This document shows positions 1 to 63,073 of a stretch of DNA of 63,073 bases, piece by piece. Where the stretch lies: contig JBAUGX010000111.1 in NCBI GenBank assembly GCA_049679965.1, positions 1-63,073 on the forward strand, written 5' to 3'. Every line of letters starts with the position of its first letter. The first letter of the stretch is position 1. The notes under the pieces were generated by a model. It did not search any database and was not told where the DNA came from. It saw nothing but the letters and a program-made list of their open reading frames with translations. Position numbers and translations under genes: made by a program. This DNA is from Vicinamibacterales bacterium (GTDB taxonomy: Bacteria; Acidobacteriota; Vicinamibacteria; Vicinamibacterales; CAVVIG01).

Positions 1-1346
1 TTCTTCGGCAGTTCGAAGACGGCGGCCGCCCAGTCCGGTGTCTGGCCAGGCAGCCGGCACGGCTTGACTCGACCCGGCCGACGACTGAAATCGTTCAAGG
101 TGATTGTCTCGACGAGGCTTCGCTCGATCGCGCGCTCGCCGGTGTCCGCACGGCCTGCTACCTGGTGCATTCGATGGCGGCCGGCTCGGACTTCGCGGCC
201 ACGGACCGGCGGGCGGCCGACAACTTCGGACGCGCGGCCGCGCGCGCCGGCGTGCGGCGCATCATCTACCTGGGCGGATTGACCGACGAGACTGGTCAGG
301 TCTCGGCCCACCTCAAGAGCCGGGCCGAGACGGGCGACGTCCTTCGCGCGAGCGGCGTCCCCGTCATCGAGTTTCGCGCCTCGATCGTCATCGGGGCGGG
401 GAGTCTGTCGTTTGAAATGATTCGAGCGCTCGTCGAGCGGCTGCCGGTGATGGTGTGCCCCCGCTGGGTCGCCACGCTCACGCAGCCCATCGCCATCGAC
501 GATGTGCTGGCGTATTTGACGGCGGCGATCGATCTGCCGGAGGGCACGAGCGGCATCTTCGAGATCGGCGGACCCGACGTGGTCTCCTACGGCGACATGA
601 TGCGGGAATACGGGCGGCTGCGCGGGCTGCGCCGGTGGCTGCTGCCCGTGCCGGTGCTGACGCCGCGGTGGTCGGGCCTGTGGCTGGCACTCGTCACGCC
701 GGCCCAGGCGCGCGTCGGTCGCGCGCTCGTCGAAGGCTTGAAGAACGCGACCGTCGTCCGGTCGGCGGCGGCCCGCGAGATGTTCCGCATCCGACCGATG
801 TCACTCCGCGCCGCGTTCGTCAACGCGATCGGCGAAGGGGCGGCGACGTATCTCAAGGAAGACACACGCACGGTGGTCGTCGACGCGACGCCTGCGCAGG
901 TGTTCGCGCCCGTGCGGCGCATCGGCGGCGCCACCGGGTGGTACTTCGGTAATCTCCTCTGGTCGGCGCGCGGCTGGATCGACCGATGCCTCGGAGGGGT
1001 GGGCATGGCCCGGGGGCGACGCGATCCGGACACGTGTGCCGTTGGTGACACGATCGACGGATGGACCGTTGAAGCCTATGAACCCGATCGGCGACTGCGC
1101 CTCTCGGCCGACCTGAAACTGCCCGGTCGCGGTTGGCTGGAATTCGAGGTGACTCCGCTCGCTCAGGGGCGGCAATCGAGGATCCGGCAGAGCGCGACGT
1201 TCGACCCGCGCGGGCTGATGGGCCGCGTGTATTGGTACGCCATTTCCCCGATCCACAACCTGGTGTTCGGGGGAATGCTGAGACAGATCGCCCGACAGGC
1301 CCTGGTCCATCCGCCGCTCAGGAGTGCCGATGTCCCGTCCGTTTGA
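1..1346 (+). CDS. NAD(P)H-binding SDR/NmrA-like protein with DUF2867-like C-terminal domain (5' end outside window)
   Basis: Frame 3 is open from the first base. It reads ...VRCLARQP...EIVQGDCLDEASLDRALAGVRTACYLVHSMAAGSDF..., continuous with track ORF 165..1346. This is the typical atypical-SDR middle region, so the N-terminal Rossmann motif must lie upstream of the window. Confidence 0.75.
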   Translation, partial: LRQFEDGGRPVRCLARQPARLDSTRPTTEIVQGDCLDEASLDRALAGVRTACYLVHSMAAGSDFAATDRRAADNFGRAAARAGVRRIIYLGGLTDETGQVSAHLKSRAETGDVLRASGVPVIEFRASIVIGAGSLSFEMIRALVERLPVMVCPRWVATLTQPIAIDDVLAYLTAAIDLPEGTSGIFEIGGPDVVSYGDMMREYGRLRGLRRWLLPVPVLTPRWSGLWLALVTPAQARVGRALVEGLKNATVVRSAAAREMFRIRPMSLRAAFVNAIGEGAATYLKEDTRTVVVDATPAQVFAPVRRIGGATGWYFGNLLWSARGWIDRCLGGVGMARGRRDPDTCAVGDTIDGWTVEAYEPDRRLRLSADLKLPGRGWLEFEVTPLAQGRQSRIRQSATFDPRGLMGRVYWYAISPIHNLVFGGMLRQIARQALVHPPLRSADVPSV

Positions 1347-2364
1347 CGCCGTGCTCGTCGTCTCCTTCGGCGGCCCCGGCGGGCCGGCCGACGTCCGGCC
1401 GTTTCTCGCCAACGTGCTCCGCGGCCGCCGCATCTCGCCCGAGCGGCTCGAAGAAGTGGTGCACCACTACGAGCGGTTTGGCGGCGTCTCGCCGCTCACG
1501 GAGATCACGCTGAAGCAGGCGGGCGGGCTGGAGTCGCGGCTGGCCGAGCGCATGGGGCCTCTGCCCGTGTATGTCGGCATGCGCAACTGGCATCCGCTGT
1601 TGCCCGACACGCTTCGCGCCATGGCCGCGGCCGGCGTGAAGCGGGCCATCGGCCTGGTGCTCGCGCCGCAGCGTTCGTATTCGAGCTGCACGCAGTACCG
1701 GCAGAACGTGATGGACGCGCGCGCCCAGCTGGCCGCAGACGGCCAGCCCGACGTGGCCGTCACGTACGTGGGCGACTGGCACACGCATCCGAAATTCGTC
1801 GAGGCCAACGCGCGCCACGTGCGCGCCGCGCTCGCTCGCCTGCCGGATGCCGCCCGCATGGGCGCGCGACTGGTTTTCACCGCGCACAGCGTGCCCGAAT
1901 CCATGACCGGCGCCGCGCGCTATCGCCAGCAGATCGACGTATCGGCCGAGCGCGTCGCCGCCGTCCTCGGCGCCACCGACTACGTCGTCGTCTTCCAGAG
2001 CCGCAGCGGACGCCCCGAGGATCCGTGGCTGGGCCCGGACGTCTGCGAGTACCTGCGCGGGCTGCCGAGGGGCCTCTCGGGCGTCGTGCTCGTGCCGATC
2101 GGTTTTGTCTGCGACCACATCGAAGTGCTGTACGACCTGGACTGCGAGGCCGCGGAGGTCTGCCGCGAGATCGGGCTGCCGATGGTCCGATCCGAAACGG
2201 TCAACGACGATCCGCTGTTTCTCGACATGACGGCCGACGTGGTCGCCGACGTGTGGAACCGCTACCGATCGGGACGTCCGCTGCCCATCGTCTCGACAAC
2301 ACCGCCCGAGCGCCACGAGGGACCGCCGCCCGCTCGAGGGGCGTCGCGGGGGCGGGTGGCGTGA
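1330..2364 (+). CDS. hemH: ferrochelatase
   Basis: The protein reads FDAVLVVSFGGPGGPADVRPFLANVL...HHYERFGG.SPL...FTAHSVPE...GFVCDHIEVLYDLD. GGAG (1321-1324) lies 5 nt before ATG 1330. The stop overlaps the next start (TGATG). Confidence 0.9.
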   Translation: MSRPFDAVLVVSFGGPGGPADVRPFLANVLRGRRISPERLEEVVHHYERFGGVSPLTEITLKQAGGLESRLAERMGPLPVYVGMRNWHPLLPDTLRAMAAAGVKRAIGLVLAPQRSYSSCTQYRQNVMDARAQLAADGQPDVAVTYVGDWHTHPKFVEANARHVRAALARLPDAARMGARLVFTAHSVPESMTGAARYRQQIDVSAERVAAVLGATDYVVVFQSRSGRPEDPWLGPDVCEYLRGLPRGLSGVVLVPIGFVCDHIEVLYDLDCEAAEVCREIGLPMVRSETVNDDPLFLDMTADVVADVWNRYRSGRPLPIVSTTPPERHEGPPPARGASRGRVA

Positions 2365-4718
2365 TGCGAGTGCTCCTCCTGGCGTGGTGCCTCGCCCTGT
2401 CTGCGTACGACGCGGCGGCACAGGACACGACGGGCATCGGATCGCTCAACGGCTCGGTGGTCGACGCGGCGGGCGCGCCAGCCGCGTTCGCGACGGTCTG
2501 CCTGGCCGGCACGACGCAGTGCGCCACGGCGGACGAACGAGGCGCCTTTCGACTCACGAACATCCGCTCGGGCGACTACGCGCTCGAGGTGACGCCCACT
2601 GGCGAGACGCCGCTGCCGCTCGGCCGCGTCGAGGTGCGCGCCGGCGTGGATCAACGCCTGGAAATCACGCTGCCGGCCGCCAACCGCCTGGAAACCACGG
2701 TGACGGTGACGGCGCCGAGCGTGGCCGCCCCGACGGAGGTGAAGACATCCGGCCGCCTCGTCACCTCAGATGAGATCTTCCGCGCCGCCGGGGCGCTGCA
2801 GGACGTCTCGCGCTACGTCCAGGCCCTGCCAGGCGTCGTCATCGGCTCGAACGACTTCCGTAACGACATCATCGTGCGCGGCGGCAGCCCGCTCGAGAAT
2901 CTCTTCGTCGTCGACAACGTCGAAGTGCCGAACATCAACACGTTCGCCAATTTCGCGTCCGCGGGCGGCACGGTCAGCATTCTCGACCCGGCGATGATTC
3001 GCGACGTGACGTTTCTGACCGGCGGCTATCCCGCGTCATATAGCAACCGCGCGTCGAGCGTGCTGCAGATCACGCAGCGCGAGGGCACGCGCGACCGCGT
3101 CCGCGGGTGGGCGACGCTTGGATTCGCCGGCGCCGGCGGCGCGGTCGAGGGGCCGATGGCTGCCGGCCGTGGATCGTGGGTGGTGTCGGCGCGCCGAAGC
3201 TTCCTCGATTTCTTCACGAGCGACGTCGGGATTGGCGGCGTGCCGGTGCTCTACACCGTCAACGCCAAGGCGGTCTACGACCTCAATGCGACCGACCGGC
3301 TGTGGATCGTGAACATCACCGGCGTGGATCGGATTCGTCTCGGGCTGACCGATTCGACGCCCAATGATCAGGAGGTCTTCAACTTCGACATCCGGTACCA
3401 GGGCTGGCGCTCTGCAACCGGCGTGAACTGGCAGCACCTGTTCGGATCGCGGGCGGTCGGGCTGTTCGGCGTCACCAACTCGACCGCCTCGGTCGGTTCG
3501 ACCGTCAAGGATCTCGTGAGGAACGGCGTGCCGTCCTCGGGGCTCGGCGCGGACCAGATCATCGCCGCAAGCCCGATCATCTACCAGGACAACTCGAGCG
3601 AGTCGGACACGACGCTGAAGTACGACGCGACGGTGACCGCGGCATCCAGGACGAAGGTCCAGCTCGGCGGCAGCGTGAAGCAGGTCCGCGTGAAGTACGA
3701 CAGCAGCTCGCCGCTCGGCTACGACAGCCCGTACTCGGCGCAGCCCGGGGTCAACGCGTTCAGCATCTTCGACCGCTTCACGGCGTGGCAAAGCGGCGGG
3801 TACGCGCAAGTCACGCACGATGTCACCTCGGCGCTCAACGTCACGGCGGGCGGACGATTCGACCGCTACCAGTACATCGACGCCTCGCGATTCAGCCCGC
3901 GCCTGGCCGCCACGTATGCGCTGACGCCCCGGCTGTCGGTCAAGGCCAGCACCGGCATTTACTATCAGCAGCCGGCGTTTCCGTTTCTCGCGGTGTTTCC
4001 GGAAAACCGGGCCCTCGAGCCGTTCCGCGCCACGCACTATGTCGGCGGCATCACCTACGCGCTCTCTGACGGCTGGCTGCTCGGCGTCGAAGGCTACCGC
4101 AAGAATTACCGCGACTACCCGGTCGCCACGCAGTATCCGTCGCTCTCGCTCGCCAACCTGGGCGACACGTTCAACGTCCAGGAGACGCTCTTTCCGCTGA
4201 CGAGCGCCGGATTCGGCCACAGCCAGGGCGTCGAGGTCGACCTCACGAAAAAAGACGATGGGCGGTGGTACGGGCAGTTGAACCTGTCGCTGTCGAAGGC
4301 GCAGCACGCGGCGCTCGACGGCGTGCTCCGTCCCGGCTCGTTCGACTATCCCGTCGTGTTCAACCTGACCGGCGGACGCCGGTGGTCGCCCAAGTGGGAA
4401 ACGTCGATCAAGATCGCGTACCTCTCGGGCCGGCCGTACACGCCGTTCGACACCGCCCTGTCCACGAGCCAGCGGCGCGGCATCTACGATCTTTCGCAGA
4501 TCAACGCCTTGCGCGCGCCCGCCTACTTCCGTGTCGACGCCCGCCTGGACCGCAACGCAACGATTGCCGGCCAGCCGGTCATCTTCTTCATTGGCGTCCA
4601 GAACCTGACCGGCCGGCGCAACTTCGCCGGCTACACCTGGAACCGGCGGACCAACTCCGTCGATGCCGACGAACAGCTCGGCGTGTTCCCGCTCGTGGGC
4701 CTGGAGTGGCGCTTCTAG
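2364..4718 (+). CDS. TonB-dependent outer-membrane receptor with N-terminal CarboxypepD_reg-like domain
   Basis: Internal ATG 2364 gives the signal peptide MRVLLLAWCLALSAYDAAAQD. A Cna/CarboxypepD-like segment follows (GSVVDAAG...GDYALEVTP). The plug motif is DVSRYVQALPGVV...IIVRGGSPLENLFVVDNVEVPN, and the C-terminus ends LVGLEWRF. The track ORF's extra 113 codons overlap hemH. Confidence 0.85.
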   Translation: MRVLLLAWCLALSAYDAAAQDTTGIGSLNGSVVDAAGAPAAFATVCLAGTTQCATADERGAFRLTNIRSGDYALEVTPTGETPLPLGRVEVRAGVDQRLEITLPAANRLETTVTVTAPSVAAPTEVKTSGRLVTSDEIFRAAGALQDVSRYVQALPGVVIGSNDFRNDIIVRGGSPLENLFVVDNVEVPNINTFANFASAGGTVSILDPAMIRDVTFLTGGYPASYSNRASSVLQITQREGTRDRVRGWATLGFAGAGGAVEGPMAAGRGSWVVSARRSFLDFFTSDVGIGGVPVLYTVNAKAVYDLNATDRLWIVNITGVDRIRLGLTDSTPNDQEVFNFDIRYQGWRSATGVNWQHLFGSRAVGLFGVTNSTASVGSTVKDLVRNGVPSSGLGADQIIAASPIIYQDNSSESDTTLKYDATVTAASRTKVQLGGSVKQVRVKYDSSSPLGYDSPYSAQPGVNAFSIFDRFTAWQSGGYAQVTHDVTSALNVTAGGRFDRYQYIDASRFSPRLAATYALTPRLSVKASTGIYYQQPAFPFLAVFPENRALEPFRATHYVGGITYALSDGWLLGVEGYRKNYRDYPVATQYPSLSLANLGDTFNVQETLFPLTSAGFGHSQGVEVDLTKKDDGRWYGQLNLSLSKAQHAALDGVLRPGSFDYPVVFNLTGGRRWSPKWETSIKIAYLSGRPYTPFDTALSTSQRRGIYDLSQINALRAPAYFRVDARLDRNATIAGQPVIFFIGVQNLTGRRNFAGYTWNRRTNSVDADEQLGVFPLVGLEWRF

Positions 4719-4719
4719 C

Positions 4720-5268
4720 ATGCTGACGATGGTGTTGATCGCCGCGATGATGGGCCAGGCGTCGGGCCCGGTCCGCACCGTGGACGCGGTGGATCTCGAT
4801 CGGTATCTGGGCGACTGGTTCGAGATCGCGCGGTTTCCCAACTGGTTTCAGCGCACGTGCACCGGCGACGTCCGGGCCACCTACGCGAAGCGGTCCGATG
4901 GCCGGATCGACGTGATCAACCGGTGCCGCAAGGCGGATGGCTTGACCGAGGCTCGCGGCGTCGCGCGCGTCGTCGATCCGCGCACGTCGGCGAAGCTCAC
5001 AGTCCGCTTCGCGCCCGCCGCCCTCTCGTTTCTGCCCTTCGTCTGGGGCGACTACTGGATTCTGGGGCTCGCCGGCGACTACTCGTGGGCCGTCGTCGGA
5101 TCGCCGGATCGAGACTATCTCTGGATCCTGGCGCGCACGCCGGTCCTCGATGGCGAAGCCTACGCCTCCGCGATCGCGGCCGCTCGTGCCAATGGCTTCG
5201 ATGTCCAACGGCTGGTGAAGACGAGCCACACCGACACGCCGGGCGCCACCGGTGTCGGCGCGCCATGA
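4720..5268 (+). CDS. blc: bacterial lipocalin (Blc-like)
   Basis: The lipocalin SCR1 context is DLDRYLGDWFEIARFPNWFQ, followed by ...YWILGLAGDYSWAVVGSPDRDYLWILAR. ATG 4720 lies 1 nt after the receptor stop and gives a hydrophobic N-terminus, MLTMVLIAAMMG. Confidence 0.85.
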   Translation: MLTMVLIAAMMGQASGPVRTVDAVDLDRYLGDWFEIARFPNWFQRTCTGDVRATYAKRSDGRIDVINRCRKADGLTEARGVARVVDPRTSAKLTVRFAPAALSFLPFVWGDYWILGLAGDYSWAVVGSPDRDYLWILARTPVLDGEAYASAIAAARANGFDVQRLVKTSHTDTPGATGVGAP

Positions 5269-5768
5269 AACGGACGGTCATCGTCAACGACCGGATGCAG
5301 CGCGGCTACGTGTACTACCGCACCGAGCCCGTCGGCCGGAACTTCGCGCCCGGGTTCACGCCGGAGCTGACGCCCAAGCAGATGCTTCGGCTCGGGGTGT
5401 TCGGTGGCAAGTACATGACCGACTGCGGCAAGGAGTTCCCCCCGAGCTGGTTTGCTGGCGCGAAGCTGTGCGCCGATCGCCACGACGCGCGCCTCAATCG
5501 CTTCGGCGTCAACGCCTCGCAGTCGCTCGCCATCTGGCGGCACAAGAACTGGATTCGTCCCCAGGATCCGCGCGGCTGGTTCCAGTGGTACTGCCGCTAC
5601 TACATCGGCCGCAGAACCGCAGACGACGCCCGCCAGATCAGGCGGTGGCGGGCGATCGCGCGGCACACCGCCGCCATTCGAAAGAACTGCGAGCCGGGCG
5701 ACCTCGCCTGCCGCCGCCGGCAGCGGCAGGCCGTGTTGCACTGGGCGTACGACAGCCGCAAGATCTGA
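5265..5768 (+). CDS. conserved hypothetical protein (167 aa)
   Basis: The start forms an ATGA overlap with the blc stop. Composition is non-repetitive and Trp/Tyr-rich (WFQWYCRYYIGRR, AIWRHKNWIRPQDPRGW), unlike the Arg/Pro/Ala noise ORFs. I do not recognise the family. Confidence 0.55.
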   Translation: MKRTVIVNDRMQRGYVYYRTEPVGRNFAPGFTPELTPKQMLRLGVFGGKYMTDCGKEFPPSWFAGAKLCADRHDARLNRFGVNASQSLAIWRHKNWIRPQDPRGWFQWYCRYYIGRRTADDARQIRRWRAIARHTAAIRKNCEPGDLACRRRQRQAVLHWAYDSRKI

Positions 5769-6773
5769 ATGGCCATGAGCCACGAGCCTCGCGAGCGGCG
5801 ACCGACCCTTCGACTGCACTCAGGGCTGGTCCGCGTCGGCATCTCTTCCTGCCTGCTCGGCGAGGCCGTGCGCTATGACGGCGGCCACAAGCGCGACGCG
5901 TTTCTCACCGACACGTTCGGCCCGCTGGTCGAATGGGTGCCCGTCTGCCCCGAGGTGGAGTCCGGCATGGGCACGCCGCGGGAATCGATGCGCCTGGTGC
6001 GCGTCGAAGACGGCATCCGGCTGCTGACCGTCAAGACCGCGTCCGATCTGACCGACCAGCTCGACAAGTACGCGAAACGCCGGGTCGCCGAGCTCGAGGC
6101 CGAGGACTTGTGCGGCTACGTGCTCAAGAAGGACTCGCCGAGCTGCGGCCTCGAGCGGGTCAAGGTCTACGAGACGCAGCCCGACAAGATTCCGGCCAAG
6201 TCGGGACGAGGGCTTTTCGCCGCCAGGCTGATCGCACGGTTTCCCGACCTGCCGGTGGAAGAGGAAGGCCGCCTCTCGGATCCCCGGCTGCGGGACAACT
6301 TCGTCGAGCGGGTGTTCGCGTACCGGCGGCTTCGCGATCTGTTTGGCGGCCAGTGGAATCTCGGCGCGCTCGTGGCGTTCCACACGGCCCACAAACTGAT
6401 CCTGATGGCGCATTCGCCCCAGGCGTATCAGCAGCTCGGGCGCTTCGTGGCGCGCGCGCGGGCGGTGGCGAAGCACGACATCGAGCGCCGCTACACCGGG
6501 ATGTTCATGGCCGCGCTCTCGGTTGTCGCCACGCCGCGCCGGCACACCAACGTGCTGCAGCACATGGCGGGGTACTTCAAGGATCAGCTCGATCGGGAAT
6601 CCAAAGCGGAGCTCGCTGCCGCCATCGAAGACTATCGCCGCGAGCTCGTGCCGCTCGTCGTGCCGATTACGCTCGTGCGCCACCACGTGCGCGTCCACAA
6701 CGTGGCGTACCTCGCCGGGCAGCGCTACCTCGAGCCCCACCCCAAGGAGCTGATGCTGCGCAATCACGTCTGA
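5769..6773 (+). CDS. DUF523 + DUF1722 fusion protein (YbbK/YbgA-like)
   Basis: The N-terminus VRVGISSCLLGEAVRYDGGHKRD...VPVCPEVESGMGTPRE is DUF523-like. The C-terminal helical half (LVAFHTAHKLILMAHSP..Y..LGR) is DUF1722-like. The ATG directly abuts the previous stop. Confidence 0.8.
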   Translation: MAMSHEPRERRPTLRLHSGLVRVGISSCLLGEAVRYDGGHKRDAFLTDTFGPLVEWVPVCPEVESGMGTPRESMRLVRVEDGIRLLTVKTASDLTDQLDKYAKRRVAELEAEDLCGYVLKKDSPSCGLERVKVYETQPDKIPAKSGRGLFAARLIARFPDLPVEEEGRLSDPRLRDNFVERVFAYRRLRDLFGGQWNLGALVAFHTAHKLILMAHSPQAYQQLGRFVARARAVAKHDIERRYTGMFMAALSVVATPRRHTNVLQHMAGYFKDQLDRESKAELAAAIEDYRRELVPLVVPITLVRHHVRVHNVAYLAGQRYLEPHPKELMLRNHV

Positions 6774-6788
6774 CGTGCCGGCCGGATG

Positions 6789-7577
6789 TTACGGACGCGG
6801 TCCTCGACAGAGCGTGGCCTCCACGCGCGTCGGGAAGAGCGTGTTGAGCAGAAACAGCAGGCGAAATACCCGCGGCCTCAACACGAAGCGCTGGTTTTGT
6901 TCGATCCCGCGCACGATGGCGGCCGCCGCCTCGCCGACCGTGAGCGCCCGCTGGCGGGCGGCCGAGGCCGGCAAGCGCTCCCGGCTGCCAGGATTGTGCA
7001 TCCAGTAGGGACTCTCCACCGTCCCGAACATCGCCAGCGTGACCCCGACGCCGCTGCCGTAGACGTCCGCCCGAAGCGCGGCCGTGAACCCTTCCATCGC
7101 CCATCGCGCGGCGGTGTACGCGGCGGCGCCCGGCCACGCCAGCCGCGAGGCCACCGACGTCACGTTGACGATGTGGCCGCGACGGCGATCGAGCATGCCG
7201 CCGAGCAGCTCGCGCGTGAGGTTGAACGCCGCCAGATAGGGTAACGCCATCATGGCGGCCGCTTCGTCTGCCGGCGTGTCGAGAATGGGCAGCCAGCGGC
7301 CGGCGCCGGCGCAGTTCACCAGGATGTCGGGAACGGGGCCGCGCTCGAGAATCGCCCTGGCCAGCTCCGCAACGACGATGGGATCCGCGAGGTCTCCTGG
7401 GTGGACGTCCGCCGTGCCTCCGCTCTCGCGTATGTGCAGGGCGACCGCCTCCAGGCGGGTTCGATTCCTCGCGATCAGTGCGACGCGCGCACCTCGGGCG
7501 GCGAGCAGCGTGGCGGTGGCTTCGCCGATCCCGCTCGATGCGCCGGTGACGACCGCGTGCGCGCCCTTGAGGTTCAC
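6789..7577 (-). CDS. short-chain dehydrogenase/reductase
   Basis: The cofactor motif is VVTGASSGIGEATA, with the catalytic region Y..AKWA-like (AAAYTAARWAMEGF). GTG 7577 is preceded by AAAGGAAG. The longer track ORF adds an implausible Cys/Arg-rich extension. Confidence 0.8.
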   Translation of the reverse strand: MNLKGAHAVVTGASSGIGEATATLLAARGARVALIARNRTRLEAVALHIRESGGTADVHPGDLADPIVVAELARAILERGPVPDILVNCAGAGRWLPILDTPADEAAAMMALPYLAAFNLTRELLGGMLDRRRGHIVNVTSVASRLAWPGAAAYTAARWAMEGFTAALRADVYGSGVGVTLAMFGTVESPYWMHNPGSRERLPASAARQRALTVGEAAAAIVRGIEQNQRFVLRPRVFRLLFLLNTLFPTRVEATLCRGPRP

Positions 7578-7716
7578 GCGAATCTTCCTTTCTGCTGCAG
7601 CGGCGCCACTCGAGGCTACCCGCGTGCAAGTATAAGCACGACGATCGCGACACGTTGGTACGGGATGCTTGGCGTGACAGAAGCGGCGTCGGAACCACGC
7701 CGCCAACCTGTCGAGG

Positions 7717-8832
7717 ATGCTGATGATGATGCGCTCGGTCGTCGCTGTTCTGCTGACCGTGCACGGTCTCATCCACCTGATGGGGTTCGCGAAGGCGTTC
7801 GGCTACGCCGAGCTGCCGCAACTCACCCAGCCCGTCCCGCGTGAGATGGGCCTCCTGTGGTTGTTGGCGGGGCTGCTGGTGGTGGCCAGCGCCGTGATGC
7901 TGGTGGCGTCGCCGCGCAGCGGCTGGATCGTCGGCGCCATCGCGCTGGCGATCTCTCAGGCGGTCATCCTGTCGGCGTGGCGCGATGCGTGGGCGGGTAC
8001 GATCGCCAACATGATCTTGCTCCTCGTGGTCGCCTACGGATGGTTCACCGAGGGGCCGCAAAGCTTCCGTGCCCAGTTCGAGCGAGATGTCGCGGCGGGT
8101 GTCGCGCGGCCGATCGACGCGCCGGTGGTGACCGAGGCCGACCTGGCGCCCCTGCCCGAGCCGGTGCGGCGCTATCTGCGCGCCACTGGCGTCGCCGGCC
8201 AGCCCAGGGTGCGGAACTACCGACTCGCCTTCCGCGGGCGCATCCGAAGCGCGCCCGATGCAGGGTGGATGCCGTTCGTGGCCGACCAACAGAGCTTCGC
8301 GGATCGACCGACGCGGCTCTTCCTCATGCAGGCGCGCATGTTCGCGCTGCCCGTGCAGGTCTTCCACCGGCTGATCGATGGGCACGCCACGATGCAGGTC
8401 AAGATCGCCGGTGCGATTCCGATGGTGGACGCCCGGGGAGACGAGATGGACCGATCGGAAACCGTGACCCTGTTCAACGACATGTGCCTGCTGGCGCCCG
8501 GGACACTGCTCGACCCGGGGATTGCGTGGGAGCCGGTGGATGCGCGGACGGTGCGCGCGCGGTTCACTCATGGCGCGCACACCATTTCCGCGACGCTGCT
8601 GTTCGGCGACGACGGCCTGCTCACCAACTTCATCTCCGATGACCGTTCGCGGTCGTCGCCTGACGGCAAGACCTTTACCCGCCTCCGTTTTTCCACGCCC
8701 GTGCGCGACTATCGCAACTTCGGCTCCGTGCGTCTGGCCGCACACGGGGACGCGCGATGGCTGTTGCCGGAGGGCGAGTTCACCTACGGGGAGTTCGACC
8801 TCCAGGAGATCGCGTACAACGTGCGCAGGTAA
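7717..8832 (+). CDS. membrane-anchored hypothetical protein
   Basis: Several N-terminal hydrophobic helices are present (SVVAVLLTVHGLIHLMGF; LLWLLAGLLVVASAVMLV; IVGAIALAISQAVIL), followed by a soluble domain. Codon usage is clean. Family not recognised with certainty. Confidence 0.6.
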   Translation: MLMMMRSVVAVLLTVHGLIHLMGFAKAFGYAELPQLTQPVPREMGLLWLLAGLLVVASAVMLVASPRSGWIVGAIALAISQAVILSAWRDAWAGTIANMILLLVVAYGWFTEGPQSFRAQFERDVAAGVARPIDAPVVTEADLAPLPEPVRRYLRATGVAGQPRVRNYRLAFRGRIRSAPDAGWMPFVADQQSFADRPTRLFLMQARMFALPVQVFHRLIDGHATMQVKIAGAIPMVDARGDEMDRSETVTLFNDMCLLAPGTLLDPGIAWEPVDARTVRARFTHGAHTISATLLFGDDGLLTNFISDDRSRSSPDGKTFTRLRFSTPVRDYRNFGSVRLAAHGDARWLLPEGEFTYGEFDLQEIAYNVRR

Positions 8833-8847
8833 GGGCCGCACCACCGG

Positions 8848-9540
8848 CTAATCGCGGCCTGGCCCCAGGCGTCGCGCTCGCATGGAAAGGATCGCGAGCG
8901 CCGCCATCGCCGCGACCAGGACATTCCACACGGCAAAGGCGAGCAGGCCACCCGGCGTCAAGACCCACCCTGGAGCCGCGGCGGTCGCGATGCCGCCGAG
9001 CACGCTCAACGGACCGTTGGCCACGAACAGCCACGCGGTCGTTCGCTCGAGTGGGCCGTGACGGAAGACCGGCGCCACGAGCCACGTGGCCGCACCGAGC
9101 ACTGCGTAGCCCCACATCTCGAGCGCCCACCCGAGCGATCGCGGATTGGCCATGGTGAGCGCGCTGATGAGCGCGGCATTCTCCGGTGAAGACGTCGTCA
9201 CCAGGGCCGGCACAAAGGTCGTCTGAACCGCGTAGTTGACGAAGATCATCGCTGCAAACGCCCCAGCCAACGCAACGGCGCACACGGTGCGCGGACGAAT
9301 CTCCTGGGGTGCGAGCGCATGAAGGCTCGCCACGAGGCCGACAAAGCCGCCCACGAGGAGCAAGCCGAAGACGTACGGCAGGGTCTGGATGGGATGGTAT
9401 GCGGCGACGAACGTGGCCGCGTCCCGCCAGGCAGGCTGCGGGTGCGTCGCGCCGACCAGCCAAATCCCGAGCGGCCCGGACGTGACGGCTCCGATGAGCG
9501 CCAGCACGGCGCTGACGGTGACGGCGTGACGGGCATCCAC
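8848..9540 (-). CDS. integral membrane protein (about 6 TM)
   Basis: GTG 9540 is preceded by AAAGGAGG. The protein is hydrophobic throughout (VSAVLALIGAVTSGPLGIWLV..., YVFGLLLVGGFVGLVASL...). The upstream part of the track ORF overlaps the next gene. Confidence 0.6.
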   Translation of the reverse strand: MDARHAVTVSAVLALIGAVTSGPLGIWLVGATHPQPAWRDAATFVAAYHPIQTLPYVFGLLLVGGFVGLVASLHALAPQEIRPRTVCAVALAGAFAAMIFVNYAVQTTFVPALVTTSSPENAALISALTMANPRSLGWALEMWGYAVLGAATWLVAPVFRHGPLERTTAWLFVANGPLSVLGGIATAAAPGWVLTPGGLLAFAVWNVLVAAMAALAILSMRARRLGPGRD

Positions 9541-9598
9541 GGACACCACCTCCTTTGCGCCAGGGTTTCGAGCCTTCAGGCCGCCCACCCTGGTTTTC

Positions 9599-10549
9599 TC
9601 AGGCGCGGGCGTAATGCGCGCGCGCCCACGCGACGGTCGCCGCGGCGGCGCGATCGGCATCTTCGGGCAACGCGCCGAAGCGCTGGCGGAAGTGCCGATC
9701 GTCGATGACGAAGGGCTCCTCCCACTGATACTGCATCTCGGGCATTTCGCGCAGTGGCGGGATGAACACGCCGAGCAGCGCACGCATCCAGCCGGGCACG
9801 ACCGTCAGCGCGATCGGCGCGCCAAACGGCCCCTCGAGGCGGTGCACGAGATCGCGAAGGGTTTCGGCCGGCCGGCACGGCAGCATCCACGGCCTGCCGA
9901 ACGCTTCGTCGGGCGCATGGCCGAGCGTCGCGAGCCCGGCGGCGACGTCCGGGATGTAGTGATAGGTATGAATGGCATCGGGATTCGCGATCACCTGCCC
10001 GCCGCTGCCCTTGAGGACGCGCGGCCAGAAGTAATCGCCGAGCTGTGTGAGCGTGCCGCCGGGTCCATAGAAGTCCGACGCGCGGCCGGCGGTGGCCCGG
10101 ATGTCGCCGCGCCGATGCGCGTCAGACAGCAGCTGCGCGGCCTTCGCGCGGATCTCGCCCTTGCGGCTGCAGGGATTCATGGGAGTATCAGCGCTCAGCG
10201 GCTTGCCGTTCGGTTTGCCGAGCATGTAGACGTTGTCGAGCACCACGAGGCGCGCGCCGGCGCGGGCTGACGCCTCGATCAGGTTCGTCATGTACCGCGG
10301 CACAACCTCGGCCCACACCTTCGCGCTGTACGGGGGGTTCATGCAGTGGTACACGGTGGCCGCGCCTGCGGCCGCCGCCGTGCAGAACGCCGGATCGGCG
10401 GCGTCACCCAGCATCGCCTCCGCGCCCGGCGGAATGCCGCCCGGCGACCGCTTCGCGACCCGCACTTCGTCGCCACGCTCGAGCAGGCGCTCGGCGAGGA
10501 GCGAACCTACCTGGCCGGCGCCAAAGACAACGTGACGTGCCATGCTCAT
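9599..10549 (-). CDS. NAD-dependent epimerase/dehydratase family protein
   Basis: The Rossmann motif is HVVFGAGQVGSLLAERLLERGDEVRV, and the protein has extended-SDR length. The start is taken at MSMARHV. Confidence 0.75.
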   Translation of the reverse strand: MSMARHVVFGAGQVGSLLAERLLERGDEVRVAKRSPGGIPPGAEAMLGDAADPAFCTAAAAGAATVYHCMNPPYSAKVWAEVVPRYMTNLIEASARAGARLVVLDNVYMLGKPNGKPLSADTPMNPCSRKGEIRAKAAQLLSDAHRRGDIRATAGRASDFYGPGGTLTQLGDYFWPRVLKGSGGQVIANPDAIHTYHYIPDVAAGLATLGHAPDEAFGRPWMLPCRPAETLRDLVHRLEGPFGAPIALTVVPGWMRALLGVFIPPLREMPEMQYQWEEPFVIDDRHFRQRFGALPEDADRAAAATVAWARAHYARA

Positions 10550-10736
10550 CGCCTTATGCCCTACTGCCTCAGTTCGGCTCACCGCCGGGCACCCGGGATC
10601 CTACACGCCTCGTCTTCGATCCAGAACGGCTGGATGCGCTTGCCGACGAACTGGTCCGCGAACGGCTCCTCGCTGTTGGCGAACGTCGCCGTTCGAGTGA
10701 CCCAGCCCGGTTCGTAGAAGCGCGCGACGTGTGGCG

Positions 10737-11063
10737 TCAGGTGGATTGGCCAAACCAGAAACGCGTCCAATCGCCCGCGCTGTCGCGAGCCGCGAGGGCA
10801 GTGTAAACCGCGGTCGCGAAGTGGCCGAGCACGAAGATGAGCAGCGCCCACACGAGCGTCCGCGGCCATGACCGTTCGCGGAAGGCGATCCATCCCGCGA
10901 TGAGCGCGCCGCCTGTATAGACGTCGATGATCGAGATGACGCCCCAGGGCATCGAGGTGATCGCGGCGCCCTCGGTCCAGAACGAGCCTGCGGTGAAGCC
11001 GTAGACGAGAGCGCATCCCATCGCCGCGGCACCAAGGAGGGCGAGGCCCCACGCCCATTGCAT
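10737..11063 (-). CDS. DUF1475-like small membrane protein
   Basis: This 108-aa protein is hydrophobic: MQWAWGLALLGAAAMGCALVYGF...WGVISIIDVYTGGALIAGWIAF. It is the last gene of the minus-strand lipid operon. Confidence 0.7.
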   Translation of the reverse strand: MQWAWGLALLGAAAMGCALVYGFTAGSFWTEGAAITSMPWGVISIIDVYTGGALIAGWIAFRERSWPRTLVWALLIFVLGHFATAVYTALAARDSAGDWTRFWFGQST

Positions 11064-11077
11064 GCTCGGATGCCCGG

Positions 11078-12139
11078 TCACTTCGCCTCCGTCGGCGCGA
11101 AGCGGTAGTGCGCGACGCCCCATTCCGTCCCATTGCTGTAGCCGAACAATTCCGCGCACGCCATCAGGAATACGCGCCAGCGTTCGACCGCGCGATTGGC
11201 GGACGCTTGTCCGGACGCCTGCGCCAGCACCGCGCGCATCTGGTCGCGGTGCGCGTCGAGGTTCCGCAGCCACGCCTCCGACGTCCGCTGGTAGTGTGTG
11301 CCGTCCCAGGTCCACCGCTCCTCGACCGTGAAGGGGCTCGGCACCATCGGCAGCATGTCGGCGCTCGGCATCAGGCCGCCGGAGAAGAAGTGCCGGCCCA
11401 TCCAGTTGTCCGCGCCCTCGGCCTCGAACGGATAGGCAAACGTGCGATGACAGAACACGTGCACGAAGAGACGGCCGTCCGGCTCGAGCCAGCGCCGCAC
11501 GTTGGCGAGGAGCGCCTGGTAGTTACGCATGTGCTCGAACATCTCGACCGAGACGATGCGATCGAAGCGGTCGCGGATGTCGAAGGTGTTCATGTCGGCG
11601 GTGATCACGGCGACATTGGAGAGGCGCCGTGCACGCGCCTGCGCTTCGATGAACGCGCGCTGACCGGTGGAATTCGACACCGCCGTGATGCGGCTGCGCG
11701 GGTACTGTTCGGCCAGCCAGAGCGTGAGCGATCCCCATCCGCACCCCAGTTCGAGGATGCGCATGCCGTCCTCGATCGTCGCGTGCGCGGCGCTCAGCCT
11801 CAATGCGGCTTCCTCGGCCGCTTCGAGCGTCCGCGCCCCGTCGCCCCACCAGCACGAGCTGTACTTGAGGCGCGGGCCGAGCATCAGCCGGAAGCATTCC
11901 GCCGGCACTTCGTAGTGCTGCTCGTTGGCCTTCGCCGGGACTGGCGCGATGTCCGCGTCGCGCAGCCGGTCGATGAAGCGTGCGACGGCGGCTGCCGGAT
12001 CGTCGCCCTCGATGGTCGCCGCCTGCTCGGCCAGCCGCTCGGCGCAGAGACGCCTGATACCCCAACGGACCAGCGCATCGGGAACCCAGCCCCTCTCCAC
12101 ACACTCGGTCGCCGTCGTCAGCATCACGTCGCGCGTCAT
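11078..12139 (-). CDS. cyclopropane-fatty-acyl-phospholipid-synthase-family SAM methyltransferase (paralogue 2)
   Basis: HYEVPAECFRLMLGPRLKYSSCWW, SAM motif I ILELGCGWGSLTLWLA and SVEMFEHM are present. The start forms an ATGA overlap with the upstream gene. Confidence 0.85.
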   Translation of the reverse strand: MTRDVMLTTATECVERGWVPDALVRWGIRRLCAERLAEQAATIEGDDPAAAVARFIDRLRDADIAPVPAKANEQHYEVPAECFRLMLGPRLKYSSCWWGDGARTLEAAEEAALRLSAAHATIEDGMRILELGCGWGSLTLWLAEQYPRSRITAVSNSTGQRAFIEAQARARRLSNVAVITADMNTFDIRDRFDRIVSVEMFEHMRNYQALLANVRRWLEPDGRLFVHVFCHRTFAYPFEAEGADNWMGRHFFSGGLMPSADMLPMVPSPFTVEERWTWDGTHYQRTSEAWLRNLDAHRDQMRAVLAQASGQASANRAVERWRVFLMACAELFGYSNGTEWGVAHYRFAPTEAK

Positions 12140-12924
12140 TGCGAACCCTCCTCTGTCGGTGGCCACGGGACAAACGCGCTCGTCGTGCGTTGATACTCGC
12201 GATAGGCTTCGCCCCGGCTTCGGAGGGCCTGCGCCTCGGTCGGCGGGATACCGGTGACCCTGGTGAGAAACAGCCACATCACCACGACGCCGGCCGCCGC
12301 GATCCACCACAACGGCGACCCGGCCGCGAGGCACACATAGGCCCACCAGTGCAGCCATTCGAAGAAGTAGTTCGGGTGCCTCGAGTACCGCCAGAGGCCG
12401 TCGCGGCATACGCGGGCTTTGTCGGCCGCCCTCGCCTTGAAGCGCGCGAGCTGCTGGTCGGCGATGGACTCGCCGCCGAGCGCCGCGAGCCAGATGAGGA
12501 CGCCGAGCGCATCGAGCCATCCGAACGGACGGGGATTGGCCGCGCCGGCGAGCATCGGCGCCGCGAACATCACGGCCCAGAGCGCCTGCACCTGGAAGAA
12601 GACGAACAAGTTACGCTGCGCCTGCGCGCCCCACTCGCCACGCAGGTGCTGGTAGCGGCCGTCCTCGGGCTGCCGACCGACGCGCTTGAATAGGTAGGCA
12701 CCCAGACGCAGACCCCAGAGGCCGGCCATCACCGCGATCGCGACGCGACGCGCGACATCACCGCTTCCGACCCAGGCGAAGCCGACACCGAGCAGGCCCG
12801 TCGCAAACGCCCATGCCACGTCAACGATGCCGGCATTGCCTCGCCGCCGCTGCACGGCCCACAGCACCAGCATCAGCCCGGCGGCGAGCCCCCAGCCTGC
12901 GACGAGCGAGCTCACGATGTTCAC
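12136..12924 (-). CDS. DUF1295 (steroid-5-alpha-reductase/ICMT-like) membrane protein
   Basis: The C-terminal signature is GLWRYSRHPNYFFEWLHWWAY, and the protein is multi-TM. GTG 12924 forms a GTGA overlap with the upstream stop. Confidence 0.8.
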   Translation of the reverse strand: MNIVSSLVAGWGLAAGLMLVLWAVQRRRGNAGIVDVAWAFATGLLGVGFAWVGSGDVARRVAIAVMAGLWGLRLGAYLFKRVGRQPEDGRYQHLRGEWGAQAQRNLFVFFQVQALWAVMFAAPMLAGAANPRPFGWLDALGVLIWLAALGGESIADQQLARFKARAADKARVCRDGLWRYSRHPNYFFEWLHWWAYVCLAAGSPLWWIAAAGVVVMWLFLTRVTGIPPTEAQALRSRGEAYREYQRTTSAFVPWPPTEEGSQ

Positions 12925-13451
12925 AACATCACCTTCAGCTGCGGCCTCAGACGAAAGAGCATCGGCATGGCCAACGCCCATTCCACGCTGACAACGGCGA
13001 GCGCGATCGGGATCGACGGAGCGAGCGCGACCGCACCCAGACGCGCTCCTGCGAGGTACGCCAGCGGACCGCCAATCGCGCCCACGACGGCGGCGACAGC
13101 AGCCCGCGGCCCAAGCAATGCGGCGAGATCATCGAGCGACGGGGCGAGGTTGACCCATAACGCGACCATCCAGATCGGAGCGGGCCAGCCGGCCGCTGCC
13201 TGCGGCGGAAAGTCGAGGACTCCCGCGATCGCCAGGATGCCGTCGAGCACCGTGCCGACGAGCGCAGCCGTCGCGGCCAGCCACGCGAGCCGCCACCCGC
13301 GTGCCGGCGTGGCCGCATGGGCAACGAGCAACAGGGCGACGACGCAGGGTCCGAGCAGCGGATGTCCGGCGGCGGCGCCCAACACGCACGCGAACCATCC
13401 CACCTGCACGCCGACGAACCTCACGACCGGTCCTGCCAGGGGCTGAGCCAT
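12921..13451 (-). CDS. DUF2878-like membrane protein
   Basis: The protein is hydrophobic (VRFVGVQVGWFACVLGAAAGHPLLGP...). ATG 13451 lies 4 nt after the upstream stop. This family typically sits in this operon type. Confidence 0.65.
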   Translation of the reverse strand: MAQPLAGPVVRFVGVQVGWFACVLGAAAGHPLLGPCVVALLLVAHAATPARGWRLAWLAATAALVGTVLDGILAIAGVLDFPPQAAAGWPAPIWMVALWVNLAPSLDDLAALLGPRAAVAAVVGAIGGPLAYLAGARLGAVALAPSIPIALAVVSVEWALAMPMLFRLRPQLKVML

Positions 13452-13455
13452 CTGC

Positions 13456-14715
13456 TCACGCAACCAACAGGCTCGCATCGCCGACCTGGGCGTTCTGCGC
13501 AGAAGCCCATGCTCCACCGGCAACGCGCCGGCAGCCGGGCTTCTCCAGAATCACCTGCACGACGCCGGTGCATCGCTCGGCGAAGCCCGCCTCGCAGTAC
13601 GCGAGGTAGTACTCCCAGAGGCGGATGAAGCGCTCGTCGTAGCCCAGGCGCCGCACTTCGTCGGCGCGCGACATGAACTGTTCGCGCCACCGGCGCAGCG
13701 TCGTGGCATAGTGCGGCGCCAGATCCTCGAGGTGGGTCAGGCGCAGATCCGTCGCGCGCCCGAGCGAGGCCGTCATGGCGCCAATCGAGGGCAGGGCGCT
13801 GCCGTGGAACACGTAGCGCTGGATGAAATCCGCCGCGCCGAGATACGACCGGTAGCGGTAGTCCGGCATGACGATGCCCTGAAGGACGGCCACGCCGTCA
13901 GGCTTGAGCAGGCGGCTGCACGTGGCGAAGAACGTGTCGAAATGCTCGTGCCCGACGGCCTCGATCATCTCAATCGACACGAGCGCGTCGAAGGTGCCGG
14001 TCAGGTCGCGGTAGTCGGTCCGCAGGAGGGTCACGCGATCGCACAGGCCGGCGGCCGCGATGCGGCGAGCGGCCACTTCGTACTGCGCGTCAGAGATGGT
14101 GGTTGTGGTGACGCGGCATCCATAGTGAGTCGCCGCATGGAGCGCAAAGCTGCCCCAGCCGGTCCCGATCTCGATCACGTGCTGCTGCGGCGTCAGCGCA
14201 AGCTTGCGGCACACGCGATCGAGCTTCGCCACCGACGCTTCCCTCATCGTCATGTCGTCGCGTTCGAAGATGCCTGACGAGTACGTGAGCGTGTCGTCGA
14301 GAAAGAGCGCGAACAGATCGTTGCCGAGGTCGTAGTGATCATGGATATTGCGACGGCTGCCCCGTCGACTGTTGCGGCGTACCCGATGCCCGAGCGAGGC
14401 CAGCAGTCGGGCGATGCGGCTCGGCCCGCCCTCGAGGCGGTCGGCGACGCCCAGATTGCGGGCGAAGATGCGCAGCACGGCCGTTAGGTCGTCGGCCATC
14501 CACTCGCCGCGCAGATAGGATTCCGCGGCGCCGAGGCTGCCGCCGAGCGCCACGCGGGTCCACATCCGCGGCGACGTCACGGCGATGGTCGCCCGCGGAT
14601 CCGACGCCGGGTTTCCAAACGTCCAGGTGCGGCCGTCAGCCGCGACCGTGAGCGCGCCATGCTCGAGCCGTTCGAGCTGCCGCAGAATCGCTCCGCGAGT
14701 CCACTGTCCGGTCAT
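13456..14715 (-). CDS. cyclopropane-fatty-acyl-phospholipid synthase family methyltransferase (paralogue 1)
   Basis: [27 protein letters not shown] motif [27 protein letters not shown] and a C-terminal ...YLAYCEAGF are present. The start overlaps the DUF1365 stop. Confidence 0.9.
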
Positions 14716-15476
14716 GTCGTTGCCTCTCGATGAGATGGTTCAGGATGGGTGTGGACCGGGCAGCGCTTCAGCCACAGCCGCAGCGCCTGCCAGTAGATGC
14801 CGACGATGACCTGAGCCGTCATCAGCGGATAGCGCATCAGCACGGCGGCGAGCGATGCGCCCGTGATCGGCCTGCGACGGAGCGACAGGGTCGCATCGAA
14901 GAACACCTGCTCTTCGCGCCGGCTCTGCATGTGCACGGCGAGGCGGTCGCCCGGTTCGACGAATCGCCAGTCGTACTCGACGTCCATCGGCATGAACGGC
15001 GACACGTGGAATGCCTTCTTCAGATCGAAGCGGCACATGCGCTCGCGGGGAGTGGAGGCGGTCGCGAGGACATAGCAGTGGCGCTCGCCCCAGGGCGTGC
15101 TGTTCACCTCGGCGACAATCGTCTCGACCGAGCCGGCCCCGTCCAGGCAGTAGAAGAAGCTGACCGGGTTGAAGCCGTAGCCGAAGTACCTCGGATGCGT
15201 GAGCAGGCGGATGGCGCCGGCCGGGCGCCGGCCCGTCTCGCGCTCGACCAGGTCGCGAATCGTGGTGTCGAGCGACACCGCCGGATCCCCGACGTGGTCG
15301 GCTCTCTTCCAGCGCGCCACGGCCGCGCGTCGCGTCGACCAGAGCCATCGACCGGCGAACACGCGCTCGACCTCCGCCAGGTCCAGGTAGAGCATGAACA
15401 GCGGATAGCGGAATTCGTGGACGCGCGGCGTCGCCCGCCGATGTCGTATCCAGCCGACGTACAGACAGCTCTCCAC
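14712..15476 (-). CDS. DUF1365 protein
   Basis: The protein begins [35 protein letters not shown] and continues ...[17 protein letters not shown]. Confidence 0.85.
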
Positions 15477-15477
15477 C

Positions 15478-16716
15478 TCAGAGCTCCTCGCCGAAGGCGC
15501 GGCACACGGCCAGCGCGCTGTTCACGCCGTCTTCGTGAAACCCGTAGCCCCAGTACGCGCCGCAGTAGGACGTGCGGTTCGCCCGCACGAGGCTGGCATG
15601 GCGGCGCTGCGCCTCGTCGCGCGCGGTCGTGTACATCGGATGGTGGTAGGTGAATCGACGCAACACCTTGCTCGGATCGATGCTCGCGGTCGTGTTCAGC
15701 GAGACGCAGAACTGGTGCGGCGCGTCGAGGCCCTGCAGCGCGTTCATGTGATAGGTGACCATCGCGGCCGCCTGCCGATCGCGGGGGATGCGGTAGTTCC
15801 AGACCGCCCAGGCGCCGCGCGTCCGTGGCAGCACCGACGCATCCTCGTGCAGGACGACATCGTTGGCCTGGTACGGGAACGCCCTCAGCACGTAGGTTTC
15901 GTTTGGCGTCGGATCTTCGACCAGTCCCAGCGCCTGATCGCTGTGGCACCCGAGGACCACTTCATCGAAGGCATGGATACCCGCATCGGTCCGCACGTCG
16001 GCGTGGGTGGGCCACCGGCGAATCCCCCGGACCGGCGTGCTCACGAGAATGCGATGCGCGAACGAGGCGGTGAGGGCGTCCACGTACCGGCGGCTGCCGC
16101 CGCTGATCACCCGCCAGATCGGACGGCCCCACACACGGAGCATGCCGTGGTTGCCGAAGAAGTCCATGACGAATCGCATCGGAAACTGCAGGAACGCGTC
16201 GGGCGGACAGGACCAGACCGAGGCCCCCATCGGCACGAGGTAGTGGTCGCGGAACTCGGCGCCGTACTCGTGGGCGTCGAGAAACTGGCCGACGGTCGCT
16301 CCTGTGTGACGGTGCGCTTCGGCAGGGCCTCGCTCGTTGAAGCGGAGGATGTCGCGCACCATTCGATGGAACCCAGGGCTGAGGAGGTTGCTTCGCTGGG
16401 CGAAAAGCCCGTTGATGGACGTGCCGTTGTATTCAATCCCCGTCCGATCGCAGCTGACGCTGAAGCTCATCGTGGTCGTCTGCGAGGGGACGCCGAGCCG
16501 GTCGAGCAGCCGCACGAAATTCGGATACGTCCGGTCGTTGAACACGATGAATCCGGTGTCGACGTCCCAGGACCCGTCCTCAAGATCCACACGCACCGTG
16601 TTGGTGTGTCCGCCGACGTGGTCGCCCGCTTCGAACACTGTCACGTCATGACGGCGCGACAGCAGGTAGGCGGCCAGCAAACCCGAAATGCCGCCGCCGA
16701 CAATGCCGATCCTCAT
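15478..16716 (-). CDS. FAD-dependent oxidoreductase (amine-oxidase/phytoene-desaturase-like)
   Basis: The dinucleotide fold is [40 protein letters not shown] 16716 forms an ATGA overlap with the desaturase stop. Confidence 0.85.
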
Positions 16717-17609
16717 CGCTGGACCCCGGCGGCCGACAGCACGCGCGGCGGCACGGGGCGCAAGCCGCCGATCAGCCCGGTCCACGACAGCATGACCAGT
16801 CCGTAGTAGGTCAGGTCGATCTCCCACCAGTAGAAGCCCTGGCGGGCGGAGGCCGGGAAGCGGTGATGGTTGTTGTGCCAGCCTTCGCCGAAGGTCAGCA
16901 GCGCCAGCCAGAGGTTGTTGCGACTGTCATCCTTGGTGGCGAATCGCCGGCGTCCGAAGCGGTGCGCGAGCGAGTTGATCGTATAGGTCGCGTGGTAGAC
17001 GGCGACGGTCGAAATCGCGAATCCCCAGACCACCATCTGTGCAGCGCTCGTCCCGAGCCCAGGCGCGCGCCGCTCGAGCACCGCGCCCGTGCCAGCCAGC
17101 GCCGCCAGCAGGAGCACGGGCACGACCCAATCGAACCGGTCGAGCGCGCGGAGCTCGGGATAGCGGAGCCAATCGCGGACGTATCGCTCCTTTGTCCGGA
17201 ATCCGGCGCCCGTCATGAACCATCCCATGTGGCTCCGCCACAAGCCATGCTGGCGGGGCGAATGCAGGTCTTGGGTCTCGTCGGCATGCCGGTGATGGTT
17301 GCGGTGATGCGCCGCCCACCAGATGGGGCCGCGCTGGACGGCCGCGCTGCCAGCCGCGGCCATCACGAACTGGAACGCGCGCGACGTCGTGAACGTCCGG
17401 TGGGAGAAATAGCGGTGGTAGAAGGCGGTGATGGCGAACAGCCGAGCCGCATAGAGCGCGAACGCCGTGCCTGCGGCGATCGGGCTGACGCCCGTCCACC
17501 ACGCCCCGAGGCACAGGGCATGGATGGCGACAAACGGCGCGCACCGCAGCCAATCGATGCGGTCGTCATCCCGCCGACGCGCGGCCACGCTGGTGTCGAG
17601 CCAGCTCAT
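16713..17609 (-). CDS. membrane fatty-acid (acyl-CoA/acyl-lipid) desaturase
   Basis: The three His boxes are HRYFSH, HRNHHRH and HNNHH. ATG 17609 shares one base with the upstream stop. The rest of track ORF 16713..18431 is an out-of-frame overlap of the next gene. Confidence 0.85.
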   Translation of the reverse strand: MSWLDTSVAARRRDDDRIDWLRCAPFVAIHALCLGAWWTGVSPIAAGTAFALYAARLFAITAFYHRYFSHRTFTTSRAFQFVMAAAGSAAVQRGPIWWAAHHRNHHRHADETQDLHSPRQHGLWRSHMGWFMTGAGFRTKERYVRDWLRYPELRALDRFDWVVPVLLLAALAGTGAVLERRAPGLGTSAAQMVVWGFAISTVAVYHATYTINSLAHRFGRRRFATKDDSRNNLWLALLTFGEGWHNNHHRFPASARQGFYWWEIDLTYYGLVMLSWTGLIGGLRPVPPRVLSAAGVQR

Positions 17610-19036
17610 CAGCACGGCAGCGTCTCCTCCGCCCCGAACCTGAGGCGAATCACATCGCTGCGGTATTGGAAGATGCCCCTGAGGGCTGATGCGATGAAGA
17701 GGCGATGCGCGATGCGGCCGAGCACCCCCAGCGGCGGCGCGTACCACACCCGATCTTCCATCACCGTTCGGGTCCCGTCGGCACGGAAGGTGTGCTCGTG
17801 TTTCCACACGCGGTAGGGACCTATCTCCTGCACATCCACGAAGCGCCGGCCCGGCTCCCAGGCCGTGATGCGGGTGCGCCACCTGACGGGCACCGGTCCG
17901 ATCCAGATTCGGTAGTCGATCGTCGTGCCAGCCGCGATCGACGGCGCCGCGCCCTGAATGGAGAACTTCATCGCGGCCGGTGTGAGCAGGCCGAGATTGG
18001 CGGCCGCCGAGAAGAATGCGAACGTGGCCTTGAGCGGCGCGTCGACGACAATCCTCGCCCGCAATTCGTATCGGGCATCGGCCGTTCCCTCCGGGGCCTT
18101 GGCCGTGGCAATCGTGGCCGCTCGATCGTCGACGAGATCCCGCAGCGCGGCGTCCAGCTCCGGGAAATCCCACGCGAACCTGTGCATCAGCAACTGGCGC
18201 GGCTGCACGCGCTGGCTCCCGAGAAGCACGGTGGCCGCCTGGCCGAACATGGCGCGAAGCGCCAGGGCCGGCACGGGCAAGAGGGCCGGCCGATGCAGGG
18301 CCCGGCCGAGCGTCTTGGCGAACACGCGGCTCGTGGCCTCTTCCGGCGCGGCTGCGTTGAGCGGGCCTCGATACCGCGCATCCGTCAGCGCCACGGCGAT
18401 GATGTTCACGAGGTCGTGGAGGTGGATCCATGGGAAGTACTGCCGGCCGAACCCGACGGGCCCGCCCGCGCCGAAGCGGAACGGCGGCAGCATCTGCGCC
18501 AGGGCGCCGCCGGCGCGGCCGAGCACCACACCGGTCCGAAGCACAACGACACGCACGCCCTGGTCTTCCGCCTTCAGGGCGGCTGATTCCCAGCGTTCAC
18601 ACAGATGCGACAGGAAGTCGTCGCCGCGTGCGGATGTCTCCGTCAGGACTTGGTCGGCCCGATCGCCGTACCAGCCAACCGCACTGCCGGACACCAGCAC
18701 TTTGGGTCCCTGTGGTCCGGCGGCGGCGATGGCGCGCACCAGGTCTTCGGTGACCCCGACACGGCTGCGTTCGAGCACCGCGCGCCGGGCTGCCGTCCAT
18801 CGGCCACCCAGAATCGGCTCGCCGGCCAGATTGACCACCGCGTCGCAGCCCGCGAGCGCCCTGGTCATGGCTTCCGCGCCGCCCTGCGCGGACACCAGGA
18901 CCACATCCGCGCCGAGCAGGCCGCGCGCACGAGGTTCGGAGCGAACCCAGGCGATCACCGAGTGGCCATCCCGCTGAAGCCGCGGAATCAAGGCACGGCC
19001 GATAAACCCCGTGGCGCCGGTGACGAACACGCGCAT
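17609..19036 (-). CDS. TIGR01777-type NAD-dependent epimerase (YfcH-like) fused to a C-terminal SRPBCC lipid-binding domain
   Basis: The N-terminus is MRVFVTGATGFIGRALIPRL. The C-terminal ~150 aa (RYELRARIVVDAPLKATFAFF...WKHEHTF...) look SRPBCC/polyketide-cyclase-like. GGAGG lies 7 nt before the ATG. Confidence 0.8.
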   Translation of the reverse strand: MRVFVTGATGFIGRALIPRLQRDGHSVIAWVRSEPRARGLLGADVVLVSAQGGAEAMTRALAGCDAVVNLAGEPILGGRWTAARRAVLERSRVGVTEDLVRAIAAAGPQGPKVLVSGSAVGWYGDRADQVLTETSARGDDFLSHLCERWESAALKAEDQGVRVVVLRTGVVLGRAGGALAQMLPPFRFGAGGPVGFGRQYFPWIHLHDLVNIIAVALTDARYRGPLNAAAPEEATSRVFAKTLGRALHRPALLPVPALALRAMFGQAATVLLGSQRVQPRQLLMHRFAWDFPELDAALRDLVDDRAATIATAKAPEGTADARYELRARIVVDAPLKATFAFFSAAANLGLLTPAAMKFSIQGAAPSIAAGTTIDYRIWIGPVPVRWRTRITAWEPGRRFVDVQEIGPYRVWKHEHTFRADGTRTVMEDRVWYAPPLGVLGRIAHRLFIASALRGIFQYRSDVIRLRFGAEETLPC

Positions 19037-19056
19037 GTGACTGCCTCCTAAATTTG

Positions 19057-19085
19057 AATATAAAGAAATAGATTTTTACTGTCAC
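19057..19085 (-). promoter_or_regulatory. sigma70-type promoter of the lipid-modification operon
   Basis: The minus strand reads GTGACA-(17 nt)-TATATT. This sits in the only strongly AT-rich patch of the region, about 20 nt upstream of ATG 19036, and implies a short leader containing the GGAGG. Confidence 0.5.
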
Positions 19086-19187
19086 GTACATTGGTGGCGG
19101 ACCGGCAAGTCGGTTGAACGTGAGGAACATTCGCGGTCAGTTATTTCCTGGTGGGAACAATGCGGGCGGGACATGACCGCGTCAGCC

Positions 19188-19236
19188 CGAGTGAGTCCGG
19201 TTTGCCAAACTGGGCTCACTCGCGTATAGTGAGTCT
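19188..19236 (+). promoter_or_regulatory. two overlapping, mutually exclusive inverted repeats upstream of groES
   Basis: The first repeat is CGAGTGAGTCCGGTTTG/CAAACTGGGCTCACTCG (19188-19222), 13-16 bp including two G:U-compatible positions. The second pairs 19212-19220 with 19228-19236 (9 bp, 7-nt loop). Both use the CTCACT segment at 19215-19220. Confidence 0.35.
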
Positions 19237-19411
19237 CGGATTGCTTCTTGAGCACTGCCGCCCGTTGCCGGACTTGATCCGGTTCAGAGCACAGCCCTCA
19301 CCAAGATCGTAGAAGTCCCGTAATCAGTTCGCCCGGCGATGCGTCCGTATTGGCCGCCTCGGCCGCGAAGGCATCCGTCCACTCGTTTACGACAGTTGGG
19401 AGTCGAACACC

Positions 19412-19723
19412 ATGAATGTCAGACCGCTACACGACCGGATTCTCGTCTCGCGCATCGACGAAGGCGAACAGCAAGTCGGCGGCATCATCATCCCGGATTC
19501 CGCCAAGGAGAAGCCGCAAAAAGGCACGGTCGTCGCAGCTGGCAATGGCAAGACCAACGACGAAGGTGAGCGCCGGCCGCTCGATGTCAAGGCGGGCGAC
19601 ACGATTCTCTTCGGCAAGTACTCCGGCCAGGAGATCAAGCTCGATGGCGTGGAGTACTTGATCATGAAGGAAGACGAAGTCCTCGGGGTCCTCGATACAG
19701 CCGGCGCAACCAGCAAGAAGTAG
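19412..19723 (+). CDS. groES: co-chaperonin GroES
   Basis: The protein begins [46 protein letters not shown] and continues ...[11 protein letters not shown]. Confidence 0.97.
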
Positions 19724-21358
<1,635 letters not shown>

Positions 21359-21377
21359 GGCATCACGCCGTCAGTGC

Positions 21378-21400
21378 GCGCTGGGGGGTTGCCCCAGCGC
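21378..21400 (+). terminator. GC-rich hairpin after groEL
   Basis: GCGCTGGGG-ggttg-CCCCAGCGC forms a 9-bp stem starting 20 nt after the groEL stop. No clean U-tract follows, so its function as an intrinsic terminator is uncertain. Confidence 0.4.
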
Positions 21401-21428
21401 TGGTACGTAAGTAAATGGAGTGTGAGTG

Positions 21429-21755
21429 ATGGGTAGAAAGCTATATGTCGGGAATCTTCCGTACGACACCGGTGAAACAGCGCTGCAGGAGTTGTTCGGG
21501 CAGTGCGGAACGGTGGATACGGTGCGCGTCATGCGCGACATGGCCACGGGTCGCGCGCGCGGCTTCGCGTTTGTCGAAATGATGACGGACGAAGAAGCGC
21601 AGGCGGCGATTGCCAAGCTCAACGAGCACCAGCTCGGCGGCCGTGCGCTCAGCGTGAACGAAGCGCGGCCCAAGCCCGCCTTTGCGGGCGGCGGCGGCGG
21701 GTACGGCGGCGGCGGCAACGGCGGCGGACGAGGCCGTTCGGAACCGCGCTGGTAA
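21429..21755 (+). CDS. RRM-type RNA-binding protein with Gly-rich tail
   Basis: RNP2 is KLYVGNL and RNP1 is RGFAFVEM. The C-terminus is GGGGGYGGGGNGGGRG. GGAG lies 8 nt before the ATG. Confidence 0.85.
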   Translation: MGRKLYVGNLPYDTGETALQELFGQCGTVDTVRVMRDMATGRARGFAFVEMMTDEEAQAAIAKLNEHQLGGRALSVNEARPKPAFAGGGGGYGGGGNGGGRGRSEPRW

Positions 21756-21774
21756 CACTGGTACAATCGGTTTG

Positions 21775-22290
21775 ATGGGTTCCCTGGCGGAGCTCTTAGC
21801 GACCAACGAACGGCAGGCGCTGGAATTCTTTCTTCAGCGCCTGCTGGACGTCTCCGGGCCCACCGTCGATCGACAGGAGCTTGCCTACAACGCCAGCGTC
21901 CTGGCGCACTACGCCCTGGTGTCCACCTACGCCGACCTCGAGTTTGCGACGCCCGCCACCCTCGGCGAGGTCTTCGACCATTTCGTCCTCGACACGACGC
22001 TGCTCAACGACAGCCTGATGATGGAAACGGCCGGCGCGCAGTGTCTGGTGCTCGCGGGCTTCTTCGAGGATCAGATGCGGCGGCGGCACAACATCCGCTG
22101 GTATGCGACCCTCGGCGCCGGCTTCTTCAAGCGGGCGGCCGTTCAGGAGCAATCCACGGCCAGGGCCCAGCTGCTCGACACGCTCGCCCGCAGCTTCGAG
22201 ACCTGGCGGCAGCGCCACGCGCGCCTCGCGCGCGAGCTGCGCGACGAGCCGTATCTGCTGCCCCCTCCGAAACCGCCCTCGATCATGTAG
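21775..22290 (+). CDS. hypothetical protein (171 aa)
   Basis: The ATG lies 19 nt after the RRM gene. The composition is balanced and helical (ELLATNERQALEFFLQRLLDVS...). No family recognised. Confidence 0.5.
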   Translation: MGSLAELLATNERQALEFFLQRLLDVSGPTVDRQELAYNASVLAHYALVSTYADLEFATPATLGEVFDHFVLDTTLLNDSLMMETAGAQCLVLAGFFEDQMRRRHNIRWYATLGAGFFKRAAVQEQSTARAQLLDTLARSFETWRQRHARLARELRDEPYLLPPPKPPSIM

Positions 22291-22330
22291 AACGCAGCGG
22301 CCGGACGCGATCGCCTAACTGCGGGCGGTA

Positions 22331-22554
22331 GGTTCTCCGCGCAGCGATCTCCGAACCCGTGATCCGTGCCGTTGCGGTAAACCCCTGACGGCGCTTGCCA
22401 TGTACAGACCAAGATCGAATCAGCAGTTGATCGCTGCGCTGCCGAGCGCCCAGCGCGAGCGGGGGTGGACCCGCGAGCTGTGAGCAAGAGTCCGAACCGG
22501 ACGCCCGCAGTTCCGGCGCCCGACACGGGGGGCGGCGGCCGACGCCGTCCAGCC
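22331..22554. repeat. composite intergenic repeat, copy A (module X inverted 22331-22380; module Y 22394-22554)
   Basis: This copy shares a 37-nt identical core (22493-22529, CGAACCGGACGCCCGCAGTTCCGGCGCCCGACACGGG) and flanking ~80% similar sequence with 30657-30777. Its X module matches 30484-30545 in the opposite orientation. Confidence 0.7.
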
Positions 22555-22563
22555 GCCGCTCAG

Positions 22564-23109
22564 TCAGGCGTGGACCGGATACCTGGACACGGCGCCGGTC
22601 AGCGTATCCGCGCCGATCGACACGAACAGCTCGCGGTCCGCGATCGAGAGGCTGAAGGCCATGCGCCGCTCGAGGCGGGCGGCCAGGCTGGAGACGAGCG
22701 CCCGATCGATGCCGTAGAGCTCGAGCGCCTCGGCCTTGTGGATCTTCTCGCCGGCCAGGCGCCCCACCAACTGCGCCGGATCCTTGTGGGTGTAGACGAC
22801 GACGCGCGGGGCGGCCTTGGAGGCTTTGTGCAGGCGGGCCGCGTCGGGCGTACCCACGTCGATCCACGCCTGAATCCGCCCCGTCAGATCGCGAACCGCG
22901 ATGGCCGGCTCGTCGGGATCCGAGAGGCCCCCGGCCGAGAACGCGATGCCCGCGGCAAATTCCAGCATGTAGGCCAGCAGGCGCGTGACCAGGTACTCCT
23001 CGGATTCGGACGGATGCCTTGCGACGCGCAGCGCCAGCGACTCGTAGACGCGGCGGTCGGCGTCGGCCAGTTCGATGTCGAAGTTGTGGATGGTTGCGGT
23101 CAGCGCCAT
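22564..23109 (-). CDS. yaeQ: YaeQ family protein
   Basis: MALTATIHNFDIELADADRRVYESLALRVARHPSESEEYLVTRLLAYMLEF aligns closely with E. coli YaeQ as I remember it. Confidence 0.85.
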   Translation of the reverse strand: MALTATIHNFDIELADADRRVYESLALRVARHPSESEEYLVTRLLAYMLEFAAGIAFSAGGLSDPDEPAIAVRDLTGRIQAWIDVGTPDAARLHKASKAAPRVVVYTHKDPAQLVGRLAGEKIHKAEALELYGIDRALVSSLAARLERRMAFSLSIADRELFVSIGADTLTGAVSRYPVHA

Positions 23110-23149
23110 TGCCTGAGACTCTCACGGAAACCGCGCGGATCTCGGATTC

Positions 23150-25078
<1,929 letters not shown>

Positions 25079-25168
25079 CGTTTACGGTTAAGGGGACGGA
25101 CAAGGCAAGCGTACCACGCACGCGATCGACCGATATACCAGTGAGGACTATAGGCCAAGGAGGGTCTG

Positions 25169-25618
25169 ATGAGCCGTCTGGATCGTCGCGGGCTGCTGAC
25201 GTCACTACTCGCCGCGTTGGGCGGCGTGCTCACCTTACATATCGGCGACACGGAGGCTGGCCAGCGCCGGGCCGTCCGCCGCCGGGTTCGGCGCCGCGTC
25301 CGCCGCCGCATTCGCCGCCGCGCGATCACACGCGTGGTGGCCGGCCGGCGGGTCTGGGTGGTCCCGGTCGGCGCCGGCGTGGGCTGGGAACTCGTGCACG
25401 AGAACCGCGTCGTCGTCGTGAAGGAATTCAAGACGGTCGACCGCGACGGCGCCAAGGTCCAGATGGCCGTCGTGCAGGACAGCGCCGGCAAGCTCGAAGA
25501 AGTCGAGATCGTGCGCGAAGACACGGGCGACAATCGCAAGGATCTCGACGGCAGCATCCTCGCCGATAACGACAAGACCACGCCCGGCCGAGAGGTGGAG
25601 ATCGAAGTCAACGAATAG
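25169..25618 (+). CDS. small Tat-signal protein with an arginine run
   Basis: AAGGAGGG lies upstream of the ATG. The N-terminus MSRLDRRGLLTSLLAALGGVLTL is twin-arginine-like. It is followed by RRAVRRRVRRRVRRRIRRR and an acidic beta-rich C-terminus. Confidence 0.55.
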   Translation: MSRLDRRGLLTSLLAALGGVLTLHIGDTEAGQRRAVRRRVRRRVRRRIRRRAITRVVAGRRVWVVPVGAGVGWELVHENRVVVVKEFKTVDRDGAKVQMAVVQDSAGKLEEVEIVREDTGDNRKDLDGSILADNDKTTPGREVEIEVNE

Positions 25619-25671
25619 CCGGCCGCGTGTCGGTATACTCTCTCGGATTTCCACTAGCGTCGAGGAGGACT

Positions 25672-26814
25672 GTGAGTCGAGACAACGCGCGGCGTCTCTT
25701 ATGGGCGGCCTTGGTCGCCACCATCACCTGGCCGGCCCCGCTAACCGCCCAGACCGTTCCACAGCCAACCGTGATGGCGGTCCGCGCGGGCGATTGCCGC
25801 GTGCGTGTGGATGTGCCCGCACGCACCGGCGCATCGGCGCTCGAGGTGCAGCTCAACAAGGGCCGGATCGGCCGGCTCGATCTCGATCCGGGACCGCAGA
25901 CCGTGCTGCTGCCGCTCCAGGCGCCCCTCGAAGAGGGCGATGAGGTTCGCGCGCGACTCGACGAGGGACCGTGGCAGACGACGAGCGCAACTCCAGTCGA
26001 TCAGGGCGGCCGGTCGTCATGCGGTCCGGTCGCCTCGCCCCGGGCGGCAACCGATCGCGACGTCTTCGAAGCGTCTGGGTTCTTCGGATTTGCGTTCGAT
26101 CAGTTCGCGCCGAAGATTGTCGGCAACTACGTCGCGCAGGGAGACGTGGTGGGCAGCGGGCAGGTGCAGTCTCGACGGACGGCGGGTCTCGCCCTCGACT
26201 ACCGCGTCCTCGGAGGCCCGCGGGACCGACTGCAGTTCTGGACCGCCGCGTACACCTTCTACGGCATTCGCACGACAGACATCGACTGCCAGGCCAACGC
26301 CGACAGCCCCCTGTGCGCGAAGGTCGCCACGACACAAGACAAGTACCTGTTCATCCTCGAACACGCGTCGTCGCTCGAGGCCCACTTCGCTCCGCGCCTC
26401 GAGTTCTGGACGCTCCAGGAGAACTCGGCGACACCGCTCCGGGTGTTCGTCGGCGGACAGTTCGGCTTCGTGCAGGTCGAAGGGGCGCCAAAAGTTTCCG
26501 AGATCGATCATCTCGGTGTGGGCGTGATCGTCCCGTCGGGACCGTTTCGACGGAGCAGCATCCAATGGTCGATGGCTCGAAACTCGCTGTTTGAGAGCGC
26601 GGGCGGGATCCGCTTTGCGGTCAATGGCGTGCTGGCCTTCGACCTGGTGCCGACGCTCAAGGAGCGGGCGGCGTTCTGGAAATACACGGGCTTCGGATCC
26701 TGGCGGGCTTTCGTCGCGATTTCGATCGACCGGAACGTCGGCGGTCCCGGTCCTGATGCCGTTCAAACCTACGCGGGCTTCCTGTTCGATTTCCGGCAGG
26801 CGTTCCGCCCATGA
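25672..26814 (+). CDS. secreted protein, probable outer-membrane beta-barrel
   Basis: GTG 25672 follows AGGAGG and gives the signal peptide VSRDNARRLLWAALVATITWPAPLTAQ. The C-terminal two-thirds show alternating hydrophobic beta-strand patterns (LQFWTAAYTFYGI, LRVFVGGQFGFVQV, IRFAVNGVLAFDL, WRAFVAISID, YAGFLFDF). The start could instead be 25627. Confidence 0.5.
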   Translation: MSRDNARRLLWAALVATITWPAPLTAQTVPQPTVMAVRAGDCRVRVDVPARTGASALEVQLNKGRIGRLDLDPGPQTVLLPLQAPLEEGDEVRARLDEGPWQTTSATPVDQGGRSSCGPVASPRAATDRDVFEASGFFGFAFDQFAPKIVGNYVAQGDVVGSGQVQSRRTAGLALDYRVLGGPRDRLQFWTAAYTFYGIRTTDIDCQANADSPLCAKVATTQDKYLFILEHASSLEAHFAPRLEFWTLQENSATPLRVFVGGQFGFVQVEGAPKVSEIDHLGVGVIVPSGPFRRSSIQWSMARNSLFESAGGIRFAVNGVLAFDLVPTLKERAAFWKYTGFGSWRAFVAISIDRNVGGPGPDAVQTYAGFLFDFRQAFRP

Positions 26815-28565
26815 AGCCCGCGGCCCATCTCCACAAGCTCATTGTCTGCCTGATCGTGGCGAGCGCCGCGGTAGCCCATGCCGCGCTTCAAGTGTCGACC
26901 TGCAGCGACTGCCTGCGGGCGCGCTACTGGAACGTACCGCCCGATGGCTGGGCCACCGGCACGCTGACAGAATTCCCCGAGACGGCGCGGCTGCGCGAGC
27001 GGCGGCCCGTCGACCTCGGCATCGCCTTTTCCGGGGGTGGCACCCGTTCGGCCACCGCCACGCTCGGCGAACTCCGTGGCCTTGCGCAGAACGGGTGGCT
27101 CGACCGCGTTCGGTACATCACCGCCGTCTCGGGAGGCGCCTGGGCCGCGGTGCCCTTCACCTTCTCGAAGCAGGAACGACAGGTTCTGCTTGGCCGCTTC
27201 GATCCGCCTGGCAGGCTCGTCTACAAGCAGGTCACCGACGAGCCCAGCGGGTCGCTGGCGGCCGCGGTCGTCAACTCGTCGTTTGCCGGCCCAGGCTTCC
27301 GCGAAGCGGTCGGGCAGATCGGTCAGTCGCTCGTTTCAAGCGCGTTCGCCGAGTATCAAGACGATCTCAAAGGCCTGCTCGGAAAGCTCGGCGGCGGAGC
27401 GCGAAGCCGGACGTATGCCCGGCTGCTCGACACGACGTTCATTGAGCCGCTGGTGCCGGGCGGCAGCGGGCGGTTCTTCGCGTGGGACACCGAGACGATC
27501 GGCGAGGCCCTGGCCCTCAATCCCACGCTGAGTTACGCGGATTTTCTCGCCGCGGGCTCGGACGACCGGCCGTTTCTCATCGTCGGCGCCTCGATGGTGG
27601 CGACGCATCCCAACTATGACTATCCGCGGCTCATTCCCGTGGAGTACACGCCTCTCTATGCGGGCGTGCGGCAGCGATTCGGCCGATTCGGCGGCACCTA
27701 CATCTGGTCGTGGGCCTACGGAAGTTCGTCGCTCGAGACACCGGCCAACGGCATCGTCGACGTCCGTCGGCCCGCCAGCGAGCCGCCCTTCAGCCTGGCC
27801 GACGTCGTCGCCAGCACGGGCGCCGCTCCGCAGCTGTTTCTCCTGCTCGGCGGACCCGCGCCGCGCGCCGCGGCCGCCCTCCAGGCGGCGGCCGGCGTGT
27901 TTCCGTCCTTCCGTCACGCCGTCGTCCGCGAGGGACGCGCGAGCGTCGCCACCGAAACGCTGCCGCACGGCGACGGCGGCTTCACCGACAACCTCGGCCT
28001 GATGCCGCTGCTCGCCAGGCACGTGGGCAACATCATCGTCTTCGTCAACACGAAATCGGAATTCGACGAGAACAAGGACATCGAAGAATTCTTCCGTCCG
28101 GTGCGCGATCAGACCCCAGAGGGCGACCGGTCGATGAACCACGTCTTCGACGAGAGCCGGTACCACGAGCTCGTGGCGGGCTTTCGCGATCGGCTCTCTC
28201 GCGGCCAGGCCCTCGTGTACTGCGGGCGGAACTGGCACGTCGGCAGCAACGAGTTCTACAACATCAGCAGCTACGACGGTCTGAACATCTGCTGGGTGTA
28301 CAACCACGCCGCGACGCGATGGGAGGACGAGCTGCCGCCGGATGTGCGCGCGCTGCTCGGCGAGACGGGCGAGAACGACACGCTGGGGAGCTTCAAGAAT
28401 TTTCCCTGGTACGAGACGTTCGGCCAGAACAAGCCGAGCGCGATCAAGCTCACCACGGCGCAAGTGAATCTGCTGGCCAACCTGACCTCGTGGTCGGTCA
28501 CCAACGAGGAAAGCATCCGCGTCATCACCGAAGGATTGAGCGTCGTCAGCCCTCCGAGACCGTAA
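26811..28565 (+). CDS. secreted cPLA2/patatin-like serine-aspartate lipase
   Basis: The start forms an ATGA overlap with the previous gene. The signal peptide is MKPAAHLHKLIVCLIVASAAVAHA. The oxyanion motif is FSGGGTRS, the nucleophile elbow is AVSGGAW, and the catalytic Asp motif is HGDGGFTDNLGL. Confidence 0.7.
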   Translation: MKPAAHLHKLIVCLIVASAAVAHAALQVSTCSDCLRARYWNVPPDGWATGTLTEFPETARLRERRPVDLGIAFSGGGTRSATATLGELRGLAQNGWLDRVRYITAVSGGAWAAVPFTFSKQERQVLLGRFDPPGRLVYKQVTDEPSGSLAAAVVNSSFAGPGFREAVGQIGQSLVSSAFAEYQDDLKGLLGKLGGGARSRTYARLLDTTFIEPLVPGGSGRFFAWDTETIGEALALNPTLSYADFLAAGSDDRPFLIVGASMVATHPNYDYPRLIPVEYTPLYAGVRQRFGRFGGTYIWSWAYGSSSLETPANGIVDVRRPASEPPFSLADVVASTGAAPQLFLLLGGPAPRAAAALQAAAGVFPSFRHAVVREGRASVATETLPHGDGGFTDNLGLMPLLARHVGNIIVFVNTKSEFDENKDIEEFFRPVRDQTPEGDRSMNHVFDESRYHELVAGFRDRLSRGQALVYCGRNWHVGSNEFYNISSYDGLNICWVYNHAATRWEDELPPDVRALLGETGENDTLGSFKNFPWYETFGQNKPSAIKLTTAQVNLLANLTSWSVTNEESIRVITEGLSVVSPPRP

Positions 28566-28582
28566 GACGGGGGTCGGGTGGG

Positions 28583-29788
28583 TTACGCGGCCTGGACCCG
28601 GTTGCGCCCTGATTGTTTGGCGCGATACAGGGCCTTGTCGGCCGCTTCGATGACGAGGCGTGGCGACGCGAGCTTTTCGCTGAGTTCCGCGACGCCGATG
28701 CTGACCGTGAGGTGCACGTGCCGGCCCGCGCGCGGCAAGGCGCGCCGCTCGGCGGGCTTCTGCGTGGGACGCAGCGATCCGCGCAGGCTGAAACCGGTGG
28801 CTTCGATGCGGGCCCGCAGCGCCTCCAGATGCGGCAGCGCGTCCTTGCGCGACCGGCCGGCAAACACCACCGAGAATTCCTCGCCGCCATAGCGGAAGAC
28901 GCGTCCTCCCCCGCCGACGGTCTCCAGCTGGCCGGCCACCTTGCGCAGCACCTGGTCGCCGGCGGCGTGGCCGTAGGCATCGTTGAATCGCTTGAAGTGA
29001 TCGACATCCACCATGGCCAGCGCAAAGCGTCCGTGCAGCTGGGGCAGGAATTCGTCGAGCGCGCGCCGGCTGGCGAGGCCGGTCAACGCATCGACGTAGG
29101 CCATGGCATGCGCGTGCTCGACGAGCGAGACCGACACGATGAGCGCGCCCGATCCGAAGTACAGCATGGCCAGGCGCGGGTCGTGCAGTCCGTGCACGCC
29201 CGCAAACGCCGCCACGAGCAGCCAGAACAGCCCGCGATCCGTGGGACGCCGGCGCCAGAGGAAGATGCCCGCGAGCAGGATCGCCGCCGCGCCGAAGGCC
29301 ACGAGCGCCGGCTCGCCCACCCAGGACCACTGGAACCACCCCGAGGGCATCGGCGCATATGCCAGCTGTCCCTCCATCCAGGGATTGGCGCCGCGCGGCA
29401 GCACGAGAAGCACCACCGCCTGCACGGCGAGCGCGGTGGCCGCCAACAGGCTGGTCCGCGCGAAGAGACCCCGATCCGGCAGGAGGGCAAAGACGATCAG
29501 GTTGAGAGGCAGCAGCAGGGCCAGCGTTTGGGGCTGCCAGTGCGGCGCGCCGTCGGCCGTGTAGAGCGCCGGCAGCAGCCACGCCGCCGCACCGATCACG
29601 GCGAGGGAGGCCACGGGCCGGCTGCGGTTGTACATCCCGCCCAACACGGCTCCGGCGGCCAGGGCCAGAAGGGCGAAACCCGTGAGGAACGGCTCAGCCG
29701 CCGAGAGCGCCGGCACCGACAGCTGCACGCCCGCCGCGCACAGGAGCAGCACGCCGCCGGGGAACCATAATTGTTCGGAGAATTTCAC
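28583..29788 (-). CDS. membrane-bound diguanylate cyclase (GGDEF)
   Basis: DALTGLASRR...DVDHFKRFNDAYGHAAGDQVL...FRYGGEEFSVV...SIGVAE...ADKALYRAKQSGRNRV is preceded by ~6 TM helices. GTG 29788 follows AAGGAAAAA. The track ORF's upstream extension is Arg/Pro noise. Confidence 0.85.
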   Translation of the reverse strand: MKFSEQLWFPGGVLLLCAAGVQLSVPALSAAEPFLTGFALLALAAGAVLGGMYNRSRPVASLAVIGAAAWLLPALYTADGAPHWQPQTLALLLPLNLIVFALLPDRGLFARTSLLAATALAVQAVVLLVLPRGANPWMEGQLAYAPMPSGWFQWSWVGEPALVAFGAAAILLAGIFLWRRRPTDRGLFWLLVAAFAGVHGLHDPRLAMLYFGSGALIVSVSLVEHAHAMAYVDALTGLASRRALDEFLPQLHGRFALAMVDVDHFKRFNDAYGHAAGDQVLRKVAGQLETVGGGGRVFRYGGEEFSVVFAGRSRKDALPHLEALRARIEATGFSLRGSLRPTQKPAERRALPRAGRHVHLTVSIGVAELSEKLASPRLVIEAADKALYRAKQSGRNRVQAA

Positions 29789-29929
29789 TTCGTGTTTTTC
29801 CTTGGAGGTCTTTCGCGCGCTTTGCCCATAAAGCGCACATGCACGCCTTTTTGATACCCTGCAGCAGCAACCTTCGTTCCGCGACGCTGGGGCGACCGCC
29901 AAAAAGGGCTGACAACCGAGCACAGATCC

Positions 29930-30346
29930 ATGATCAAGATTACGGACGACATCGTTCTCGACGACCGCGACGTGCAAGAGCGCTTCGTTCGCGCGTCGGG
30001 CCCTGGCGGTCAGAACGTCAACAAGGTGGCGACCGCCGTCGAGCTGCGGTTCGACGTGCGCCGCTCGTCGCTCCCGCCCGACGTGAAGGAACGCCTGATG
30101 GCGCTCGCCGGACGCCGCATGACGACCGACGGCGTGCTGCTCATCGACAGCCGCGTGCACCGCGAGCAGCTCCAGAATCGCGAGGCCGCGCGGGCGCGGC
30201 TCGTGGCGCTCCTCAAGCGCGCCGCGGTGCGGCCCAAGAAGCGGCGGCCAACCAGGCCGAAGGCCGCGTCGCGCGAGAAACGCCTGGCGACGAAAAAACA
30301 GCGGAGTTCGGTAAAGAAGCTGCGAACGAGCAAGAACGAAGATTAG
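29930..30346 (+). CDS. arfB: alternative ribosome-rescue factor ArfB (peptidyl-tRNA hydrolase)
   Basis: The GGQ motif context is RASGPGGQNVNKVATAVELRFD. The basic tail is KKRRPTRPKAASREKRLATKKQRSSVKK. Confidence 0.9.
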   Translation: MIKITDDIVLDDRDVQERFVRASGPGGQNVNKVATAVELRFDVRRSSLPPDVKERLMALAGRRMTTDGVLLIDSRVHREQLQNREAARARLVALLKRAAVRPKKRRPTRPKAASREKRLATKKQRSSVKKLRTSKNED

Positions 30347-30483
30347 GAGCCGCGTTCTCTTATTCGGCGGTCGTACCGGCCGGCTGCGGCCGGGTCGCAC
30401 GCCGGGAAGTCGAGTCTTCGCTCACACTCTGTCAGTCCCGCGGCGACTAGCGCTGATTCGATCGACGGCCATTCACGGCATGC

Positions 30484-30777
30484 ACCGGCAACGCTAACGC
30501 GACGGGCACGGATCGCGCAGACCGAAGTCGCCGCGAGGAATCGCTTCGACTCGACTTCCGGCAAGCGTTGCATCGGCGTGCTCCTACGGCCGCTGCCGTC
30601 CGGTACGACCGCCCCGCCTAACGAGGAACACCAGCGACCTTCATCTTGACTCGATACTTGCCATGTACGGACCAAGCCCAAGCCAGATGTTGATCGCCGC
30701 GCTAGCGAGAGAATACGAACCGGACGCCCGCAGTTCCGGCGCCCGACACGGGTGGCGGCGGCCGATGGCGTCCAGCC
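30484..30777. repeat. composite intergenic repeat, copy B (module X 30484-30545; module Y 30657-30777)
   Basis: See copy A. The 37-nt identical core lies at 30716-30752. The repeat sits in the 485-nt gap between arfB and the ABC-F gene. Confidence 0.7.
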
Positions 30778-30831
30778 TGCATGGCACGCAAAGCCTTCGC
30801 CTGCGAACCAGAGATAGACTTAGAGCGTCGC

Positions 30832-32469
<1,638 letters not shown>

Positions 32470-32481
32470 CGCCGTAACGTC

Positions 32482-33204
32482 GTGGTCGAATCGATGAATT
32501 GCCCCGGTTGCGGCGCCGACATGGAGACCGAGTCCCTCACCGGCCATGTGGGGACGTCGATCGCGATTGACCTCTGCCGGCCCTGCCAGGTGTTCTGGTT
32601 CGACGCGCACGAAAGCCCGCAGCTCTCACCGGCCTCGGTCCTGAAGCTGTTTCGCGTCATCGGCGAACACGCGCTGGCCGCGCGCCCGCTGGTGGCTGGC
32701 CAGCCTGCCTGCCCGCGCTGCAGCCTCCGTCTGCTCCTCACCCACGACCAGCAGCGCAGCACGAAGTTCCAGTATCTGCGCTGCGCGCGAGACCACGGGC
32801 GGCTCATCACCTTCGTCGATTTCCTGCGCGAGAAAGACTTCATCAAGCCGCTGTCGGCCCAGCAGATCGAAGACCTGCGCCGGCACGTGCAGACCGTCAA
32901 TTGCTCGAACTGCGGCGCCCCGATCGACCTGGCGAAGAGCTCGTCCTGCCCCCATTGCGGCTCGCCGCTGTCGATGCTCGACATGAAGCAGGCGGGCGCG
33001 CTCGTCGCCCAGCTGCACGAATCGACCGAGCCGCGACCGATCGATCCGGCCCTGCCGCTGCAGCTCGAGCGGGCGCGCCGCGAGGTCGACCTGGCGTTTG
33101 AGGCCTTCGAGCGCCGGCCCGGCTGGTTCGACGACGTGTCGCGGGGCGGGCTGGTGGCGGCCGGCCTCAGCTCCCTCGCGCGCTGGCTGAAACGTCAGGG
33201 GTGA
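32482..33204 (+). CDS. multi-zinc-ribbon protein (TFIIB-type zf modules)
   Basis: There are three Cys4 modules: CPGCG..CRPC, CPRC..., and CSNCG...CPHCG. The start is GTG 32482 or ATG 32494. Confidence 0.7.
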   Translation: MVESMNCPGCGADMETESLTGHVGTSIAIDLCRPCQVFWFDAHESPQLSPASVLKLFRVIGEHALAARPLVAGQPACPRCSLRLLLTHDQQRSTKFQYLRCARDHGRLITFVDFLREKDFIKPLSAQQIEDLRRHVQTVNCSNCGAPIDLAKSSSCPHCGSPLSMLDMKQAGALVAQLHESTEPRPIDPALPLQLERARREVDLAFEAFERRPGWFDDVSRGGLVAAGLSSLARWLKRQG

Positions 33205-33209
33205 GCGGC

Positions 33210-34295
33210 CTACTGCGAGTTCGCGTACATCAGCAGGATCGCCAGGATCGCAATCGCCAGGATGACGAGCGAGACCTTGATCGCGCTCCATGGGCGCGAT
33301 CCGCTGGTCGCGCCGGTAACGCCATTGACGACCGCCTGATACGACGCGGACCCGTGCACGTACGTCATCAGCCAGATGGGCGCGAGGATGTGCTTGAAGG
33401 TCTGCTCGCTGAAGGTGGCGTCGACGACGAGGTTTCGACAGGTGTCCCCAGGCACCTGCTGCCGGCAGAGCTGCTGCAGCGTGGACTCCATGTGCTGCCG
33501 CGACCGCTCGGCGGCCGCCACCAGATCGATCTGATACCGCTCCACCGTCCAGCCGACCAGATAGCCGGGGTCGAAGGGCACGAGCGTCTCGGTCGGGAAC
33601 GGCTCGATGCGGCGCAGCCGGTCCGCGTTCACCCCGACGGAGGCGCAGACCAAGTCGTCGTTGAAGAAATGTGACAGCTGGCCGGAGGCCGGCGTCCACC
33701 TGACCCGCCGCACCGTCTTGTTGTTTTCGCGAACGTCGTAGTACTGGCCCGACTCGGCGGTCCAGCGCGCGTCGGCCTTCGCGTCAAACGTCCAGTACGG
33801 CAGATAGATCCCCTTGACGGTGTCGGTCGTCGCCTTGGCGCTGAAGGCGTTGGGCGCCAGCCACTGTCGGCCGTACCACCTGCGAATCAAGTCGCGCGCC
33901 TGCGATTCCGAAATTTTCAGCGGCAGCAGCGACTCGGGGCGAAACGGCTCCTTGACCTGTTCGTACGGCACCAGGGCGCTCGAGCCGCAGAAGTCGCAGC
34001 GGCTTCCGATCTGCTGGGGGTCGAAGACCGAGATCGCCTGGCAGCTCTGACAACGGACCGACGTCTTGGCCGCCTGCCAGCCCCGCGCCGAGTCCGGGAT
34101 GCTCCTGATCGCGGCGCCCAGGTCGTGCTCGACGATGACGACGTCCGCGCCAAGGGTCTGCAGGTTGGCCGGCGACTCGGTGCCGCAGAACGGACAGATG
34201 AGCGCCTGCTTCGCGGGATGCCAGTTCGCCTCTGCGCCGCAGGCCGCGCAGGTGAATTTCTGGCGCGCGGTGGCGACCTGATCGGTGTCAGCCAC
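33210..34295 (-). CDS. double zinc-ribbon protein with C-terminal transmembrane anchor
   Basis: The zinc-ribbon motifs are FTCAACG...CPFCG and CQSCQ...CDFCG. The central domain contains YLPYWTF. The C-terminal TM is VSLVILAIAILAILLMY. The gene starts 12 nt after the SPFH gene. Confidence 0.7.
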   Translation of the reverse strand: MADTDQVATARQKFTCAACGAEANWHPAKQALICPFCGTESPANLQTLGADVVIVEHDLGAAIRSIPDSARGWQAAKTSVRCQSCQAISVFDPQQIGSRCDFCGSSALVPYEQVKEPFRPESLLPLKISESQARDLIRRWYGRQWLAPNAFSAKATTDTVKGIYLPYWTFDAKADARWTAESGQYYDVRENNKTVRRVRWTPASGQLSHFFNDDLVCASVGVNADRLRRIEPFPTETLVPFDPGYLVGWTVERYQIDLVAAAERSRQHMESTLQQLCRQQVPGDTCRNLVVDATFSEQTFKHILAPIWLMTYVHGSASYQAVVNGVTGATSGSRPWSAIKVSLVILAIAILAILLMYANSQ

Positions 34296-34307
34296 GTTGG
34301 CGTCAGG

Positions 34308-35363
34308 CTACTTCAGAAAGTCGGCGATCGCCGCTTTCGTGATGCGCCACTGCGTGCCGATGCGCTTGCCCTTGAGGTCGCCCGCCTCGAGGCTCGTGAT
34401 CACGTCGGTCTCGGCCACGCCGAGCATCTTGGCCGCCTCGGCGGGGCCCATCGTTTCCGGAATGCCGGATGCCGCCGGCGCTCCCTGTACAGGAGTCGTT
34501 CCCTGCGCCATGACGCCGCCCGGCTGATTCATCATCTGCTGGGCGATCGACATCCCCACGGCCATCTCGGCGCCGATGCCGCCGACCCCGGAGCCGCCTT
34601 TCTCGAGCCCCTGCGCCATCTGGAACTTGATGTAGTCATTGAGGTTGCCGACAGCGGCCATGCTCGATCGCTTGTCGACCGCCGCCTCGACCTCGGGCGG
34701 CACCGAGACGTTCTCGACGACGAAGGTCGCCATCTCGAGGCCGTATTTCTCCTTGAGCGCCGGATTGATGAGCGGCAGGAGCGCATCGCCGAGCTCGGCG
34801 TAGCGCGTGGCGACGTCGAGCACCGGCACCTGGCTGCTGGCGAGTGCGTCGCTGAAGACGCTGACAATGCGCGAGCGCATCACGTCGGCGAACTCTTCGA
34901 GCCGGAAGTGGTTGTCGGTGCCGGCCACTTCCTTGAGGAATTTCGGCGGCTCGACGATGCGGAAGTCGTAGGTGCCGAAGGCCCGCACCCGCACGATCCC
35001 GAAATCCTTGTCGCGGACCATCACCGGATTCGACGTGCCCCACTTGTTGCCGGTGAAGGGGCGCGTGGTCACGAAGTAGACGTCCGCTTTGAAGGGCGAC
35101 TGGAAGCCGTACTTCCATCCCTTGAGGCGCGAGAGCACCGGGATGTTGTCGGTCGTCAGCGAGTACTTGCCGGGGCCGAAGAGGTCGCCGTACTGGCCCA
35201 GGTAGACGAACTGCACCGCCTGAGATTCGCGGACGATGAGCTGGGCGCCGTTCTTGATTTCCTTGTCCTCGTCCGGAAACCGGAACGAGAGTGTGTCGCG
35301 CGAGTCATCGGTCCATTCGATGATCTCGATGAATTGGCCTTTGATGAAATCAGTCAGTCCCAT
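34308..35363 (-). CDS. SPFH/band-7 domain protein (COG4260/YdjI-like) with C-terminal excisionase-type HTH
   Basis: The N-terminus is GLTDFIKGQFIEIIEWTD...LIVRESQAVQFVYLGQ...GPGKYSLTTDNIP. The C-terminus AAKMLGVAETDVITSLEAGDLKGKRIGTQWRITKAAIADFLK matches the HTH_17 pattern. Confidence 0.8.
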   Translation of the reverse strand: MGLTDFIKGQFIEIIEWTDDSRDTLSFRFPDEDKEIKNGAQLIVRESQAVQFVYLGQYGDLFGPGKYSLTTDNIPVLSRLKGWKYGFQSPFKADVYFVTTRPFTGNKWGTSNPVMVRDKDFGIVRVRAFGTYDFRIVEPPKFLKEVAGTDNHFRLEEFADVMRSRIVSVFSDALASSQVPVLDVATRYAELGDALLPLINPALKEKYGLEMATFVVENVSVPPEVEAAVDKRSSMAAVGNLNDYIKFQMAQGLEKGGSGVGGIGAEMAVGMSIAQQMMNQPGGVMAQGTTPVQGAPAASGIPETMGPAEAAKMLGVAETDVITSLEAGDLKGKRIGTQWRITKAAIADFLK

Positions 35364-35446
35364 CGGTCTCTCCCTTCGGACAAGGACCTATTCTGCCACG
35401 AGGGCCCACGATATACTGACGGACCACGTCGTGACGCAGTTTGGCG

Positions 35447-36973
35447 ATGGAGCACATGACACAGACCAAGAAGCGGACTCCCTTCGACGGACGCATCCTG
35501 ATGCTCGGCTGCGGATCCGTGGGCCGATGCACCCTGCCGCTGGTGCTCCGCCACATCGACATGCCGGCCAGCCGCATCACGGTGATGGACTTCGAGGATG
35601 TGCGACCGAAGATCGAGGAATCGCTCAAAGCCGGCGTGGTCTTCAGGCAGGCGCGCCTGACCCAGGACAACTATCAGAAGCTGCTCGGCGAGCTCGTGGG
35701 CGCGGGCGACGTCATCCTCGATCTCTCCTGGAACGTCGAAACGTTCGATCTGCTCGCTTGGTGCGCCGAGCACGACGTCCGCTACCTCAATACATCCCTC
35801 GAAGAGTGGGATCCCTACGGCGATATCGAGAACAAGTCACCGTACGAACGCAGCCTGTACTCCCGCCAGATGCGGATCCGGGCGCTCAAGAGCCGCCTCA
35901 ATTCGCGCTCCAAGCCGAGCGCGACCGCCATCATGGACCACGGCGCCAACCCGGGCCTCGTCAGCCACTTCACCAAACGCGCGCTGCTCGAAATCGCCAC
36001 CGCCATGCTCGAAAAAGGAATCCCGGCGGCGACCGAGGTCAATAGGGCGGCGTTCGAGAAGCTCGTGGCCAATGCCGAAGCCGAAGGCGAAGGGTCATTC
36101 GCCCGGCTGAGCCAGGCGACCGGCACCAAGGTCGTGCACATCTCGGAGCGCGACACGCAAGTCTCGTCCCGACCCAAGGCGCCCAACGAATTCGTCAACA
36201 CGTGGTCGATTGAGGGTTTTTTCGAGGAAGGCACGGCGCCCGCCGAGCTTGGTTGGGGCACGCACGAGCGCCGCCTCCCACGGCACGCGCACACGCCGAT
36301 TGGCGGTCCCGGCAACCAGATCTTTCTCGCGCAACCGGGCATTCGGACGTTCGTCCACTCGTGGGTCCCCGCCGGCGGACCGATTATCGGGATGGTGGTG
36401 CGCCATGCCGAGTCCTTCACCATCAGCGACTACCTGACGGTCTGGGAGGATACGCCCGAGGGACGGCTCGCCGTCTATCGCCCGACGGTCCATTACGCCT
36501 ACATGCCCTGCGACAACGCCATCCTCAGCCTCTACGAGCTGACGATGCGCAACTTCCAGCTCCAGCCGAAGCTCAGGATCATGGCGGACGAGATCACCGG
36601 CGGGATGGACGAACTTGGCGTGCTCCTCATGGGCCACGGCCTCACCGGCTGGTGGACCGGCTCGCAGCTAGATATCCACGAGACGCGCCAGCTCGTGCCA
36701 GGCCAGAACGCGACCACGCTTCAGGTCGCCGCCTCCGTGCTCGGGGGATTGGTCTTCATGATTCACCACCCGAGCAAGGGCATCCTCGTGCCCGACGAGC
36801 TGCCGCACAGGGAGATTCTCGATATCGCCGGTGGTTACCTGGGGCCCTGTCCGTCGGTCCAGACGAATTGGACGCCGCTCGAGAGCCGGTCCCGCTTGTT
36901 CGCGAAGTGGGGCGCTCCACCCGTGGACGAGGCGGACCTCTGGCAATTTGCCAGTTTCGCCCTGGAACCTTGA
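35447..36973 (+). CDS. hss: homospermidine synthase-like (saccharopine-dehydrogenase fold), paralogue 1
   Basis: The protein reads RILMLGCGSVGRCTLPLVLRH...ILDLSWNV...YLNTSLEEWDPY...HGANPGLVSHFTK...FVNTWSIEGF. The start is ATG 35447; the track begins at TTG 35441. Confidence 0.75.
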   Translation: MEHMTQTKKRTPFDGRILMLGCGSVGRCTLPLVLRHIDMPASRITVMDFEDVRPKIEESLKAGVVFRQARLTQDNYQKLLGELVGAGDVILDLSWNVETFDLLAWCAEHDVRYLNTSLEEWDPYGDIENKSPYERSLYSRQMRIRALKSRLNSRSKPSATAIMDHGANPGLVSHFTKRALLEIATAMLEKGIPAATEVNRAAFEKLVANAEAEGEGSFARLSQATGTKVVHISERDTQVSSRPKAPNEFVNTWSIEGFFEEGTAPAELGWGTHERRLPRHAHTPIGGPGNQIFLAQPGIRTFVHSWVPAGGPIIGMVVRHAESFTISDYLTVWEDTPEGRLAVYRPTVHYAYMPCDNAILSLYELTMRNFQLQPKLRIMADEITGGMDELGVLLMGHGLTGWWTGSQLDIHETRQLVPGQNATTLQVAASVLGGLVFMIHHPSKGILVPDELPHREILDIAGGYLGPCPSVQTNWTPLESRSRLFAKWGAPPVDEADLWQFASFALEP

Positions 36974-36976
36974 GAC

Positions 36977-38257
36977 GTGAAGCTGACCGATCTTCGGGGC
37001 ATCCTGCAGTACGTCCCCCAGTTCCGCGAAAAGACCTTCATCCTCGCGGTCGACGGCGCCATCGTCACCGATGACAACTTCGCCACGCTGCTGCTGGACG
37101 TGGCGCTCCTGTGGTCGCTCAACATCCGGGTGGTGCTCGTCCACGGCGCGTCGGCGCAGATCAGGGCGCTCGCCGAAGAGCACCACGTCAAGGCCTCGGA
37201 TTTCGACGGCACGGGCGTCACCGACGCTCCCACGCTCGACTTGGCGTTGACGGCCGCCAACCGCCTGACGCACGAGATTCTGGAAGGTCTGTCCGCCAAC
37301 GACCTGCGCGCCGCCACCACGAATGTGATCATCGCCCACCCGGTCGGCATCATCCAGGGCGTGGACCATCTCTTCACCGGCAAGGTCGAGCGCGTCGACA
37401 CCGATCTGCTCCAGTCGCTGCTCACGCAGGGCGTCGTCCCGGTCATTCCCCCGCTCGGCTTCGACGGCGACGGCAAGACGTATCGCGTGAATTCAGACGG
37501 CGTGGCGGTGGCCGTGGCCGAACAGCTGAAGGCCATCAAGCTGATCTTCGTCACCACCCAGGATGGATTGATCCACCGCGGGGAACTGATTCGACAGATG
37601 CTCGTGGCGGACCTAGGCAAGCTCATCCAAACCGACAGCGCGGGTTTCGCGACCGACATGCTCTCCAAGGCGCAACACGCGGCGGCCGCCTGCCAGGCCG
37701 GCGTTCCCCGTGTCCACGTGATCAACGGCACCCTGGACGAAGGCTTATTGGGGGAAGTGTTCTCGAACCACGGCCTCGGGACGCTCATCTATGCGAACGA
37801 GTACGAGCACATCCGGCCAGCCAAGAAGAAGGACGTGCGGGCCATTCAGCTGCTGACCAAGCAGGCCGTCGAGGCCGAGGAGCTGGTGAAACGCACCAGG
37901 GCGGTGATCGAAAAGAGCCTCGGCGACTACTACATCTTCGAAATTGACAAGAACTCCGTGGGGTGCGTCGCCCTGCATGTGTATCCCGAGCAGAACAAGG
38001 GTGAGTTGGCGTGCCTGTACGTCGCCTCCTCGCACGAAAATCAGGGCATCGGCCGCAAGCTCATCCAGTTTGTCGAAGCCAAGGCGCGCGAATTGGGCTT
38101 GAAGGAGCTGCTCGCGCTCTCGACGCAGGCCTTCACGTACTTCCAGTCGAAAGCGGGATTTGTCGAAGGCACGCCGGACGATTTGCCGCCCGAGCGCCTG
38201 GAGAAGTACGCACAGAGCGGCCGGCACTCGAAGGTGCTGGTCAAGAAGCTCAAATAA
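36977..38257 (+). CDS. argA: amino-acid N-acetyltransferase (N-acetylglutamate synthase: AAK + GNAT)
   Basis: The protein is collinear with E. coli ArgA as I remember it: FREKTFILAVDGAIV...NIRVVLVHGASAQI...; the GNAT half is ELACLYVASSHENQGIGRKLI; the C-terminus is RHSKVLVKKL. Confidence 0.85.
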   Translation: MKLTDLRGILQYVPQFREKTFILAVDGAIVTDDNFATLLLDVALLWSLNIRVVLVHGASAQIRALAEEHHVKASDFDGTGVTDAPTLDLALTAANRLTHEILEGLSANDLRAATTNVIIAHPVGIIQGVDHLFTGKVERVDTDLLQSLLTQGVVPVIPPLGFDGDGKTYRVNSDGVAVAVAEQLKAIKLIFVTTQDGLIHRGELIRQMLVADLGKLIQTDSAGFATDMLSKAQHAAAACQAGVPRVHVINGTLDEGLLGEVFSNHGLGTLIYANEYEHIRPAKKKDVRAIQLLTKQAVEAEELVKRTRAVIEKSLGDYYIFEIDKNSVGCVALHVYPEQNKGELACLYVASSHENQGIGRKLIQFVEAKARELGLKELLALSTQAFTYFQSKAGFVEGTPDDLPPERLEKYAQSGRHSKVLVKKLK

Positions 38258-38273
38258 GGGAGTTCACAGAGGG

Positions 38274-39737
38274 ATGCCGACCTTTTCTCGTCGAATCGTG
38301 TTCGTCGGCTTTGGGGCCGTCGCGCGGTGCACGCTGCCGATTCTGCTGCGCCACGTCACCGTCGATCCCAGGCTCATCACCATCATCGAGTTCGATCCGG
38401 ACGAGGCGGCGCTTCGGCCCTGGATCGAGCGCGGCGTGACGTTCGTCAAGAACCGCGTGACGGAGGACAACCTCGGCTCGCTCCTCGGCACGCATCTGTC
38501 GGCCGGCGACCTGCTCATCGATCTGGCCTGGAACATCGACTGCGGCGAGGTGGTGCAGTGGTGTCACGACCACGGCGTGCTGTACGTGAACACGTCGGTG
38601 GAACTCTGGGATCCGTACGCCGGCGCGGACAACAAGCCTCCGACGGAGCGGACGCTGTACTGGCGCCACATGAAGCTGCGGGCGCGCGTGGCCTCGTGGA
38701 AGGAGCCTGGGCCGACGGCCGTGATCGAGCACGGCGCCAATCCGGGCCTGATCAGTCACTTCACGAAGCAGGCGCTCCTGGACATCGCGGAACGGGCGCT
38801 GGCGGAACGCAAGTTCGCCGGCGCGCAGGCCGAGCGCGTCGCGCATCACGCCGCGGCGCGGGAGTTCAACCACCTGGCCCACCAGCTGGGCGTCAAGGTC
38901 ATCCATTGCAGTGAGCGCGACACGCAGATTACCGATCGCCCCAAGGAAGTGAACGAGTTCGTCAACACCTGGAGCGTCGAGGGCTTCCGCGAGGAAGGCA
39001 CGACGACGGCCGAGATGGGCTGGGGCACGCATGAGAAAGAGCTGCCCGCGCTCGCCTTCGAGCACACTGAGGGTCCCCGCAGCCAGATCTGTCTGGCGCG
39101 GATGGGCATCAACACCTATGTCGTCAGCTGGGTGCCACCGGACCACCTCATCGTCGGCATGGTCGTCCGCCACGGCGAAGCCTTCACGATTACCGAGAAA
39201 CTGACCGTCTGGGACGGCGGAAAGGCCGTCTACCGGCCGACGGTGCATTATGCGTATTGTCCGGCCGACGTGGCGCTTGCCTCGCTTCACGAGCTGCGCG
39301 GCCGCGACTACAACCTGCAGCCGCGCATCCGCATCCTGACCGACGATGAGATTACGAGCGGCGCTGACATCCTCGGCGCACTCGTCATGGGCCACCCGTA
39401 TCAGTCGTGGTGGTGCGGATCGGACCTCGACATCGAGGAGTCCCGGCGCCTCGTGCCCCATCAGAACGCCACCACCATGCAGGTCGCCATTTCCGTCGTG
39501 GCCGCCTGCCGGTGGATGATCGACAACCCGCGCCGCGGGGTGTGCGTGCCCGACGACCTGCCCCACGACTACATCCTGGAGATCAGCAAACCGTACCTGG
39601 GCAAGTTCATCTCCGTGGCGTCGGACTGGAATCCGCTCAAGCACTACACCAACGCCTTTCTCGGCTTCAACAATCCTCAGATCGATCGGTCCGATCCGTG
39701 GCAGTTCAAGAATTTCCTGATCACCGAGGGAGACTAG
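38274..39737 (+). CDS. homospermidine synthase-like, paralogue 2
   Basis: The protein reads RIVFVGFGAVARCTLPILLRH...LIDLAWNI...YVNTSVELWDPY...HGANPGLISHFTK...FVNTWSVEGF. By eye it is about half identical to paralogue 1. The start is ATG 38274. Confidence 0.75.
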   Translation: MPTFSRRIVFVGFGAVARCTLPILLRHVTVDPRLITIIEFDPDEAALRPWIERGVTFVKNRVTEDNLGSLLGTHLSAGDLLIDLAWNIDCGEVVQWCHDHGVLYVNTSVELWDPYAGADNKPPTERTLYWRHMKLRARVASWKEPGPTAVIEHGANPGLISHFTKQALLDIAERALAERKFAGAQAERVAHHAAAREFNHLAHQLGVKVIHCSERDTQITDRPKEVNEFVNTWSVEGFREEGTTTAEMGWGTHEKELPALAFEHTEGPRSQICLARMGINTYVVSWVPPDHLIVGMVVRHGEAFTITEKLTVWDGGKAVYRPTVHYAYCPADVALASLHELRGRDYNLQPRIRILTDDEITSGADILGALVMGHPYQSWWCGSDLDIEESRRLVPHQNATTMQVAISVVAACRWMIDNPRRGVCVPDDLPHDYILEISKPYLGKFISVASDWNPLKHYTNAFLGFNNPQIDRSDPWQFKNFLITEGD

Positions 39738-40870
39738 TGGACGAGAAAACGCTGCTCCGGCTGGCCAAAACCCACGGCACGCCCCTCGTCGTCGTGGACC
39801 ACAAGGTGTTGCGCGAGAATTACGGACAGTTTCGCAAGTACCTGCCGCGCGTGCAGGCCTATTACGCCGTCAAAGCCAACAGCGCCTCCGAGATTGTGCG
39901 GACGTTCTACGAGGCGGGCGCAAGTTTCGATGTGGCGAGCATGGCCGAGTTCCTGACGGTGTACGAGAACGTGAAAGACCTCTCGGAGGAGGCGCGACAG
40001 GCCTTCATCTGGGACCGCATCATCTACGCCAACCCCATCAAGGCGACCGAGACCCTCGAACAGCTGGATCCCTACAAGCCCCTGGTGACCTACGACAACC
40101 TCGAGGAGGTCATCAAGATTGCCAAGCACGCGCCGCACGCGGGACTCGTGCTGCGGTTGGGCGTGCCGAATACCGGATCGATGGTGGAGCTGTCGAGCAA
40201 GTTCGGGGCGTTGCCGGGCGAGGCCGTGGACCTCATCATGTTTGCCCGCGACCACAAGCTGGAAGTCGAGGGGCTCAGCTTCCACGTCGGCAGCCAGTGC
40301 ACGAACCTCCAGAACTACATCCAGGCGCTCCAGCTGTCCCACAGCGTGTTCGCCGAAGCCAAAGCGCAGGGCGTCGAGCTCAAGCTGCTTGATATCGGCG
40401 GAGGCTTTCCGGCGCACTACGACGACACGGTCCCCGCCTTCAGGAACGTGGCTCGGGCGATTAACCGGGAGCTGGACCGCCTCTTTCCGCAACCGGTCGA
40501 GATTCTCGCCGAGCCGGGGCGATTTCTCGTGGCCTCCGCGGCGACCGCGGTTTCGCAGATCATTGGCAAAGCCATCCGTGGCGGGAAGCTCTGCTACTAC
40601 GTGAACGACGGCGTCTATCAGACCTACAGCGGCGTGATATTCGACCACTGCCAATACCCCGTGAAGAGCTTCAAGAACGCTCCCACCCAGATCTGCTCAG
40701 TGTTTGGCCCCACCTGTGATGCGCTCGACACGATCAGCCTGGCCGAGGAGCTGCCCGACATGGACCTGGGAGAGTTCGTCTACTCCAAGAACATGGGCGC
40801 CTACTCGGCGGCCAGCAGCACCTACTTCAATGGCTTTCCGCCCGCGCGGGTCGTACATGTGAATCAGTGA
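39737..40870 (+). CDS. group IV (alanine-racemase-fold) PLP decarboxylase, ornithine/basic-amino-acid type
   Basis: The PLP-lysine context is AYYAVKANS. The GGGFP loop and the FGPTCDALD active-site Cys are present. GTG 39737 shares one base with the preceding stop. Confidence 0.85.
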   Translation: MDEKTLLRLAKTHGTPLVVVDHKVLRENYGQFRKYLPRVQAYYAVKANSASEIVRTFYEAGASFDVASMAEFLTVYENVKDLSEEARQAFIWDRIIYANPIKATETLEQLDPYKPLVTYDNLEEVIKIAKHAPHAGLVLRLGVPNTGSMVELSSKFGALPGEAVDLIMFARDHKLEVEGLSFHVGSQCTNLQNYIQALQLSHSVFAEAKAQGVELKLLDIGGGFPAHYDDTVPAFRNVARAINRELDRLFPQPVEILAEPGRFLVASAATAVSQIIGKAIRGGKLCYYVNDGVYQTYSGVIFDHCQYPVKSFKNAPTQICSVFGPTCDALDTISLAEELPDMDLGEFVYSKNMGAYSAASSTYFNGFPPARVVHVNQ

Positions 40871-41718
40871 GGTGCGGTGCGGGAGGAGCTCCCCTCGGTT
40901 TGTGCGATGCGCTGCGCCCATGACCGCAGCACGCCGCCGCCGGGAAATGCGGTTCGCACACCGCCCTCGAATCGTGCTGTTTCCCCGCGGCCCGTGCGTT
41001 GTGCGCCTGCTGACGCCGACACCGGCACCTGCCAGATGTCCGCAAGCGCACTCAGCAGTGCCTGTCCCGTGGCGCCCTCGCCGACGTGACATCCGTGCAA
41101 CTCGGCGCTGCCAGCTCGGCTGAAGACCGCGGCGAGCCGTCCCCAGTCGCTTCGCATCACCCGAACCGCCTGCGCCGTCAACGCCGAGCCGTGCGATGTC
41201 GTCCGGCCACCGGGCGCTCCGTGCCCGGCGGAGACGATTTGGTATCCGGCGAGTCCGTGGCCGAAGATCCGGAGCAGCGCGAGTCTCCTGCCGCTGCGCG
41301 CAGCGATCACCTGATCGATCATCTGCGACACGCCGTTTGACATGCCGATGCTCGCGCTCTGAGCGGGCATGCCGGCGCGCGCGAGCTCACTGGCTGCGAC
41401 AAGGCCGAACTGCTGCCCGCTTCGGATGGAGGCGACGATGTCTCGACCCTCGATCATCGCCACGACGAGGTCATCGACGTCGACGTGGTCGACCGCGGCA
41501 TACGGTCCCAGGTCGAGGAGTCGGCGCCACGTGGCCGTGTCGACCATCCCTGTTTGCGCCAGGGGTGGATTGGCCCGCTGAAACGCGCGGACGGCGTCGG
41601 CGGTCCCCTGGCCAAACGAGCCGTCGATGGTGATGGCCGCCTGCGGCGGGCGGGTGGCCAGCAGCAGCTGGACCAGGACGACCTTGGGGTCGTTGTCACC
41701 CAGATGGATGTCGATCAT
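40864..41718 (-). CDS. PG_binding_1 + DUF4347-like domain protein
   Basis: The N-terminus VVLVQLLL...IDGSFGQGTADAVRAFQ is a peptidoglycan-binding repeat. The C-terminus LRIFGHGLAGYQIV...AELHGCHVGEGATGQALLSALADIWQVPVSAS matches the DUF4347 pattern (HGSPG...LYGCNVA...VAAS). Confidence 0.65.
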   Translation of the reverse strand: MIDIHLGDNDPKVVLVQLLLATRPPQAAITIDGSFGQGTADAVRAFQRANPPLAQTGMVDTATWRRLLDLGPYAAVDHVDVDDLVVAMIEGRDIVASIRSGQQFGLVAASELARAGMPAQSASIGMSNGVSQMIDQVIAARSGRRLALLRIFGHGLAGYQIVSAGHGAPGGRTTSHGSALTAQAVRVMRSDWGRLAAVFSRAGSAELHGCHVGEGATGQALLSALADIWQVPVSASAGAQRTGRGETARFEGGVRTAFPGGGVLRSWAQRIAQTEGSSSRTAPH

Positions 41719-41830
41719 GAAGGCGCCTCACACTTCTCGGGACACGCGGCCCACCGATTATGGCGCTCGTCAAAGGGGTGTCAAGTGCTGCACACTGACG
41801 CACCCGCAGCGACGCGGGGGAGGTGAGATT

Positions 41831-43294
41831 ATGGCTGGCCGACTCGAATTCGGGTTCAATTTCCAGACCGCCGGCAGGCCGGGCGCGCGTCGCGTGGACC
41901 CGGAGGCGCCGATGCGCCTGCTGCTCATCGGCGATTTCAGCGGCCGCGGCGAACTCGGCATCAGCGACCTCGCCTCATTCGACCGGCGACCGATCCTTCG
42001 CCTCGATTTGGACAACTTCGACCAGGTGCTCGCCAGGCTGAAGCCTTCGCTGCGGCTGGCCGTCCCCGGCGCGCCGCTCGTCGAGATGTCGATGTCCGCA
42101 CTCGATGATTTCCATCCCGACCGGTTGCTGCGTCAGCTCGAGCTGTTTCGATCGCTGCGGGACACGCGCGCGCGGCTGCAGGATCCGTCCCGGTTCGCCG
42201 AGGCCAAAGCCGAATTGGGCCTGACCGAACGGCTTCTCGGGCGCTTACCGGGCGGTGGCGAGGCGGCCGCGGCACGTGCGGCCGCCGGGGCGTCGGACAT
42301 CGATGCATTCGTCCGCGGCCTCATCGCTCCGTATGTCGTGGCCGACACCACGGCGCCGCAGCGGGCGCAGGCCACTGCCGCCGTCGACACAGCCATCGGC
42401 GAACTGCTGCGCTCGGTGCTGCACGCGCCTGCCTTCCAGACCCTCGAGGCGCAGTGGCGCGGCGTGCGCTGGCTGCTGGACAATCTCGAGATCAACGACC
42501 AGCTGCAGATCCATCTGCTCGACATCACCCGGGCCGAGCTGCTGGCCGATGCGCAGAAGATGCATGCGGATCCGCAGTCTTCGGCCCTGCGGCGGCGGCT
42601 GGCGGAGGGGCCCGCGGCTGGCGGCGACGCGACGCGCTGGTCCTCGTGCGTGGCGCTGTTCGATGTCGGCCCATCCGACGACGATCTGACGTGGTTGTCC
42701 GCACTGGGCGCCATTGGCGCGCTGGTGGGGGCGCCGACGCTGGCCACCGCCACACCTTCGCTGCTCGGCGTCGACAACATCGAGCACCTGCCCGATCCGC
42801 GCGACTGGCGGCCCTTGTCCGGCACGGCCGCCGCATATTGGCAGGCCTTGCGCCAAAGCGAGCTCGCTCGCTGGATCGGGCTGGCCACGCCGCGCCTGCT
42901 GATGCGGCAGCCGTACGGCGCCACGACCAATCCGATCGAAGGCATTTCGTTCGAGGAGTTTAGCGGCACGCCCGAACACGCCCACCTGCTATGGGCGCCA
43001 GCCGCGCTGGGTTGTGCGCTGCTGCTCGGTCGGGCGTTCCGCGAGCATGGATGGGAGATGGACCCGGGCGACGTGCAGCAGATCACCGACCTGCCGGCGT
43101 ACGTCGTGGAACGCGACGGAGAGCGGCAGCTCCAGCCTTGTGCCGAGGTGCTGATGAGCGAGCGTGCCGCGGCGGCCATCGCCGAACGAGGGATCATGGC
43201 TGTGGCCAGCTACAAGGACCGCGCGGAGGCGCGACTGGTTCGATTCCAGTCGGTCGCCGAGCCCGCGGGCGCGCTGGCGGGTCCGTGGTCGTGA
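41831..43294 (+). CDS. fused TssB(VipA)-TssC(VipB)-like sheath homologue, C-terminally short
   Basis: GGGGGAGG lies upstream of ATG 41831. TssB-like segments are RLLLIGDFSGRG, LRLDLDNFDQVLARLKP and LDDFHPDRLL. TssC-like segments are LHAPAFQTLEAQWRGVRWLL, LATPRLLMRQPYG, ISFEEF, LLWAPAALGCALLLGRAF and IAERGIMAV. Confidence 0.65.
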   Translation: MAGRLEFGFNFQTAGRPGARRVDPEAPMRLLLIGDFSGRGELGISDLASFDRRPILRLDLDNFDQVLARLKPSLRLAVPGAPLVEMSMSALDDFHPDRLLRQLELFRSLRDTRARLQDPSRFAEAKAELGLTERLLGRLPGGGEAAAARAAAGASDIDAFVRGLIAPYVVADTTAPQRAQATAAVDTAIGELLRSVLHAPAFQTLEAQWRGVRWLLDNLEINDQLQIHLLDITRAELLADAQKMHADPQSSALRRRLAEGPAAGGDATRWSSCVALFDVGPSDDDLTWLSALGAIGALVGAPTLATATPSLLGVDNIEHLPDPRDWRPLSGTAAAYWQALRQSELARWIGLATPRLLMRQPYGATTNPIEGISFEEFSGTPEHAHLLWAPAALGCALLLGRAFREHGWEMDPGDVQQITDLPAYVVERDGERQLQPCAEVLMSERAAAAIAERGIMAVASYKDRAEARLVRFQSVAEPAGALAGPWS

Positions 43295-43381
43295 TGCCAC
43301 GAATCACATTGAAGGTTGGGATGCAGGCTCGTACAATCCGCCAGTCGGCGTCTCACCACAGATGAAACGGAGGGGGCTGCC

Positions 43382-44341
43382 ATGGTGATCAATTGGAGAG
43401 CGGGCGGGTTGCTCGTCGGCGTCGTCGGCATTGTCGGGCTGGTGGGCGTGCCCATGTTGGCGCAGAACCCGCCTCCGGCACCCGCGGGTGTGCGGATGGA
43501 TATCTCCGGAGCCTGGATGGTGACCACCCAGGAAGACCAGCCCAACTACGCGCCGGGTCCCGAGCTGGGCGACTACGCGGGCCTGCCGATCAACGCCGCG
43601 GCGCGTCAGACGGCCGAAGCCTGGGACGCGACCATCCTCTCGCAACCAGAGCGGCAGACGCAGGCGCACCCGATCATCTACATCGGGAACAACCGAGGTC
43701 CTCAACGGATCCTGCCGATCCTCGATCCGGTCACCCAGGTGCAGGTCGCGTACGCCATGGCCGGCAGTTTTGGTCGTGCGGAGCGCCTTATTTGGATCGA
43801 CGGCCGGAACCACCCGTCGGATTACTCCGAGCACACGTGGGACGGCTACTCGACCGGCGAGTGGGACCAGAACGGCGCGTTCGTCATCACGACGACGCAT
43901 ATGAAGTGGGGCATCACCCGGCGTAACGGCGCGCCGACGAGCCCTTACGCCAAGATGGTTGAGCACTTCATCCGCCATGGCCTGTTCATGACGGTGAACA
44001 TCTGGATCGACGATCCGATTTTTCTCGAAGAGCCGTTCATGCGTAACTACACGGAAACCTGGAACCCGGGCGGAGCGTTGGCGGCTGGCAACGTGTTCCA
44101 GTCGGTCGACGAGCTCGGAGACAAGCCGCAGGGCTGGGTCCCGTTCTTCGCGCTCGGCACGAAGCAGACCGAGTTCGCCGAGATGCACGGTATTCCGTTC
44201 GAAGCCACGCAGGGCGGCGCCCAGACGACCTATCCCGAGTACCAGGTCAGGATCCAACAGCTGATTCGCGAGGAGGCTGCAGCGAAGGCGGCCAGGGCTG
44301 CAGCACCAGCGGCTCCGGCGCGTCGGCCGGGCGTTCGTTAA
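43382..44341 (+). CDS. secreted hypothetical protein
   Basis: GGAGGGGG lies upstream of ATG 43382. The signal peptide is MVINWRAGGLLVGVVGIVGLVGVPMLAQ. The mature part is Trp/Tyr-rich. No family recognised. Confidence 0.55.
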   Translation: MVINWRAGGLLVGVVGIVGLVGVPMLAQNPPPAPAGVRMDISGAWMVTTQEDQPNYAPGPELGDYAGLPINAAARQTAEAWDATILSQPERQTQAHPIIYIGNNRGPQRILPILDPVTQVQVAYAMAGSFGRAERLIWIDGRNHPSDYSEHTWDGYSTGEWDQNGAFVITTTHMKWGITRRNGAPTSPYAKMVEHFIRHGLFMTVNIWIDDPIFLEEPFMRNYTETWNPGGALAAGNVFQSVDELGDKPQGWVPFFALGTKQTEFAEMHGIPFEATQGGAQTTYPEYQVRIQQLIREEAAAKAARAAAPAAPARRPGVR

Positions 44342-44444
44342 CCGGCGTCTGGACTCTCACTCTCGATCGCGCTCGATCGCGGCGGCCCCTTTGCGTGCAA
44401 CGAACGGCTGAGTACGGTCGTGCCGCTCAGATCGCAGAGGTATC

Positions 44445-47400
44445 ATGTCCGACGTGCCGGACAATCGCGCCTCCGACACACTCGTTGGCAGGACGTTCGC
44501 CCACTACGAGATCGCCGCCAAGATCGGCGGCGGCGGGATGGGCATCGTCTACAAGGCGCGCGACACGAAACTCGGCCGTGTCGTCGCGCTCAAATTCCTG
44601 CCGCCGCAGTGGAGTCATGACGAGACCGCCAAGCAGCGCTTCATCCGCGAGGCGCAGGCGGCCTCGGCCACCGATCACGCCAACATCTGCACGATTCACA
44701 GCATCGAGTCCACCGACGATGGCCAGCTGTTCATCGTCATGGCGTACTACGAGGGCCAGACGCTCAAGCAGGCGCTCGAAGCCGGCGCGCTCGGTACCGA
44801 TCTAGCGCTCTTGACGGCGACGCAGGTGGCCGAGGGGCTGGCGCGAGCGCATGCGCAGGGCGTGGTGCATCGCGACATCAAGCCCGGCAACCTGATGATG
44901 ACCGAGGATGGGGTCAAGATCCTCGACTTCGGGCTCGCCAAGTTCGCCGACGCGCTGCAGTTGACGATCGTTGGCACGACGATCGGGACCGCCGCCTACA
45001 TGTCGCCCGAACAGGCCAGGGGCGAGGACGCAGACGCGCGAAGCGACATCTGGGCGCTGGGCGTGGTGCTCTACGAGATGATCGCGGGCCGCGCGCCCTT
45101 CAAGGGCAGTTACCCCGAGGCCGTGTCGTACGCGATCAGGAACGATCCGCCGCCGCCCCTGCCCGGCGTGCCCGAGGCGATCGAGCGACTGGTCCTGCGC
45201 GCGCTCCAGAAGAATCCCGATGATCGCTTCCAAAGTGCACGCGAGCTGGCGCGGGAGCTTCGAGTGCTGCAAGGGTGGACGGTCCCGCAACACCTCCAGA
45301 CGGCGCCTCTCGCGACGGTGCCGCAGCCCTCGCAGATCTCGCCCGGACTCTGGCGCCGCGTCCGCGACGGACTGACCCCAATTCGTCTCGCGACGCTGGC
45401 AGTGGCGCTCGCCGCAGTCACCGCTGGGACTTCCTGGTGGCTCACGCGGCCGATCGTGCGTCTGGCGGTCGCCGTGGCGCCGGTGAGCAATGAAACCGGC
45501 TACGCGGAGCTCGACCCATATCGTCTCGCGCTGACCGCGTCGCTCATCCGCGAGCTCGGCGACTCGCCGACCATCCGCGTCATTCCCTATGAGCGGCTCC
45601 TGGAGATCGAGCGCGGACTTGTCCTCGACGGAACGGACCCGACCAGCCGCGAGGTTCTCCAGGCCCTCACCACGCACAGCGGGGCCAGACTCGTGATCGT
45701 GCCGACCATCGTGCGCGACAACAACGGAAACTGGCGCGCGCGCGCGGACTTTCGGAGCACGGAGACGGCGACAAGCCTCGCGGCATACGAGACCGACCCT
45801 TTGACCTCATCGCTCATCAACGCCACCGCGTATGGCCTGACCTCCTCGTTGGCTGCGGGCATCGAGAGGCGATTCAAGGCGACCGAACCGTTCAAGCTGC
45901 GCGTGCTCGACACGCTCCGAAATCTGGTTGGTGACAAGAGGCCTCCGGCGACTGCGAGGTTCCGCACATTGGAGGCGGCGGCTGCGTTCGAACAGGGCCT
46001 CAAGGCGTACAGCGAGTTCGAATACGTCGTGGCCCAGCAGGCATTCAGAACCGCCGCCGAGCGGGATGCCAGGAATCCTCTGCCGTTTGCCTGGTCGAGC
46101 CGCGTCGCACAGCGGATGGGCCGGCTCGAGGATGCGAGAACGGCGGCGGATCGGGCGCTCGGACTCGTCACACCCGAGACGCCCGCCGCCGACAGCCTGT
46201 TTGTGCAGGCCGTCTCAGCGGAGTCACGCCGCGATTTCACGACGGCTGAAGCGCGCTATCGCGATCTCCTGGCGCGGTATCCCGACGAACCTGCGTGGTT
46301 GGCCGAACTGGCGGGGTTCGAAGAGCGCCAGACGCGGTATGAGGCGGCCGCCAGCCTGCACCATCAAGCGCTCGCGCTCGACGCCCACCTGATCCGCCCG
46401 CGCCTGGAGCTGTGCCGTTTGTACAGCCCGACGCTCCTGAACGAATCCGCCAGCGCCAGAGAGCAAGGCCGGCTCGCCCTCTCAGGCTACAAGGCTATCG
46501 GCGACCCCAGCGGGGAGGGGCAGGCCTTGATGTGCCTGACCGACGTGCTCCGCACCGGGGGCGACGAGGACAAACGTGAAGCGAGAGGGCACGCCGAGGC
46601 CGCGGTCGGGATCTTCGAGAAGTTGCGGTACGACTACAACGTGGCGCGCGCCTACAACTACGTGGCGCTGGCAGTCGGATCGCAAGGTGATTTCCGCCAG
46701 GCAGCGGCCCTGTGGGAACAGTCCCTCGCCTCTGCGAGAGCCGCGGGCAACACGGCGCTCGAATCGCTCGTCCTGATGAACCTCGGTACCACGTACGAAA
46801 ACCTCGGCCGCCGATCGCTCGCGGTGAATTATCGCCAGCAGAGCCTCCGGTTGTTCGAGGCCGTTGGAGACGAAAAGCGGGCGGCCGAGTACCGGGCAAA
46901 CACGGGCGCGATGCTCATCGAGTACGGCGACCCCGAGGAGGGGATGAAGAACGTGGAGACCGCGCTGGCGGTTTTCCAAAGGCTCGGAGACAAAGACTTC
47001 GAAGTGTTTTGCCTGCAGCTCAGGGCGGCGTACTACCGCTACGCGGGGCGGCAGACGGAGTCCGCGAGCGACTTGAACCGAGCGGTGAGTATCGCCACAG
47101 CGCGGGACCTGAAAGATCGGATCGCCGAATTGAACGTTGGACTCGCCCGCTCGCGATTCGATGTGAACGACTACGAGGGCACACGCAGTCTGTTGCTGAA
47201 GGCTCTCGGCGACGACCCGGCTCAGGGGAGCCTTCACGCCCGAATTCGCTTCGGACGGGTTCTGCTTCGCGAGGGAGACATCAGTGGCGCGCGGGCGTAC
47301 CTGAACCAGGCGTTGGTCGAGACCGAGAAGCGCGGCCTCCTCTCGATCCTCCCGCTGCTCCACACCACGCTCGGCGAACTGGCGTACGAGTCGGGCGACA

Positions 47401-47903
47401 TGAGCGACGCGCGGACATCCTTCCGGAAGGCCGCCGCCCTCTGGACGGCCGACGAGCTGCCCGACGCGGCCAGCGTCGAGGCGCGAGCCTATCTTGGACT
47501 GATCGACGCGCTGGTGGACGGCAGGCGCGACAGCGGCGAAAGAGCCGTTCGGTCGAGTCTCGATCAAGCCCGCAAAATGGGCCGCTTCGCGCTCGAGATG
47601 CAGTGCCGCGTGTACCTGGCCCGGATTGCGCTGCTCGCGCGCAGGGTCGAAGAGGCCGAACGCGTGTTGATCGAGATTCCAGCCGACGAGGGGCAGCGTC
47701 TTCTCGGTGCGGAGATTCAGGCGCAGGCGCACCATTGGCGCAGTGCCGCACTGACCTTGCGCGGAGACAGGGCTGGCGCCCTCGCGGAGAAGCGCATGGC
47801 GCAACAACTGGTCGAGGCTGTCCGCGCCTCGCTCGCCAGCGAGCAGTCGCGGCTCGGCTTTGCCTCGCGGCCGGACATTCAATTGATGATGGGGGGTAGA
47901 TGA
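44445..47903 (+). CDS. Ser/Thr protein kinase with TM segment, sensor-like middle domain and long TPR array
   Basis: Kinase motifs are GGGGMGIVYKARD, VALKFL, HRDIKPGNLM, DFGLAK and YMSPEQ. The TM segment is LATLAVALAAVTAGTSWWL. About 650 aa of TPR-like repeats follow. Confidence 0.9.
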   Translation: MSDVPDNRASDTLVGRTFAHYEIAAKIGGGGMGIVYKARDTKLGRVVALKFLPPQWSHDETAKQRFIREAQAASATDHANICTIHSIESTDDGQLFIVMAYYEGQTLKQALEAGALGTDLALLTATQVAEGLARAHAQGVVHRDIKPGNLMMTEDGVKILDFGLAKFADALQLTIVGTTIGTAAYMSPEQARGEDADARSDIWALGVVLYEMIAGRAPFKGSYPEAVSYAIRNDPPPPLPGVPEAIERLVLRALQKNPDDRFQSARELARELRVLQGWTVPQHLQTAPLATVPQPSQISPGLWRRVRDGLTPIRLATLAVALAAVTAGTSWWLTRPIVRLAVAVAPVSNETGYAELDPYRLALTASLIRELGDSPTIRVIPYERLLEIERGLVLDGTDPTSREVLQALTTHSGARLVIVPTIVRDNNGNWRARADFRSTETATSLAAYETDPLTSSLINATAYGLTSSLAAGIERRFKATEPFKLRVLDTLRNLVGDKRPPATARFRTLEAAAAFEQGLKAYSEFEYVVAQQAFRTAAERDARNPLPFAWSSRVAQRMGRLEDARTAADRALGLVTPETPAADSLFVQAVSAESRRDFTTAEARYRDLLARYPDEPAWLAELAGFEERQTRYEAAASLHHQALALDAHLIRPRLELCRLYSPTLLNESASAREQGRLALSGYKAIGDPSGEGQALMCLTDVLRTGGDEDKREARGHAEAAVGIFEKLRYDYNVARAYNYVALAVGSQGDFRQAAALWEQSLASARAAGNTALESLVLMNLGTTYENLGRRSLAVNYRQQSLRLFEAVGDEKRAAEYRANTGAMLIEYGDPEEGMKNVETALAVFQRLGDKDFEVFCLQLRAAYYRYAGRQTESASDLNRAVSIATARDLKDRIAELNVGLARSRFDVNDYEGTRSLLLKALGDDPAQGSLHARIRFGRVLLREGDISGARAYLNQALVETEKRGLLSILPLLHTTLGELAYESGDMSDARTSFRKAAALWTADELPDAASVEARAYLGLIDALVDGRRDSGERAVRSSLDQARKMGRFALEMQCRVYLARIALLARRVEEAERVLIEIPADEGQRLLGAEIQAQAHHWRSAALTLRGDRAGALAEKRMAQQLVEAVRASLASEQSRLGFASRPDIQLMMGGR

Positions 47904-48256
47904 TGGAGTTTGACGATGATGGCTATGGGCAGTTCGGGGGCAACGGCAGCGTGGAGTGGACGATCGACGTCAAGAACCCGAAGTTTGCATGCTCGACCGA
48001 GGTGCGCCCGGAGGGTCTTCGCCAGAATGGCGCCGACGCCAACGGCCGGGCTGGCGATAATTTCACGCTCAGTCTCGAGCTTCCGGCGACGATGAACAGC
48101 CTTGACGAGTTCCGGAAGTATCTGATGACCCCGAAGAATTGGGAGGTGGAGGGCCGTGACCGCCTGACGATCAAGCTCCAGATCGAATCCCACAATCCTG
48201 ATCAGATTCGGATCAGCTGGCCAAAGGCCCGAGTCCCCCGAAAGGGCGGCGCGTAA
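47900..48256 (+). CDS. small hypothetical protein translationally coupled to the kinase
   Basis: The start forms an ATGA overlap with the kinase stop. The 118-aa product has balanced composition (MMEFDDDGYGQFGGNGSVEWTIDVKNPKF...) and the gene is visibly AT-richer than its neighbours. No family recognised. Confidence 0.5.
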   Translation: MMEFDDDGYGQFGGNGSVEWTIDVKNPKFACSTEVRPEGLRQNGADANGRAGDNFTLSLELPATMNSLDEFRKYLMTPKNWEVEGRDRLTIKLQIESHNPDQIRISWPKARVPRKGGA

Positions 48257-48277
48257 CGCCACCACCGGGCGCGCCCT

Positions 48278-49159
48278 TCACGCCCTGAACAACCGCCGGA
48301 GACGCCCCCCGATGGAAGGGGCGCTCGACTTCTCGCTGAGCGTCGCCAGGTCGGTGCGCAACTGGCGCGCCGACTGGTACCGCTCGTCGGCGCGCTTGCG
48401 CAGCAGCCGGTCAACGATGCGCTGCAGCTGGGGCGGTCGCTCGGGCGAGAACGTCACGAGGGGCTCGGGCGCCTTTTCGAGGACGTTGGTCACCGTGTCG
48501 GACGGCGACGGGCCGGCAAAGGGCAGCCTTCCCGTGGCCATTTCGTAGATCACGACACCCAGCGAAAACAGGTCGCTCCTCGGGTCGAGCGGCATCTGCA
48601 GGATGCGTTCGGGCGCCATGTAGTTGGCCGTCCCAAGCGGCCGGCCGGGTATCGTCGACCCGTCGGTCGGCATCTCCTCGCCGGCGTCCCTGAACCGCCG
48701 CGCCAGCCCGAAGTCCAGCACCTTCACGTGGCCCGACGGGCTGACGAAGACATTGCCCGGCTTGACGTCGCGGTGAACGATGCCGCGGCCGTGCGCCCCA
48801 TCGAGCGCATCGGCGATCTGCCCCGCGATGGACACGACCTGAGCCGTCTCGAGCGGTTCCCGCACCATCCGGAGCTTGAGGTTCATGCCTTCGAGCCGCT
48901 CCATGGCGATGAACCAGCGGCCCTCGTGCGCGTCGATCTCGTGGATCGTGCAGATGTGGGGGTGGTTCAGGAGCGCGATGGTCTCGGCCTCGCGCCTGAA
49001 CCGCCGGATGGCATCGGGGTCGCCGGCCACTTCGTCGGGTAAGAACTTGAGGGCCACCCGGCGCGGCAGCCGGGTGTCCTCGGCCTCGTACACCACGCCC
49101 ATGCCGCCGATGCCCAGCCTCCCGATCACGCGATAGCGCCCAAAAGTGGTGCCGACCAT
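48278..49159 (-). CDS. stand-alone Ser/Thr protein kinase (catalytic domain only)
   Basis: Kinase motifs are GIGGMGVVYEAED, VALKFL, HRDVKPGNVF, DFGLAR and YMAPER. The protein is 293 aa with no TM segment. Confidence 0.9.
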   Translation of the reverse strand: MVGTTFGRYRVIGRLGIGGMGVVYEAEDTRLPRRVALKFLPDEVAGDPDAIRRFRREAETIALLNHPHICTIHEIDAHEGRWFIAMERLEGMNLKLRMVREPLETAQVVSIAGQIADALDGAHGRGIVHRDVKPGNVFVSPSGHVKVLDFGLARRFRDAGEEMPTDGSTIPGRPLGTANYMAPERILQMPLDPRSDLFSLGVVIYEMATGRLPFAGPSPSDTVTNVLEKAPEPLVTFSPERPPQLQRIVDRLLRKRADERYQSARQLRTDLATLSEKSSAPSIGGRLRRLFRA

Positions 49160-49218
49160 GCCGACGAGGATACCGCAGGTGTTCGGTTTGGCCCCGGCTG
49201 GCGTTAATACTCAATGCA

Positions 49219-49842
49219 ATGCAAAACGGTATGATCGCGCTGGTTCAGCCGCTGATGACCGACCATGACCCGGCCCTCCTGAGCGACGAGCCCACCATCG
49301 AGCTTGTCGTCCGGGCGCAGGCCGGAGATCGCGCCGCCGTTGAAGCCCTGCTCGAACGCTGTCTGCCACCGCTCAAGCGCTGGGCGCACGGGCGGCTGCC
49401 GGCCAGCGCGCGCGGCCATCTGGACACCGGCGATCTCGTTCAGGACGCCGCATTGCACCTGGTCCGACGCATCGACCGGTTCGAGCCACAGCACGTGGGC
49501 GCGATGCAGGCGTATCTGCGCCAGTCGGTCATCAACCGGATTCGAGACGAAGTGCGCCGGATCGGAAGGGCGCCGGCGCCGATCGAGCTGCCGCCGGACC
49601 CGCCTTCCGACGACACATCCCCGCTCGAGACGGCGATCAAAGCCGAAGACTACCGGCGCTATCGCGAAGCCCTTGGCGATCTCTCGCCGAAGGACCGTGA
49701 GATGATAGTGGCGCGCATAGAGGTTCAGTGGAGCCTCGGCGAGATCGCCCATCGCTTCGGCCTGCGCACACCGGACGCCGCGCGGATGGCGGTGGCCCGT
49801 GCCCTCAAGCGACTCACCAAACGCCTGACGGACTGTCCCTGA
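49219..49842 (+). CDS. ECF-type RNA polymerase sigma factor
   Basis: Sigma2 reads ELVVRAQAGDRAAVEALLERCLPPL...DLVQDAALHLVRRIDRF. Sigma4 reads LSPKDREMIVARIEVQWSLGEIAHRFG...RALKRL. The gene is divergent from the kinase, and no anti-sigma gene is adjacent. Confidence 0.85.
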   Translation: MQNGMIALVQPLMTDHDPALLSDEPTIELVVRAQAGDRAAVEALLERCLPPLKRWAHGRLPASARGHLDTGDLVQDAALHLVRRIDRFEPQHVGAMQAYLRQSVINRIRDEVRRIGRAPAPIELPPDPPSDDTSPLETAIKAEDYRRYREALGDLSPKDREMIVARIEVQWSLGEIAHRFGLRTPDAARMAVARALKRLTKRLTDCP

Positions 49843-49855
49843 AACCATCACTGAC

Positions 49856-50311
49856 GTGCCGAACGACCGATCTATGTTTCTACAACAAGACTTTCGTGGG
49901 AGCCTGACGATGCCGGGGCCGAGCAGACCGCAGTCGAGACCAATGGACACGACAGATCTTCACCTCGCAACGCACGGATCCCACTCGAATGTCCTTCTCG
50001 TGGGACCGGAGGCCGCGACGCTCGAAGCGCTGAAAGAAATCCAGGGGTCGCTCCGCGGGCCGGTGTTCTCGTGGCCGCAGGACGGCGCGCCGTGGGCGCT
50101 ACCGCACACGCCCCCGACCCTCATCGTCCAGGACCTCGCCGTTCTCGACCAGGAGGAGCAGGAGCGGCTGCTCCGATGGATCCGGCAGGTCGGTCGTGGG
50201 CCACAGATTGTCTCCCGGTCGACCGAGCCCATCTATCCCCTCGTCGCCGAGCGGCGGTTTCTCGAAGACCTGTATTACCGTCTCAACGTCGTCTACGTCG
50301 AGTGTGGCTGA
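49856..50311 (+). CDS. degenerate sigma54-activator-like AAA+ mini-protein
   Basis: NVLLVGPEAATLE sits in place of Walker A (GESGTGKE). TLIVQDLAVLDQEEQERLLRWI sits in place of LFLDEI..L....Q..LLRVL. The ending IVSRSTEPIYPLVAERRFLEDLYYRLNVVYV is conserved. The start is uncertain. Confidence 0.5.
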   Translation: MPNDRSMFLQQDFRGSLTMPGPSRPQSRPMDTTDLHLATHGSHSNVLLVGPEAATLEALKEIQGSLRGPVFSWPQDGAPWALPHTPPTLIVQDLAVLDQEEQERLLRWIRQVGRGPQIVSRSTEPIYPLVAERRFLEDLYYRLNVVYVECG

Positions 50312-50382
50312 ACGCGTATTCTTCTAAGAGTTGAACCGGTATAGCTGGCGAGCCACAACGTGGATGCGAAGGAGGACGGGCA

Positions 50383-51435
50383 ATGAAGGCAATCACCCTC
50401 GGCGCGGCGGCCCTGTTGATGTTGTCGATTGGGTTCGGTGCAGGCGCTGCCGTGGCGCAGCAACCGCCGCCGCAACAAGCACAGCAACCGCAGCCATTCT
50501 TCGTCGGCAACCGCCTTGGGCTCCCGATCAATCCGGCCGCCGACGGGACCTTCAATCCGATCTCGCCGAACGTGAAGGTGTACGGCGCCATCTACTCGGC
50601 GGAGAGTTGCTCCTACGATCCGGTCCGTGGCGTGATCGTCGTCCCGAACCGGGGCGTCGGGCAGAACGTGCAGACCAACAACGCCTGGGTGTCGTTCATC
50701 AACCACGACGGATCGGTCCACACCGCCCGCTGGATCGGCATCCAGAACCCCGGCGACCAGCGCAACAACCTGACCCCGCCGCTCGTCATGAACGAGCCTC
50801 TCGGCAGTGACATCGCCAACGGCATCCTGTACCTGGCTGACCGCGACGGCGGCACCGGACCGAACGACCCTGCCGTGTCGGTGATCCGCCGGTTCAATAT
50901 GCAGACGGGTGTCCCGGCCGGCGAGATCCGCGTGGAGCGTTCGACGGGATTCAACGACATCGAAGTGGCCGACGACGGCACGATCTACGCGACCCAGACC
51001 GGTACTGGCGGTCAGATGCCTGACCCAACGTCCTGGCAGGTGTGGAAGATCACGCGCGAGGGCATTGCGTCAATCTTCGTCCAGGGCGCTCCGCTGCGGC
51101 AGCCCAACGGCATCGCCTTCGACCCGCAAGGCAACATCGTCGTCGTGAACATCGGCAACACCGAGGTGCTGACCTTTTCGCCGGCCGGCCAGTTGCTGAA
51201 GACGGAGAACGCGGTCCAGGCCGGCAACGACGGCCTCGTGATCATGGCCGACGGCACCAAGTACGTGAGCAGCGTCCAGAACGGCGGCGTGTCTCGCATC
51301 CGTCCCGGCCGGCCGGCCGAGCTCATCGCCCAGAACATCCCGAACGGCGCGTCGATGTGCTACGACGCGGGGGCGAACCAGCTGGTGATCCCGATGAACG
51401 CCAACAACGGACTGGCGTTCGTGCCACTCAACTAG
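50383..51435 (+). CDS. secreted beta-propeller protein (SGL/NHL-like)
   Basis: GAAGGAGG lies upstream. The signal peptide is MKAITLGAAALLMLSIGFGAGAAVA. Repeated blade-like segments are present (NGIAFDPQGNIVVVNIGN, DGLVIMADGTKYVS). Confidence 0.6.
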   Translation: MKAITLGAAALLMLSIGFGAGAAVAQQPPPQQAQQPQPFFVGNRLGLPINPAADGTFNPISPNVKVYGAIYSAESCSYDPVRGVIVVPNRGVGQNVQTNNAWVSFINHDGSVHTARWIGIQNPGDQRNNLTPPLVMNEPLGSDIANGILYLADRDGGTGPNDPAVSVIRRFNMQTGVPAGEIRVERSTGFNDIEVADDGTIYATQTGTGGQMPDPTSWQVWKITREGIASIFVQGAPLRQPNGIAFDPQGNIVVVNIGNTEVLTFSPAGQLLKTENAVQAGNDGLVIMADGTKYVSSVQNGGVSRIRPGRPAELIAQNIPNGASMCYDAGANQLVIPMNANNGLAFVPLN

Positions 51436-51454
51436 ACGCGTTCTTCACAGCACT

Positions 51455-52285
51455 GTGGCGTTCATCAAGCGCCATGACGGAGTCGTGAACCTCATCCTCC
51501 TGGCTCCCGACGAGATCGGCGCCACAGGCGGTGTCCGCCTGTCGGGACATCGCGCCGCGCATCTACGCAATGTACTCGAGGTCGCGCGCGGGCAGCGCGT
51601 GCGCATTGGCGTCATCGACGGCGCGCACGGCGTGGGCATCGTGGAGAGGATCGGCGACGACACGATCGACCTGCAGTGCTCGTTCGAGACCACCGTGCCG
51701 ATGCGTCCGTCCGTGGACCTGCTGCTGGCGTTGCCTCGACCGAAGGTTCTGCGGCGGCTCTGGGCCCAACTCACCGCCCTAGGAGTCGGGCAGATCATCC
51801 TGACCAATGCGGAACGCGTCGAACGCAACTACTTCGACACACACGTGCTCGGCGAAGCCTGCTACCGGCCGCTGCTGATTGAAGGCCTGCAGCAGGCGCG
51901 CGACACGCGGCTGCCGGCTGTCTCCGTCCACCGGCGATTCAAGGTCTTGGTCGAGGACGATCTGAACGGCCTGTCGAGCGACGGTCTTCGTGTCGCGGCC
52001 GATCCGGGGGCGGTGCAGCCGGTCGGCGCCCTGGTGCGGCAGCACCATCCGGCGCGCGTCCTGCTTGCCATCGGCCCCGAAGGCGGATGGAGTGCGTTCG
52101 AGCTCAATCTGCTCGGAGCGCACGGCTTCCAGTCCGTCGGCATCGGTCCGCGCACGCTCCGCTCCGACACAGCGTGCATCGCGTTGGTCGCGCTCGTCCA
52201 CGACGCGATCGGCCCGGTCGCGCGCACGGCCGATGAGTCGGCGTCCTGGCAGGAATCCGTTGACAATGCCAGCCCGGGCGCTTAA
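51455..52285 (+). CDS. rsmE: 16S rRNA (uracil1498-N3)-methyltransferase
   Basis: The protein reads HLRNVLEVARGQRVRIGVIDG...LLLALPRPKVLRRLWAQLTALGVGQIIL...LLAIGPEGGWSAFE...LGPRTLRSDTA. The true start is possibly GTG 51485. Confidence 0.8.
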   Translation: MAFIKRHDGVVNLILLAPDEIGATGGVRLSGHRAAHLRNVLEVARGQRVRIGVIDGAHGVGIVERIGDDTIDLQCSFETTVPMRPSVDLLLALPRPKVLRRLWAQLTALGVGQIILTNAERVERNYFDTHVLGEACYRPLLIEGLQQARDTRLPAVSVHRRFKVLVEDDLNGLSSDGLRVAADPGAVQPVGALVRQHHPARVLLAIGPEGGWSAFELNLLGAHGFQSVGIGPRTLRSDTACIALVALVHDAIGPVARTADESASWQESVDNASPGA

Positions 52286-52324
52286 CGTGTTTTCCTGAAC
52301 TGTTCCACTGACAGAGGCCTCAGC

Positions 52325-54493
52325 ATGACTCAGAAGACTTTGCTTGCACGACTGACCGTGGCTGCATTTGCGGGGTTCGTGGCGGTGTCGTTTGTCGGCT
52401 TGCGCGGCCAGGCGCCCTCAGCCGCCGTCGCGATCGACAACGACGACATCGGTGGCGTCGTCACCGGCGCTCGCGGGCCCGAGGCGGGCGTCTGGGTCAT
52501 CGCCGAAACGACCGACACGCCGACGCGCTTCATCAAGATTGTCGTCACAGACGATCAGGGCCGATACCTCGTGCCCGATCTCCCGAACGGCGCTTACGAC
52601 CTGTGGGTGCGCGGCTACGGCCTCGTCGACTCTCCGAAGGTCAAGAGCACGAAGGGCCAGACGGTCGATCTGCGAGCGGTACCCGCGCCAGACGCGCGCG
52701 CGGCCGCGCAGTACTACCCGGCACAGTACTGGTTTGCGCTCATGCAGGTGCCGCCCGCAAGCGATTTTCCTGGCACCGGACCACAGGGCAACGGGATTTC
52801 GCCGAACATGCGAACGCAGGGTGAATTCATTCGCAGCATCGTCAACACGGACGGCTGCTCGGGCTGCCATCAGATGGGCAACAAGGCGACCCGCGAGCTG
52901 CTGCCGGCCCTTGGCACGTTTGAAACGTCGACCGCGGCATGGGATCGGCGGATTCAGTCCGGTCAGGCCGGCGGAGGCATGAACAACCGCTTCACCCAGG
53001 TCGGGCGCGCGCGCGCGTTGGAGATGTACGCGAGCTGGACCGACCGCATCGCCAAAGGCGAGCTGCCGACCGCGGCACCCGCCCGCCCGCAGGGCCGCGA
53101 GCGCAACATGGTCGTCACGATGTGGGACTGGGCGGATCCGAAGGCGTATTTGCACGACGAGATCGCCACCGACAAACGGAATCCGACCGTGAATGCGAAC
53201 GGGCCGATTTACGGCGCGCTCGAAGAGAGCGCCGACTACATGCCGGTCGTCGATCCGAAGACCAACTCGATCAGCCAGGTGAAGCTGACCGTTCGCGATC
53301 CGAACACGCCGAGCGCCGCGAACACGCCTTCGCCCCAGCCGTCGCCGTACTGGGGTGACGAAGTGATTTGGAGCAGCAAGACGAGTACGCACAGTTTCGC
53401 GATGGACGGTCAGGCCCGCGTGTGGGCCGCGTCGCGCATCCGTGCGGTGCAGACGCTGCCGTGGTGCCGGGCCGGATCGGATCATCCGTCGGCCAAAGCG
53501 TTTCCGATCCAGCAGAGCGGCCGGCAGCTCGAGATGTACGACCCGAAGACCAGGCAGACCACACCGATCGACACGTGCTACAGCTGGGGCCACGCCAACT
53601 TCGACAAGAACGATGTGCTGTGGTCTTCGTTCGGGCCCGGCGTCGAGGGGTGGTTCGACACGAGGATCTGGGACAGGACGCACGACGAGCAGAAGGCCCA
53701 GGGCTGGACGGCGTTCATCCTCGACACCAACGGCAACGGCAAGCGCGACGTGTACTCAGAGCCCAACGAGCCGGCCGATCCGATGCTCGACCGGCGGTTG
53801 AACGTGTCGTTCTACGGCGTCTCGCCCGCCTCCGACGGATCCGTCTGGGGATCGGTGCAGGGCATGCCGGGCGGGCTGGGCCGTCTGGTCCCCGGGCCGA
53901 ATCCGCCGGCAACGGCGCTCACCGAATACTACGAAGTGCCGTTCAAGGATCCGAGGGCGTCCGGCTCCGGCTTTTCGCCTCGCGGCATGGACATCGACAG
54001 TAAAGATGTTGTCTGGACCGTCCTTTCGAGCGGCCAGCTCGCCAGCTTCGATCGCCGCCTGTGCAAGGGTCCCCTGAACGGGCCGAACGCGACAGGCAAG
54101 CAGTGCCCCGAAGGCTGGAAGCTCTACGCGGCTCCCGGCCCCAACTTCAAGGGTGCGGTCGATTCGGCAAGCTCGGACTCGCTCTACTACAACTTCACCG
54201 ATCAGTTCGACATGCTGGGGCTCGGCAAGGACGTGCCGATTGCGACCGGCAATCAGTCGGAAGCGCTGCTCGCGTTGGTCGACGGCGCGTTTCTGACCCT
54301 GCGCGTGCCGTATCCGCTCGGGTTCTTCGCCAAGGGCATGGACGGCCGGATTGACGACCCGAACGGCGGATGGAAGGGAAAGGCGATCTACACGACCTTC
54401 GCGACCCGGGCGCCGTTTCACCTCGAAGGTGGCAAGGGGACGACGAGCAAGCTCGTCAAGGTGCAGGTGAGGCCGAACTCGCTCGCCAAGTAA
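52325..54493 (+). CDS. secreted CarboxypepD_reg-like + single CXXCH haem-motif protein
   Basis: A signal/TM N-terminus is followed by GGVVTGARGPEAGVWVIAE...DDQGRYLVPDLPNGAYDLWVRGYG and then CSGCHQMG. The protein is 722 aa. Confidence 0.7.
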   Translation: MTQKTLLARLTVAAFAGFVAVSFVGLRGQAPSAAVAIDNDDIGGVVTGARGPEAGVWVIAETTDTPTRFIKIVVTDDQGRYLVPDLPNGAYDLWVRGYGLVDSPKVKSTKGQTVDLRAVPAPDARAAAQYYPAQYWFALMQVPPASDFPGTGPQGNGISPNMRTQGEFIRSIVNTDGCSGCHQMGNKATRELLPALGTFETSTAAWDRRIQSGQAGGGMNNRFTQVGRARALEMYASWTDRIAKGELPTAAPARPQGRERNMVVTMWDWADPKAYLHDEIATDKRNPTVNANGPIYGALEESADYMPVVDPKTNSISQVKLTVRDPNTPSAANTPSPQPSPYWGDEVIWSSKTSTHSFAMDGQARVWAASRIRAVQTLPWCRAGSDHPSAKAFPIQQSGRQLEMYDPKTRQTTPIDTCYSWGHANFDKNDVLWSSFGPGVEGWFDTRIWDRTHDEQKAQGWTAFILDTNGNGKRDVYSEPNEPADPMLDRRLNVSFYGVSPASDGSVWGSVQGMPGGLGRLVPGPNPPATALTEYYEVPFKDPRASGSGFSPRGMDIDSKDVVWTVLSSGQLASFDRRLCKGPLNGPNATGKQCPEGWKLYAAPGPNFKGAVDSASSDSLYYNFTDQFDMLGLGKDVPIATGNQSEALLALVDGAFLTLRVPYPLGFFAKGMDGRIDDPNGGWKGKAIYTTFATRAPFHLEGGKGTTSKLVKVQVRPNSLAK

Positions 54494-54508
54494 CGGGCGC
54501 TGGGGCCC

Positions 54509-54907
54509 CTACTTCTTCATGAGAGTCCGGACGTAATTGACGACGTTCCAGATGTCCTGCTCCTTGAGGCCTTGCTGGCCGAACGCGGCCATGTCGAAGG
54601 CGGGCGCCACGCCCTTTCTGATCGTTTCGAAGATTTCGCCGTCGGTCGAGCCGTGCTTCAACTTGCCGGTGATGCTCGGCGCGGGCGGCGTCAGGTCGTT
54701 GCCCGGGCTGCCTTCTCCGTCGATCCCGTGGCAGTTGGCGCAGTTGCGGTAGTACAGCACCTTTCCTGCGGCAATCGACTCGGGTGACGCCGCGACTGGA
54801 TTCTGCAATTTCGCCGCTTCAGAATTGCCCTGCGCCAGCGGGCGAACGCCGGCAAGCACCGCGACCGCGAGTCCGGCGACCAGAGCTTTCAACAAGAATC
54901 CGCGCAC
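54509..54907 (-). CDS. c-type cytochrome
   Basis: The haem-binding context is CANCHG. The signal peptide is VRGFLLKALVAGLAVAVLAG. GTG 54907 lies 5 nt after GGGAGG. Confidence 0.8.
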   Translation of the reverse strand: MRGFLLKALVAGLAVAVLAGVRPLAQGNSEAAKLQNPVAASPESIAAGKVLYYRNCANCHGIDGEGSPGNDLTPPAPSITGKLKHGSTDGEIFETIRKGVAPAFDMAAFGQQGLKEQDIWNVVNYVRTLMKK

Positions 54908-55064
54908 GCGTGCCTCCCTGCGAAAACAATATTCTAAGTCGGGAGCCACCACGTTTGCCGCAACTGGGTGTCACCCATGTCTCCAGACTGATCTGTTACC
55001 TATCTCGCCGACCGCTCACATGGCTTACACAGGACTGTGTCAGGTGGATGGCCCCAAGACTGAG

Positions 55065-55796
55065 TCAAGTGCGAGGCCTGGCGAGAACGAATAGGGGTTT
55101 CCTTGCCAGGACAACAGTGAATGCCATTGCAGCCCACACGAGGGCGTTGACGACCATGAATGAGGTCTCGTTGATGATGCTGTAGGAGAACAGGTTCGTG
55201 ATGTTGATCATCAGATGGAAGACCGCGGCAAGAATGACGTTGAAGGCCGTTGCCTGGACCAGAGCGTAGATTACGACGCTGTATGAGACGATCAAGAGCA
55301 GGACGAAGCCCATGTAGAGGAGACCGTTCTGGTAGAGGCCCACATGCCAGAGGGCCCACATGATGCCGACGATGAATGAAGACGCCACACCGGTGAGGCG
55401 GATGTTAAAACCCTTGTGGAGATAGCCGCGCCACCCGAGCTCTTCGCCGAAAGCCCCGAGGGGCATCCATAGGAGCAGGAGCCATGGGGTGGGCGCCGAG
55501 TCTCCGAAGGGGATCGCGCCGAGGATCAGCGTGTTGATGAGATAGACCGCAAGGGCGCCACCAAGGGGGACAAGGGCAGCGACGACGTACCGAGATAGAG
55601 GAATGCTCCGGTCGACGACCGAGAACCGATGATCATCTCCGCGGAAGATGACAAGCATGACAAGAGCGGCGAGGCCAGGGCCCCATTGAGGCAAGATGAC
55701 TGCCTCGGGTGAGATAGAAGCGCCTTCCTGAATTCCTCCCAAGATGATAGTGAACACGAAGGCGAGGACGTAGAAGATAACCACCTTGAGGATCAT
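55065..55796 (-). CDS. CPBP-family intramembrane glutamic endopeptidase (CAAX/Abi)
   Basis: Motifs EELGWRGYL, MWALWH and AAVFHLMIN are present in a multi-TM protein. Two 60-nt lines here (55141-55260) counted 52-53% G+C, versus about 70% elsewhere. Confidence 0.8.
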   Translation of the reverse strand: MILKVVIFYVLAFVFTIILGGIQEGASISPEAVILPQWGPGLAALVMLVIFRGDDHRFSVVDRSIPLSRYVVAALVPLGGALAVYLINTLILGAIPFGDSAPTPWLLLLWMPLGAFGEELGWRGYLHKGFNIRLTGVASSFIVGIMWALWHVGLYQNGLLYMGFVLLLIVSYSVVIYALVQATAFNVILAAVFHLMINITNLFSYSIINETSFMVVNALVWAAMAFTVVLARKPLFVLARPRT

Positions 55797-55884
55797 GGTG
55801 AACTTCCGAGTTGGAACGCATGGATCTCTGCTTCGTGAGCCAGCCGAACCGTTGAGAGCGGCACGCGATCGTCGTGTGAGCCCC

Positions 55885-56466
55885 CTAACGGCGGGTGCGC
55901 GGACGCGGCTTCGACGCCGACTCGGCGCCGGGCGGTTCCCTGAAGGGTTGAACAGGGACGCGCTCGTAGCGGACGTCGAGGATCTGCAGGTCCACTGACC
56001 CGGCTGGTGCGTGAAGCGCCACGCGGTCGCCTGGTCCGGACTTCATCAAGGCGCGCGCCAGCGGCGACAACCAGCTGACATGGCGGCGATCCAGATCAAC
56101 TTCGTCAGCGCCGACGACGCTCACCACCTGTTCCGCGCCAGCGCCATTGACGTAGCGCACGGTGGCTCCGAAGAAGACCTGCGTCGCGGCCCGCCCGCTT
56201 CTTCGAGATTCCGGGTCCACAACATGAGCGGCATCGATCCGTTTCGCGAGGAAACGGATCCGTCCATCGATCTGGCGCAGCCGCCGCTTGCCGTACTGAT
56301 AGTCGGCATTTTCACTTCGGTCGCCATTGCTCGCCGCCCAGGCCACCACCTCCGTTACCGCCGGTCGTTCCCGAGTAAGCAGAAACCGGAGCTCATCCTG
56401 GAGACGCTGCAAGCCGCCCGGAGTGATGTAGTTCTTGACGGGTCCTTTCGCGATCTTCGTGCTCAT
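55885..56466 (-). CDS. greB: transcript cleavage factor GreB-like
   Basis: The protein reads NYITPGGLQRLQDELRFLL..RP.V...V..A...GDRSENADYQYGK.R..ID.RI.FL. The C-terminal domain contains VSWLSPLARALMKSGPGD. The start is at MSTKIAK. Confidence 0.85.
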   Translation of the reverse strand: MSTKIAKGPVKNYITPGGLQRLQDELRFLLTRERPAVTEVVAWAASNGDRSENADYQYGKRRLRQIDGRIRFLAKRIDAAHVVDPESRRSGRAATQVFFGATVRYVNGAGAEQVVSVVGADEVDLDRRHVSWLSPLARALMKSGPGDRVALHAPAGSVDLQILDVRYERVPVQPFREPPGAESASKPRPRTRR

Positions 56467-56485
56467 CCGGCTCAACCGATTCTTG

Positions 56486-57019
56486 TTATCGTGGGTTACG
56501 CGGAGCTGATGAAGGCGTCGCGAAGTGCCACACACAAGGAGGCAGGTCATGGCGAAACGTAGCATGTTCGTGGGGATGGATGTCCACAAAGAATCGATCG
56601 ATATCTCGGTGGCCGAGGACGGCCGACAGGGCGAAGTGCGCCGCTACGGCGTGATCTCGGCATGATCCCTTGAGCCGGTCGCCGGGGCGGCCGCTGTTGC
56701 CCCCAAAACCTCCGACCGCGCTCAGTCCCCACAACGCGCCGACACCGAGCGCCACCAGGACGACAGACCAGTAGAGCAGAATTCGGTGTCGGCTGTTGCC
56801 AAGCCGTGCCCCGAGCGCGATAAGACCGTTCCCCGGCAGAATGACGAGTGACCCTTCGAGCGGGTCGAGGGCTCCGATCACCATGGCGACAAGTCCCGCA
56901 ACGACCAGAATGCGCGACCACCGGCCAGCTCCGTTCCACCTCAAGCTGAACGCCCGGAAACCCCGGGGCGCGAAACGACGCAACCCGCCAGCCGCCGAAC
57001 AGGAACCGCTGAATCTCAC
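56486..57019 (-). pseudogene. small membrane protein whose 3' end runs antisense through the IS110 stub (probably disrupted)
   Basis: The TM segments are ILVVAGLVAMVIGAL and ILLYWSVVLVALGVGALWGLSAV. From about 56665 downward the frame is simply the reverse complement of the transposase stub. Confidence 0.35.
56549..56665 (+). pseudogene. IS110-family transposase, N-terminal 38-codon stub
   Basis: AAGGAGG precedes ATG 56549. The ORF reads MAKRSMFVGMDVHKESIDISVAEDGRQGEVRRYGVISA*. The MFVG[MI]DV[HS]K..[IL]D motif is the characteristic IS110 DEDD N-terminus. The ORF is too short to appear in the track. Confidence 0.6.
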
Positions 57020-57030
57020 GGCGTCGCCCC

Positions 57031-58200
57031 TTACGCGAGCTTACGCAGAATGAAACATTTCAGATAGTAAGTCTCGGGCGCGGCGAGAAGCACGGGATGA
57101 TCGCGACCCTGCATTCGCTTTTCGACCACCGTGACGGCCACACGCGCGTCGACCGCCGCTTCGTAGACGATTTCTCCGAAGGTCGCCTCGCCGACGTTGT
57201 ACGAGCAACTGCACGTGACGAGCGTCCCACCGGGCGCCAGCAGCTTGAGCGCGCGCAGGTTGATCTCCTTGTACCCGGCCCGCGCCTTCAAGACGGCCGC
57301 CTTGTTCTTTGCAAAGGCGGGCGGGTCGAGGACGATCGTGTCGAACCGCTCGCCCAGACGCTCCATCCCGCGCAACTCGTCGAACACGTTGCCAACCCGG
57401 GCGTCGACCGCCACGGCGTTGCGCTGGGCGTTCTGCCGCAGACGCGCGACGGCCTCTTCCGACGCGTCGATCGCGATGACCTCGTCACACCGGCGGCCGA
57501 GCACGAGTGAAAACCCGCCGTGGTACGCAAAGCAGTCCAGCAGCCGGCCGCGGGCGTATCCGGCCGCCGCGGCGCGGTTCTCGCGCTGGTCGAGAAACAG
57601 TCCGGTTTTCTGCCCCCGCCGCAGATCGGCCTCGTAGCCGATGCCGAGTTCTGTGACGGCCACCGCGTCCGGGACATCGCCGGCCAGTACGTCCACGCGC
57701 TGATCGAGCCCCTCGAGCAAGCGCGCGCGCACATCGTTGCGCGCCAGAATCCCGCGGGGATGCAACAGTTCGGTCAGTGTGGACACGACCGCCGGAAGCA
57801 GCCGATCCATCCCCTGCGACAGCGCCTGGACGACCAGATAGTCGCCGTACCGGTCGACGATGAGGGAGGGCAACCGATCGGATTCGCCATGCACGAGCCG
57901 GTACGCGGTCGCATCGATGGCGAGCGTCTCGCGAAAGGCGATGGCCGCCTGGATGCGACGCCGCACGAGTGTCTCGTCGACCACTTCTTCACCGGCGGCC
58001 AACATCCGCAGCGCGATCTGGGATCGGCTGCTGTACAGCGCGTGCCCGAGCTGCCGCCCTCTTGGGTTGCGCACGATCACCACATCGCCGGGATCTGCGT
58101 GAACGTCCCCAAGATCAGACCGATAGATCCACGGGTGGCCGGCGTTCAGACGATCTTCGCCGCGGGCGGAGACAACGACAGTAGGAGTCACAGCAGCCAT
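57031..58200 (-). CDS. rlmI: PUA-domain class I SAM-dependent 23S rRNA m5C methyltransferase (RlmI-like)
   Basis: The protein reads RLNAGHPWIYRSDL...VVIVRN.RG..LG.ALYS..S.I.LRML...GQKTGLFLDQREN...VLDCFAYHGGF...DPPAFAK. Confidence 0.8.
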   Translation of the reverse strand: MAAVTPTVVVSARGEDRLNAGHPWIYRSDLGDVHADPGDVVIVRNPRGRQLGHALYSSRSQIALRMLAAGEEVVDETLVRRRIQAAIAFRETLAIDATAYRLVHGESDRLPSLIVDRYGDYLVVQALSQGMDRLLPAVVSTLTELLHPRGILARNDVRARLLEGLDQRVDVLAGDVPDAVAVTELGIGYEADLRRGQKTGLFLDQRENRAAAAGYARGRLLDCFAYHGGFSLVLGRRCDEVIAIDASEEAVARLRQNAQRNAVAVDARVGNVFDELRGMERLGERFDTIVLDPPAFAKNKAAVLKARAGYKEINLRALKLLAPGGTLVTCSCSYNVGEATFGEIVYEAAVDARVAVTVVEKRMQGRDHPVLLAAPETYYLKCFILRKLA

Positions 58201-58229
58201 CGGAACTTCATATAGTACAATCGCGCGCT

Positions 58230-58676
58230 GTGCGCGTTGCGATCGGCGCCGATCACGCGGGCTTTCTGCTCAAAGAGCATCTGAAGCATACGCTCCAGGG
58301 CCTCGGCCACGTCGTCGAAGATCACGGCACCCACAGCGAGGCGTCGGTCGACTATCCGCCGATCTGCCTGGACGTCGGCCGGGCCGTTGCCGAAGGCCGT
58401 GCCGACCGCGGCATCGTGCTCGGCGGCAGCGGGCAGGGCGAGCAGATCGCCGCCAACAAGGTGCCGGGCGTTCGCGCCGCGCTGTGCAACGATCTCTACA
58501 CCGCGCGGCTGTCACGCGAGCACAACGACGCCAACGTGCTCTCGATGGGCGGCCGGATCGTGGGGTTCGGACTCGCCGACGAGATCGTCACGCTATGGCT
58601 CGGCACGGCGTTTGACGGCGGACGGCATCAGCGACGGATCGATCAGATCAGCGCCGCGGAACGGCGGACCTCATAA
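58230..58676 (+). CDS. rpiB: ribose-5-phosphate isomerase B
   Basis: The protein reads VAIGADHAGFLLKEHLKHTL...GIVLGGSGQGEQIAANKVPGVRAALC...ARLSREHNDANVL.MGGR. The start is GTG. Confidence 0.9.
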   Translation: MRVAIGADHAGFLLKEHLKHTLQGLGHVVEDHGTHSEASVDYPPICLDVGRAVAEGRADRGIVLGGSGQGEQIAANKVPGVRAALCNDLYTARLSREHNDANVLSMGGRIVGFGLADEIVTLWLGTAFDGGRHQRRIDQISAAERRTS

Positions 58677-58731
58677 GGTCCGCCCCACGTACGTAGGCCG
58701 GGCCTTATCAGGCCCGGCGTGAGGGGAGCAG

Positions 58732-60000
58732 ATGGCAACTGAGATGGTGAGCACAATGTGGCGGACCCTGGCGGAAGCGGACCCCGAGGTCGCGCGGGCG
58801 CTCAGAGACGAGCTCCACCGCCAGAATAGCGGGCTCGAGCTCATCGCGTCGGAAAACTTCGTCAGCCGCGCGATCCTCGAGACAGCCGGCTCGATCTTCA
58901 CCAATAAGTACGCCGAAGGGTACCCCGGCAAGCGCTACTACGGCGGCTGCGAGTTCGTCGACGTCGTCGAACGCGCCGCCATCGCGCGGGCCAAGGCGCT
59001 CTTTGGCGCCGAGCACGCCAACGTGCAGCCGCACTCCGGGGCCCAGGCCAACATGTCGGTGTACTTCACGCTGCTCAAGCCGGGCGACACCGTGCTCGGC
59101 ATGAACCTCGCGCACGGCGGGCACCTTACCCACGGCCATCCCCTCAACTTCTCCGGCAAGCTCTACACGATCGTGCCGTACGGCGTCCGGCAGGCGGACG
59201 AGCGGATCGACTACGACGAGCTGTCCCGTCTGGCCGACCAGCACAAGCCGAAGATGATCATCGTCGGCGCCAGCGCGTATCCGCGGGTTATCGAGTTTCC
59301 CCGCATCCGCGCGGTGGCCGATCGCGTTGGTGCGGCGGTCCTGACCGACATGGCCCACATCGCCGGGCTCGTCGCCGCCGAGGTCCACCCGAGCCCGGTG
59401 CCGTACTCCGACTTCGTCACGACGACGACGCACAAGACGCTGAGGGGACCGCGGGCAGGAATGATTCTCTGCAAGGAACAGTACGCGAAGGACCTCGACA
59501 GGAGCGTGTTTCCTGGCGTGCAGGGCGGGCCGCTCATGCACATCATCGCCGCCAAGGCCGTGTGCCTGAAGGAAGCGGCCGAGCCGGCGTTCAAGGTCTA
59601 CCAGCGTCAGATCGTCGCCAACGCGAAGAAGCTCGCCTCCGCCCTCTCAGGCGCCGGCTTCCGGCTCGTGAGCGGCGGCACCGACAATCACCTGATGCTG
59701 GTGGACGTGTTCTCGAAAGGCCTGACGGGCAAGGTGGCCGAGGCCGCGCTTGGCAAGGCGGGCATCACGGTCAACAAGAATGCCATTCCCTTCGACCAGA
59801 ATCCCCCGATGGTGGCGAGCGGTATCCGCCTCGGCACGCCAGCGGTGACGACGCGCGGCATGCGCGAGCCCGAAATGGAGATGATCGGCGACCTCATCAC
59901 ACGGGCGCTCAAGACGCCGGAAGACGATGGCGCCCTCGCGATGGTCCGGGCCGAAGTCGAGGCGCTGTGCCGGAAGTTTCCGTTGTACCCGGAAATCTGA
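58732..60000 (+). CDS. glyA: serine hydroxymethyltransferase
   Basis: The protein reads [36 protein letters not shown]...[12 protein letters not shown]. Confidence 0.97.
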
Positions 60001-62036
60001 GCGAACTCGTTCAGGCCGTCTTCGCGGCCGGGGGGCCGCTGGCGGCAGCGCTGCCAGATTTCGAGGCCCGTGCCGGGCAGACCGAAATGGCGGCGGCCGT
60101 CGCGCACGCGTTCGAAGCGGGCGGCGTGCTGCTGGCCGAAGCCGGCACGGGCACCGGCAAGACCATCGCCTATCTGGTCCCCGCGATCCTCAGCCGCCAA
60201 CGCGTGCTGATCTCCACCGGCACGAAGAACCTGCAGGAACAAATCTATTTCAAGGACATCCCCGCGCTTCGCGACGCTCTGGGCGTGTCGTTCACCGCCA
60301 CCTGCATGAAGGGCCGGGCGAATTATCTGTGCCTGCATCGGCTGGATCAGTTGGGCGACGATCCGGGGCCCGCGCGGTCGTTTGGGAACGACGTCTTCCT
60401 GCCGATCATCCGCGAGTGGTCGCATAAGACCGACACCGGCGATCGCGCCGAGCTCGAGGGCCTTCCCGAGGATCTGCCCTTCTGGAACGACGTGTCGGCC
60501 ACCGCCGACACCTGCCTGGGCGCGGAGTGTCCGCGGTACGACGACTGCTTTGTGACGCGGATGCGTCAGCGGGCCGCCGCATCAGACATCGTGATCGTCA
60601 ATCATCATCTGTTGTGCGCCGACGCGGCGGTGCGGCAGAACGCGTTCGGCGAGGTCATTCCGGCGTGCCACACCGCTATCCTGGACGAGGCCCACCAGCT
60701 CGAGGATGTCGCGACGCAGCACTTCGGCTACAGCGTCAGTACTTATCGCGTCGAAGAGCTGGCGCACGATGTGGAACGTCTGGTCGACCGCCACGACGTC
60801 CAACGTGGCGTCGAGCGGCTGCGCGACCACGCCCGGGTATTCTTCGCCGAGCTGACCCTCGCGCATCGCGCGAATTCAGGCGATCCGAGCCGAAGCTCGA
60901 AGAGTGAAGGCTGGGGTCCCACGCGCCCAAGAAACGAGCAACGCGTCCGCGCGACCGTCACGTCGCTCGCGCCCGCGGGCGAGGCCGGCGCCCAACTCAC
61001 GGGCGCGCTCGACGGCCTCGAGGCAACGCTGGCACTCGCGGGCACGTCGCATGCGGCCACCGACGAAGAGGATGCGGATGCCAGCTCGGAAATCGCCGCG
61101 CTCGCGCGCCGCGTGGCTGAGCTGCGAGACGAGTTGCGCGTGCTCCTGCGCGCGGGCGATGGAGACTACGTGTACTTCGTCGAGTTCCGTGGTCGAGGTG
61201 TCTTCCTGCGGGCCGCACGGATCGACGTCTCGGCCATCGTCCGCGAGCTGCTCGTCGATCGCATGCGGACCCTCGTCCTCACCTCGGCCACGCTGACGGT
61301 CGACGGAGGGTTCGAGTACGTTCGCAGGCGCCTTGGAATCACGCGGGCCGAGGAGATCTGCGTACCGTCGGAATTCGATTTCCGCAGCCAGGCGCTGCTC
61401 TACCTCCCCTCGCGCATGCCCGATCCGCGATCGGCCGACTTCGCGATGGCGGCGGGCCGCGAGGTTGTGGAGATCCTCAAGCGGACGCGCGGCCGGGCGT
61501 TCGTGCTCTTTACCAGCTATGCGACGCTCGGCGCCGTACTGGCAATCGCCGAAATGGCGCTCGAGTATCCGATTCTCGCGCAGGGAACCGCCCCGCGAAC
61601 CGAGCTGCTCAAGCGGTTTCGCGAAACCCCGCACGCGATCCTCTTCGGTACGTCGAGCTTCTGGCAGGGAGTGGACGTCGTGGGCGAGGCCCTCAGCTGC
61701 GTGATTGTCGACAAGCTGCCGTTTGCGTCGCCGGCCGACCCGGTGACTGCGGCGCGGATTGACGCCATTCGCGATCAGGGCGGCGACCCGTTCGGCGACT
61801 ATCAGCTCCCGCTCGCCATCCTGGCGCTGCAGCAGGGCCTCGGCCGGCTGATCCGCCATCGGCGCGACCGGGGCGTGTGGGCCGTGCTCGATCCTCGCCT
61901 GCAGACGAAAGGGTACGGGCGCCGCTTCATCGCCTCGTTGCCCCCGGCCCCTGTCGTGCGCGATCTGTCGTTTATCGAGGTTTTTTTCACATATTCCCCG
62001 CCCGGGCCGGACACCGTCCGAGGCGCTCAGAAGTGA
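59967..62036 (+). CDS. dinG: DinG/XPD-family ATP-dependent DNA helicase (Fe-S type)
   Basis: Motifs are [15 protein letters not shown], a Cys cluster ([10 protein letters not shown]...[12 protein letters not shown]), ILDEAHQL, and C-terminal [12 protein letters not shown]...KLPF. The start is uncertain: GTG 59967 is the first plausible in-frame start and overlaps glyA by 34 nt. Confidence 0.75.
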
Positions 62037-62097
62037 AAAAAGGGTAGACTAAGAACTGAGCATTCGTTGCTCTTCACGATCATTTAGGAGGAGTTCC

Positions 62098-63073
62098 TAT
62101 GGTTCGCCGTATCAGCGGTCGCCATTCATGGTTGCCCGTGCTGGCCGCGTTGGCCGTTTTGGTGAGTGCCACGCCCGTGGCTGCCCAGACCGGCCGGGTG
62201 CAGGGAGTGGTCGTAGACTCGATGGGAATGCCGATCGAGGGCGCGACGGTCATCATCACGCAGGTCAACGGCTCCAGCAAATACGAAACAAAGACGGGAA
62301 AAGACGGTAGCTACCTCCAGATAGGACTCATTGGAGGGACGTCGTACCTCGTCACCGTCAAGAAGGATCAGCTGACAGCCGTACGGACTGTCATGATGCG
62401 CGGCACGGGGTTCCGGGTCAATTTCACGCTCGAGCCGAACAATCCCGACGGGCTTCCCAAAGAGGGTGTCAGCGCCGCGGCCGAGTCCCAGCGGGTGTTC
62501 AGCGAAGGCTTGGAGCTGAGCCGCGCAGGCAAGTTCGACGACGCGATCCAGAAGTTCACGGCAGTCGCCGGGCTCAACGCGAAGTGCTCCGACTGTTTCT
62601 ACAACATCGGGTACGCCTACCTGCAGCAGAAGAATTACGACAAGGCGGAAGAGGCGTACAAGAAGGCGATTGAGATCAAGCCGGACTACGCGGACGCGTT
62701 CACCGACCTGGCGAAGATCTACACCCTTCAGCGGAAGTTCGACCAGGCCGCTCAGGCGAGCGCGAAGGCTGCTGAGTTTGGTGCCGCCAGCGCCGCGGCG
62801 CCTGGCGCCCTCGGCGGGGGCAATGCGGACGCGCTCTTCAACCAGGGTGTCACGCTCTGGAACGGCGGCAAGATTGCCGAAGCCAAGAAGCAGTTCGAAG
62901 CAGCGATTGCGGCCAATCCCAACCACGCCGAGTCGCACTACCAGCTCGGGATGGCGCTCGTCAACGAGAACAATCTCAAGGGCGCCGCGGCCGAGTTCGA
63001 CACCTACTTGAAGCTCGCGCCCAACGGACCGAACGCCGCGACGGCCAAGGCGATCGCCGCGCAGCTCCCGAAG
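62098..63073 (+). CDS. secreted CarboxypepD_reg-like + TPR protein (3' end outside window)
   Basis: This ORF is absent from the track because no stop is reached. AGGAGG (62085-62090) precedes ATG 62098. The protein reads MVRRISGRHSWLPVLAALAVLVSATPVAAQ, then GRVQGVVVDSMGMPIEGATVII, then TPR repeats (YNIGYAYLQQKNYDKAEEAYKKAIEIKPDYADAF...). Confidence 0.7.

Follow-up and report, generated by a model that had tools for sequence, protein, structure and literature searches.

The window, i.e. the whole 63-kb stretch of DNA that was analysed, carries on its plus strand an ORF (41831-43294, 487 aa plus stop) whose product begins with MAGRLEFGF and combines homologues of the two type VI secretion system (T6SS) sheath subunits, TssB (VipA) and TssC (VipB), in one chain. 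A longer ORF from 41627 is possible; the start at MAGRLEF is common to the relatives checked and to the public gene call, and start and stop are both kept in relatives. On the minus strand, across a divergent intergenic region of 112 nt (41719..41830), lies a gene (position -1, 40864..41718) for a 284-aa protein with a PG_binding_1 domain (residues 10-67) and a DUF4347-like domain. Downstream, the +1 gene (ORF start 43316, public gene call start 43382) encodes a protein with a hydrophobic N-terminus and no Pfam match, and it is followed by a gene (44445-47903) for a 1152-aa protein with Pkinase and TPR domains (Pfam). These neighbours are as the preliminary description of this DNA had given them.

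In Pfam searches, the fused protein was matched by T6SS_VipA (PF05591) at residues 22-118 (E 1.3e-12, above the gathering score) and by VipB (PF05943) at residues 181-475 (profile positions 3-300 of 301, E 7e-56), while the VipB C-terminal domain (PF18945) gave no match at E <= 0.01. Two NCBIfam models covered it in part, both below their equivalog cut-offs: TIGR03358 (positions 26-133 of 160; 44.2 bits vs 97.25) and TIGR03355 (positions 26-354 of 473; 187.9 vs 271.5). PDB sequences gave matches to TssC chains at E values of 3e-40 to 1e-17 and to TssB chains at 1.5e-5 to 1e-2. The TssB/VipA-like part (residues 1-131, 41831..42223), delimited by Pfam and NCBIfam coordinates and by a MAFFT alignment with four canonical TssB proteins, holds the motifs PMRLLLIGDFSG, DNFD and DDFHPD and the domain-3 helix. 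Its N-terminal strand GRLEFGFNF aligns with the TssB donor strand beta1; in the modelled monomer, pLDDT is low for residues 1-19. A variable linker predicted to be disordered (residues 132-154, 42224..42292; pLDDT below 50 for 133-154), partly deleted in some subfamilies, stands where TssB would have its C-terminal tail and TssC about its first 25 profile positions. The remainder (residues 155-487, 42293..43291) corresponds to the N-terminal and middle parts of TssC and ends at the family-wide motif RFQSvAEPagALAGPWS.

The protein stops 9-10 residues past the last TssC position aligned in the PDB matches, and about 119 C-terminal TssC profile positions (TIGR03355 355-473) are missing. No remnant of this TssC C-domain was found downstream of the ORF in any frame of the window with phmmer and profile HMMs. 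The AF2 model (pLDDT 84.7, pTM 0.85) had TssC/VipB chains as its top Foldseek matches, including 5n8n_B, 3j9g and 5urx (E 1e-19 to 1e-18), with about 302 columns superposed at 2.5 A for most of them. Both profile and structure searches thus bear out the preliminary description, which had read the ORF as a TssB-TssC fusion lacking roughly the last 100 residues of TssC, part of the handshake domain.

Like the canonical subunits (VipA/VipB, HsiB1/HsiC1), the fused protein is homologous to both TssB and TssC and keeps the TssB N-terminal strand, the Domain-2 sheet and the Domain-3 helices. Unlike them, it is one polypeptide without Domain 1 (PF18945), the domain that carries the acceptor strands (beta11, beta12), the donor strand at the C-terminus (beta13) and the layer facing the tube; the handshake roles of TssB beta1, TssC beta11/12 and TssC beta13 are described in PMC5807055. 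The single ORF also departs from the usual sheath gene pair, in which tssB and tssC are adjacent and close to hcp, tssE and other core genes.

Homologues of the same design are widespread. A total of 381 matches was obtained among 8000 scored candidates; among the 120 matches listed, lengths were about 307-541 aa and both domains were present in 118. At least 185 family loci were confirmed in species-representative genomes. Identity to the window protein is 41-86% for aligned members and 36-85% for the genome loci, and an alignment of 28 sequences has 54 invariant columns. Family members can be defined as single chains, 440-540 aa long, that have a MxGRxEFxF strand at the N-terminus, then TssB motifs, a variable linker and TssC motifs, and close with the signature ...RFQSxAxPxxALxGPW; the window protein has all of these. 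Hosts include Burkholderiales, Competibacteraceae, Acidobacteriota, Gemmatimonadota and Rokubacteria as well as Rhodobacterales plasmids. In all 82 copies analysed, the C-terminal end falls at query residues 477-487.

The missing C-terminal domain and the lack of T6SS neighbours in the window could point to a remnant of a lost T6SS, or to a mis-assembled or frameshifted tssB-tssC pair. This has almost no probability, as fusion point and stop position are shared by at least 82 loci of many phyla, the architecture is identical in independent assemblies (L001, L002, L004, L088, L089) and no frame holds a TssC C-domain remnant. Moreover, the four members of the window's clade that were compared give a dN/dS of about 0.25 (0.22-0.27) and are intact, without frameshifts; the gene is therefore not in decay, and the frameshifts and relaxed selection that the preliminary description had set out as a refuting scenario did not materialise. 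Decay and artefact were ruled out on family conservation and dN/dS. The window ORF thus almost certainly belongs to a family of T6SS sheath paralogues that has no name and seems not to have been characterised, and it is intact and under selection.

The genomic context of 82 loci was examined, with neighbours clustered from a GC3-filtered gene set. By phmmer, 59 loci are T6SS-adjacent, 14 are orphan and nine uninformative. VgrG lies within a few genes of the fused gene in 53 of the 82 (at position -1 in 38 and at -2 in 12, by neighbour clustering); the two genes are on opposite strands in 53 of 54 cases. Pfam identified VgrG, DUF4123, DUF4280, TagH/Fha, PP2C, TssK, ClpV, TssF, TssG, ImpE/TagJ, DUF2169, DUF6484 and DUF6931 among the representatives of the neighbour clusters. 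The typical arrangement is a fused gene divergent from an operon of vgrG, PAAR-like, adaptor and effector genes. Two relatives with 44-49% identity to the window protein (P0010 and P0013) adjoin DUF4280, Fha, VgrG, ClpV, TssG/F/E, ImpE and Hcp. On a plasmid of Phaeobacter sp. G2, whose fused protein shares 30% identity with that of the window along the full length, the annotated order is tssA-B-C-hcp-tagJ-tssE-F-G-H ... fused gene - vgrG - PAAR - tagH - tssK-L-M - tagF - PP2C - kinase. As on this plasmid, canonical tssB and tssC are also present in other clusters with long enough flanks, and canonical TssB and/or TssC share the locus with the fused gene in L008, L063, L062 and L076. Most family members are hence encoded in T6SS loci, as TssB and TssC are; in contrast to these, the fused gene sits by vgrG rather than by hcp or tssE, and comes in addition to canonical tssBC. 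There is good reason to regard the family as an accessory gene of T6SS loci, additional to canonical tssB and tssC.

Full-text searches of the literature, aimed at naturally fused TssB-TssC, at paralogues of TssC and at sheath-like orphans, gave nothing relevant except TssC40 of Agrobacterium tumefaciens. TssC40/ImpD of A. tumefaciens and rhizobia is likewise an extra TssC-like gene in a TagJ/Fha/PpkA-type cluster, and TssC40 is reported to be needed for Hcp secretion and not to duplicate the main TssC (PMC3702570). However, the Rhizobium beringeri homologue (462 aa; in the TssC region, 27% identity with the window protein) is without a TssB part, extends past the stop of the fused family and is encoded between tssC and tagJ. 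The window protein, with its TssB part and without the C-terminal region, was therefore rejected as a paralogue of the TssC40/ImpD type.

In the window itself, the fused gene stands alone. The six-frame translation of the 63 kb was searched with phmmer, using 38 reference T6SS proteins, and with HMMs of 17 T6SS families (E <= 1), and no other T6SS family was matched, so that the fused gene has T6SS-free flanks of 41 kb upstream and 20 kb downstream. Here too the preliminary description, which had recognised no other T6SS gene, holds. It had also pointed to the kinase; a PpkA-type gate was considered for this protein and rejected, as only its generic kinase domain matches a T6SS-cluster kinase and Fha, PppA and TagF were not found in the window. 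Proximity is the sole support for a link of the kinase to a T6SS. The +1 protein, a secreted neighbour whose conservation across genomes the preliminary description had named as a thing to check, is missing even in the 85%-identical relative L004, as well as in L088 and L089, and its only homologues lie 5-6 kb off in another acidobacterial locus. It was accordingly discarded as a partner or immunity protein.

The -1 gene is a tentative candidate for a partner. Its identification rests on Pfam, a family alignment and an AF2 model (pLDDT 89.7) with a Cys/His protease fold, and His154 and Cys210 of the DUF4347-like domain are invariant in the family alignment. No signal peptide was seen by inspection. 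Foldseek gave a weak match of this model to 9qpe_G (E 0.015, probability 0.96, TM 0.51 on the target), which we take to be the C-terminal domain of Tce1 inside Hcp3. Tce1 (PA0256) is an Hcp3-loaded effector of the Pseudomonas aeruginosa H3-T6SS with a CPD-like Cys protease domain (PMC13323088). Besides this weak C-terminal fold match, the two proteins share a two-domain layout, the lack of a signal peptide and a similar His...Cys spacing (56 residues here, 54 in Tce1). They differ in that the N-terminal domain of the -1 protein is PG_binding_1 and in that its relatives were not found in T6SS loci; no similarity of the -1 protein to Tce1 was detected at the sequence level. The -1 protein may be a T6SS cargo effector of the CPD-like cysteine protease type, as judged from its predicted fold. 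The preliminary description had asked whether this neighbour is conserved, which is so in part: the gene also adjoins the fused gene in L004 and in the distant gammaproteobacterial locus L036. Its own 46-60% identical relatives sit in unrelated housekeeping contexts, and for these a general T6SS link of the -1 family was rejected.

With its location, the window copy departs from the family habit of lying in or beside a T6SS locus and resembles the 14 orphan loci, in which T6SS genes are absent within at least 6 kb on each side. In a neighbour-joining tree, which carries no support values, the window protein groups with the orphans L003 and L004, then with L026, L046, L056 and L077, and all copies of a second acidobacterial clade (445-aa proteins) are orphan or uninformative. 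Such grouping may indicate that the protein does its work apart from the T6SS in those lineages. Pfam analysis of the genes on either side (-1 and +1; 20 genes) of ten copies that are orphan or have short flanks revealed no conserved partner; the neighbours are unrelated or matchless, with domains such as SET, peptidase M3, PriA, OEP, dCTP deaminase, cytochrome b561, HAD, PQQ, DinB, GlnA, EamA, CbiX and GST. The pairing with PG_binding_1-DUF4347 is the sole conserved partnership of the orphan copies.

The suggestion in the preliminary description of a sheath homologue used outside a T6SS is thus not supported in that form, as most family members lie within T6SS loci or at their edge. One form it could take is that the fused protein has left the T6SS in Vicinamibacteria and other orphan clades, where it would work by itself or together with the PG-binding Cys/His protein, for instance as a scaffold or ring not involved in secretion. 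The 14 orphan loci and their clustering in the tree, the T6SS-free 63 kb, the persistence of purifying selection and the occurrence of the PG_binding_1-DUF4347 pairing in two distant lineages are all consistent with this. We nevertheless consider it unlikely, since the orphans share no partner gene apart from that pairing and have lost none of the family motifs, not even the TssB donor strand, which makes sense only beside a Domain-1 acceptor. In addition, T6SS loci house relatives with 44-49% identity, T6SS genes scattered as orphans (hcp, vgrG and PAAR islands) are common according to PMC13098142, and the class Vicinamibacteria has a cultivated member, Luteitalea pratensis, with a T6SS sheath protein on record (PMC9230969, table). 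That the window's Vicinamibacteria and the 445-aa acidobacterial clade hold a sheath fold freed from the T6SS as a stand-alone module, possibly with the CPD-like PG-binding protein and put to a use other than contraction or secretion, seems quite unlikely.

Because the family normally sits beside vgrG inside T6SS loci, the window copy can instead be read as a detached accessory gene that serves a T6SS encoded elsewhere in the same Vicinamibacteria-like genome. Given the T6SS loci (59 of 82), the vgrG neighbours (53 of 82), the canonical tssBC alongside and the sheath of L. pratensis, this explanation is the most economical one, and we hold it to be reasonably likely.

As to mechanism, the fused protein retains, of the sheath elements, the donor strand of TssB and the outer Domains 2 and 3; it lacks the Domain-1 acceptor strands, the tube-facing layer and the TssC C-terminal donor strand. 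With one donor strand and no acceptor domain, it could therefore dock without extending the polymer: the strand might insert into a free Domain-1-type acceptor, either in the last sheath ring or in TssE at the baseplate, and no site would be offered to the next subunit (for linker polarity and TssE as acceptor, see PMC5813253). The protein would then cap or collar the sheath, or regulate its assembly, near the spike or baseplate without propagating it, and would not be a polymerising sheath; in the window it is paired with a putative PG-binding, Cys/His-protease-like cargo protein. This docking or capping mechanism is put forward tentatively, from the presence or absence of sheath elements only. 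In extracellular contractile injection systems, the sheath paralogues Afp2/3/4 and Pvc2/3/4 occupy specialised positions, e.g. near the baseplate, and keep the C-terminal sheath domain. The fused protein would similarly be a candidate for a position-specialised sheath paralogue rather than bulk polymer, but by Foldseek it is only marginally similar to them (E 1e-3 to 1e-2). By functional analogy only, it may also be compared with TagA, TagB and TagJ, non-core proteins of T6SS clusters that stabilise or terminate the sheath and control extension at the sheath end or baseplate (PMC7896307), to which it has no sequence or fold relationship.

Alternatively, the outer Domains 2 and 3, which are specific to T6SS, could bind the recycling ATPase ClpV or TagJ, so that the protein would act as a regulator or decoy tuning sheath disassembly instead of docking to the lattice. 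Only these two domains are retained, and several T6SS-embedded loci with long flanks carry clpV/tssH and tagJ. However, about the first 25 TssC profile positions, where the ClpV-binding helix of Vibrio cholerae lies, are unmatched, and this role is improbable.

If the reading of the family is true, many T6SS loci encode by vgrG a second, non-polymerising sheath-like protein that has seemingly gone unstudied. Its one donor strand, together with the lack of acceptor and tube-contact layer, leads to a hypothesis on how TagJ/Fha-type systems, in which the proteins controlling the sheath ends are known only in part, start or cap sheath growth or couple it to the loading of spike and effectors. The current label "contractile sheath large subunit / ImpC" may suggest a sheath gene or an orphan T6SS where only the fused paralogue exists. 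A scan of metagenomes for close relatives with longer flanks yielded one 2-kb contig. Finally, the 112-nt divergent region contains two sigma70-like sites, against 0.4 expected; one of them, TTGACA-16-CATAAT on the minus strand at 41784-41757 (11/12 positions, a consensus match only), faces the -1 gene.

The fused gene (41831-43294, + strand) encodes a 487-aa polypeptide with the Pfam domains T6SS_VipA and VipB. The ORF of the preliminary description is real. The stop-to-stop ORF runs from 41627; the public gene call uses the start at 41831 (MAGRLEFGF...), which is kept in the relatives L004, L088 and L089, other genome loci bearing the gene. Residues 22-118 match T6SS_VipA (E 1.3e-12), and residues 181-475 match the TssC N-terminal domain VipB (profile positions 3-300 of 301, E 7e-56), while Pfam gave no match in the protein to PF18945, the TssC C-terminal domain. 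The NCBIfam equivalogs of TssB and TssC were matched over positions 26-133 of 160 and 26-354 of 473, respectively, both below the trusted cut-off. In a PDB sequence search, TssB chains matched residues ~15-130 (E 1.5e-5 to 1e-2) and TssC chains residues ~156-479 (E 3e-40 to 1e-17). The AlphaFold2 model, built from 28 homologues, was confident overall (pLDDT 84.7, pTM 0.85) except at residues 1-19, in a linker (133-154) and in a short loop (264-266). When this model was searched with Foldseek, TssC/VipB chains ranked first (E 1e-19 to 1e-18), with alignments of ~302 columns at 2.5 A for most top chains. The proposed TssB-TssC fusion and its truncation are both confirmed.

A search of a large protein collection returned 381 matches among 8000 scored candidates, and 118 of the best 120 of these matches, ~307-541 aa in length, had both domains. 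The 28-sequence alignment contained 54 invariant columns, and every sequence in it ended with a shared C-terminal motif, ...RFQSxADPxxALAGPW. One genome per species was scanned, which confirmed 185 loci; 80 of these were retrieved, and 82 loci were analysed. The family occurs in Competibacteraceae, many Burkholderiales, Rhodocyclaceae, Methylobacter, Sedimenticola and Rhodospirillales, and also in Desulfobacteraceae, Rokubacteria, Gemmatimonadota, Terriglobia and Vicinamibacteria. A Vicinamibacteria MAG holds the closest relative (85% identity), which makes this class the probable source of the window. The match reached to within a few residues of the ORF stop in all 82 loci. Within the clade of the window protein, pairwise dN/dS was 0.22-0.27 and no frameshifts were found. 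The missing C-terminal domain could have reflected gene decay or an assembly artefact, and both are ruled out by the shared end motif, the breadth of the family, the signature of selection and the intact frames.

The genes of each locus were called by a GC3-filtered greedy choice of ORFs, neighbours were clustered by BLASTP, and recurrent clusters were named with Pfam. VgrG was the dominant neighbour (53 of 82 loci): it was the -1 gene in 38 loci and the -2 gene in 12, and in 53 of 54 cases it lay on the strand opposite the fused gene. DUF4123 adaptors, DUF4280 (PAAR-like), TagH/Fha, PP2C, TssK, ClpV, TssF, TssG, TagJ/ImpE, DUF2169, DUF6484 and DUF6931 were also recurrent. By phmmer, 59 of the 82 loci were classified as T6SS-adjacent, 14 as orphan (T6SS-free for at least 6 kb on each side) and 9 as uninformative short contigs. 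In Burkholderiales the fused gene sits mid-cluster, with tssM-L-K-tagH-...-vgrG-DUF4280 on one side and tssH-G-F-E-tagJ-hcp-tssC-tssB on the other. On an annotated Phaeobacter plasmid, a complete T6SS that includes canonical tssB and tssC is joined by a 636-aa family member, which is directly upstream of vgrG and 30% identical to the window protein across residues 6-487. Culturable organisms with a T6SS-embedded copy include Massilia sp. Root351, Rugamonas apoptosis, Roseateles oligotrophus, Pseudoduganella namucuonensis and Methylobacter marinus A45, besides Phaeobacter, Leisingera and Ruegeria that bear the T6SS plasmid. Canonical TssB and/or TssC likewise share the locus with the fused gene in L008, L063, L062 and L076, and DUF4280, Fha, VgrG, ClpV, TssG/F/E, ImpE and Hcp are neighbours of P0010 and P0013, two relatives 44-49% identical to the window protein. 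Given these neighbours and the canonical sheath genes alongside, the fused family is an additional accessory gene of T6SS loci and not a replacement sheath.

Roseobacter-group T6SS plasmids (matches H3-H21; Leisingera, Parasedimentitalea) each showed two matching places labelled 'sheath large subunit', and in Phaeobacter sp. G2 and Ruegeria conchae one plasmid match spanned the full length of the window protein; plasmid-borne roseobacter T6SSs thus probably carry the fused paralogue routinely. Moreover, a TPR + SAM-methyltransferase protein of ~450 aa was found near the fused gene, mostly directly adjoining it, in about 20 loci (L040, L075, L025, L062, L006, L045, L042, L069, L087, L051, L020, L083, L076, L022, L079, L078, L048, L019, L086 and L065; for example L083:11508-12863), sometimes between vgrG and the fused gene. 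This protein is a possible second partner conserved with the family. No such protein was found in the window, where the sole match was a TPR stretch at 62060-63073. Position +1 in L010, L012 and L017 is taken by another type of methyltransferase (MTS + DUF7782 + DUF7059).

The fused protein was also compared with known sheath proteins. It is not a canonical sheath subunit, since it is without the C-terminal domain, replaces the two-subunit layout by one chain and scores under both equivalog cut-offs. The TssC40/ImpD paralogue of Agrobacterium and Rhizobium was rejected on domain make-up, as it lacks a TssB part but still has the C-terminal region, whereas the fused protein is the reverse. Specialised sheath paralogues in extracellular injection systems offer a functional analogy to the fused family. 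TagA, TagB and TagJ are functional analogues as well (PMC7896307). Full-text searches of the literature turned up no natural TssB-TssC fusion, and no dedicated NCBIfam model matched above its cut-off; the source labels for family proteins are sheath large subunit, ImpC or hypothetical. What is new here is a widespread sheath paralogue family of odd architecture that is apparently undescribed.

In the handshake, the strand exchange of the sheath, the acceptors are strands beta11 and beta12 of the TssC C-terminal domain (Domain 1), and the donors, the TssB N-terminal strand and the TssC C-terminal strand, come from neighbouring protomers (PMC5807055). Donor strands face the ring nearer the baseplate, and TssE has been proposed as acceptor for those of the first ring (PMC5813253). 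In the fused protein, the strand GRLEFGFNF aligns with canonical TssB beta1 (PRVQIEYDVE) and is followed by a (L/A)P(F/M)xxxxxGD motif. Elements of Domains 2 and 3 are kept and Domain 1 is missing, and with it the acceptor strands, the C-terminal donor strand and the tube-facing layer. One tentative mechanism, drawn from this anatomy, is that the fused protein could bind to an unoccupied acceptor, be it TssE or one on the distal sheath ring, and would then give no base for further sheath building, acting as a cap, a collar or a regulator of sheath assembly. Its fixed place beside vgrG hints at a connection with the spike and baseplate.

The six-frame translation of the window was searched by phmmer with 38 single reference T6SS proteins from annotated clusters and with profile HMMs of 17 T6SS families (E <= 1). 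Besides the fused ORF, neither search found another T6SS gene, only generic kinase-domain matches, and the local isolation noticed earlier therefore holds within the 63 kb. In a neighbour-joining tree without support values, the window protein groups with L004 and L003, then with L026, L046, L056 and L077, all of them orphan or with flanks too short. A separate acidobacterial clade of ~445-aa proteins comprises four orphan loci and a fifth too short for classification. The preliminary description had raised the idea of a sheath homologue working outside a T6SS; since most genomes carry the family as an accessory gene of a T6SS locus, this idea loses ground, and that interpretation is supported only in part. 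We regard a genuinely T6SS-independent role in the orphan clades as improbable. Orphan copies are surrounded by unrelated housekeeping genes, and in the window's clade the immediate neighbours already differ at 73-81% identity. A canonical 493-aa T6SS sheath protein is listed for Luteitalea pratensis (PMC9230969), so T6SSs exist in the class Vicinamibacteria. In the orphan relative L003 (1613-9464, 53% identity), the fused gene adjoins a diversity-generating retroelement (RVT_1 reverse transcriptase and bAvd); this locus also encodes a NACHT-type and an nSTAND1-type STAND NTPase protein, both with FGE-sulfatase domains and presumably the variable targets of the retroelement.

The genes flanking the fused gene in the window agree, by ORF and Pfam analysis, with their earlier description. 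The divergent -1 gene (40864-41718, - strand), encoding a PG_binding_1 + DUF4347 protein, is the one recurrent neighbour. It is kept in L004 (92% identity, dN/dS 0.09), and in L036, a gammaproteobacterial MAG of 45% GC, a homologue immediately precedes the fused gene. The family of the -1 protein comprises ~100 clusters of 170-360 aa, mostly PG_binding_1 + DUF4347, in which His154 and Cys210 are invariant and a signal peptide is absent by inspection. In the AlphaFold2 model (pLDDT 89.7), the N-terminus matches endolysin PG-binding domains. Foldseek gave a weak, full-length match of the C-terminal domain to 9qpe_G (E 0.015, probability 0.96, TM 0.51 on target), a chain that we take, by its length, for the C-terminal domain of Tce1 inside Hcp3. 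Tce1, a cargo of the Hcp3 ring in the H3-T6SS of P. aeruginosa, has been described as CPD-like and as a putative cysteine protease, with His186 and Cys240 (PMC13323088). The His-Cys spacing is alike, 54 residues in Tce1 and 56 in the -1 protein; the two have no sequence-level similarity. Relatives 46-60% identical to the -1 protein are found in non-T6SS contexts. The Tce1-like fold and the spacing would make it a plausible T6SS cargo effector, on thin evidence, and the window locus could be an auxiliary effector module, with the -1 protein standing where the vgrG operon usually sits. Judging from the DUF4347-like alpha/beta fold, the invariant His and Cys and the weak likeness to the CPD-like domain of Tce1, DUF4347 (PF14252) may generally be a cysteine-protease-type domain.

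In L036, the -1 homologue lies in two frames (8927-9388 and 9352-9747), possibly through a frameshift or sequencing error. Across 8927-13417 of this locus, peptidoglycan-related genes stand on both sides of the fused gene, the downstream one encoding an FHA + SLT transglycosylase protein (11720-13417); a putative PIN-like toxin gene and a transposase-like gene are just upstream. In the window, a cluster resembling polyamine biosynthesis (35441-40870) lies directly upstream, with two saccharopine-dehydrogenase-family genes, an AA_kinase + GNAT gene and an Orn/DAP/Arg decarboxylase, the last adjoining the -1 gene in both the window and L004. The downstream secreted protein (43316-44341), without a Pfam family, has two paralogues (40% and 26% identity) in the acidobacterial orphan locus L070 (14514-15464 and 16312-17262), ~3-6 kb from the fused gene and beside MacB/FtsX-type permease genes; it probably represents an acidobacterial family unrelated to the sheath gene. 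The following region (44445-49842) is rich in signalling genes, encoding a 1152-aa Ser/Thr kinase with TPR repeats, a 118-aa ORF without a family, a second kinase (293 aa) on the opposite strand and a 207-aa ORF (49219-49842).
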